Shown: piece after piece, positions 1 through 37,221 of the stretch
Layout of the letters: every line of letters begins with the position of its first letter
Position numbering within the stretch: position 1 is the first letter of the stretch
IMG/VR virus record: IMGVR_UViG_3300044723_001306
Coordinates: 1 to 37,221 of that record
Reading direction: 5' to 3' (one strand)
DNA length: 37,221 bases
DNA from: a virus
Lineage: Duplodnaviria; Caudoviricetes
Notes under the pieces: model-generated
What the model was told of the DNA's origin: nothing
Seen by the model: only the letters and a program-made list of their open reading frames with translations
Databases searched by the model: none
Made by a program: the position numbers and the translations under genes

Positions 1-1164
1 AAATCTGGCTTCGGTATAGAAAATATTTGTTGTACCTTCTACTACATCATCTGTATCAAATTCTGTAAAATCTATTGCTAATGTAGGTGTTTGTCCTTCA
101 CCAGAAGTAACATCAATAGATATTCCTGTTCCACCAGTAATACTTTGTACATAATCACCAATAGTATCTGTAGATAAATTAACAGGGTCATTAATCCATA
201 CAGAACCATTGTATCTTAAAAAGTCACCATTAGCAGGGCTAGTAAGAGTAACATCGTTCATCTCACTTAATTCATTTTCAGAAGCTACTGCACTATCTAC
301 ATAGGTTTCTGTAGCATAACTATTTGTTGTCAGGTAGGTTCCGACCCTTGTGTCTGTGTAGTATAAATTAATTGAGCCTTCTGATAAATCATCAGTATCG
401 GCAGCTGCCATTTTTGTGTCCCAACGAGCAGTTGTATAGTATAAATTATTTGAGCCTTCAACTATGTCGTCAGTGTCATGATTACTTACATCTGATACAG
501 TTCCAGTAATATTTCCAGTAACGTTGCCTTCAATATTTGCAATTAATGTAGCAGTAGCATGACCTGAATCACCAGTGTCTACTAATGTATTTGGTTCTGT
601 TTCGTTACCAGTCCAAAGTATAAATTTATCTTGTGAAGCATCCCAAGTAAAACCTAAATATTTTGTTGTTGAAGATTCTTGATACTCTCCATACCAACCT
701 AAGTCAACAGTGTCTAAAGTGTTTCCTTCACCTAGTTTCATCAATACATCTTCAATTGTTACTGTTGAAGTATTAATTGTTACTGTGTCACCTTGAACTG
801 TTAAGTCACCTGATATTGTTAAATCATTTGATACTGTTAAGTTTGTAAATGTAGGACTATCTGAGGTACCAAGTCCTAAAGAAGTTCTTACTGTTGCGCC
901 GCTTTCTACTATCCAAGCGCTTCCGTTGGATACTATAAAATTGCCATCAGCGTGAGTTAATCCAGCTATTGCAGCTAAGTCTGTATCATAAGCAAGGATA
1001 TCTGTTCCAATACCAAGACCTAATGCAGTCCTAGCACCAGATGCTGTAGTAGAACCTGTACCACCATCATCTATTCCTATAAATTCAACGGCTTGTAATT
1101 CAGCGAAACCAATGGCGTTACCGCCATTATCATAATTGACTCTTACTGGTGTTTTTTCTGACAT
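1..1164 (-). CDS. Tail fibre / virion structural protein, runs off the left end (not in the ORF track)
   Basis: Manual translation from ATG 1164 (TAATG overlap with the upstream stop): MSEKTPVRVNYD...GGTGSTTASGARTALGLG...GDLTVQGDTVTINTSTVTIED..., with three TDD(I/L/V)xEGxxN(L/I)(Y/F)YTxxR repeats typical of phage fibres; open to position 1. Confidence 0.85.
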   Translation of the reverse strand, partial: MSEKTPVRVNYDNGGNAIGFAELQAVEFIGIDDGGTGSTTASGARTALGLGIGTDILAYDTDLAAIAGLTHADGNFIVSNGSAWIVESGATVRTSLGLGTSDSPTFTNLTVSNDLTISGDLTVQGDTVTINTSTVTIEDVLMKLGEGNTLDTVDLGWYGEYQESSTTKYLGFTWDASQDKFILWTGNETEPNTLVDTGDSGHATATLIANIEGNVTGNITGTVSDVSNHDTDDIVEGSNNLYYTTARWDTKMAAADTDDLSEGSINLYYTDTRVGTYLTTNSYATETYVDSAVASENELSEMNDVTLTSPANGDFLRYNGSVWINDPVNLSTDTIGDYVQSITGGTGISIDVTSGEGQTPTLAIDFTEFDTDDVVEGTTNIFYTEARF

Positions 1165-2327
1165 TATTCAGCTACTTCCATATCTACTACTTGTTCACTT
1201 CCAGATGAATTTAATACTGTTAATTCTAATGTACTGTTGTCGGATTTAGCTGGCATTAAAATGTCTTGCTCTGTACCATTAGACTGCAAAAGTGGGATTG
1301 CTCTAGTACTTAAACCAACGCTAGTACCACCACCTGAAACAGGGTCTGTTGTTTGCACGTTAAAGAATTTATTTCTTAGTGGCATTCCAGCATTTACACC
1401 TGTTTGTGTCACTACTGGTACTTTACTAGACATTGAAAAAGTTTTGGGTATATTGTTCTTTAAAGTTACTTTATTTGTATTAGTATCTGTTTCTAGTGTG
1501 ACTTTATCTCTGGTTTCTAAGTATCTAGAATCCATACCAGTTTCTTCGTTAGATTCAAAAGTAACAGTATCTTCTGATTGTCCTGCTTGTATTGTATTTT
1601 GTCCTGTAGCAGCAACGTTTTTAAAAGCATTTTGATTTAATTCACCTGAAGTGCTTGCAGATATTGTTAATGTATCTGTAGATTCATCTGTTGATATAGA
1701 TACATTAGAACCAGCAACAATATTAAGAGTATCACTTGCTTGGTCTGCAATAAGGTTAGAACCACCAGCTACAACTGTACTAAATCCATTACCTGTACCT
1801 CCGCCACTTGAAGATATAGTAATATTCTTAGTAACATTGTCTGTAGTTATAGTTACATTGTTTCCAGCTACTAAACTTAGTGTTTCAGATAGATTACCTG
1901 CCTGTACAGTGTCCTGACCTGAGACAACAAACCCACCAAAAGCGTACTGTTGTGAGGGTAGGTCAGTCCAAGATAAATTTCCGTAACCATCTGTTTTAAG
2001 AATTTGATTAGCGTTTCCTGTAGTTCCGTTAAGTAAAAATCTACCTGATAATAGGTCTAAAGCACCGTCTGTTGTTATTTGTACTTGGGGAGTTGAATCA
2101 GGAGCAAAGATTATTTTTTTTGAAGCAGTTGTACCTACTACAAATGTACCGTCAGATAAAATACTCTGACCATCAAGGTACATATCATGTTCAATATCTG
2201 ATATGTTTACTGTTGCATTACTTAGTTGATAGCCGTAAGGTGTACCATTGGAATCTACGTCAAATACGTGGTCGGCTGAGGAGCTTCCGCTTATCTGGCT
2301 AGTCGAACTATGAGTTACATCAGCCAT
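1164..2327 (-). CDS. Tail fibre-like structural protein with ~50-aa internal repeats
   Basis: S/T/G/N-rich; GNANQILKTDGYGNLSW fibre motif; three copies of F..V...G...(I/V).A....(D/E)T(L/V)...AG.NV.I.TD-like repeat; start overlaps the upstream gene end. Confidence 0.75.
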   Translation of the reverse strand: MADVTHSSTSQISGSSSADHVFDVDSNGTPYGYQLSNATVNISDIEHDMYLDGQSILSDGTFVVGTTASKKIIFAPDSTPQVQITTDGALDLLSGRFLLNGTTGNANQILKTDGYGNLSWTDLPSQQYAFGGFVVSGQDTVQAGNLSETLSLVAGNNVTITTDNVTKNITISSSGGGTGNGFSTVVAGGSNLIADQASDTLNIVAGSNVSISTDESTDTLTISASTSGELNQNAFKNVAATGQNTIQAGQSEDTVTFESNEETGMDSRYLETRDKVTLETDTNTNKVTLKNNIPKTFSMSSKVPVVTQTGVNAGMPLRNKFFNVQTTDPVSGGGTSVGLSTRAIPLLQSNGTEQDILMPAKSDNSTLELTVLNSSGSEQVVDMEVAE

Positions 2328-2595
2328 TATTTATAAACTCAGACCCGAAACTTCCTCCTAACTGTCTGTATATTGTTTTTAATCTATCTATTTCATCTAT
2401 AATTACATTTACTGCTTCAAGCCAATCCATATATTCAGAATGATTTTCATCTAATCTATCTACCATTAATTCAAAATGTGCTCTTTCTGCAGCTGCTATA
2501 CGTTGTAATACATAGTCTTTTTTAAATTCATCATTAACAAATTTATATTCAATTTGCCAAGGTTTTATTACTTCATGTTCTTTTGATTCTTCCAT
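2320..2595 (-). CDS. Small helical hypothetical protein, possibly fibre assembly-related; resembles 34287..34499
   Basis: 91-aa ORF coupled to both neighbours (TAATG overlap at 2595, GGAGGG upstream). Confidence 0.7.
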   Translation of the reverse strand: MEESKEHEVIKPWQIEYKFVNDEFKKDYVLQRIAAAERAHFELMVDRLDENHSEYMDWLEAVNVIIDEIDRLKTIYRQLGGSFGSEFINNG

Positions 2596-4328
2596 TATCC
2601 CTCCAATACATCGATTCTAGCAGTTAAATCTAAAATCTGTGTGCTTAGTTCTTGTACTGCTTTTACTAATGGTCCTATTAATTGATAGTAATTAAAATGG
2701 GGATGTCTATTACCGTCTACCTCATATGCTTCACATTCTTCTACAGTGTGGTGCAACCAATTACTTACTGAACCATCTTCTTCTGTATATTTAAAATGCG
2801 AACTACAGCAATCATTTTCACAATAAAATGATTCACTATTATCGCAGATTACAGGGTGACTACATCTAGTGTTATATGAGTATTTTTCTGAATCATCGAC
2901 TACTAAATAATAATCATCCCAACCATTTGATTCTAATATAGCTGTAACATCTTCAGCAATTACACCTGTATATTTTTTATCAGAATGGTCAGCAGTTATA
3001 TAATTAAATTGCTTTACTGGTAATGCTTCAATAAAATCTAAACCCAAACCAGTATCTTCTATGTTGGTTTTTGTGTTTTGTGATGATGAGTTTACTAAAG
3101 TACCATAAAATGTACCTCCATGAAAATCTCTAGAAAATACATCTAACATTCTATTTGTGGATGAAGTACCAACTCGTTTAGAGTTACTAGATTGAGGTAC
3201 TATATCTCTATAAAGGTTTAAATCAAGGACACCTATACTAAGAACTGAAGTGTGAGTATGTGCAGTACCACTAGAAGATATTGTTACGTTGTAGTCTCCA
3301 CCACTTCCACTATTAGAAACAGTTATACCAGACCCACTAATAAAGTTTACACTTTGAGTACTACTTACTGTACCTACATTATTTCCATCTTCTCTTAATC
3401 TCCAATAACTATAGTTATCAAAAGTACCGTGAGCAGTAGAACTGTTAGCGTGATTATTAAAAGCTGTATCCCCTATTAAGTTACTATGTGTATGGTCACT
3501 TTCATTAACATATCTAGTGTCAGCGGCAGATTGTGTAAGAAAACTTGTATGGTCACTATCTGCGTGTGAACCGCTAGCATTTACCCATTCAAGACCATTA
3601 GAAGTTCTTTGTAAGGTTTGACCAGAAGTACCAAAACCATTGTATGCTTTTAAATTATTAGGTATAAAGTCACCACCTATTTTTACTTCACCATAAAAAT
3701 AAACATCATTGTTTTGTGCGTTAACTCTGTATATATCTACATTTTGGTTTGATATAGTCAATTCATAAATTTGTCCTAATGGGTCTGAACTATAACTTCT
3801 TCCATCGCTAGTAGAACTATCAGAAACATATGCAGCATTAAATTCTATATCTTGAGTGCCAGCACCATCAAATGTTAAGTTAGGGTTTGCTGTTGCACCA
3901 GATAATACAAATTTATCACCAGCACTTATAATTATTTTATTTCCAGAAGAATTAGAATTTAGATATAAGTTGTTGTTATATTCATATATTTCAGCAGAAC
4001 CAATTGTTATACTTTGGCTACCATCATTAGGTGGGTCTTCATTATTAGAAGAAGATTGTTTAACGTTTATATCAATATCAAAATACTGTGCTATACCTGT
4101 AGTATTATCAAGTCTCCAACCCGTATTTGTTGAAGCGTCAAAATTAGAAGATTCAACTCCATCTTCATCAACTACAATACCTCCTATGTGTCCTGATACT
4201 GCATAGATTGCACCTGCACTAGTAACATAAAATTTTGTATCTGAATCACTTTGAGCAGTGCTGAAATTATTAGAAACCCCAGTTCCTATCCAGAGATTAC
4301 CGTTTGTATCTATATTAAAATTTGCCAT
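2595..4328 (-). CDS. Tail fibre/spike with C-terminal intramolecular chaperone (Peptidase S74-like)
   Basis: C-terminus SSQNTKTNI...GLDFIEAL.VKQFNY...GVIAEDV...NYYQLIGPLVKAVQEL...coiled coil matches the S74 auto-cleaving chaperone pattern. Confidence 0.85.
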   Translation of the reverse strand: MANFNIDTNGNLWIGTGVSNNFSTAQSDSDTKFYVTSAGAIYAVSGHIGGIVVDEDGVESSNFDASTNTGWRLDNTTGIAQYFDIDINVKQSSSNNEDPPNDGSQSITIGSAEIYEYNNNLYLNSNSSGNKIIISAGDKFVLSGATANPNLTFDGAGTQDIEFNAAYVSDSSTSDGRSYSSDPLGQIYELTISNQNVDIYRVNAQNNDVYFYGEVKIGGDFIPNNLKAYNGFGTSGQTLQRTSNGLEWVNASGSHADSDHTSFLTQSAADTRYVNESDHTHSNLIGDTAFNNHANSSTAHGTFDNYSYWRLREDGNNVGTVSSTQSVNFISGSGITVSNSGSGGDYNVTISSSGTAHTHTSVLSIGVLDLNLYRDIVPQSSNSKRVGTSSTNRMLDVFSRDFHGGTFYGTLVNSSSQNTKTNIEDTGLGLDFIEALPVKQFNYITADHSDKKYTGVIAEDVTAILESNGWDDYYLVVDDSEKYSYNTRCSHPVICDNSESFYCENDCCSSHFKYTEEDGSVSNWLHHTVEECEAYEVDGNRHPHFNYYQLIGPLVKAVQELSTQILDLTARIDVLEG

Positions 4329-4329
4329 A

Positions 4330-7300
4330 TTATCCTATGTGTATTGAACCTGCGTTTATATTTAAAGTTCCAGCTATAGTTGCTCCAGAAGCAACCATTG
4401 TTCCATCTGAATCTACTCTAAAGTTAGCACTACCAAATACTGAATTTCCCATAAATAATTGTCCACTGCTATTTACATTAAATGCATTGTTTCCAATATT
4501 TATTGTAGCACCAGTTATAGAACCTCTAAACGTTCCTTCATTAAATTCTACAGTACCATCTGAGTTCAAACTAAAACCTGCTGAACCTGATGTATAGTTA
4601 CCTTTAATACTTGTATTACCTGCATCTAACTCTAAGTTACCTGCTGTAAGTTTATCTGCTGCGATTGTCCAACCGCCAATATCTCCAGTAGTTGCAGTTA
4701 TGTTTCCTCTTATTAAAGCATCATTAATTTCTATAAATCCATCCGGATATCCTGTATCTTGCTTTCTAATTGTCCAACCTGTACTACCTGCTGAGTAGTT
4801 ATCAGACTCAATGATATTACCTATCTTAGCATTAACAATTGCTGCGTCTACAATCTTTGCAGTAGTAACAGCTAGATTATTTATTTTTGCTTCTGTAATA
4901 GCAGCATCTTCAATATATTTAGTTTCAACTAAAGTTCCAGCTGATTCTTGTTGGTCAGAAGGAACAGACTCGTTACCTGCATTATCTACTGCTGTAAATC
5001 TAAAGAAATGAGAAGAACCATTACTTAAAGCTATTTCATCAACTACGGGAATATTATTTCTTATGTTTCCAGCAGAAGCAGATATTTTACCTTTAGGCTC
5101 CATACCTGTAATAGAAAAACCATCCTGTGTAGACACATATACATTTAAATGATTTATATCGTTTTCTAATGTGAAATCTACTACAGGGTCGATTGCTTGT
5201 CCTTGGTCATCAACAGCTCTACCTAAACTATGTACTATTTGAACTCTTAAAGCGCCAGGTGTTATTGTATCAGCAGGTCCAGGCTTAGAAGGAGCATCAG
5301 AGTCAATAGCAGTTGTAATTGTTGCAGATACGTAATCATTAAAGTCACCATTACTATTTACAGGTTGTACTCCAACTTCATAATTAGTCGCAATATCTAG
5401 TCCTTCAATCGTAAATTCTTCAGTACCCCAGTTAACAGTTAATTGTGTATAAGGGTCTGTACTAGCAACTTTTCTGTATCTAATACGATACATCGTTCCA
5501 TTTTGAATAATTGTTCCATCAGTATTTAAAGGAGTGTCCCAAGTAACTTTAATGATAGCTCTTGCAACTCCTAAAGCATCTTCTAAAAATCCAGAGATTA
5601 AAGCTAAATTACCAATACTTCTAGGTTGAGAAAATTTATCTCCAAGAGTTAGACCACTTGTGACTTGACTAAATCTTAAGTCATCTCCAAGTTTTAAAGG
5701 TAAGTCACCTACTTCTAAAGTTGTACCTGCTGTTTCAAAACTTACATAAGGGGTAAGGTCAACATATTCAACTAAATTAGATGAAGATGAACGTAATCTT
5801 CTTAAGTAAATACCGTAACCAGATTTGACAGGCCATGTAATAGAAGTAACTCTTATTTTTTCTGGGTTAATAAATTGACCTTGATAAGATACTTCAAATT
5901 TAGATGTTCTTGTAGGGTCTTCTGTTACTTTGTCGTCGTTATCTTCAAAACCTAAATCAGGGTCATAAACAAATATATTATCGCCTACTTCAAAATCTCC
6001 TTGTATGTCATAAAAATCTAAATCTAAATTAATACTTCTTTTAGTTCTTTTTAGTTCATTTAAAAACGCAAGAGCTCTTTCTTGTCTTGTCATATATGGA
6101 TGGTCAGGTTCTGTTACGTATATTGCTCTTTCTAATTCTTCACCATTAATACCTCTGTATGGGTTATTATCATCAATGACATCTAAAGCATCGTAGCTAC
6201 TTCCATCACCATAATCTGCAATGTATTCAACAACTGATACATATTCAGATGCATCAAAAGAAGATTTTATAGCAGAAGGATTTAAACCAGTTATTGAGGG
6301 GTCATCGCCACTATTTTCTCTAACTACTAACACTGTTGGGTCTGCATTATGACCAGCAAATAAATCTTCTCTAGGTCCTACGTCTAATAACAACTTTCCT
6401 TGATTAGTACCACCTGGTATTGGTCTAGGTGTGTCATCTGCCGAAGTACCTATTCTTAATCTATATTCTACATCTAATTGAGTAGTCATTTTGTCCAGTG
6501 CACTTTTTACAGTTTCAATATGATGTTTACCATAATATGCGTTTTGAGTTGATTCTACAGTAGGAGCGGAAGTTGGAACAGTGAATGTAGCAGTTCCATC
6601 ACTAGCAATATTTACTTGACCTTCACCTTTAGTCCATTTTAAAGCATCAATATATCCATAAAAATAATCACCACCTTGAGATTTACCTATTGATAAATCC
6701 ATTCCTGCAACATCATAATTTTTTAAATCAGGTGTAGGTACTTTAATACTTTTATCTGATTGAAAAGTACTGACCATAGTTCCATTTTTAAATGTATAAA
6801 AATCTACACCTTTACGAACGACTGCAAAGTGATTCCATTGTCCGTAATCAATTGTTCCCAAACTAACACCATCTGCTATATCAAAAGCATTAGTTACTCC
6901 ACTATTTGTAGCAGCAACTACTTCAGATGACCTTATATAAATTTTAGAGGTATTAGCACCGTTAGTATTTAAACCAAATATAAATGAAGGTAAACTGTTG
7001 TGAGTCGTTTGTGCAAGAACAGGACCATGTTTAGTTGCTGTTCTAGGTGTTGAACCTAAAGAAGTATTGCCATGAAAAAAGGAATTACTATCTTGCCAAA
7101 ACTCAGAAAACACTGCTTGGTATGTATCAGTTAATTTATAATAATTTTCATCTCCCTCATCAGTTTCAGTTATAGACCTGTCGCCAGCATAATATTCAGG
7201 GTAATCAGTAGAAGTCCAACCAGAAGCAGTCCAGAAATCAACACTAGGTCTAGACATAACATCGTCAATTATATCTTGTATGTTTTGTGATGTTGATACA

Positions 7301-8460
7301 GTATATGTTCCGCCAGGATTACCGGTAATATTGTAATTGCCAGTATTACCTGTAGATGTACCAGGTTGTCCTACTTGATATTGTCTTTTATTTAAAAAGG
7401 TTGTTGGTATAGATAAGCCTGAATACCAGTTATTATTATTTGCAGCATTTAAGTTTCCTAAAGAGTGTGTAGTTGTAGTTGAATTATTTGCAAGTAGCCT
7501 GTTTATGTGTTTTTGATATCTATTAGCCATACCAGAATTAATGTAAAAACCACCACCAGTTTTTCTTATAGAGGCAAAAAACATTAAAGATGCAGCAATA
7601 TCTCCGTATTGACCATCTAGTTGATTAGCATTTGTAACACCTGTTCCATCTTTTTGTTTATAAAAATTTGTAAATAAAGATTTGCTAAAACCATTGTTAC
7701 CTCTGTGATAAGCAATAGCTACCATAATTTCAAAGTGTGTTTGGGCTAAAGTACTATCATATGGAAAACAATCTTCATTACCAGCCATAGCACTTTTTAC
7801 TGCTGACACATAACCACCAGATTTAGTACATAACCATAGAGACTGTGCTCTTGCATGTGAATAGCTGTATCTCTGATTACTATTAGAACTATCGTCACCT
7901 GTGTATTTAAAAGGTAAATCCTTACCGGTTTGTAATGTTCCGTTATTGTCTAGCCAATAACCACCATTATTGTTTACTAACGCAGAATCAAAACTAGCAG
8001 GAAATGTATATGTAGTTCCGTTAATCTCTATTCCATTAGTGTAAAAGGCATTGAAAAACTGGTCGTAAGTCATTCCGTAAGGATGAAATGTTGCTCCCAT
8101 ACCAACAGTCAATGTACCATTAGGTTTACCATGTAAAGTAGGGCTATATGGAATACGTGAACCTGATACACCAGTGTTAGAACTTAAGTAATTAACTCTT
8201 CTTTGATATTCTTTAGAACCATTTGTAAATTGAGTTTCATTATAAGGGTCTTCATGATGATACCAAACACCTTTTGCATTGTATGTTGAATTATGTAGTT
8301 TATCATCCATTGGAGGTGTTAAACCTTCTGCTAAAGTTTTGCTAATTACTAATGGATATTTATCATCATATATATATGGAACAAATCCTTCATCAGGATA
8401 AATTAGATTATCTATGAAGGTATTATCTACAGTTGCGTTTGCTAAATCAAATTGAGGCAT
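4330..8460 (-). CDS. Large tail-tip protein: GH24 lysozyme-like domain, LamG C-terminal half, hub-like region, fibronectin type III-like domain, beta-repeat fibre end
   Basis: DEGFVPYIYDD...GTLTVGMG...AYHRG (T4-lysozyme-like); WNHFAVVR...YGYID (LamG); VTWDTP...YRIRYRK...IEGLDIATNYEVGVQPVN (FN3); IEDAAITEAKI.NLAVTTAKI repeats. Confidence 0.8.
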   Translation of the reverse strand: MPQFDLANATVDNTFIDNLIYPDEGFVPYIYDDKYPLVISKTLAEGLTPPMDDKLHNSTYNAKGVWYHHEDPYNETQFTNGSKEYQRRVNYLSSNTGVSGSRIPYSPTLHGKPNGTLTVGMGATFHPYGMTYDQFFNAFYTNGIEINGTTYTFPASFDSALVNNNGGYWLDNNGTLQTGKDLPFKYTGDDSSNSNQRYSYSHARAQSLWLCTKSGGYVSAVKSAMAGNEDCFPYDSTLAQTHFEIMVAIAYHRGNNGFSKSLFTNFYKQKDGTGVTNANQLDGQYGDIAASLMFFASIRKTGGGFYINSGMANRYQKHINRLLANNSTTTTHSLGNLNAANNNNWYSGLSIPTTFLNKRQYQVGQPGTSTGNTGNYNITGNPGGTYTVSTSQNIQDIIDDVMSRPSVDFWTASGWTSTDYPEYYAGDRSITETDEGDENYYKLTDTYQAVFSEFWQDSNSFFHGNTSLGSTPRTATKHGPVLAQTTHNSLPSFIFGLNTNGANTSKIYIRSSEVVAATNSGVTNAFDIADGVSLGTIDYGQWNHFAVVRKGVDFYTFKNGTMVSTFQSDKSIKVPTPDLKNYDVAGMDLSIGKSQGGDYFYGYIDALKWTKGEGQVNIASDGTATFTVPTSAPTVESTQNAYYGKHHIETVKSALDKMTTQLDVEYRLRIGTSADDTPRPIPGGTNQGKLLLDVGPREDLFAGHNADPTVLVVRENSGDDPSITGLNPSAIKSSFDASEYVSVVEYIADYGDGSSYDALDVIDDNNPYRGINGEELERAIYVTEPDHPYMTRQERALAFLNELKRTKRSINLDLDFYDIQGDFEVGDNIFVYDPDLGFEDNDDKVTEDPTRTSKFEVSYQGQFINPEKIRVTSITWPVKSGYGIYLRRLRSSSSNLVEYVDLTPYVSFETAGTTLEVGDLPLKLGDDLRFSQVTSGLTLGDKFSQPRSIGNLALISGFLEDALGVARAIIKVTWDTPLNTDGTIIQNGTMYRIRYRKVASTDPYTQLTVNWGTEEFTIEGLDIATNYEVGVQPVNSNGDFNDYVSATITTAIDSDAPSKPGPADTITPGALRVQIVHSLGRAVDDQGQAIDPVVDFTLENDINHLNVYVSTQDGFSITGMEPKGKISASAGNIRNNIPVVDEIALSNGSSHFFRFTAVDNAGNESVPSDQQESAGTLVETKYIEDAAITEAKINNLAVTTAKIVDAAIVNAKIGNIIESDNYSAGSTGWTIRKQDTGYPDGFIEINDALIRGNITATTGDIGGWTIAADKLTAGNLELDAGNTSIKGNYTSGSAGFSLNSDGTVEFNEGTFRGSITGATINIGNNAFNVNSSGQLFMGNSVFGSANFRVDSDGTMVASGATIAGTLNINAGSIHIG

Positions 8461-8464
8461 AATA

Positions 8465-9160
8465 TCACGGTGTTAACCGGTACTCCCACCATTCGACTGT
8501 AAAATCGTCTGAATGTAAAACAAAATCTGGTTTATATTTAACAGTCAGATGTGCATTAGTATTTTCAGTTAAGTTAAGACTAGTGTTTCCAAACTTTGCT
8601 TGGTCTGTAGATATTTCTGCACCTTGATGAAATATAACTTTATGCTTTCTATCTGTTTCGTCAGTAGTAGATTGGTCTGTATCAGAACCTTCAAAATTTA
8701 AAAGTAAGTCAGTCTCTTGTATTGTTTTTTCAGTAATAGTACCGGGAAATACTCCTCTTAATGTACCAGTGTCATTACGTCTTAGTATTCCATAAGGCTG
8801 ACCATCATCATTGTTTATAAAATATTCTAATGTAACACCTGTATAGTCTCTTGGTCTGGTAGAAGCACCAGCATCAGTTATAGGCATACCTTTATTTTCA
8901 TTGTCACCTATATAAAAATTTAATCCAGCTCCTTCTATATAAGCTACATCTGGCTCTAATGACAAAGTTCTAATTACTCCTACATATTCAGACATAGGTA
9001 ATATTACTTGGTCAACTCTGTCTTGGGTTTCTACTTCTCCATTAGTTATAACTATTTGGTCAAAAGGTTGTATTGCATTAAGTATTGCATTTGGAACTAG
9101 AGATAAATCTAACGCAACGTTAAAGCCACCTTGAGACATTAACTTTTCTGTAACTGACAT
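8465..9160 (-). CDS. Minor tail protein: N-terminal part of the hub, ending in the N-terminal half of a LamG domain
   Basis: Follows the distal-tail gene with TAATG coupling; ends LLLNFEG...ISTDQAKFGNTSL...DFTVEWW, the usual opening of LamG/concanavalin A-like domains in phage tails. Confidence 0.7.
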   Translation of the reverse strand: MSVTEKLMSQGGFNVALDLSLVPNAILNAIQPFDQIVITNGEVETQDRVDQVILPMSEYVGVIRTLSLEPDVAYIEGAGLNFYIGDNENKGMPITDAGASTRPRDYTGVTLEYFINNDDGQPYGILRRNDTGTLRGVFPGTITEKTIQETDLLLNFEGSDTDQSTTDETDRKHKVIFHQGAEISTDQAKFGNTSLNLTENTNAHLTVKYKPDFVLHSDDFTVEWWEYRLTP

Positions 9161-10563
9161 TACGCTTTAATCAACCTTTGCTGTTCATTAACATTATCTA
9201 CATATTGACTATATAAAGAAGCAGCGTCATTGTGACCTAAAGGTTGACTAGTACCAGGGTCTATTAATTCGTATCCTAAAAAAAATGGAAATGAAGCAGA
9301 TGAAGAAGCTCTAGTTATAATACCGTTTTCTGTTAAGTTAGTGTCTGTCGATAATTGAGCAGTACTACCAACTATCCAGAAATTACCATCTTCAGGGCTT
9401 GATGTTCCGTCTTTCATATAACCACTAGTAATTGTACCATCTGCAGCAGCTGTGCTTGGAGCTGTTACTAATCCAAAGTTTATTTGTGTACCAGATGTTG
9501 CATAATTTGAAATAACCGTAGCAAAATGTGACCCTCTACGTAATGAAAAGTCAACTACTAATCTTCCAGATTTATCAGTATTTTTGTATGTAGTACATCT
9601 TACTATTACTAATTCTGGCTTATTTACTAATATCTGAATTCTTCTCCAACCAGAAAAATCATTACCTTTTTGACTACCAGATGAAATAAGGCCTTCACTA
9701 AATACCCATTCATGTTGTGTAGCATATTGGTTTACATCCCATATGTAACTACTTACAGTTGCTGTAGTTGCACTTGTTCCAAGAACTAATTTTATAATTC
9801 CATTATCTAATACAAGACTATCTCCAACATTCCATGAATTAGCATTTTTACCACACATGATACTGTTAGTTGTTGTTTCAGCACCTTTTGTAAGATGAGC
9901 GATTGAACCATCGTAAGGACCACCAATTATAACTGGAGATGGGTGTTCTAAATGAGTACCCATAGATATTTGACATGCTCCTTTGTAATAATCTTCAATA
10001 TCCACAATATATTGAGCATTATTATTTCTTAAACTAGCATCTTGTTTTAAATATAAAGTAGTTGTATCAGAAGAACTAGTAGAAGTTATATCTCTAGCAG
10101 TTCTGGTGTTAGATGTTGGCTCATCTGCATGAATGTATGCGTAATGATTTCCTGGAGGTACATGAAATTGTTCTACCGTAGCTGCAGAAACATTAAAATC
10201 ATTTTCTAGTAAAGAGCCAGTTAGTCTAGATTCAAACATTACATCACCTTCTCTACCAACATATTCCATTTCTACTGTATAACTAATACTTCCTAATAAA
10301 TATTTTTGAACATCTACAGATGCACTAGCTACTTTAACATATCCATTTAAACTTGAATCACCATCATATCTAAAAGGAACATGTTCATCCATTTGAGCCA
10401 TAGATTGAAGTTGGTCTCTAATATATTTAACGTGTGACAAATCATGTTCTTTACCACCAAGAACACCAGCTATGCTTAGTGTTTTACCATCAGAACCTGC
10501 ACTATGCTGTAGGGAACCTGGTGAAGTCATTGAAAGTCTACCTATATGTACTTGAAAAGCCAT
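9160..10563 (-). CDS. Minor tail protein, distal-tail (Dit) position
   Basis: 467-aa beta-rich ORF directly after the tape measure; GAGGAG RBS and TAATG overlap. Assignment is positional. Confidence 0.6.
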   Translation of the reverse strand: MAFQVHIGRLSMTSPGSLQHSAGSDGKTLSIAGVLGGKEHDLSHVKYIRDQLQSMAQMDEHVPFRYDGDSSLNGYVKVASASVDVQKYLLGSISYTVEMEYVGREGDVMFESRLTGSLLENDFNVSAATVEQFHVPPGNHYAYIHADEPTSNTRTARDITSTSSSDTTTLYLKQDASLRNNNAQYIVDIEDYYKGACQISMGTHLEHPSPVIIGGPYDGSIAHLTKGAETTTNSIMCGKNANSWNVGDSLVLDNGIIKLVLGTSATTATVSSYIWDVNQYATQHEWVFSEGLISSGSQKGNDFSGWRRIQILVNKPELVIVRCTTYKNTDKSGRLVVDFSLRRGSHFATVISNYATSGTQINFGLVTAPSTAAADGTITSGYMKDGTSSPEDGNFWIVGSTAQLSTDTNLTENGIITRASSSASFPFFLGYELIDPGTSQPLGHNDAASLYSQYVDNVNEQQRLIKA

Positions 10564-13500
10564 TAATTTCTCCTCACGCTACCGCCTGTACTACCTTCCC
10601 TATCTAATCTAGATAAAGCTTTTCTAATTTCGACTGCAGCTTTTCTAGCTTGTGATGGGTCAGCTGGTACACCAGTAACATTAACTGATAAGTTTTCTAC
10701 TACTGTATTATTACCACGTCCTCCGTGAGTTAGTGGTTTTACTAAGAAACCAGAACCCGGAACAAATCTTACTTCTTCAGGACCATACTCTCCAACAAGA
10801 GCTCTTCTCATTAAATTATCTCTTCCACCCATAGCATACTTCTTAGGAGAAATATGTGTCATATCAGGAACTCTTCCACCCATCTTAAATCCTTTAGCTC
10901 TTAATCCCATCATTCCTTGAGGGAGATTAATTCCATAACCTGAATATAAATTTTCTGCAAAACCACCAATCAATCCTCTTAGCCAATCAGAGGCACCACC
11001 ACCGCCTCCACCATTTCCAGAATCAAGATTTATATTTATATTGCTCTTAGCTTTTGGCGTACCGAATCCACTAGGGTCTAAATTGTCGTCATTAAAGAAT
11101 TCGTCTACAACAGGACCCGTTCGTAAAGCAGCTTCTCCTTCTAAGAATAAGTTTAACAATTGTTTATATGCACTATCTTGCATACCTAATAAACCAGATG
11201 CCATAAGTTCTTTGCTGAGACCTTTACTTATAGCTTCTGCATTTGCAATCGAGAAAGCTAGTTGACCATCATCAGTTCTAACTGTACCTACACCCATTGC
11301 ATTAATTAATGTATCAAAAATACCTGCATAACCATCACCAGAAAGTAAATCTTCTGGTCTTTGTAATCTTTTTTTAACTGAGCCTGAATTTATCATGTAC
11401 TCTGAAAATTTATCAATGTTAGACAAATCTGTTATTTCTCTACCACCTTTACCACCTAGGTCTTTATACAAATCCATAAGTATTGGATTACTAGTCATAC
11501 CAAGTAACCCTTGGTTCATGAGCGTACCAAAAGAAGCTCCTTCAAATGGAGTACCTCCACTTACAGCTTGTACTGCACTCATGTACATATTAGTAAAGTC
11601 AGATAATCCACCCATGTCCATCATTTCATCTAATTCTTTAGCAAATAATAATTCTGATAAATCTGATACAACATCAGATATTTGTGTCTTAAGACCACTG
11701 AAATCAAAAGTTCCATCTGCAGATAGGTTGGTAATCGTATCGATAAGTGTTCCTACTCTTTCATTTACACCACCAAAAGCATTGTCTAAAGCTTTTATTT
11801 CTTCTTGGTACTCAGGTGCTTTTTCTTTGAACTCTGCATAAGCTGCTTCTACGGCTAAAACACCAGATGCTACTGCTTCTTCTGCTTCAGCTATACTATT
11901 AGCTCCAGCTTGTATGTCTAGTTGAATTAGTTTTTGTTCATCTAATAGGCCAATATATGTGTCCCTAGCAGCCACTAATTCTGGAGAAGTTTCTAGTATT
12001 TCTTTTTCATATTCTGCTTTAGCGTCTATTGCTTCAGCATACTCTAGTAAGAATAATTCTTTTTCTGTGTCAGTTTTAAATTCGCCTTTCATGTCTCTAA
12101 GAACATCTTGTTCTGATTCAAGTTCTAATCCAGAAACAATACCTAGATTAAACATCCTTCCAAGTTCAGAAACTTTTCTTTCTTGAGCTTGTATATCTAA
12201 AGCTTCTCTTGCTGTAAATTCTTTGTTTAATCTACGTTTTCTTTCTGATAAATCAATTTCTCTTTGTAAAACACCTATTCTTTCTGAAGCGGTAATGTTT
12301 CCTGCCATTCCCTCAATTTCCAGTTTTACTAAGTTTTCTTTAGCTTTAGCCAATCTATCGGTTAATGTTGACTCTCTTCTAAGAACAGAAGCATAATCTT
12401 GTTTTGTTTTTACTAGATTTCTAGCTTGATTAGTTTGTGCTCTTTCAGCTCTAGTAACATTAGTAATAACCTGAAATGCTTCTTGCATTCTTGTAGTTGC
12501 TTTAGCATAAGACTTAGATAGTTTTTCTGCAAACATATCAAGATTTTGCATCATTTCAGTTCCAAAGGATTTTATAAGTCCTTGAGCTAAAAATTTATTT
12601 GGAGCAAACTCACTATTAGAAGCGACAATATTTGTTAAGTCACTATAGTTTATGCTAGTACCTTTATAATTTCCTTCTAAGTTTAGATTCTTTGTAATAT
12701 CTTTAGGGTTAGTAGCTCTTTTAAGTACATTGTTAAATGTGTCTTTTAATTTTAATTCACCATCTTCAATACCAACAATAACACCATCAATTAAAGGTTG
12801 ACCAATTGCTCTCCTCATTAACTGAGATGGAGAACGTATTATAAATAATTTTACTGCTCCATCAAAAGCTTTCATTAGTATGCTAGCAAATGCTTCAGAT
12901 ACTTCCTCTGACCTATCATTAAGTCCTTGAAGAATTCCTTCTACAGACCTTTCACCAAGAACGTATCCCATTTCTTCTAGTCGTTCTGCATCTGCACCTT
13001 CTGCTTCATCTGGTACAATTTCAGATACATAATCTGCACCGCCTAAACTTCTAAGATACATTTCTTGCGCAGCAGCTAATGCAGGATTATTTAAAAATTC
13101 TTCAGCCATGCCTAATCCACCAGAACCAACTCTTGAAAGTTCTGCTGCTAATACAGGTTTACCTAAATCACCCAGTAGTGATGTAGCTTGTTCAAATCTA
13201 GTTTGTTGTGCGTCTTTTTTAATAGTGTTCATTAGAACATCTAGTGCTGTCATGTCTTCAAAAGCATCTTCAGGTAAAGGAGCTGTCAAAGCTACTAATG
13301 ATTTTCTTGCTTCCTTGAACGCTTGGTCAAGTCGAGCAGCTAACTGTAATGCAGCTGATTCAGTGATTCCAAGTTCTTCTTGTAATTTTTGAGATGTTAA
13401 TTCTGATTGCTTTGAAAATCTATCGTAAGCATCTAAATATAGTGATGATATTTTTCCGTAGTTATTGCCAGCTCTTTTAACTTCTGCTTCTGTAACTAAT

Positions 13501-16500
13501 CCTGTGTCTCTAAAATCTTTAAGTCTATTTTTCATAAACTCTTTAACTTGTTTACCTATAATAGAATTTTCAGATAATGTTTTGTCAAAGTTTTCACCAA
13601 TACCACCAATTGACATTCCAATGACACCTTCAGCTGTAGACATAGCTTGTACTAAATCTAATGTAAATTTAGCAATGTCAGAATCCTCAAATTCTAAACC
13701 TTGTGCTTCAAGAGATTTTTTAACGTTATCAAATACTTTATTTAAGGCTTTTACCGGCCCCCCAGACAAACTTTCACCTGTAATGTTGTCTACTAAGTCG
13801 ACTTTATAAAACTTTGACATCCAGTTATTAAGGTCATAAAGTAATTCCATTCTTACACTTGGGTCATTTATATCGTCAATACCAAGCATATCAATCAAAT
13901 CTTTCCCTGAAACTGACTTACCTATAGAATCTTGAAGTCCTATTAATATAGATGAAGAAACTCCATCAAATATATCTGAAGGTACATTTACGTCTTTGCC
14001 TATTTCTTTTCCATTGAATAATACAGAATTTAAAACATCATCAACTGATGGTAATTTACCAGCATTTGCTGCTAGTATTTCTGGGTCAATTGCGTTTATT
14101 AATACATTACCTATAGAGCTACCAATTTCTTTAGTTACTTGGTCCCTACTTTTTTCAAACATCTTCATTTCGTATTTTATTAAAGTTTCAAGTAAAGAAC
14201 CTTCGTTACCAGTACCAGCAATGATTATGTCATTTACAAAAGACGTACCTATTTCTTGTGCAGCATCTCTTTTAGCTTTTTCTAATTGAAGTCCAATATC
14301 TTTAATTTTCTTTTCTGCCGCTTCTAAAGTTGCTTTGTCAGTTATTGAAGATAATGGTCCATCAGAGGCAGTTAGTTGCGAAAGCTTTATACTCTCTACT
14401 TGTATTTCTCTTAATTTTTCAGACACTGTTGATAGGGAAGCAGCAAACTCTTCTATACCTCTAGATTTTGCTCCCATCTTAGCGACAAAAGCAAATACTG
14501 CTTGAAATGCAACTAGCTGAAATATTACTTTACCAGCTGCAAGTGCCATTCCCTTTAAAGCATTTGTAAATCTACCCATACCAGCTCTTGCTTTGTCAGT
14601 AGCATCTAATAGTTGTAGTTCTTCAAATGATAAATCTTTAGTTGTTTCTGCTCTAGTTCTTAGCTCTGCTATGTGTTCTTCAAAAGCACCCATTCTTCCA
14701 CCAAGTGCAGCCCCTCTAAATTTACTCATTTGACGTTTTGTAAGACCTGCCGGGTCTATACCTGTCTCAGCTTGATTTCTCTTTAGTAATGCTTTAATCT
14801 GATTGTCAATAATTTGTTTATAAGTTACAGCACCTTTATTCTTCATGTCTTGTCTAAAGATAGCTAAATCATCATACATCTTTTGACGTTGATTAATTCT
14901 GGCTTGAGATTTAATTTGCATTGATTCAAGCTTTTTAATACCGGATGATATTTTTGCTTGTGCTGCTCCTAAGAAACCACCAGTCTTCTTTTGTATGTTT
15001 CTAATATTTCCATCTTCATCTCGAACAGCAACTGTTTCAGTATTTATAGGAGGTCTTATTGCTTTAACTTTATCAATAACACCGCCTGCTCTAGCACGTA
15101 ATCTATTCATTAAGCTTGGGATAGCTTCATCTCCTATAGATTTACCTGTTTTACGGTCAACAAGACCTTCACGACCTTTAAAGAATTGATTTATAGTATC
15201 TCGTATTTTTTTAACAGTTGGATGAATTGCTTTAACTGCATTGTTGTATCTATTTGGAATACTAGGGTCAAACATTCTAAATAGTTTGTCCTGTTGCATA
15301 CCAAAAGACATACCTTCTCTTAGCTGTCCAATAACTTTTCTAATTGGTGCAGTTAATTGTGTTATGCCATCTTTGAAACCGTCAATCCAAAGTTTTGCAA
15401 AGTCTCTAAAACCTCTAAATATAAAACCAAATTGATTTTTAAAGAATGTACCTATTTCTTTTATTCCGTCTTTAAAACCGTCAATCCAAAGTCTTGCGAA
15501 GTCTCTAAGTCCTCTAAATATAAAACCAAATTGATTTTTAAAGAATGTAGCTATTTCTTTTATTCCATCTTTGAATCCATTAATCCATAACATTGCAAAT
15601 TCACGCAATCCTCTGAATATAAACTTAAATTGATTACCAAAATTTTTAGCTGCACCTGTAGCTTTTTGTATACCCTCAGTAACTCTTGACATAATGTCTC
15701 TAATTTGTGGTTCATATACTGACTTAATTTCATTTGCCATAGTTTTAAATGGATTGCTAGGGCTTTCTATTTTCTTTAAAGCTTTTATTGCTAATTCACG
15801 AGGAGCTGTTCTCATTTGAGCTCTAAGTAAAGAACCTCTAGCTTGTGCTTGCCCCATTGCAGTTGGCATATAAGTCTTTACACCACCAAGAGCAGTTTCT
15901 CTACTAAATCTTTGAAAATAGTCTTGAGAAAATGCTGCATCTTTGTATCTTTTCTCCACACCACGCGTAATGGTATTATCTGACATAATACCTGATTTCT
16001 GATTTTCGAATTCAGCTTTTTTCATTTGACCAGCTAAATATTTCTTTCTAAGCTCAGCCATTTTCATTCTACCTGCAGCACTTAATTGAACATCTTCTTG
16101 CTTATCTGTACTCATCAATAAAGAATCAGGAGTTTTTCCACCAAATATTTGTTCAACTAATTGAGGTTGTGCTAATGTATCTAATACTCTCATAGAATAA
16201 CTCTTACCAATACCAAGATTACTTAATCTCTCTTTCAGATTTAGTTGCATAAATTTACCCATTTTTGTAGTAGACGTACCTGAAGGACCTAAAGTATTAA
16301 AAGGAAGTCCAAGTCTGTTACCCATGAAACTTCTAGGAACCATTGCTCTTGCTAACATTGGGTCTATTTCTGTACCATCTTCTCCTGTACTATAAGACAA
16401 TACATTTGAAGCAGTAAATCTACCAGCACCTTTTGAACCAGTATTATATGCAGTAGCCATTGTTTTACCAGCAATAGTTGCTCTTTCAGAAAGAGTAGCG

Positions 16501-17825
16501 AACATTCTCATGTCTGTAGCTGCTGCAGTTACTGAAGCTCTAACAGATTTGAATGCTGCAACAATACCGAATATAGGAATTATTGTTCTACTGAAACTAT
16601 CTGTTAAATTTAAAGCAGTTCTAGTTGTTATGAATAATATGTTATTTAAATCTTTAACAATTTTTTTAGCGCCATCTAATTTATCTAAACCAAAATCAAT
16701 AAACTCAGCTTTGAGTATGTTTTTACCTTTAGCTAATTCAGAAAATAAAGTTTCGTATCTTCTTTCTGCTTCTTCGGTCAAAGCAATATTTTCTCTATAA
16801 GCTACGTTTGCAGTTTCTAATGCGCTGTATAGTGTCTCATTTGCTTTTGCTAAAGCTAATATAGCTTTCTGTGTTCTAACCTGTCCAAGTCCTAGTTTTT
16901 GAAGTACTGTTATATTTGTTTGACCAACACTACTTGTATCATCTAGTCCTTTTATAAAAGCAGCAACAGCTTGACTAGAATCTAGACTGTATAATTCTTC
17001 AAAAGCAGGAACTGACATTCTTGAAACGTCAGCAAATAATTTGAGACTATCTCCACCCTGAGCCATAGCTTCTGAAAGTTCTGACATTAACCTTACTATT
17101 GCAGTAGCACCAGCTTGTGATGGCTGACCTATAGCTCTTAAAGCGGTTGAAAATGCTAATGCATCAACAGCAGCATTATTCATTTCACCTTGTATCTGCG
17201 CAGTAGATGTAGCTATTTGCATAGCAGCATTTACTATTTCAGATTCTTGAGCAGCAAAGTTGTTACCTAAAGCAACAAGAGAAGAGCCTAAGTTATCTAA
17301 TTCACTTACAGTACTTCCAGTAATTTCTTGAAGTCTGGACATAGCCATAGAAGCATTTTCTGCAGATAAGTTTGTTGCTACAGTAAGTTTTTGTATTGTA
17401 TTTGTAAAAGCTACAATGTCGCTAGCAGCAACACCTAACTGACCACCAACTGAAGCTATCTCTGTAATTGCATCAGTAGTAACAGGTGATTGTTTAGTTA
17501 AGTCACGAAGTTTTTTACCTATGTTATCAAAAGATTTTTCTATTTGAGCAGACTCACCTTTTATGTCTAAGGTTTTCTTTACTCTAACAAACTGCTCTTC
17601 GAATGAAGCAGCTGCCATTGCACCTGCACCAAATGCTGCAACAATACCAGCACCTGTGGTCATAAAAATTGTTTGTGAAGCACGAGCTGCTGAAGCAACT
17701 CTACTCATTCTAGTTCTAAGTGAATTAAAAGAAGTTGCTATTTCACTGTTAGCACGTCTAAGTGAATTTTTATCGTAACCTGCTTCAATTACTGCACGTA
17801 CTTTAAATGCGTCTACTGCTGCCAT
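10563..17825 (-). CDS. Tape measure protein
   Basis: 2420 aa, helical and Ala-rich; N-terminal TP901-type core (FEEQFVRVKKT...GGQLGV...LGSSLVALGNNFAAQESEI); C-terminal MGG and VGEYGPE motifs; follows the tail chaperones. Confidence 0.95.
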   Translation of the reverse strand: MAAVDAFKVRAVIEAGYDKNSLRRANSEIATSFNSLRTRMSRVASAARASQTIFMTTGAGIVAAFGAGAMAAASFEEQFVRVKKTLDIKGESAQIEKSFDNIGKKLRDLTKQSPVTTDAITEIASVGGQLGVAASDIVAFTNTIQKLTVATNLSAENASMAMSRLQEITGSTVSELDNLGSSLVALGNNFAAQESEIVNAAMQIATSTAQIQGEMNNAAVDALAFSTALRAIGQPSQAGATAIVRLMSELSEAMAQGGDSLKLFADVSRMSVPAFEELYSLDSSQAVAAFIKGLDDTSSVGQTNITVLQKLGLGQVRTQKAILALAKANETLYSALETANVAYRENIALTEEAERRYETLFSELAKGKNILKAEFIDFGLDKLDGAKKIVKDLNNILFITTRTALNLTDSFSRTIIPIFGIVAAFKSVRASVTAAATDMRMFATLSERATIAGKTMATAYNTGSKGAGRFTASNVLSYSTGEDGTEIDPMLARAMVPRSFMGNRLGLPFNTLGPSGTSTTKMGKFMQLNLKERLSNLGIGKSYSMRVLDTLAQPQLVEQIFGGKTPDSLLMSTDKQEDVQLSAAGRMKMAELRKKYLAGQMKKAEFENQKSGIMSDNTITRGVEKRYKDAAFSQDYFQRFSRETALGGVKTYMPTAMGQAQARGSLLRAQMRTAPRELAIKALKKIESPSNPFKTMANEIKSVYEPQIRDIMSRVTEGIQKATGAAKNFGNQFKFIFRGLREFAMLWINGFKDGIKEIATFFKNQFGFIFRGLRDFARLWIDGFKDGIKEIGTFFKNQFGFIFRGFRDFAKLWIDGFKDGITQLTAPIRKVIGQLREGMSFGMQQDKLFRMFDPSIPNRYNNAVKAIHPTVKKIRDTINQFFKGREGLVDRKTGKSIGDEAIPSLMNRLRARAGGVIDKVKAIRPPINTETVAVRDEDGNIRNIQKKTGGFLGAAQAKISSGIKKLESMQIKSQARINQRQKMYDDLAIFRQDMKNKGAVTYKQIIDNQIKALLKRNQAETGIDPAGLTKRQMSKFRGAALGGRMGAFEEHIAELRTRAETTKDLSFEELQLLDATDKARAGMGRFTNALKGMALAAGKVIFQLVAFQAVFAFVAKMGAKSRGIEEFAASLSTVSEKLREIQVESIKLSQLTASDGPLSSITDKATLEAAEKKIKDIGLQLEKAKRDAAQEIGTSFVNDIIIAGTGNEGSLLETLIKYEMKMFEKSRDQVTKEIGSSIGNVLINAIDPEILAANAGKLPSVDDVLNSVLFNGKEIGKDVNVPSDIFDGVSSSILIGLQDSIGKSVSGKDLIDMLGIDDINDPSVRMELLYDLNNWMSKFYKVDLVDNITGESLSGGPVKALNKVFDNVKKSLEAQGLEFEDSDIAKFTLDLVQAMSTAEGVIGMSIGGIGENFDKTLSENSIIGKQVKEFMKNRLKDFRDTGLVTEAEVKRAGNNYGKISSLYLDAYDRFSKQSELTSQKLQEELGITESAALQLAARLDQAFKEARKSLVALTAPLPEDAFEDMTALDVLMNTIKKDAQQTRFEQATSLLGDLGKPVLAAELSRVGSGGLGMAEEFLNNPALAAAQEMYLRSLGGADYVSEIVPDEAEGADAERLEEMGYVLGERSVEGILQGLNDRSEEVSEAFASILMKAFDGAVKLFIIRSPSQLMRRAIGQPLIDGVIVGIEDGELKLKDTFNNVLKRATNPKDITKNLNLEGNYKGTSINYSDLTNIVASNSEFAPNKFLAQGLIKSFGTEMMQNLDMFAEKLSKSYAKATTRMQEAFQVITNVTRAERAQTNQARNLVKTKQDYASVLRRESTLTDRLAKAKENLVKLEIEGMAGNITASERIGVLQREIDLSERKRRLNKEFTAREALDIQAQERKVSELGRMFNLGIVSGLELESEQDVLRDMKGEFKTDTEKELFLLEYAEAIDAKAEYEKEILETSPELVAARDTYIGLLDEQKLIQLDIQAGANSIAEAEEAVASGVLAVEAAYAEFKEKAPEYQEEIKALDNAFGGVNERVGTLIDTITNLSADGTFDFSGLKTQISDVVSDLSELLFAKELDEMMDMGGLSDFTNMYMSAVQAVSGGTPFEGASFGTLMNQGLLGMTSNPILMDLYKDLGGKGGREITDLSNIDKFSEYMINSGSVKKRLQRPEDLLSGDGYAGIFDTLINAMGVGTVRTDDGQLAFSIANAEAISKGLSKELMASGLLGMQDSAYKQLLNLFLEGEAALRTGPVVDEFFNDDNLDPSGFGTPKAKSNININLDSGNGGGGGGASDWLRGLIGGFAENLYSGYGINLPQGMMGLRAKGFKMGGRVPDMTHISPKKYAMGGRDNLMRRALVGEYGPEEVRFVPGSGFLVKPLTHGGRGNNTVVENLSVNVTGVPADPSQARKAAVEIRKALSRLDREGSTGGSVRRN
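15363..15636 (-). repeat. About 2.8 tandem copies of a 99-bp (33-aa) repeat inside the tape measure gene
   Basis: NQF(G/K)FIFRG(L/F)R(D/E)FAxLWI(D/N)GFKDGI repeated three times; recognisable at DNA level (cctctaaatataaaaccaaattgattttt twice, 99 bp apart). Confidence 0.9.
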
Positions 17826-17828
17826 GTT

Positions 17829-18550
17829 TTACTCTTCTTTGGGTATATTATTAAGGTCTGCTTTATCCCCGAGCCCATCGGACTGGGCAATAAAAGCGTC
17901 TATCGATATTCTACTACGTGGTTTACCGGTTCTACCGGCTTTCCGGTCTAATTCTTTTTTGTAACTAGAAGAAGAATAAGTTCTATCTATATCGCCTCCT
18001 TCAACATTATCCATTTCTTCAGCTTCTAAGTATGCTTCATAAAATGGTGAAAGAAAAATAGATTTATCAAACGGCAATCCAGACAATAAAACCATGAATT
18101 TTCTCCATGTAATATCTAATGGGTTGTCTATTTTATACCAGCGAATGTAATCCGCTTCTACCCCGCTCCATCTCTCTACTATATCGCTAAGAGAAAAGTT
18201 TATGCTTTTGGGTCTGCTTCACCTTCGGAATCAACTTCTGCGTCTTCTTCATCAGAAATGTTATATGCTTCTAATAAGAATTGTAATAATGAATCTAGTT
18301 GAGGCCATGTTGCACCTGCGTCTAGCATTTCATCTAGATTATCTTTACCTACTAATGACTCAAGCCATACTGGTAATTGATTTGCATCCATTGCTCCGGA
18401 TTCATCCATGTATCTCATTTGTGTAAGAACTACACGAGCTGGTAATTGACCAGGTAATTCGTATTCTCCACCTGCAATTTTAAATTTAATTGGTTCGCCG
18501 TCAGCCTCAGCTACAGCTGCGTCGAAATCCTTGTATTTTTTGTCGACCAT
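17829..18550 (-). CDS. Tail assembly chaperone GT fusion made by -1 programmed frameshift (about 240 aa)
   Basis: The -1 frame is open from the slippery site through SINFSLSDIVERWSGVEADYIRWYKIDNPLDITWRKF into the 88-aa ORF 17829..18095. Confidence 0.85.
18200..18550 (-). CDS. Tail assembly chaperone (lambda gpG analogue)
   Basis: 116-aa acidic ORF between the major tail and tape measure genes; AGGAG RBS; ends ...DPKA over a slippery heptamer. Confidence 0.85.
   Translation of the reverse strand: MVDKKYKDFDAAVAEADGEPIKFKIAGGEYELPGQLPARVVLTQMRYMDESGAMDANQLPVWLESLVGKDNLDEMLDAGATWPQLDSLLQFLLEAYNISDEEDAEVDSEGEADPKA
18206..18212 (-). promoter_or_regulatory. -1 ribosomal frameshift heptamer C CCA AAA
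   Basis: Minus strand GAC CCA AAA GCA TAA fits X XXY YYZ, one codon before the stop. Confidence 0.85.
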
Positions 18551-18593
18551 ACCGACCTATCTCCTATCTGTATTCTAATACTTATATCAACTA

Positions 18594-19244
18594 TTAGTTG
18601 ACATCAAATGTTGTTGTATCGTTTGTATTATCAACGATTCTGAAAAGTTGAAACTTTCCACCAGCATTACCAACACTAAATGTTGAATCTGGAACAAGCA
18701 ATTTAAACTCAGTCGCAATGACCACTTTTTGTGGTGCCTTTGCATGTGACATTGAGAAAGCACCGACAGATACCATTCTAGGCATTTGAATGTGCCTATC
18801 TGCACCTGCAGGACCTTCTGTAATAAGTAGTCCAGCTAACTCAGCATGTGCGTTAGTATCTGGGGCTACGACTACGTCATATCCAGATGCATAGTTGCTG
18901 TCATCTTCACTAACGAAGGTGTCAGCTTGTCCCATTGCTACGGACAAGTTTTTAAGTGAAGCCTGTGATAGCTCACCCATTAATCTTGCTTCCTGAGCAG
19001 TTTTAATTGTCTTAATTGGGTCTACTTCTTCTGCTACTAATATGTCCTCGAATGTTCTATCCATTTCGAGTGTCCAACCATCTTCGGAATATCCGATATC
19101 TCTCCATTTTGCAGTATCTACTGCTTCCCAAGCTCCTGCGGAGTCACCTGGAAATGCGAGAGAAGATGTTGTTCTATCAGCTACATAAAGTACACCAGTA
19201 CCGATTAATACTTCATTAATGGCACCGCTTGTATATTTAGGCAT
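18594..19244 (-). CDS. Major tail tube protein
   Basis: IGTGVLYVA...WRDIGYSEDGWTL pattern of siphovirus tail tube proteins; AGGAG RBS; position before the chaperones. Confidence 0.9.
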   Translation of the reverse strand: MPKYTSGAINEVLIGTGVLYVADRTTSSLAFPGDSAGAWEAVDTAKWRDIGYSEDGWTLEMDRTFEDILVAEEVDPIKTIKTAQEARLMGELSQASLKNLSVAMGQADTFVSEDDSNYASGYDVVVAPDTNAHAELAGLLITEGPAGADRHIQMPRMVSVGAFSMSHAKAPQKVVIATEFKLLVPDSTFSVGNAGGKFQLFRIVDNTNDTTTFDVN

Positions 19245-19257
19245 TTAATTACTCCTG

Positions 19258-19527
19258 CTATTCTTCTTCTGTTACTATATCTTCGAAGATATCCTCTTTC
19301 AAGGAATCTACAGCGTCGTAACCCATATCCGAATCAGCTTCATTGTCTTCCACTGGTTCGTCATCAACAATAAAGATATTCATGTTATTTTCTAACAATC
19401 TTTCTCCATCTTTGACATCAACCTCAACCCATGAGCTAGTTGTAAAAGTAATACCTGTTACAGTATCACGTACTGTTTCAGCCTTTGTAAACAAAGGACT
19501 TACTTTTATTTTCATCTTTTTACTCAT
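19258..19527 (-). CDS. Hypothetical protein with acidic C-terminus (start revised to ATG 19527, 89 aa)
   Basis: The track start at 19587 overlaps the upstream gene; in-frame MSKKMKIK at 19527 lies after an AT-rich gap. Confidence 0.6.
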   Translation of the reverse strand: MSKKMKIKVSPLFTKAETVRDTVTGITFTTSSWVEVDVKDGERLLENNMNIFIVDDEPVEDNEADSDMGYDAVDSLKEDIFEDIVTEEE

Positions 19528-19576
19528 AATGTTAAATGGTATAGTACCTTCAGTTTTTTTGTGGTATTTTAAAAAA

Positions 19577-20047
19577 TTAAACCGCACGATATGTCATACC
19601 TATTGAAAAGTCGTATCTACCTAAACCACTAGCTACTTCTTCGACTCTGGTAGGCATTTGTATTATATCCATACCGTATATCTTTGCTCTAGTTGTAGAA
19701 TCATCTGTCTCTACGTATTCATTTTCCATATTAAAACATTCTTTTAAAATTACATTTGCTAAGTTCATTGCACCACCATAATCAGGGTTTGCTTTAGTAC
19801 CATCACTACCCCACTGCCCTGCATAAGCAATTATAGGAAATATAGCTGATTGTATATGGGCTTGTGATGAGGGCCTTACTAAAATACCACCTGCTCTTAC
19901 GAACACTAAAAATGGTAATTGTGCATCTCTAGGTAATCTAGTAGATATTCTTGTGCCAAGTAAGTCAGTTACAGGTGTTTTAGAAAGCAAAAATTTTCTG
20001 AATATAATTTCAGCATCTGGTGGTACGGGTTGTCCTGTTGTTGGCAT
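19577..20047 (-). CDS. Tail terminator / tail completion protein (SPP1 gp17, DUF3168-like)
   Basis: VTDLLGTRISTRLP...LPFLVF motif; 156 aa; position upstream of the tail tube gene. Confidence 0.75.
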   Translation of the reverse strand: MPTTGQPVPPDAEIIFRKFLLSKTPVTDLLGTRISTRLPRDAQLPFLVFVRAGGILVRPSSQAHIQSAIFPIIAYAGQWGSDGTKANPDYGGAMNLANVILKECFNMENEYVETDDSTTRAKIYGMDIIQMPTRVEEVASGLGRYDFSIGMTYRAV

Positions 20048-20067
20048 GATATTATATTAATAGAGTT

Positions 20068-23000
20068 TTACCAACTAGGAGTTATTTTAAACATAGGATT
20101 ACCATCATTATCTCCAAATATTGTTCCATATTTGTAAGCACGTTGGCTATTATGCGGGTAAGCGTCCATAATTTCTTTTTGTAATTTTTTAAAATCAGAA
20201 ATACCCATTTGTACTACGTCTTTAATAGTTTCAGATTTAACCATTTTTCTGTTTAGAGAATAAGCAGGAAATAAGCTAAAAGCACCTTCAATTAATTTAA
20301 AAGATTCTGGTAGATTTTCTTGTGAATTTATACCATCTAAGGTTTTATTATTTACTCCATACATCCATTTAACACTATCGTCTGCTATATTTGACCTCAG
20401 CATAGGGCTTCTTATAGAGTGGTAATATACGCCCTTCAAAAATAGAGCTCTTTGATAGTCATTAGGAAAATAACCAGTATTAGTTCCATTATGTAATATT
20501 ATTGCTAGCTGTTCTGCTGCAGCACTCGGGCTACCCTTTACATTCCTTCTACCTTGCCAAAATATTTGACCTAAATCAAATGGTGCCATAGAGTCATAAC
20601 CACCAATTACACCCATTATTCTTTTAGTACCCTTCTCTAATAACGACCCTCTAGTAATATTTTTCATAGCAATTTCTTCGATGTAACTATCTCCATATTG
20701 AGGAGCAGTAGTGTTTACTGTTCTAACAGCTAAATCATCAACATACGCAGTACCAGTGCTCTGCAAACCACTAGTCAAACTGTCCTTTAAGGTTCCTCCA
20801 GCAGATGCAGAAAGAAAATCATCTACCACGGCAGTACCATTTCTTTGAACATATAAGTCAAACAAAACGTCATCAGATAAAAGTCTATCTCTTAACACTT
20901 GTGCATTGTGAACTGCTCCTATTGAAGATTGATTAGTGCTTACAATTTTATCTACACCTCTCATAGGGTCTGTAGAAAAATCTCTAAAAGCTTGCACACC
21001 TGGGTCGTAGTAATCTTGTAAGTCTTGCTCAAGTTGAGTAAATGGTCTAGATGTTCCCTCTATACTGTCATAAACCAGATTTTTTTCTGTAAATACCTTT
21101 CTTTTACCTGTTTCAAAATCTTGTTCAACTATGTGTGCTTTGTAAGCAGCATCTTCAACAGAGTAAACAATATTTACAGAGTGAACATCTTCCCAATTAA
21201 TTTTTTCAGCATTTGCATGATAAAATTGTTTTATTACATCTTTGTCTACTCTTTTTTTATCTGCGTATCTTTTTGCAATAAACGCAGATGCAGATGCAAC
21301 ATTAATTTTTGCTCTTTCTACACTGTAAGCCTGTGATTGAAGTAAATTTCTAAATTGAATCTCGCTACTATCTAAACCATTTATGTTCTTAAAAAATATA
21401 CTATTGTGCCTATTTTGAAACTTTAAAGTTTCTTTTCGTGCAGTTTCTGAAATAGCTTTTTCTATAATACTTTTTGTTTGAGTATCAACAGAATCCATTA
21501 AAGGGGTTAATCTTTTAGTCATAACTCTTTGTAATTCATAATTTAACCCATGTATAAAATCTTTACCTAAGAATATTCTTTTGTATTCATTAATTGGATG
21601 TCTAGGGTCATTTAATGCTATATAACCACCTCTAGGCCCTCTAAAAGGACCACCCTGTGCTTTAGCTAAATTAAATGCTGTTACAAACCCTTCCCAGCTA
21701 CCTTCTAATATTGCCTTAATTTTTGGGTCACTAGCCGGATTTAGATTCATGCTTAAATCAAATCCAAATTTTTCTAGGAATATTCTGTCACCCTCATTTT
21801 TAAAACCCAGGTCTCTAATTGCTTCAGGTTCAATACCTGTAAACTTAGATGCTTTTCTATAATCAATTTTTCCAGTTAAAGGATTCTTAAACATACCAAC
21901 CATGTTTTTCATATCTCCTTCATTAAGATTTAGTACAGGCATCTCTCCACTAGCCATACTTCCATTAGCCATGTTTTGATAAAATGTTCCATAAAACTTT
22001 GTAACCCCAGGTGTTTTACCACTCCCATGTTGATATAGTGTATCGGGAGTGCTTTGTTGACCAGACAATTGACCAAGTTGAATTGTTTCTCTTTTACCGT
22101 AATAACCAACAGAACTCATATTTACCTCTGCAAAGTTAGCTATACTATTAGCTTTATCATCAATGACATCTAATATTCCTTGTTTATCCAACATTGGACC
22201 ATCAATACCTAAATTTCTTTTTTGACTATTGTCCATCATTCTAAACACGTCTGTAGCTCTTACATTTCCTACAGCACCAGATTGTCTAAATAAAGCTAAA
22301 CTTCTACCCATGGCAATACGTGCTTCATTTGCATGGTCTGAACCTCTTATGGTTCCTTTTTTATTTTGAATTAAACCTTTAAAATCTTTTTCCATTTGAA
22401 GTATTCTTCTAACTCCATCTTTACGAGTCCTCTTAAGTTGTTGTTCTTCTCTTTTTAAATTACGTCTAACTTTTACACCAGCTTTGTCAGAAGAACCTAT
22501 GTCGTAAGGGCTTCTTATTTGATAAACGCCTTCAATACTACTAGCCATTCTAAATGTACCACTTTTACCTGCAGCATTTGCTGTAAAAGAACCACCACCT
22601 GTATCAAAAATACCAAAAAATGCTGCTGCTCTAGTTCCTGCTTTACCCATAAAGTTAGATGCCAAATAAAACATACCATCAGTTCTTGAGTCTAGAGTCA
22701 TGTTTCTATCATGAGCAGGACCACCAAACTCAATTGAAAATATGTCTCTAATGCCATCTGCTTTTTTAGATTTAGATGATATACCACCAGCAGATACTTG
22801 ATATCTAAATAAATAATCTGTACCGTCGTTTTCGTTTTTACCTTTTCTTTCCATTCTGTGCATATGAATAGATTTTTGAATTTGTATTCTTGTTGGAACG
22901 TAGTTATGTGATGTTCTCATTTTTTGAGACCTACCTTTATTTTTTGCAGTACTGTCAAATGCAGGGTTGGAAAATGTAGATAATCCTCTTTTCTCAATAT

Positions 23001-25239
23001 TCTTTCCACCACTCTTTCCACGTATTGTATAATCAAAAGTACCAAATACATACTCTAATAAATCATCGTCTTGCATACCTACTAGAAGTTTTGCAATTTG
23101 TTTTTCAGCATCTCTAAATAATTTAGTAGCGCCTGTGTTTTTAGAACCTCTTGCATTTATTGCAGCATTCAACAGTGCATGTGTTTGAGTAGTTTTTGCA
23201 ACTTTAGTATAATTTGTATGTAATGTTTTTATTTTTTTATCCCACCAAGATACATCTTTGCCATAGAGTGTGTCACCTTCATTTGCAAATGCACGACTTG
23301 TACTTCCAACTTGGTTTTTAAATTTTTGGTTTGTAGAAACTTTAGGTCTACCTTTAGAATCATAAGTTATACTTATTCCAGGGACTTTACCAGTAACAAT
23401 ATCTATATAACCTATAGAGTGACCTAAACCCATTGTGGTAGGAGCAGCAGCTTTACCTGCATGATAAATATTATTGACCATACCGTCAGTAATTACACTA
23501 GATTTAGTAGAATGCATTCTTAAACCCTTAACCCCTTTATGTCTATTTGCCTGCATGGTCACTTCTCTTAAATATTCAGATTCATAAAAAGGTCCAGAAG
23601 CAGGCCTAAACCTAGCTTCAGTAACAAGTGGTGTTCCAGTTATATATTTGCTAATTTGGTCAGCTTTGTTAAACGCGTTTATTGTAGTTGCTTCACTTGA
23701 CCTTACTGCAAATGCTCCCTGTGTAAGATTTTTATTTCTACCTCTGTCAAAGTTAATCATTTGTCCAAGTATTGCACCAGTATCTTGATATCCATTCTGC
23801 ATTAGCCAATTAGAAAATCTTCTGATTGCTTCACGTTCTGTTGCTCTACCTACAATTTCTTTACCTACAACATCAGCATTTATTGACAAAATTGCTTGTG
23901 ATAAATATCTAGCTGCATTTGCTGGTCCTTTTACTCCTTTAAGAACTTGCTCAGATGCCATATGACCAAATGATTGTAAAAAATGTTGTAACTCTTTAAG
24001 ACCATCATCATTTAAAAACAATTGCGACAGTGCAGCTCCATTTCTTCCTGCGTCTTTATTTAAACTTACTAAAAAATTGTTTCTTAATAAAGCTTGCTGT
24101 TTTCTCATTTCAGCTGTTGTAACACCACCAGTAATTGTATTAATATGTATATTGTCTTCTTTAGTTGCTCTCCTTACACCAGTAACTGGGTCTTTTTCTC
24201 CTACTTTTTGATTTCTTGGTGTAAGCATTTTACCTTGACTTCCAAGCTCTTTATAATTACGTGTTTGAGTAAAAGCAATTAATTGATTAACTCTATTGTA
24301 TTCTGCTTCACGCATCATCTCAGTTCTAGCTTTTTGTGGTAATGTCATAGTTCTTGCGTCATCTTGATATTTATGATTAGCTATAGCATTGTCTAAAACA
24401 TCTGCAAGTCTTTTCTGAGTTCCTCCCATTCCTTTTTCAAGTATGTCTGAATCTGCAATACCAACTTTTGACAATACTTTATCTATTGAAATTGGTAATT
24501 CTGCAGGTTGTTCAAACGTAATACCCTCAAATATTCTTTTACCACTTTTGCCTTGTTTTATATTAGAAGAAACTTTTTTTCTATTTTTTTCTCGACTCAT
24601 TACTTGCATAATTGGGTTATCAGTAAAAGGATTAGGGGCGTGTGTATATGCATCAGCAAATGTTCTGTTACGCCATTGAATAAATACATTGCCTTTTCCT
24701 GGTATCTGCGCTTGGTTTAAAAGAGTATTATCCACTCGACTAGGATTTACTTCTTGAAGTAAACTCATTACTATACCACCAGAACCAACAGACCTAGCTT
24801 GTTTTAATAATGCAGATGTCTCCCTACCTATAAGAATGTTTGTTGCTCTATCTATTGGTGTATTCGTTTTAACAGCACTGCTAATTGTAGGTCTAATTTT
24901 ACCAACAATTTTTGCTGCACCTAGTAATTTTTGACGACTAAGTATTTGACCACCTAATACATTACTGGGATTTCTAAGGTTCTTTTTAATAGCATTTAAG
25001 TTGTTTCCAAATTGACCAACCATATAAGGTACAGAACCTAAAGCAGCAAAATCAACACCAAATGCTCCTAGTGTTGATAAGTTATAACCTACTGCATAAA
25101 GTAATTCTTTTCTAGGTAGATTACGTAATGATTTGAATAAAGGTATCTTACCTTTGCCATAATTTGGGCTTTTATCGGTAAGTGTAAAACCACCGGATTT
25201 AAAGAACTCTTTAACATACTGACCAGGTCTATAAGCCAT
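20068..25239 (-). CDS. Giant basic protein in the HK97-gp10-like neck slot
   Basis: 1723-aa intact ORF coupled to the head-closure gene (TGATG); dispersed gp10-like motifs AP...IQKSI...IEFGG...FMGKA. The ORF is secure; the family call is tentative. Confidence 0.6.
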   Translation of the reverse strand: MAYRPGQYVKEFFKSGGFTLTDKSPNYGKGKIPLFKSLRNLPRKELLYAVGYNLSTLGAFGVDFAALGSVPYMVGQFGNNLNAIKKNLRNPSNVLGGQILSRQKLLGAAKIVGKIRPTISSAVKTNTPIDRATNILIGRETSALLKQARSVGSGGIVMSLLQEVNPSRVDNTLLNQAQIPGKGNVFIQWRNRTFADAYTHAPNPFTDNPIMQVMSREKNRKKVSSNIKQGKSGKRIFEGITFEQPAELPISIDKVLSKVGIADSDILEKGMGGTQKRLADVLDNAIANHKYQDDARTMTLPQKARTEMMREAEYNRVNQLIAFTQTRNYKELGSQGKMLTPRNQKVGEKDPVTGVRRATKEDNIHINTITGGVTTAEMRKQQALLRNNFLVSLNKDAGRNGAALSQLFLNDDGLKELQHFLQSFGHMASEQVLKGVKGPANAARYLSQAILSINADVVGKEIVGRATEREAIRRFSNWLMQNGYQDTGAILGQMINFDRGRNKNLTQGAFAVRSSEATTINAFNKADQISKYITGTPLVTEARFRPASGPFYESEYLREVTMQANRHKGVKGLRMHSTKSSVITDGMVNNIYHAGKAAAPTTMGLGHSIGYIDIVTGKVPGISITYDSKGRPKVSTNQKFKNQVGSTSRAFANEGDTLYGKDVSWWDKKIKTLHTNYTKVAKTTQTHALLNAAINARGSKNTGATKLFRDAEKQIAKLLVGMQDDDLLEYVFGTFDYTIRGKSGGKNIEKRGLSTFSNPAFDSTAKNKGRSQKMRTSHNYVPTRIQIQKSIHMHRMERKGKNENDGTDYLFRYQVSAGGISSKSKKADGIRDIFSIEFGGPAHDRNMTLDSRTDGMFYLASNFMGKAGTRAAAFFGIFDTGGGSFTANAAGKSGTFRMASSIEGVYQIRSPYDIGSSDKAGVKVRRNLKREEQQLKRTRKDGVRRILQMEKDFKGLIQNKKGTIRGSDHANEARIAMGRSLALFRQSGAVGNVRATDVFRMMDNSQKRNLGIDGPMLDKQGILDVIDDKANSIANFAEVNMSSVGYYGKRETIQLGQLSGQQSTPDTLYQHGSGKTPGVTKFYGTFYQNMANGSMASGEMPVLNLNEGDMKNMVGMFKNPLTGKIDYRKASKFTGIEPEAIRDLGFKNEGDRIFLEKFGFDLSMNLNPASDPKIKAILEGSWEGFVTAFNLAKAQGGPFRGPRGGYIALNDPRHPINEYKRIFLGKDFIHGLNYELQRVMTKRLTPLMDSVDTQTKSIIEKAISETARKETLKFQNRHNSIFFKNINGLDSSEIQFRNLLQSQAYSVERAKINVASASAFIAKRYADKKRVDKDVIKQFYHANAEKINWEDVHSVNIVYSVEDAAYKAHIVEQDFETGKRKVFTEKNLVYDSIEGTSRPFTQLEQDLQDYYDPGVQAFRDFSTDPMRGVDKIVSTNQSSIGAVHNAQVLRDRLLSDDVLFDLYVQRNGTAVVDDFLSASAGGTLKDSLTSGLQSTGTAYVDDLAVRTVNTTAPQYGDSYIEEIAMKNITRGSLLEKGTKRIMGVIGGYDSMAPFDLGQIFWQGRRNVKGSPSAAAEQLAIILHNGTNTGYFPNDYQRALFLKGVYYHSIRSPMLRSNIADDSVKWMYGVNNKTLDGINSQENLPESFKLIEGAFSLFPAYSLNRKMVKSETIKDVVQMGISDFKKLQKEIMDAYPHNSQRAYKYGTIFGDNDGNPMFKITPSW

Positions 25240-25589
25240 CAGTCGAATCTATGACAAGTTACTATTACCCCCAATACTCTATTGTCTCTTGTAAAGGACT
25301 TTCTAACACCATCAATTTCATAATATTTTGAAGTATCAACAGTATCTTGTAATCTCATATCTGCTTGTATGTTTACATCACCAGGACAACTAATAATAAA
25401 ATTTGTAAGTATAGTATTTTGACCACTTCTGTTTTCAACACTACCTAAATCCTGTATGTGACATTTGACGTTTGTTAAAGCAGTTTGCCATGAATTAGAT
25501 TCAAGGCCTCTTTCATCTAAAGCAGTATCATCCAATGTTTGTACATTTATTGTGTCTGTATATAAACGAGTTGTTAATTTGCCGACCAT
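25239..25589 (-). CDS. Head closure / stopper protein (SPP1 gp16-like)
   Basis: 116 aa; DERG...W...VKCHIQ...IQADMRL...YEIDGV pattern; position. Confidence 0.8.
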   Translation of the reverse strand: MVGKLTTRLYTDTINVQTLDDTALDERGLESNSWQTALTNVKCHIQDLGSVENRSGQNTILTNFIISCPGDVNIQADMRLQDTVDTSKYYEIDGVRKSFTRDNRVLGVIVTCHRFD

Positions 25590-25613
25590 AACAACACTTT
25601 AACAGTTGAATTA

Positions 25614-26258
25614 TTAATTTATGGTATCAGTGACCTTGCTGTCAATGCTTCTTTTCATTCTTCTAGATTTAGATTTACAAATTTTACAAAAAGGAACAAG
25701 TCCATCTTTGTATTTTCTATTACGAGTAAAAGAACTCCTAGATTTTTCTTTTTTACATAATAGGCATAATTTTTTATCATTTAAAATATTTGAAGTTTTT
25801 TTAGTTAAACAGTTAACACAATATGGAACAAGTCCATCTGCATATTTTTGACTTTTAGTAAATTCAATAATGTCTTTATCTTGATTACACTTTTTACAGA
25901 CTTTACTAGTAGGATTTAATTTTTTACTTTTTGCTATATTTTGTGATTGTGTAATTAAAGACTCAACTTCAGGATTTTTTCTCATCCATGTCATAAAGGC
26001 ATCTCTACCAATAGGTAAATCTTCATAAAGTTCTAAAGAAGTTAAAGTATGCTTTCCAGAAGCAATATCTTCTGATATCTTTTTTGCTAATCTCATATCT
26101 AATTTATATTTAGACTTGACACCAGATTCTAACTTTATTTGCCTGACTCTTTCAGCAGTGCATCCCCATTCATCAGCCCAATCTTGTAATTTTTTATTAG
26201 GAAATTGCAAGAACATTTTTCTTGCTACTTCTGGTGTTGGTGCTTTTCTTATAGGCAT
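25614..26258 (-). CDS. DNA-binding protein: sigma-region-4-like HTH plus two C4 zinc-finger repeats
   Basis: LQDWADEWGCTAERVRQI; CKKC...KYADGLVPYCVNC and CLLC...KYKDGLVPFCKIC; strongly basic. Confidence 0.7.
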   Translation of the reverse strand: MPIRKAPTPEVARKMFLQFPNKKLQDWADEWGCTAERVRQIKLESGVKSKYKLDMRLAKKISEDIASGKHTLTSLELYEDLPIGRDAFMTWMRKNPEVESLITQSQNIAKSKKLNPTSKVCKKCNQDKDIIEFTKSQKYADGLVPYCVNCLTKKTSNILNDKKLCLLCKKEKSRSSFTRNRKYKDGLVPFCKICKSKSRRMKRSIDSKVTDTIN

Positions 26259-26272
26259 AGCCTATATTTTAG

Positions 26273-26932
26273 CTAAATAAAAAAACTTTTTTTGTATTGT
26301 CCCAACATATTTATGTCTGCACCTGAAAGTATTGCTACTGAGTTCATACCTATGTTACCTACATAGTTAATCTGATAGTCCCCAACAGATTCTGAGTCTG
26401 TGGCAGTAAAGTTTCCAACTTGGTCTGTTAAAGGTTTTTGAGCAACAATTTCATTTGGTTCTTGTTGAGCTGAAAGAACTAATGCAGATTCAAGTAATCT
26501 TGCAGCTGCTCTTGCAGTGACAACTTTAAAGTTGTTAGGTAATGCAGGTCCTGTTCCACCACCAGTGTTATATCCAGCAGTATAACTTACAGTTATATTA
26601 TCTGGATATGCAAATGACCATCTAGAACCTAATCTTCTTATACGACCATTTGAATACCATAAAAAATCTTTTTGGTTTCCGTATTCTAAGGTAGTTCCAT
26701 CTTCTACTACAGATGTGACTCCCAAAACAGGTCGTTCATCTAAAAAGTATTCTTTTGTTTGGTTACCTGAAAAAGTTTCAGTGTATGTTCCGTAATCTAC
26801 TGTATAACCAACATATTCCCTAATAGCATCTTCGACTACAGGAATTAGATTGTTAGTTAAATGAGATTCTAAGTCACTATGAAAGTCTATTAAGGCAAAT
26901 GTCTCTACATCAGCAGCAGTACAGAAAGCCAT
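26273..26932 (-). CDS. Head-tail connector / adaptor (gp6/gp15-like)
   Basis: MAFCTAADV...IREYVG...ITVSYTAGY...ESVGDYQINY...LGQYK; strong AGGAGGT RBS. Confidence 0.85.
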   Translation of the reverse strand: MAFCTAADVETFALIDFHSDLESHLTNNLIPVVEDAIREYVGYTVDYGTYTETFSGNQTKEYFLDERPVLGVTSVVEDGTTLEYGNQKDFLWYSNGRIRRLGSRWSFAYPDNITVSYTAGYNTGGGTGPALPNNFKVVTARAAARLLESALVLSAQQEPNEIVAQKPLTDQVGNFTATDSESVGDYQINYVGNIGMNSVAILSGADINMLGQYKKSFFI

Positions 26933-26942
26933 TTATGACCTC

Positions 26943-27209
26943 CTATTCGTCTTCAGATTTAGATTCTTCTACCTTAGCGGATTTATCTTCTACTGGTTTT
27001 TGAGCTTTAGTTTTAGCTGGAGCTGCTTTTTTAGCAGGAGCTTTCTTAGGAGCATCTAATGCGCCTTGCTCTTTTAACCATTCGGTGGGATATTCCTTAC
27101 CAGCTTTAGCAATTAAGTCTGCTTGAGCTGATGGTAAATCTGCTGGAACACCTTTCCAGATTTTCCCGTCAGGTAATTTATAAACGTTTGTGTCTAATAT
27201 TGTATACAT
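26943..27209 (-). CDS. Small capsid-adjacent protein with Lys/Ala/Pro-rich tail
   Basis: 88 aa; PKKAPAKKAAPAKTKAQKP low-complexity C-terminal segment. Confidence 0.75.
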   Translation of the reverse strand: MYTILDTNVYKLPDGKIWKGVPADLPSAQADLIAKAGKEYPTEWLKEQGALDAPKKAPAKKAAPAKTKAQKPVEDKSAKVEESKSEDE

Positions 27210-27225
27210 AATAATCTATCCTAAC

Positions 27226-27288
27226 CTACTTCCCACGCTTCTTTGGTTTTTTAGGTCCTTTCTTAGGTTTATATTTTCCATAACCCAT
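27226..27288 (-). CDS. Lys-rich micro-peptide MGYGKYKPKKGPKKPKKRGK (20 aa)
   Basis: Manual translation; AGGAGA upstream; starts 3 nt after the stop of the preceding micro-ORF. Confidence 0.7.
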   Translation of the reverse strand: MGYGKYKPKKGPKKPKKRGK

Positions 27289-27291
27289 AAT

Positions 27292-27378
27292 TTATCTTCT
27301 CCTAGGTCGTCGTCTAGCACTTTTTTTAGGGCGAACTCTACCACCCATTCGGTATGATTTAGGTCTACCCCTCGGCAT
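27292..27378 (-). CDS. Arg-rich protamine-like micro-peptide MPRGRPKSYRMGGRVRPKKSARRRPRRR (28 aa)
   Basis: Manual translation; start overlaps the end of the upstream ORF by 14 nt; purine-rich GAGGAGAAGG upstream. Confidence 0.7.
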   Translation of the reverse strand: MPRGRPKSYRMGGRVRPKKSARRRPRRR

Positions 27379-27544
27379 CTTTTTCTACCTTCTCCTCATC
27401 AGAAACTTTTTTTGCCTTCTCTGTTTTAGGAATAGTAAAATTTTTTAATATCTCTTCAGACTTTTTAAAAAAATCTTTATCCCTTACAATCATTCCAAAT
27501 CTTTCAACTTGGTCTTTTGCATTTTGTTTGTTAACGTATTTCAT
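27365..27544 (-). CDS. Small charged hypothetical protein (59 aa)
   Basis: MKYVNKQNAKDQVERFGMIVRDKDFFKKSEEILKNF...DAEG; AAGGAG 4 nt before the ATG; just under the ORF-track size cutoff. Confidence 0.75.
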   Translation of the reverse strand: MKYVNKQNAKDQVERFGMIVRDKDFFKKSEEILKNFTIPKTEKAKKVSDEEKVEKDAEG

Positions 27545-27556
27545 AATTCTCCTTGT

Positions 27557-27594
27557 GGTTTGAAGGGCGAATACAAATCCGCCCTTATAAAACC
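27557..27594 (-). terminator. Stem-loop after the capsid gene (partial terminator or mRNA stabiliser)
   Basis: Minus strand GGUUU..AAGGGCGGA UUUGUA UUCGCCCUU..AAACC; no U tract follows. Confidence 0.6.
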
Positions 27595-27601
27595 GTCAGT
27601 A

Positions 27602-28834
27602 CTATATGTTAGTAATAGTACAGAATGCTGTTGGGCGATAAATCGCAAAACCAAGACGCATAGTTAATCTAATTGCCAATTGGTTCTTTGCGAAGAAATC
27701 GCTGTGGCTGTCAGAAACAGCTAGGTCAACGCCTTCTCTCATAATTACTTGAGCTGCGTCGCCACCGCTGAACTTACCTACAAGCATTGTGCCTTCAGCA
27801 ATAACTGTTGAAGGAACTACTTTTAGTCCCCAAATTCTTGGAGCAGCATCGGCACCAAAGCCACCAGCAACCACAAATAATGGGTTCTTAGAACCACTTG
27901 TGTCTACTTCTGTGACTGAAGTTACGATGTCGTACCAGTCAGATGGGTGCATTACTATTGAATCAGGTTCGACGAAAGCGTCTTTTCTGATTTCTGTAAT
28001 TGCTTGATAGATTTGTCCAAGCTTTCCTAATTCTCCAGCGTATGGTAAAGCGTAATCAAATGTATTGATTCCGGATTTGTTTAATACACCAGTTAAATTA
28101 GGAGCTGAACCGTTACCATTAATTAATTGGTTGTCCATGTTCAACTTCATCATTGTTGATAAACGTGAGTTGACATATCCTTGGATACCAGTAACATCAG
28201 CTAACAATTCGTCAGTTACAGGCAAGAAAGTAGCCATCTTTCTGATGGATTCTGTCCTTTCTGTAAATGCTAAAGCACCTTCATTAGATGTACTAATGTC
28301 AGTAGATTCAGCAACTGAACCAGCATTGTTTGTGAATGTTGTCTCTTCGAGATAGACATATGCATTTTGGTTAGTTTGAATTTGGTCAAACAATCCAATA
28401 ACGCTGTCTGGATTACGAAGAGCGGTCTCTAGGATTCCAGGAGCTCTTACGCTCTCTGGTGGATAACCTGTTGTGTTTAAAGTTGTTTTAAATTCAGCTT
28501 GTGAATCTACACCTTTAACGCCTTTTTCAACATATGCTTTATAAGCATCTGTCTGAGCAAATTGTTCCCCAATAGATTGTGGACCTTTTTGCTCTGGCAT
28601 TACATTTGGTATAGAATTTACAGGCTCTTTATCAACCTCTAAAGCTTTCTCGTTTTTGACTTTAGCTTCTTCTATTTTTAAATCCTCAACAAGTCCAGCA
28701 AGTTCTGTGTTGTAGCCTTTGATTTTCTCTTTGGCTTCAGCTGTGTACTTACCGTCTTCTTGTGAATCAAAAGCAGCTTTTAAGTCTTCACGAGATTTTG
28801 CAATTTGCTCTTTGAGCTTTGCTACTTCACTCAT
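27602..28834 (-). CDS. Major capsid protein, HK97 fold with N-terminal delta domain
   Basis: Coiled-coil N-terminus, SIGEQF, KMATFLPVTDELLAD, LINGNGSAPNLTG, VMHPSDW, FAKNQLAIR...YRPTAF; AGGAG RBS. Confidence 0.97.
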   Translation of the reverse strand: MSEVAKLKEQIAKSREDLKAAFDSQEDGKYTAEAKEKIKGYNTELAGLVEDLKIEEAKVKNEKALEVDKEPVNSIPNVMPEQKGPQSIGEQFAQTDAYKAYVEKGVKGVDSQAEFKTTLNTTGYPPESVRAPGILETALRNPDSVIGLFDQIQTNQNAYVYLEETTFTNNAGSVAESTDISTSNEGALAFTERTESIRKMATFLPVTDELLADVTGIQGYVNSRLSTMMKLNMDNQLINGNGSAPNLTGVLNKSGINTFDYALPYAGELGKLGQIYQAITEIRKDAFVEPDSIVMHPSDWYDIVTSVTEVDTSGSKNPLFVVAGGFGADAAPRIWGLKVVPSTVIAEGTMLVGKFSGGDAAQVIMREGVDLAVSDSHSDFFAKNQLAIRLTMRLGFAIYRPTAFCTITNI

Positions 28835-28848
28835 GGTTTATATATCTC

Positions 28849-29982
28849 CTATATATTATCTTCTACTTCTAATTCAGCATCCAATGACTCAGCAATATTT
28901 TGCTGGGCCTCTAACCATAAGGCTTCAGCCTCTTCGTCAACGGATTCAGTGTTATCTTCAGCTTCGACTGGTTCAGTCTCTGGGTCGGACTCAACCTCGA
29001 CTTCTTCAGCAGGTTCTTCTACTGATACGTCTTCTTGTTCTTCAGCTGGTAGTTCTTCCTCTACGTCGTCGATTTCCTCAATCACTACAGTGGTGTCACC
29101 TACATTATCAATGAATGCGTCTAATTCGACCCATGCATCTTGTAAGTCTTCTTGAACTGCACGTAGTGCTTCAGTGGCTTTTTCGCCTAATTTCCTTCCA
29201 TCTTTAGCACGCAACATCGCTATGGCGGTAGCTCGTACCATCAAGTCGTTTAATGCGGCAAGCACATCTTTGACTTGTTCTGAAAATGCTTTAGGGGCAT
29301 CTTCTGAAATCTCTTGTTGAGTTTCTATAATTGCTTCTTTTAGTTTGTAAAGCTCTTTCAAATATATTGCAGGGCTTTCTAGTAACTCTTCAACAGTTAT
29401 AGATTTCTCTTCTTCTTGTGGCTCTTCTTCAGGTTCCTCGTTCTCTAAAAATGTAGAGTGACCAAGTACACCTTTTTCTTCACCAACAATTTCTTTTAAT
29501 AATTCTTCGTTGGACTTAATTGCCATTGTATAAGTATCTTGATTTGCTCCAACAAGTACTGGTGAGACTTCAAATACAGTTAGGTCTTTTAAAAACCTAG
29601 CATCTTTTTCTTCGTCGCCTTCGCCAATTTTTCCTCGTTCAGCATCATTTACTCTATAGCCGAATGACCATTGTTGCATGTCAGCCATATTCTTAACTAT
29701 CTTATAAGCTTCTTTGCCGGATTCTGTATCCATAAAGAATTCACCTTCAAACGTGGCTTTATCTCCATCACTTTTGATTGAACCTTTACCGATTGGCATG
29801 TCCCATTTATGAGCCCAGACCATTGGTACAGAACCAGATTTGAAACCTGATTTTATAGACCCTGGAAGAACTATATCTCCATCAGAGTCAAGTGAATTAA
29901 ATACAGAAAAAACAGCAGAAACTTTTCCCTCAGTCTCAGATTTGATTTCGAGGTCTATATTTTTAACTTCTTTTTCATACAT
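28849..29982 (-). CDS. HK97-family prohead protease (Peptidase S78) with acidic C-terminal extension
   Basis: SVFNSLDSDGD, PMVWAH, WSFGY, EVSPVLVGAN motifs. Confidence 0.95.
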   Translation of the reverse strand: MYEKEVKNIDLEIKSETEGKVSAVFSVFNSLDSDGDIVLPGSIKSGFKSGSVPMVWAHKWDMPIGKGSIKSDGDKATFEGEFFMDTESGKEAYKIVKNMADMQQWSFGYRVNDAERGKIGEGDEEKDARFLKDLTVFEVSPVLVGANQDTYTMAIKSNEELLKEIVGEEKGVLGHSTFLENEEPEEEPQEEEKSITVEELLESPAIYLKELYKLKEAIIETQQEISEDAPKAFSEQVKDVLAALNDLMVRATAIAMLRAKDGRKLGEKATEALRAVQEDLQDAWVELDAFIDNVGDTTVVIEEIDDVEEELPAEEQEDVSVEEPAEEVEVESDPETEPVEAEDNTESVDEEAEALWLEAQQNIAESLDAELEVEDNI

Positions 29983-30056
29983 TTACCTTTATCTCCTGTT
30001 AACAGTAATAAGGTACGCTATATTAAGAATTATTACAGATTATTTTTAAATGTGTG

Positions 30057-33000
30057 TTATTTAATGGGTTTTATAACTTTTAGTTTTGATATTGGCATAG
30101 TCACTTTTCTGTCTGTTTTTTTGTGACTCCCGTCTTCCATTATTGCATAAACTTGCATTGTAGATTCTTTCTTTTCTCTATTAACAGAAACTACTATTCC
30201 ATGTACTGTTGATGGTGGGTCTGGGTCTTTATTAATAGACCAACTTACTGATTGACCTACTCTAACAAAACTTGCCTTTTCTTCAATCTCTCCAGATTTT
30301 TTAGAACTCAATGGATGATTGCTAGGTAATAAATCTTGGTCATATGGTTTTCTTTTAAATCTACCAGTTCTTAATGCGTTTAAGAAACCATTAACTCTTG
30401 CTAATCCCCACTGGTCAGCTCCTGTTACATTTCCTCTAACTGAACCAGGGTTTGTACGATAAGCACCTACACCTCTATTAAATACAGATGTTAATGTTCT
30501 AAGATTTGCTCTATACTTTGGATTCTTATCGTTGTGGTCTTTTACTTTTTGAACTAAAGCTTTTCTTACTCTAGATGAAACTGCTTTTGTCTCAGCTAAT
30601 TTTTCTTCATAAATTTCATCAGCCATATTTTCAGCAGCTTTTCTTCTAGCTCTAACAACTTTCTTTTGGTCATTAATAACTTTCTTCATACCAGATACGC
30701 CGATATTAGAAACGCCACCCCATTTAATATTTGCTACTGTTCCAGCAAGTCTTGTATTACCTTGATGTCTTCCCATATAACGTTCTCTTCTACGAACCCA
30801 GTTAAGAACTGATTCGCTTCTGTCGCCACTTTGGTATTTAGTCCAATTTCTATAAGCATCATTACCTGTAAAAGAAGTTGGAGGATTACCTCCATTACCA
30901 CCACGTCTCCAAATCTCTGGCCAATTTTCTTTTAGGTCTTTTGCATAACCATAAGGAAATTGTTTATATTTAGAATTAGAAATACTAACAGCTCTGTCAT
31001 CTCCTGGACTTGGAAAATTTGTTCTATCTTTTTTAGGTTTTTCTTTTATATTTTCTGGTTCCATACTAAATTGTGATTCCATTAATACTTCAGCTTCCTC
31101 ATAACTTACTTTTAACTCTTCTACGATACCATCAATATAAGATTTTTTTGTTCTTTCAAAAGACTCGTGACTAGCACAAGGCATGTAGTAAGTTGTTCCT
31201 CTTACATCATGCTCATGATATCCAGAACATCCTATTTCTTCTGCTCTTCTTTCAGCAGCTTCAACTGTGTCATACATAAACATATTGCTAGAAGTATTTC
31301 TATCTGGGTTTGCAGATTTTATTAACTTATCGTAGTCTTCATCATTTTTGCAAGGCATATAAAACTTACCTGCTGGTCCTCTGTCAACAACATGATAGCC
31401 ATCACAACCTAATTCTTTTGCTCTTGCTGTAGCTTCTTCAGGAGTAGTATAAGTATCAGCCATTACTGGTGCTGCAGCTTTTTTAGGTTTCTTTTTTAAA
31501 TAAGATTGTGCTTCTTTTTCTGTGTCAAAACATTTAATAACTTTTCCATCATCATGACTAATAACACACCAAGCACCATTAGGCATTTCAGCTATATACT
31601 TACCTTCATTACGAGGTTCTTCATTCTGTTGTACTCTTTGGTCTCTTAAATTAACTTGTGGATATTCTTCCAATGTAAGTAAATCTTTTTGTTCGGTTTC
31701 AACATTAGTATCAGCTGCTTGTAATTGTTCAGTCCTCGCTTGTCTTCTATTGGCTTCAGGTACATCATTTAATATTGCATTACCATCGCTATCAACTTGA
31801 ATCATATTTAAAGGTCTTAAATATACATCATGCTTTTCATCAACATTTAATCCTACAACTTTTCTAGCTTCACCAATTGTTATCCAACCACCAGATACAC
31901 CCATGTTTACTCTTTTGTAAAGATTATCTACATCTGTTTGTAAAGCTCTTACTGACTGTATGTCATAGTCACACATTAAATTTTTATCTTTAAAATCTGG
32001 TATTAATAATTGATGAGTAAGCTCATTAGCAACTGTTCTCCACATTGGAACAAGTTTTTGTTCTGTAAAAAATTCTCTAAGTTCTTTTGTATTATTAAAA
32101 GTTGCCGCGTCTAGTCCAGCTCCGAGTCCAGCGAGAATTGCTGGGACACCTAAAACAGCAGATACTCTTTCTTCTGGTATTCTTCTAAGCTCTGCTAATT
32201 TCATTTGGTCAGGCGTAAAAGAAACTACTTCAACATTCATTGCACCAGATAAAACCATAGGAGCGCCTCTATTTGCACCACCAAATTTTTCTTTATACAT
32301 TGCAGATATTGATTCTGCTTCTTCTTTTGTTGGGCCCCCATACCCATCAGTCCTTGGTGTTAATACAACACCTGGAACAGCCATGTTATTCAATAGAGCA
32401 GTTGTGAATTGTCCAGCTGATTCGTCACCTAAGATTTCTCTTAGAACTGACTTAAGAGGAGCATGTCCTCTCCTGTGGTCATTAGGGTCAATTCCTTGTC
32501 GGATATGTACCATGTCTTCGGCATCTATTTTTATAAACTCACCTTTTCCATGTGTATAGTATTCATAATGTGTAATAAGTTTTTGTTCGTTACCTCTTAC
32601 TTCAACTAAGTGAGGCATTAAAGGTACAAGTTCTACAACTTGACCTCTTGCGTTTTTATTTTTAAATAAGAAAGCATCACCATTAGTATTCAAAGCTAAA
32701 ACTATATAGTGAGACATTAAGTTATGTGACATAAATGGGTTAGGTCTTCTAAGTAATTCAGCTAAAGGGTGGTTGTAGTTTACTTCTCTGTCACCAAATA
32801 CTTGGTCTCTTTTAACAACTTGTAACATTGGTTCAGCAAATGAAGTTGCAAGAACATTTAAGCAAGCTGTAACAGCAGAGTTACCAGAACCGTCTCCTAT
32901 TTCTTTAAGTTTGTCTGATTCCCAAAAACCTGATGATGTATTGTATCCATATATGGATGCGTCGTTTCCAAATAACTGATTGTAATTTGATTGTGCTTTA

Positions 33001-33065
33001 ACTTCTCTACGCCTTGAAGGCACTATAGAGTCTAAAGCCTTTTGTAATCTGCTTTTTTCTTCCAA
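30057..33065 (-). CDS. HK97-family portal protein with about 580-aa multi-module C-terminal extension
   Basis: HPLAELLRRPNP, NGDAF, NMAVPGVVL, GANRG, VLGVP, ITIGEAR portal motifs in the first ~420 aa; TTG start. Confidence 0.93.
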   Translation of the reverse strand: MEEKSRLQKALDSIVPSRRREVKAQSNYNQLFGNDASIYGYNTSSGFWESDKLKEIGDGSGNSAVTACLNVLATSFAEPMLQVVKRDQVFGDREVNYNHPLAELLRRPNPFMSHNLMSHYIVLALNTNGDAFLFKNKNARGQVVELVPLMPHLVEVRGNEQKLITHYEYYTHGKGEFIKIDAEDMVHIRQGIDPNDHRRGHAPLKSVLREILGDESAGQFTTALLNNMAVPGVVLTPRTDGYGGPTKEEAESISAMYKEKFGGANRGAPMVLSGAMNVEVVSFTPDQMKLAELRRIPEERVSAVLGVPAILAGLGAGLDAATFNNTKELREFFTEQKLVPMWRTVANELTHQLLIPDFKDKNLMCDYDIQSVRALQTDVDNLYKRVNMGVSGGWITIGEARKVVGLNVDEKHDVYLRPLNMIQVDSDGNAILNDVPEANRRQARTEQLQAADTNVETEQKDLLTLEEYPQVNLRDQRVQQNEEPRNEGKYIAEMPNGAWCVISHDDGKVIKCFDTEKEAQSYLKKKPKKAAAPVMADTYTTPEEATARAKELGCDGYHVVDRGPAGKFYMPCKNDEDYDKLIKSANPDRNTSSNMFMYDTVEAAERRAEEIGCSGYHEHDVRGTTYYMPCASHESFERTKKSYIDGIVEELKVSYEEAEVLMESQFSMEPENIKEKPKKDRTNFPSPGDDRAVSISNSKYKQFPYGYAKDLKENWPEIWRRGGNGGNPPTSFTGNDAYRNWTKYQSGDRSESVLNWVRRRERYMGRHQGNTRLAGTVANIKWGGVSNIGVSGMKKVINDQKKVVRARRKAAENMADEIYEEKLAETKAVSSRVRKALVQKVKDHNDKNPKYRANLRTLTSVFNRGVGAYRTNPGSVRGNVTGADQWGLARVNGFLNALRTGRFKRKPYDQDLLPSNHPLSSKKSGEIEEKASFVRVGQSVSWSINKDPDPPSTVHGIVVSVNREKKESTMQVYAIMEDGSHKKTDRKVTMPISKLKVIKPIK

Positions 33066-33079
33066 TGTTTATCCCAGTA

Positions 33080-34300
33080 CTAAAAAGCTTCCCAACTTCT
33101 TCTAGTTTGAAGAGTTGAGGCAGCCATACCCAGTGCGTCTACCATGTCGTCATTTTTTCCAACAGGAAAAGTTAGCAGTTCTCTTTCCAAATCTGCTAAC
33201 CAAGGTGCATCTTTCCTAAACAAGATGTCACCTGACTCCATCCTAGCCGATAGGGGTAAACTTTTGGTTATTTTATCCTTTTCTGCTCTCATTTCTCTAA
33301 CTCTTAAACCAGACCTTCCTGCTTCTTGAATAAAGGGTTTTGATAAACCTTGGTTCTCAATACAGATATGAGACCAATTGTTTTGACTTGCTAAACGTTT
33401 TGCTTCGGGAATAATATCTGGAGATTCAATTTTTCTTCTAAATACATCTTCAACGTATATTTTTCCGTTAGCTTCAGCACAACTAATTATTACTGTATAG
33501 TCACTTCTATCTTCAGTAGTAACTGCAACATCTAATGAACCAAAATGTTTCATATCTCTAGGGTTTAAGTTTGCACCTCCACCTACATAATTACCATCAG
33601 GCATTTCATCATAATAACTAAACCACTCTTGTTTAAATAAACCTTGACCTGCTTCAATAAATTCTGCCATATATTCTTGAGCAAAAACTATTGAACCTAC
33701 TTCACCTTTTGCTGATTCAACTTCTTCAGGGTCAATAGATGGATTGTCAAGTGTTGAAAAATGAAACCTATCCCAATCATCTCTGTCTTCTGCTTGTTGC
33801 CATAAATCGTAGAACCAATTACCAATACCAAGAGGAGTGCTAATAAATAAAGCTCCACCTTTTCTTTCAGTTAATGTAGGTCTTAATACTTCTTGCCAAA
33901 CTTCTGGTTTAACGAAAGCTGCCTCATCAATAACGATGAAGTCTAGACCCTCACCCCTTAGTCTTTGCGGATTATCAGCAGACTTACAAGCAATAAAGCC
34001 ACCATTAGGAAACTGTACTTCCATATTGGCAATTGAAATTTTTGGTTCAATTTCTTTAGGAAAAGAAAGGGCTGCACTCTCTAGTGCTCTCCAGCCAACA
34101 CGAGCAATAGCAAAAGTAGGAGCAACCCACCAAGCTCTACCACCGGCCAAGGCAGTTTCGATGCATAGTTGTACACCCAACCTAGTCTTACCAAAACGAC
34201 GCCCAGCGCAAAGTATCTTCCACCTTGCTTCACTATCTGCAACATTTTGTTGCGCAATATGTAATCCTGGAAGCTTGGGTGCATATTTAGCCATTTTCAA
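33080..34300 (-). CDS. terL: Terminase large subunit
   Basis: Walker A GRRFGKT, Walker B IVIDEAA, ISTP coupling motif, nuclease acidic residues LDVA and DDMVDA. Confidence 0.97.
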   Translation of the reverse strand: MKMAKYAPKLPGLHIAQQNVADSEARWKILCAGRRFGKTRLGVQLCIETALAGGRAWWVAPTFAIARVGWRALESAALSFPKEIEPKISIANMEVQFPNGGFIACKSADNPQRLRGEGLDFIVIDEAAFVKPEVWQEVLRPTLTERKGGALFISTPLGIGNWFYDLWQQAEDRDDWDRFHFSTLDNPSIDPEEVESAKGEVGSIVFAQEYMAEFIEAGQGLFKQEWFSYYDEMPDGNYVGGGANLNPRDMKHFGSLDVAVTTEDRSDYTVIISCAEANGKIYVEDVFRRKIESPDIIPEAKRLASQNNWSHICIENQGLSKPFIQEAGRSGLRVREMRAEKDKITKSLPLSARMESGDILFRKDAPWLADLERELLTFPVGKNDDMVDALGMAASTLQTRRSWEAF

Positions 34301-34499
34301 GTTTGGATTGATGTTTAAGCATTCTTTCTAATGCTTTTTCAATAGTTGTAATTTGTTGTTTCCATGCTAAATGTTCATCTGGTGATTGTAATTGAGAAGG
34401 TTCTACTAAAACTAAACTGTAATGATTAGCTTCTAGTTGTTTTACTTGACCTTCGATAATTTGTTTTTTGTCATCTTCAGAAATATATTTGTATTTCAT
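34287..34499 (-). CDS. Small helical hypothetical protein; resembles 2320..2595
   Basis: 70 aa, AGGAG RBS, overlaps the terL start. Confidence 0.7.
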   Translation of the reverse strand: MKYKYISEDDKKQIIEGQVKQLEANHYSLVLVEPSQLQSPDEHLAWKQQITTIEKALERMLKHQSKLENG

Positions 34500-34505
34500 A
34501 TTCTC

Positions 34506-34751
34506 CTACCATCTATACTTTTGCTTACTTGCTTTTTGTCTTTGTGCTAATGACTTAGGACTTAATGTTGAAGGGTCATCTATAAAATCTGCATCCATAG
34601 GTGTCTCAAACATTACATTTGATGATACTTGTCTTTTTGTTGGGCTAGCACATTTAGGACAATTAATACTAGGCTCTTCAGTTATTCTATAAGTAACTTC
34701 AAATAAGAATTCACATGTATCTTTTATACACTTATGTTCATATCTTGGCAT
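34506..34751 (-). CDS. FmdB-family zinc ribbon protein
   Basis: MPRYEHKC....C...FEV...CPKC signature; TAATG coupling. Confidence 0.85.
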   Translation of the reverse strand: MPRYEHKCIKDTCEFLFEVTYRITEEPSINCPKCASPTKRQVSSNVMFETPMDADFIDDPSTLSPKSLAQRQKASKQKYRW

Positions 34752-35134
34752 TACACAAATCTCCTCAAGTAAGCTCTTACAAATTTAGTGTACTCTCTTT
34801 TTGCTCCAGTAATAGTTTTACCATCAAAAATATCATGATGAAACTTACAAAAGATAGCAACGTTACCTTCATTGTTAGAAATGTCTTTATTCATTCCTCC
34901 CATACCTATTCCAGTAATGTGTGCCATCTCTAGCCACTGTGTAGTATCGCATTCAGGCCATTCACACTTATAGTTTGCACGTTTCAGAGCTTTTTCACGT
35001 AAAGCTGATTTATTTATTTTACCTGTACCTTCACGTTTTTTTTGACCCATACCAGATACACCATGAGATTTACTTCGTCTTTGTTTAAATTCTTTGTATG
35101 TTTCGTTTTCGGGTTCCCACTCTACTCTAGCCAT
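34751..35134 (-). CDS. HNH endonuclease, probably packaging-associated
   Basis: ALKRANYKCEWPEC...LEMAHI...NVAIFCKFHH; close to terL. Confidence 0.8.
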   Translation of the reverse strand: MARVEWEPENETYKEFKQRRSKSHGVSGMGQKKREGTGKINKSALREKALKRANYKCEWPECDTTQWLEMAHITGIGMGGMNKDISNNEGNVAIFCKFHHDIFDGKTITGAKREYTKFVRAYLRRFV

Positions 35135-35435
35135 TTTTAACTTTCGTTGGATTATACATAGTGTACTTAACTGTTATTTCTTCTCCAGACTCAATGTCCC
35201 TTAAAAAATATAAATATCTAAATCTTTGAACTTCTACAATCTTTGCATTAGGTTCTTCACTATGATTGATAAAACCACCTAAAGGCGTTCTGTATAATTT
35301 TGTAGTTATAGAGTCTTCTATATGAGTGATACCACCGTTTACACCTTTTTCTATATCACCTACTGCAAATAGTCCTAAGCCATCAATGTTAGATTCATCT
35401 ATTGTAAGAAATTCAGGTAAAGGTCTGTATGTCAT
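35127..35435 (-). CDS. Minimal SET-domain protein (putative lysine methyltransferase)
   Basis: GLGLFA, FINHS..PN and DIESGEEITVKY are the three SET signature motifs. Confidence 0.9.
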   Translation of the reverse strand: MTYRPLPEFLTIDESNIDGLGLFAVGDIEKGVNGGITHIEDSITTKLYRTPLGGFINHSEEPNAKIVEVQRFRYLYFLRDIESGEEITVKYTMYNPTKVKNG

Positions 35436-35461
35436 AAATATATTTTAACAGATATTTGTTT

Positions 35462-35520
35462 TAGATACAGCTCTCCGAAGAGAGCCGATGATGGGAGGAG
35501 GTCGGTGTGGATGCCGACTT
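35462..35520 (-). ncRNA. Putative small RNA 2 carrying CCUCCUCCC between two hairpins
   Basis: AAGUCGG-CAUCCACA-CCGAC CUCCUCCCAUCAU CGGCUCUC-UUCG-GAGAGCUG; the cUUCGg tetraloop favours the minus strand; TAAAGT box 6 nt upstream. Confidence 0.6.
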
Positions 35521-35529
35521 AATTTAACT

Positions 35530-35760
35530 TTAGCTCTTGTTCTTAAAGATAGTGGTATTTGGTCTTAGACTAGGCATTACATAATTTTCTGCAAACCATT
35601 TTGCAATATTTTCAAATACAACATCTGAATCATCATTGTAAGATATTGTAAACTCGTCAACTAATTGACCATACTTCCACATTTTTGTTTTAACTCTTCC
35701 CTCTTGGATTTCGCCTACTAACTTAAATCTGAATTTTCCTACGATGTAATCTCTAATCAT
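35530..35760 (-). CDS. Hypothetical protein (76 aa) between the two putative sRNAs
   Basis: Intact ORF preceded by TGATATAGT (extended -10-like); no family recognised. Confidence 0.65.
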   Translation of the reverse strand: MIRDYIVGKFRFKLVGEIQEGRVKTKMWKYGQLVDEFTISYNDDSDVVFENIAKWFAENYVMPSLRPNTTIFKNKS

Positions 35761-35794
35761 GGTTCTATAACTATATCATAGAGGTATGGTATTT

Positions 35795-35831
35795 AAAAAA
35801 GAGAGTCCGCCTCACAGGACGGACTTATCTC
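35795..35831 (-). terminator. Intrinsic terminator
   Basis: GAGA.UA.AGUCCGUC-CUGUGA-GGCGGACU.CUC followed by UUUUUU. Confidence 0.85.
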
Positions 35832-35874
35832 TTCTACATACAGTACATAACCAACAAAGGAGGTAGCTTATGTA
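35795..35874 (-). ncRNA. Putative small RNA 1: hairpin displaying ACCUCCUUU, followed by an intrinsic terminator
   Basis: UACAUAA-GCU-ACCUCCUUUGU-UGG-UUAUGUA hairpin, then the terminator; CTGAGATAAT immediately upstream. Confidence 0.55.
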
Positions 35875-35899
35875 ATTTAATTATCTCAGAAACTTGTTA

Positions 35900-36508
35900 T
35901 TATACAAAAATCCAATCGTGTTTTTTTTCTTCAGGTCTATCTCTGTAAAGTACTTGAAATATATTAGCTACCGCCATAGTATCTGCAATAGCATCATGTT
36001 CTTTATAGTCACCAAAACCAAATTCGTGGTGTATGTGAGATAAGGTAAAACCAGAACATCTTGATGTACAACTATCAAAACATTTAGTTCCTTTGGGAAA
36101 ATACTGTTTAGCTAATTCTTTAGTGCATAACCACTCATTAGTAAACATAGGGTGGTTATATAAATCTAGAGTATCTTGCATAACTTTTTTATCAAATGAT
36201 GCATTATGTGCAACTATAGTCTTTTTTCCTATTAGTCCTACTAGTATTGGAAATAACTTGGTAAATTTTGGTGCATTTATACAAAATTCTTGTTTAGGAG
36301 AAGCAAATGACCATTTTTCGTTGAAGTACGCTTCTGGTGGTTTGATATAACTATGAGCATTTTTGTACTCTCCGTCCTCAAACCATACTAAAGCTATCTG
36401 TACTGCGTCTTGTTTTGATACATTTGAGTCGAAATAGTATCTACCAAGTAAGTCTTTACCGGTTGTTTCGAAATCTAGGAATATAAAATCATTTAGATTC
36501 TTTTTCAT
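35900..36508 (-). CDS. DEDDh 3'-5' exonuclease (DnaQ/epsilon-like); start revised to ATG 36508
   Basis: ExoI DFETTG, ExoII HNASFD, ExoIII HDAIAD; GAAAGG upstream of MKKNLNDF; the revised start avoids a 101-nt overlap with whiB. Confidence 0.9.
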   Translation of the reverse strand: MKKNLNDFIFLDFETTGKDLLGRYYFDSNVSKQDAVQIALVWFEDGEYKNAHSYIKPPEAYFNEKWSFASPKQEFCINAPKFTKLFPILVGLIGKKTIVAHNASFDKKVMQDTLDLYNHPMFTNEWLCTKELAKQYFPKGTKCFDSCTSRCSGFTLSHIHHEFGFGDYKEHDAIADTMAVANIFQVLYRDRPEEKKHDWIFV

Positions 36509-36764
36509 TGTTACGCCTTTCTCTTCGAATAGCTCTTCGTTCTCGCTCTGATTTACCTCCCCAGATACCAAAACGTTCTTTTCTGTCAACTGCGTACTCT
36601 AAACATTGCACCTTAACCTTACATTTACCACAAATCTTCTTAGCAATAATTGTAGAACTTCCTCGCTCCGGGAAAAAGTCATCTTGATTAGTGCCTTTAC
36701 AATTAGCGTCCTTATAAAAGCTAGGTACTGCTAATAAATCTTCTAGCTCAGTATGTAAATCCAT
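36489..36764 (-). CDS. whiB: WhiB-family Fe-S transcription regulator
   Basis: C...FFP...AKKICGKC......CLEYA...GIWGG..ERERR, with all four cysteines. Confidence 0.97.
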   Translation of the reverse strand: MDLHTELEDLLAVPSFYKDANCKGTNQDDFFPERGSSTIIAKKICGKCKVKVQCLEYAVDRKERFGIWGGKSERERRAIRRERRNNEKESK

Positions 36765-36779
36765 ATAAGCATAGAGTAC

Positions 36780-36795
36780 TAGAACATCTGTTCGA
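36780..36795. promoter_or_regulatory. LexA (SOS) box of Gram-positive/actinobacterial type upstream of whiB
   Basis: TAGAAC-ATCT-GTTCGA, one mismatch to TCGAAC-N4-GTTCGA; 1 nt from a TACTCT -10-like hexamer and 15 nt from the whiB ATG. Confidence 0.75.
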
Positions 36796-36906
36796 AAAAA
36801 GGATTACAAAAGGGCTTACTAACATCATGGCGGAAACAAAAATTATGGAATTTAAGTGTAGGTTTGGAATGGGCAAGGAAAAACCAGAAGATATGTGCGT
36901 GACACT

Positions 36907-36922
36907 AAGCGAAATATCGCTT
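36907..36922. terminator. Small hairpin just after the terS-like stop
   Basis: AAGCGA-AATA-TCGCTT; the T run is on the plus-strand side, so direction is unclear. Confidence 0.3.
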
Positions 36923-36923
36923 T

Positions 36924-37221
36924 TTAATCTCCGTATGAAATCTCGAACTGGACGGGTTCGTCCGACTGCCCTGCGTTCAAATCTAGTTGCGAGCGCTTTC
37001 CCCACTTCTTAGGATGGCTTCTTTCTAGGAACCAAGCGCTAGCCTGCCAGACTCCGTTATCCGCAGCTTTCCTTATGTTTCTTATGTGAGCACCCTCGGC
37101 TTCGGCTCTTGCTTTTTTTACTGCCTCCGAAAACTCCAGAAATGGGTAATAAACCTCTATTTCTTGGGCTTCGTCCTCAGGGGCTGGTAAGGAAGTCTCA
37201 GCTAAACTGAGCATGTCTTCA
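36924..37221 (-). CDS. Terminase small subunit-like protein, probably 5'-truncated by the window
   Basis: FLEFSEAVKKARAEAE...WQASAWFLER..PKKWG pattern; the frame stays open to the window edge. Confidence 0.7.
   Translation of the reverse strand, partial: EDMLSLAETSLPAPEDEAQEIEVYYPFLEFSEAVKKARAEAEGAHIRNIRKAADNGVWQASAWFLERSHPKKWGKRSQLDLNAGQSDEPVQFEISYGD

Follow-up and report, generated by a model that had tools for sequence, protein, structure and literature searches.

The window analysed here, a stretch of 37,221 nucleotides from a virus record in IMG/VR (IMGVR_UViG_3300044723_001306), represents the late region of a siphovirus with 35% GC, in which terminase, portal, S78 protease, HK97-type capsid, adaptor and tail genes are encoded on the minus strand. 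In this late operon, the slot between the capsid and adaptor genes is occupied by four small open reading frames, termed A to D. It is bordered upstream by the gene of the HK97-type major capsid protein of 410 aa (27602..28834, minus strand; Pfam PF05065, E 3e-36; phrog_10) and downstream by a head-tail adaptor gene (26273..26932, minus strand; phrog_442, E 3.5e-22). The gap of 392 bases between the capsid stop (27602) and the start of D (27209) contains ORF A (27365..27544, minus strand), a protein of 59 aa with a net charge of +2, predicted to be helical and with the conserved core F-G-x3-R-x3-F-F, followed by peptide B (27292..27378, minus strand) and peptide C (27226..27288, minus strand). 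Peptide B has 28 aa and a net charge of +14, with 14 K/R and no D/E; it starts with P-R-G-R-P, continues with one x-x-G-G-R-V repeat (often two in relatives) and ends in an Arg tail. Peptide C, of the M-x-Y...K-P-K-K type, has 20 aa, of which 10 are K/R and none D/E, and a net charge of +10. ORF D (26943..27209, minus strand) encodes 88 aa with a net charge of +1 and carries the stretch PKKAPAKKAAPAK. All four frames are present on the minus strand where the sequence-only reading had placed them, and none of them matched an entry in Pfam, PHROGs or NCBIfam.

The proposal that these frames are missed by standard gene callers holds for B and C, whose exact sequences are absent from a collection of 15 billion proteins, but not for A and D, whose exact sequences are present there. 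Purine-rich ribosome-binding sites had been ascribed to the three packed ORFs. AGGAG or GGAGG indeed precedes 20 of 22 distinct starts of A and 15 of 16 of C, but only 2 of 10 starts of B, the others having shorter (five) or weaker (three) matches. The start of B overlaps the end of A by 14 or 1 bases, and translation of B is probably coupled to that of A. Every tryptic fragment of B and C has five residues or fewer, so this class of peptides is invisible to tryptic proteomics.

A stem-loop of -20.2 kcal/mol (z -3.3) lies 3' of the capsid stop (27557..27594, minus strand), with the ribosome-binding site of A just beyond it. A hairpin with z < -2 follows the capsid gene in all 41 distinct sequences, and the stem sequences differ. 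That of the window was not called in a promoter/terminator scan because it lacks a full U-tract. The hairpin probably makes the capsid mRNA more stable or terminates part of it, and the cassette would then likely be transcribed by read-through at a level below that of the capsid gene. The high expression proposed in the sequence-only reading is thus not supported. The T-rich tail after the hairpin is mostly present in relatives without A and mostly absent in relatives with A, which suggests that read-through may be tuned via this tail. An RNA-library contig of a relative spans the capsid gene, the cassette and D, which shows presence rather than a transcript or its level. In three RNA runs, assembled contigs covered the protease-capsid region and left out B and C, and one RNA contig identical to the window ends at 27549, just past the hairpin, this being one stop in one study. 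One DNA run used for comparison likewise left A and B uncovered.

The capsid protein served to retrieve eighty relatives, with 67-100% identity; one of them is identical to the window. The end of the capsid gene was missing in five, and in nine the sequence broke off within the cassette, which left 66 loci to be counted. D occurs in 66 of these, A in 46, C in 42 and B in 18. The architectures were ACD (24 loci), ABCD (18), D alone (18), AD (4) and ED (2), where E denotes a different, unrelated basic peptide of 23-24 residues found in the same slot. Both B and C are absent from about 20-22 of the 66 loci, and two further loci carry the basic peptide E. Where cassette genes are absent, they are absent cleanly, with short spacers left, and a capsid tree of 41 rows requires at least 10 changes of architecture. 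With neither gene present in about a third of the loci, B and C are optional and dispensable.

The sequence-only reading had named conserved frames and synonymous bias in relatives as a check on B and C, and both were found, in the coding frame only; the lack of conservation that it had named as a refutation was not observed. The in-frame pN/pS was 0.23 for B (11 distinct genes) and 0.25 for C (21 distinct genes), ratios that are descriptive because the pooled pairs are not independent. The genes had been picked by their first residues, and without these the values were 0.28 and 0.23, respectively. The alternative frames had pN/pS values of 0.76-4.1 or contained stops (+1, +2 and antisense: 2.29, 2.55 and 1.18 for B; 4.08, 0.76 and 1.60 for C). 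In terms of dN/dS, B (0.16) and C (0.11) are comparable to the last 100 codons of the capsid gene (0.13), and D (0.30) and A (0.36) are higher. At the invariant Arg columns of B, switching between AGR and CGN codons was observed in 5 of 11. The 26 distinct peptides of types B, C and E are all free of acidic residues, and across 24 variants of B and C, all without D/E, the K/R content is 46-52% in B and 50-58% in C. On these sequence comparisons, B and C are real genes maintained by selection. It might be argued that such frames are by-products of purine-rich spacer DNA, given that A/G-rich DNA reads K/R by default and that Glu-rich scaffold genes give K-rich +1 frames. The frame-specific synonymous bias, the AGR/CGN switching, the clean in-frame length changes and the clean absence of whole genes make this explanation hardly credible, and we regard it as largely refuted for B and C.

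In contrast to B and C, neither A nor D fits the picture of a basic, histone-like peptide. D had been likened to histone H1 on account of its tail, but its net charge ranges from 0 to +5 in 38 variants, far from the strong positive charge and the K/A/P-rich composition throughout that mark H1. Its first 50 residues are predicted to form an alpha/beta domain (pLDDT 86-91), followed by a disordered K/A/P/E tail. D has 370 homologues. A search with the predicted fold matched only unnamed phage proteins (best E 0.006) and nothing in the PDB. The nearest named Atlas clusters were L9-N, DUF7302 and DUF7210, a weak lead with scores of 0.76-0.77. Proteins of these groups share with D a small alpha/beta domain and a low-complexity tail, but D of the window matches no Pfam family at E <= 10 and no PDB fold. 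Because it is present in every complete locus, D is the core gene of the cassette, and its position suggests a conserved small accessory protein of head assembly. A turned out to be neutral to acidic, with a net charge of -13 to +2 across its variants. Its predicted model is poor (pLDDT 63), its Atlas scores do not exceed 0.79, and its longer forms include one 140-aa match; A is likely an optional helical partner.

The core of peptide B, Y-R-M-G-G-R-V, matches the repeat F-K-M-G-G-R-V in the tape measure protein of the same phage. Neither this match nor the breadth of the peptide class had been noticed in the sequence-only reading. This protein has 2420 aa (10563-17825, minus strand), and its residues 2313-2336 comprise two G-G repeats, F-K-M-G-G-R-V and Y-A-M-G-G-R (10818..10889, minus strand). 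Among the 11,768 residues encoded in the window, M-G-G-R occurs three times, once in B and twice at the tape measure end, in comparison to 0.09 expected, an expectation that is post hoc as the motif was chosen after being seen. In the window, the repeats and the G-E-Y-G-P-E-E-V after them lie 107 residues before the C-terminus. The tape measure protein pb2 of T5 is reported to be cut after R1127 (PMC10038345), and in the T5 record this residue is followed by A-E-G-G and then by G-E-H-G-T-E-V, 92 residues from the end. In lambda gpH, F-A-T-G-G lies 120 residues from the end, a position in agreement with the roughly 14-kDa C-terminal fragment of gpH, for which cut site and protease are described as unknown (PMC12617516). 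The tape measures of T5, lambda and the phage studied here are therefore alike in having x-x-G-G about 90-120 residues from the C-terminus, and the word x-x-G-G followed by G-E-x-G-x-E near the C-terminus was found in the tape measure of the window and in 13 of 13 ends from relatives. Neither PMC10038345 nor PMC12617516, in the portions available, describes the motif as a consensus. By analogy with T5 pb2, the tape measure of the window is likely cut at its G-G motif. Peptide B differs from T5 pb2 and lambda gpH in that the motif stands in a free peptide of 28 residues, without the G-E-x-G-x-E part.

G-G-R repeats were present in 10 of the 13 tape measure ends, some with three in tandem, and the other three ends (two from phages with D only) had a single different form. 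The repeat of B is duplicated in-frame in six of nine variants. Five relatives without B also have the tape measure repeat; as it occurs with and without B, the peptide is not required for it. B did not covary with the motif of the tape measure beyond clade; one of 10 records yielded no tape measure end. The open frames of the tape measure span 2420-3147 aa in the three phages that have B, compared with 1508-1826 aa in the seven that lack it, a difference that may reflect clade only.

Sequence searches indicate that B itself is confined to the family of the window's phage, since a B profile run against 1.84 billion representatives gave three matches, all of them B, and all 22 matches of a B DNA pattern lay on contigs of this family. 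The tandem form of the G-G motif is far more widespread, with an estimated ~3800 stored viral stretches. A sample of 120 such loci yielded 117 distinct ORFs, of which 23 were open-ended, 73 were closed and at most 150 aa long, and 21 were longer. All 73 closed ORFs of up to 150 aa were net basic, and three of the four longest ORFs were large and neutral to acidic. Neighbours were annotated for 16 of 24 long tandem-motif loci, and in 15 of these 16, head, portal, terminase, tail or virion genes were located within 3 kb; the upstream gene was a capsid gene in seven, a terminase gene in three, another virion or tail gene in five, and one had unknown families only. A protein of this type is also encoded by the cultured pelagiphage HTVC023P (gp43, 105 aa, net +0.24 per residue), three genes behind the capsid gene. 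Behind their capsid gene, HTVC023P-like podoviruses have blocks of several small basic proteins that contain x-x-G-G-x-V in tandem, and the N-terminal module of some of these proteins matches PHROGs annotated as virion structural.

Peptides resembling C were likewise encountered outside the family. A pattern of a ribosome-binding site followed by M-x-Y-x-K...K-P-K-K hit 74 viral loci in comparison to none with Asn in place of Lys, an imperfect control as AAY is rarer than AAR. Twenty-three of the 74 loci belong to the family of the window's phage and 51 lie outside it, and 70 of the ORFs comprise 10-20 residues. All seven annotated lineages with short peptides outside the family have them in virion gene blocks, one of them weakly: behind the capsid gene, behind the portal gene (two) or one gene further (one), between scaffold and capsid genes, nested in a scaffold gene of the T7 type, and next to a weak match to a tail protein. 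In the lineage last mentioned, a basic micro-ORF of 10-35 residues led by a ribosome-binding site was found in 68 of 80 loci, which were picked by an upstream 155-aa gene alone and are partly redundant, and in none of the 80 on the opposite strand. The slot behind the 155-aa gene holds many interchangeable basic micro-peptides, several with G-T-Y-G and R-G-R-P.

In the cultured cyanophage P-SSP7 (AY939843.2), an AGGAG-led frame of 13 residues, MPYHKKGGKKPKK, is nested in the +1 frame of the scaffold gene gp9 (positions 491-532 of the stretch fetched from this record). Other loci also have AGGAG-led lysine-rich frames of 11-13 codons nested in the +1 frame of a T7-like scaffold gene. Such a nested frame may simply be what a Glu-rich gene yields as a by-product. 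Eight cyanopodovirus scaffold regions were compared: P-SSP7 has the nested frame, two have a basic ORF of 18 residues right after the scaffold gene, two have one after hli, and three have none in the stretch covered. P-SSP2 lacks the nested frame and has a free-standing basic micro-ORF right after the scaffold gene. None of these micro-frames is annotated in the records. In the cultured phage CRP-901, one basic ORF of 54 aa lies at a distance from the capsid gene, which is not followed by a peptide cluster. The open-access literature searched contained no account of such peptides as a class, nor of the motif occurring in free peptides, and the parts available of PMC4819975, PMC10149686, PMC12753301 and PMC10713586 contain nothing on such peptides.

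Taken together, we give about an even chance to the reading that B and C are late polycationic peptides which are loaded into the virion and bind DNA locally, without condensing the whole genome. The role in the virion is suggested by the position of the genes and by the motif shared with the tape measure, and the binding of polyanions by the composition of the peptides. Both peptides would be unstructured and likely made late by read-through from the capsid transcript. B would be docked or cut by whatever handles the G-G motif of the tape measure, with a predicted cleavage before the R of Y-R-M-G-G. Once loaded into the virion, B and C may partly neutralise the DNA end in the neck or tail, or act at the inner shell. 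To our knowledge, no sorting route for such cargo has been described for HK97-type heads. A local role is favoured because of the limited charge and because a third of the loci lack both peptides: if every capsid subunit came with a single copy of each peptide, the two would offset 8-11% of the phosphates in a genome of 58-65 kb. The DNA-condensing or charge-neutralising function put forward in the sequence-only reading is best retained as a DNA-binding role in the virion, and its bulk form is made unlikely both by this coverage and by the loci without B and C.

Several viral proteins offer themselves for comparison. T7 gp7.3 binds the DNA end (PMC11784390), a local role of the kind favoured here. 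It has 99 aa, and B and C are 3-5 times shorter than gp7.3 and the phiKMV-like gp34; furthermore, gp7.3 and gp34 are reported to be essential, whereas B and C are optional and occur in a siphovirus (PMC11784390; bioRxiv 10.64898/2026.05.18.726046). Profiles of B and C gave no sequence match to T7 gp7.3 or gp34 in the PDB. T4 IPI-IPIII, to which B and C can be likened, are non-essential small proteins present in several hundred copies in the head and injected (PMC9958956). The T4 proteins are described there as using an N-terminal capsid-targeting sequence and the scaffold core, neither of which is evident for B and C (PMC9958956). Baculovirus P6.9 and adenovirus pVII share with B and C the short length, the Arg/Lys-rich composition, the lack of acidic residues and the late expression, which is predicted for B and C. 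Further protamine-like core proteins are adenovirus mu and the J protein of microviruses. These core proteins, as far as described, are essential, and their amounts suffice for coating the genome, whereas B and C are optional and provide about a tenth of the charge at capsid stoichiometry. B and C are therefore short, basic and devoid of acidic residues like viral protamine-like core proteins, but not universal or essential as these are.

In its strongest form, this resemblance would mean that the packaged DNA is condensed in bulk as by protamines, with D acting in the manner of H1, and the K/R content of B would fit this. Such a bulk condensation is highly improbable, since about 90% charge neutralisation is cited for dense packing (PMC3281028), close relatives do without both B and C, and D is neutral and folded. 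Composition as such is of little help in choosing among the other readings, as polycations bind any polyanion, and it cannot separate virion DNA from RNA, ribosomes or the cell surface. The same charge and selection evidence would thus fit peptides acting in the infected cell, either by compacting replicated DNA for packaging or by binding RNA, ribosomes or the host nucleoid, and an optional presence would suit a fitness add-on. B also opens with P-R-G-R-P, which we take to be an AT-hook-like motif. P-R-G-R-P-K is invariant in nine B variants, but B had no Pfam match at E <= 10, and 1 of 14 related peptides, a member of the G-T-Y-G...R-G-R-P class, scored E 0.062 on the Pfam AT-hook family (PF02178). 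On the other hand, such peptides are restricted to virion gene blocks in unrelated phages, the motif of B is common to a virion-internal tape measure protein, and profiles of the C type gave no match to a ribosomal peptide in Pfam, NCBIfam or the PDB at E <= 10. We therefore consider a function in the infected cell unlikely. The small ribosomal peptides Thx and bS22, which B and C presumably resemble, were tried as candidates and rejected, as no match was obtained in Pfam, NCBIfam or the PDB at E <= 10; the best PDB match of B was a stretch of 14 residues of trypanosomatid eL21 (E 0.04), taken as chance.

Alternatively, B may serve as a decoy or as a substrate that sets the timing, by competing for the protease or docking site that recognises the G-G motif of the tape measure, with C, A and D as helpers outside the finished particle. 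This explanation takes up the identity of the motif and the in-frame duplication of the repeat, and T7 gp7.3 has been described as a scaffold for assembly. However, K/R residues beyond the motif make up half of B, C is commoner than B without having the motif at all, and B does not covary with the tape measure repeat beyond clade, so that we judge such a regulator of assembly improbable. Very improbable, in our view, is an action on the outside, as a cationic surface decoration that aids adsorption or as membrane-active helpers of lysis: polycationic, late and optional peptides would be suited to it, but B and C have neither a hydrophobic face nor a folded anchor, and in all but one annotated lineage (with a holin nearby) the neighbourhood consists of head rather than lysis genes.

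The packaged DNA of tailed phages is held to be neutralised by cations and polyamines, not by proteins, and a 2012 paper states that there is no evidence for basic proteins contributing much to neutralising phage dsDNA (PMC3281028). Polycationic micro-genes that are widespread in virion operons would qualify this protein-free view. We entertain only as a doubtful extension that polycationic genes of 10-35 residues, hidden from gene callers and tryptic proteomics, are widely used by tailed phages of sea and lake as interchangeable core peptides, that the G-G motif serves generally as an address or cleavage tag for all ejected cargo of the virion lumen, and that B represents a minimal free-standing cargo. 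If true, this extension would overturn the view that nothing but metal ions and polyamines neutralises the DNA of tailed phages, and B would provide a substrate of 28 residues for finding the tape measure protease. The class can be tested in the cultured models P-SSP7, P-SSP2 and HTVC023P. The motif of B also offers a minimal probe for the long-open question of which protease cuts tape measure proteins (PMC12617516).

Several properties of the window point to marine Acidimicrobiia, and thus to an actinobacterial host, because they combine a WhiB gene (36489..36764, minus strand; Pfam PF02467, E 3e-20) with a low GC content and with RNA datasets carrying related sequence that are estuarine or marine. 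The named WhiB homologues are from Acidimicrobiaceae (55-58%), and WhiB-bearing phages of 34-36% GC have been reported for Ca. Actinomarinales (PMC7771536). A search of bacterial genomes for a clue to the host found no prophage and gave one capsid match of 27% only. WhiB was not found in five unrelated records with C-like peptides, all of which are fragments. The record of the window is rated 99% complete, but it is probably a fragment of a longer genome, as relatives of about its length have completeness ratings of 57-72% and the genome of one complete relative comprises 65,040 bases.

Three other proteins of the late region deserve mention. At a place where phages usually have a small gene for tail completion, flanked by the genes for head closure and the tail terminator, the window encodes a protein of 1723 aa with a net charge of +69 (20068-25239, minus strand). 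It has no Pfam match, weak PHROG matches only and F-K-S-G-G near its N-terminus; possibly it is virion cargo. With two DUF3721 repeats and a region resembling DUF5824 added to it, the portal protein reaches 1002 aa (30057-33065, minus strand). Finally, a basic protein of 214 aa with two endonuclease VII-like zinc-finger stretches is encoded between two head-tail adaptor genes (25614-26258, minus strand).

Follow-up and report, generated by a model that had tools for sequence, protein, structure and literature searches.

The window, that is the whole stretch of DNA analysed in this study, corresponds to an entire viral record of 37.2 kb with a G+C content of 35%. Profile matches assigned its minus strand to the late region of a tailed phage, with products comprising a small terminase, WhiB, an exonuclease, a 76-aa ORF, SET and HNH proteins, large terminase, portal, protease, capsid, tail, and tape measure proteins. 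WhiB is described as a marker of actinobacterial phages, those of Ca. Actinomarinales included (PMC7771536). A WhiB search in 401 genomes of an Acidimicrobiia-type class yielded many top matches in genomes of about 1 Mb, with larger genomes scoring equally, and one candidate host genome of about 1 Mb with a WhiB match has 34% G+C. Marine actinobacteria are the likely hosts of this phage family; a close cultured phage was not found in the search for relatives. Neither tyrosine (PF00589) nor serine (PF07508) integrases were detected in 5 near-complete phage records, from which the phages are apparently lytic. Hfq searches gave no match in any of the 5 candidate host genomes. The portal protein (window 30057-33065) comprises 1002 aa and has a long C-terminal extension with DUF3721 repeats, and a 1723-aa protein encoded in the head-tail region (20068-25239) has no Pfam match.

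Two putative RNA elements flank the 76-aa ORF. The element located before it was named E1 and the element located after it E2. The features of this region are as follows.

35874..35888, minus strand: E1 promoter region, with an extended -10 (35888-35880) or an alternative -10 (35879-35874)
35885-35880, minus strand: E1 hexamer, read directly from the sequence
35879-35874, minus strand: E1 spacer of 6 nt
35795..35873, minus strand: E1, predicted RNA of ~79 nt with an anti-SD-loop hairpin and an intrinsic terminator
35864-35856, minus strand: E1 anti-SD 9-mer in the hairpin loop
35825-35804, minus strand: E1 terminator stem with U tract
35530..35760, minus strand: 76-aa ORF, family with a four-strand sheet and a helix (predicted model)
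35554..35560, minus strand: conserved promoter motif of 7 nt upstream of E2, near -40
35527..35532, minus strand: E2 -10 hexamer, overlapping the stop codon of the 76-aa ORF
35526-35521, minus strand: E2 spacer of 6 nt, identical to the E1 spacer in the window
35520, minus strand: predicted start A of E2, read directly from the sequence
35462..35520, minus strand: E2, predicted small RNA of ~58 nt with a 5-bp hairpin, an unpaired C-rich linker and a UUCG hairpin
35518-35501, minus strand: E2 hairpin 1, 5 bp
35500-35488, minus strand: E2 unpaired C-rich linker
35487-35468, minus strand: E2 UUCG hairpin (hairpin 2)

The hexamer, 6-nt spacer, A start, hairpin, anti-Shine-Dalgarno (anti-SD) sequence and 3' hairpin that the preliminary description had reported for the minus strand of both gaps were all present. 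Conservation was more selective. The anti-SD cores are invariant in the E1 and E2 variants, whereas the identical spacers, the CAU in the E2 loop and the SD-AUG arrangement on the plus strand of E2 hold true in the window and are not conserved, the CAU being missing from four of five loop types. CCTCC occurs 24 times in the window. The coding (minus) strand accounts for only 7 copies, 3 of which map to the E1 and E2 gaps. A second copy of the 7-nt upstream motif was located at 35794-35788, ahead of the 76-aa ORF. Directly 3' of E2, a SET-domain protein (35127-35435) with a leaderless-type promoter is encoded, which is found in some relatives only.

The predicted fold of E2 on the minus strand was better than that of 200 out of 200 shuffled sequences (z -4.1), compared to z -1.6 on the plus strand. 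Within the stems, 99.4% of 518 cells were paired, and the covariation score exceeded 500 out of 500 shuffles and every slid control. Changes on both sides were observed at 4 of 14 pairs, all belonging to hairpin 2 (4 of 9 pairs); hairpin 1 displayed only G-C to G-U variation and no two-sided change. G-U substitutions in the stems favor transcription of E2 from the minus strand and, as outlined below, this also applies to E1, which speaks against the plus-strand origin considered in the preliminary description. A plus-strand minigene at E2 was rejected, since its three-codon frame is not conserved. Similarity to an HDV-like ribozyme, judged by eye, was also dismissed because the alignment contains neither an upstream P1 partner nor a matching J4/2. 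Rfam 15, including the C4, cuckoo/ar14, and 6C models, gave no match over E2 at the gathering threshold, likewise none for E1, and only sub-threshold hits elsewhere in the window (best 20.6 bits vs cut-offs of 40-90).

Upstream of E2, a TAnnnT element at -14 to -12 was found in 36 of 37 variants, compared to 0-8 of 37 in upstream control windows, and in 29 variants it is placed exactly at -12 from the first stem base. The -10 elements of leaderless genes in the candidate host also peak at -12. The E2 promoter looks host-type and could fire early. Two RNA runs with small shares, represented by contigs only, included a short contig over E2 at a depth of 220.9, which is what the depths of its three flanking contigs add up to (40.2 + 34.3 + 146.4).

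E2 is widespread among related phages. It was located upstream of the HNH gene in 61 out of 62 loci, these being the loci with longer upstream sequence among 80 HNH loci. A pattern scan recovered at least 119 stretches with E2. The loci collected from all searches up to then comprised 94 distinct contexts, 4 of which were G+C-rich chance matches. The 37 distinct E2 cores have in common the 5'-strands of both stems, the base of hairpin 2, and a C-rich core of 11 unpaired nt. Three gene contexts were observed: E2 precedes the HNH gene or genes close to it, a thioredoxin-like gene, or, immediately, the gene of the large terminase, and the 11-nt core is invariant across all of them. Based on the loop and linker of E2, we defined lineages i (including the window, with variant ib), ii, iii, and iv, corresponding to five loop types. 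A cellular origin of E2 as a captured host sRNA was not supported, as the 8 matches of a pattern scan of the genome collection all lacked the fold or promoter and a search of 61 candidate hosts with the E2 model R1 resulted in one borderline match (E 0.05).

The idea of an equal pair of elements with an obligatory partner protein between them did not hold, since E1 was found in 15 contigs vs at least 119 stretches for E2, and the 76-aa ORF family resides beside 61 of 102 E2 contexts and is absent at 41. It accompanies E2 in 33 of 41 contexts of lineage i and in 28 of 29 of lineage iii, but in none of 32 of the other three loop types. The 76-aa ORF is not required for E2, although an accessory role is possible. 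Its structure model (pLDDT 83.6) comprises four strands and a helix. Foldseek retrieved nothing at E<=0.001 (best E 0.06), there was no Pfam or PHROG match, and an atlas search gave a best value of 0.83, to be taken as a lead only. Merely 2 relatives were found by a low-sensitivity search, and later comparison revealed a divergent family. Two further conserved stretches were noticed around E2. Several lineage-ii loci (L094, L098, L102, L103, L113) contain a conserved basic ORF of 47-56 aa on the opposite strand that converges on and overlaps E2; it was discarded as a cause of E2 conservation, since one record has an ORF that stops short of E2 and other records lack it. Close to contig ends, lineage-iii loci (L062, L069, L072, L075, L084) share a conserved non-coding sequence rich in G+C, some 150 nt upstream of a 63-aa ORF, which may represent either a packaging site or a further RNA.

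Target prediction over host and phage start regions, as suggested in the preliminary description, pointed to a late gene of the phage itself, characterized by the following features.

18200..18550, minus strand: gene for a gpG-type tail assembly chaperone of 116 aa (PHROG 6959, E 1.5e-8)
18542..18568, minus strand: predicted E2 target site with SD, spacer, start codon (18550), and codons 2-3
18206..18212, minus strand: slippery heptamer, -1 frame open to 17829, predicted G-T fusion

This gene is situated between the major tail and tape measure genes. The stop codon of its T frame lies 3 nt ahead of the tape measure start at 17825, and a slippery heptamer with an open -1 frame was found in 19 of 19 records. 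By position, family match and slippery site, the gene is classified as encoding the tail assembly chaperone G/G-T. Gene order, slippery heptamer and open -1 frame are the same as described for lambda gpG/gpGT (PMC5009743). The distance between E2 and the chaperone gene amounts to 14-17 kb, and both parts were found on the same strand in the 14 of 14 records listed with both as well as in the window. All 5 chaperone-bearing records of at least 90% completeness contain E2.

The duplex of E2 and the chaperone start region in the window has a predicted net energy of -20.6 kcal/mol, followed by -15.5 for the next of 30 genes. When start regions were picked by 16S pairing, independently of E2, 18 records with both parts could be ranked; the chaperone came first in 13 and second in 3, of which one was placed behind a spurious ORF antisense to E2 itself and one was a tie. 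Lineage ii contributed ranks 1/63, 5/117, and 7/63. Record G404 has no chaperone gene; record G464 has no E2, and the E2 of the window places the G464 chaperone first of 31. The usual second-best site of E2 in lineage i is the start of a 70-aa gene before TerL (window 34499-34515), whose match is partly explained by the last codons of the upstream gene. A full host scan covering one candidate host contig revealed none of 1049 start regions pairing with E2 as strongly (best host site -15.9 vs -21.9 for the chaperone). For E2, the proposed masking of host or late phage mRNAs was narrowed to its second part, a predicted late phage target, and a general masking of host mRNAs was not borne out.

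The complementarity extends beyond the SD. With the CCUCC core fixed and the remainder shuffled, p values of 0.002 (i), 0.008 (ii), and 0.0035 (iii) were obtained; in lineages i and ii the target had been found post hoc. Core-fixed shuffles of loci fetched after the hypothesis (19 chaperone loci out of 45 records) resulted in p 0.001 (i), 0.002 (ib), 0.039 (ii), 0.013 (iii), and 0.009 (iv). Corrected for the best site of the genome, p was 0.003-0.013 in 3 of 3 lineage-i records, and 0.11, 0.31, and 0.97 in lineage ii. Full-length E2 and targets were crossed 14 by 14. For 11 of the 14 targets the best E2 came from the own lineage, distributed as 5/5 (i), 2/2 (iii), 4/4 (iv), and 0/3 (ii). The lineage-ii cases comprise two near ties and G408, which prefers lineage i by 1.5 kcal/mol. 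The diagonal was the best among 24 lineage permutations, with a p value of only ~0.04, and since members of a lineage are related, about four independent observations underlie this comparison.

Individual target positions follow the same trend. Lineage iii has a GUG start opposite the E2 loop in 14 of 14 sites. Also opposite the loop, codon 2 is the Ser codon AGU in 10 of 11 sites of lineage ii and 4 of 4 of lineage iv, while AGU makes up 24% of all Ser codons, and in lineage i the Asp codon GAC occupies position 3 opposite the first bases of the RNA in 11 of 11 sites (30% overall); for 4 loci in this comparison the start was placed by hand. The lineage-i target retains a G-rich spacer complementary to the 3'-strand of hairpin 1. 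GAU is kept just ahead of the SD in lineages ii-iv, opposite the 3'-end of the core, a layout found in 1 of 103 host GGAG starts. E2 and its target sequence appear to change together in three of four lineages, the signal being weak in lineage ii.

These data make it probable, at somewhat better than even chances, that E2 is a trans-acting sRNA of the phage directed to the start region of its own chaperone (gpG/gpG-T) mRNA, likely lowering translation. The -10 element, the two stems and the complementarity changing with lineage are the sequence features from which we infer transcription, binding, repression, and purpose. With its own promoter element and fold, E2 resembles the works-like class of trans-acting antisense sRNAs blocking ribosome-binding sites (c4 type). 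Transcribed from this promoter, E2 would nucleate with its unpaired C-rich linker on the SD of the chaperone mRNA, and the loop of hairpin 1 would then pair with the start codon (lineages i and iii) or codons 2-3 (lineages ii and iv). In the lineage of the window, the duplex would open hairpin 1 and cover about 23 of the first 30 bases of the RNA. Exclusion of the ribosome would reduce gpG and the frameshifted gpG-T, and expression of the tape measure gene, which starts 3 nt past the T-frame stop, may drop as well through translational coupling. Both products of the G gene of lambda are required at a ratio of about 30:1 for tail assembly (PMC5009743). E2 may serve as a brake or threshold for tail assembly inside a long late operon that needs no Hfq, and the missing Hfq in the candidate hosts fits the long E2 duplex.

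The lineage specificity of the pairing would also be expected of an exclusion RNA, produced by the first phage in a cell and blocking tail assembly of later kin, with lineages roughly equivalent to immunity groups. Precedents are the c4 heteroimmunity of P1 and P7 and STnc6030 of BTP1 acting against the tailspike gene (PMC12197685), and the host-type-looking promoter could provide the RNA early. However, a temperate carrier was not apparent from the 5 near-complete records, and the own target site stays sensitive in each phage rather than escaping. This function therefore appears unlikely, and the missing integrases favor self-tuning in the lytic cycle over prophage immunity.

Alternatively, E2 may be the 5'-leader of the late operon, pairing in cis over 14-17 kb or acting once it has been cut out. 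The shared strand of E2 and chaperone gene is compatible with this, as is the lineage-i hairpin 2, which is not followed by a U tract. Furthermore, the SD or start codon of the next gene immediately follows hairpin 2 in lineages iii and iv, where a promoter cannot fit between them. In contrast, a U tract is present past hairpin 2 in lineage ii, the next gene in lineage i has a separate extended -10, and cis pairing at such long range over translated genes is improbable. As an explanation for E2 in general we consider a leader quite improbable. Under the preferred model of a trans-acting sRNA, E2 of lineages iii and iv, which abuts the next gene, may double as the late leader or be cut from it.

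E1 is likely a separate, clade-limited anti-SD RNA, predicted to have an SD-AUG target. It was found in 9 distinct contexts. The E1 hexamer lacks the first T in 9 of 9 variants, and what had been regarded as the spacer fits TAnnnT in 9 of 9, so the start may be 35873 or 35867. The minus-strand fold was better than 200 out of 200 shuffles with z -3.5, a value also obtained for the plus strand; thus, the strand of E1 is not given by folding alone. G-U pairs maintain its first stem (6 of 11 pairs with G-U substitutions), which displays no two-sided change. For a plus-strand minigene, AUG and stop are kept in the clade, yet the G-U substitutions and the U tract favor the minus strand. The anti-SD part of E1 had no cover in the contigs of the RNA runs. 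In partial phage genomes, most of them without the early region, the best matches to E1 were the genes with the strongest SD (head-tail adaptor and small early genes), with no spacer covariation. A specific host target was found neither in a pattern scan of 41 genomes nor among the 1049 starts of the candidate host contig; two sequences close to the E1-type start pattern were found repeatedly, one in 5 and the other in 4 of the 41 genomes. Opposite-strand genes with a repeated strong SD leader were noticed at L065:3135, L065:3636, and L054:1350 (minus). The leader at L065:3636 and the 5'-part of one E1 variant are complementary at 17 of 18 positions, and these genes are a possible origin or target class of E1.

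Two similar units were observed in relatives. E3, a conserved promoter-hairpin-terminator unit in 18 distinct contexts with one compensatory change (L029), is located 90-330 nt upstream of E2, either in the slot of E1 or directly before E2 (loci including L093, L099, L102, L113, L122, L141, L152, and L163). No own-genome target of E3 was found in 5 records. E4, likely a relative of E1, is positioned inside the late operon in 4 of 4 lineage-iv records and consists of a hairpin and a terminator together with an invariant sequence of 27 nt that is anti-SD and anti-AUG. Opposite-strand frames at E4 comprise 2-29 codons and are not conserved. The lineage-iv positions of E4 are as follows.

L581:16600-16750: E4
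L583:12150-12300: E4
L586:560-710: E4
L588:5880-6030: E4

The preliminary description proposed generic anti-SD RNAs by which SD-led translation of the host is switched off and phage genes without leaders are spared, a view with which the invariant anti-SD cores of E1 and E2 would agree. The E1 9-mer, located in the loop, indeed is identical to the 16S 3'-end in 5 of 5 candidate host genomes, as had been claimed, and with no E1 target in the phage records a host target is conceivable for E1. Translation signals are distributed the opposite way, however: SD motifs precede 32-49% of the genes in 11 phage records compared to 198 of 1049 (19%) in the candidate host, and leaderless-type starts account for 8-20% in phage records vs 20% in the host, as counted with a crude gene caller and for an inferred host. 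Moreover, the strongest host site for E2 remains well behind the chaperone, the 10-mer complement of the E2 core fell inside coding sequences, with no conserved start, in the 30 host matches inspected out of 33, and scanning 41 host genomes for the E1-type pattern gave 21 matches, below the reversed control. A general shutdown of this kind is very unlikely. That both elements are mere terminators or UTR hairpins, with a complementarity arising from SD usage and shared ancestry, would agree with their terminator-like 3' stems and the lineage-ii values after genome-wide correction, but is hardly credible in view of the -10 of E2 in 36 of 37 variants, its invariant unpaired core in three gene contexts, and a pairing beyond the SD that survives core-fixed shuffles in all five loop types.

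As a trans-acting sRNA, E2 shares properties with several described RNAs. Like c4 of P1 and P7, it is a phage RNA predicted to pair around the ribosome-binding site of an own mRNA via exposed loops, with a sequence specificity varying among relatives (PMC12197685). c4 targets an antirepressor in temperate phages, whereas the predicted target of E2 is a virion-assembly gene in phages whose near-complete records gave no integrase match, and E2 has no Rfam match. STnc6030 of prophage BTP1 is likewise a phage RNA directed against an own tail gene (PMC12197685). STnc6030 is active in lysogens and antisense to the very tailspike gene, while E2 of ~58 nt is encoded 14-17 kb from its predicted target with imperfect complementarity. 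SviR of the PLE satellite is a conserved trans-acting sRNA that reduces translation of phage genes, including a putative structural gene (10.1101/2022.04.08.487710); in contrast to this satellite-encoded RNA acting on a helper phage, E2 is phage-borne and covaries with an own gene. The anti-SD RNAs cuckoo, alpha-r14, and NfeR1 have a 9-nt C-rich motif in common with the E2 of the window (PMC4615179). Cuckoo RNAs carry it in each loop of 2-4 adjacent hairpins, whereas in E2 it is found once, in the unpaired linker, and lineages ii-iv do not contain it in full; membership in the cuckoo family was not supported.

The literature searched mentioned no RNA regulator of lambda-type G initiation, and yielded neither an sRNA acting on a tail assembly chaperone nor the E2 motif, which may be listed in supplements or motif lists such as the 38 uncharacterised phage RNAs of PMC12197685. 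In its predicted way of working, E2 is like c4 or SviR and stands outside the described families tested. Within the literature searched and Rfam 15, it is an undescribed two-hairpin element.

A wider reading, which we regard as doubtful, is that these apparently lytic phages possess an Hfq-free RNA layer over virion assembly, in which E2 would be a lineage-coded switch of chaperone and tape measure that also excludes kin, and E1, E3, and E4 would form a swappable cassette with one start region each. E2 would then be an RNA counterpart of protein tail-assembly blockers. Phage sRNAs with a known target are scarce, and those described in PMC12197685 act mostly on lysogeny control or host genes. 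Here, the phage family is uncultured, and covariation by itself sufficed to suggest a putative target; the step concerned would be the start of tail assembly. The natural matched and mismatched pairs of E2 and target are suited for a reporter test. If confirmed, a lytic phage would tune one mid-operon late gene via a distant RNA independently of Hfq, which would bear on how tail-to-head ratios are set.
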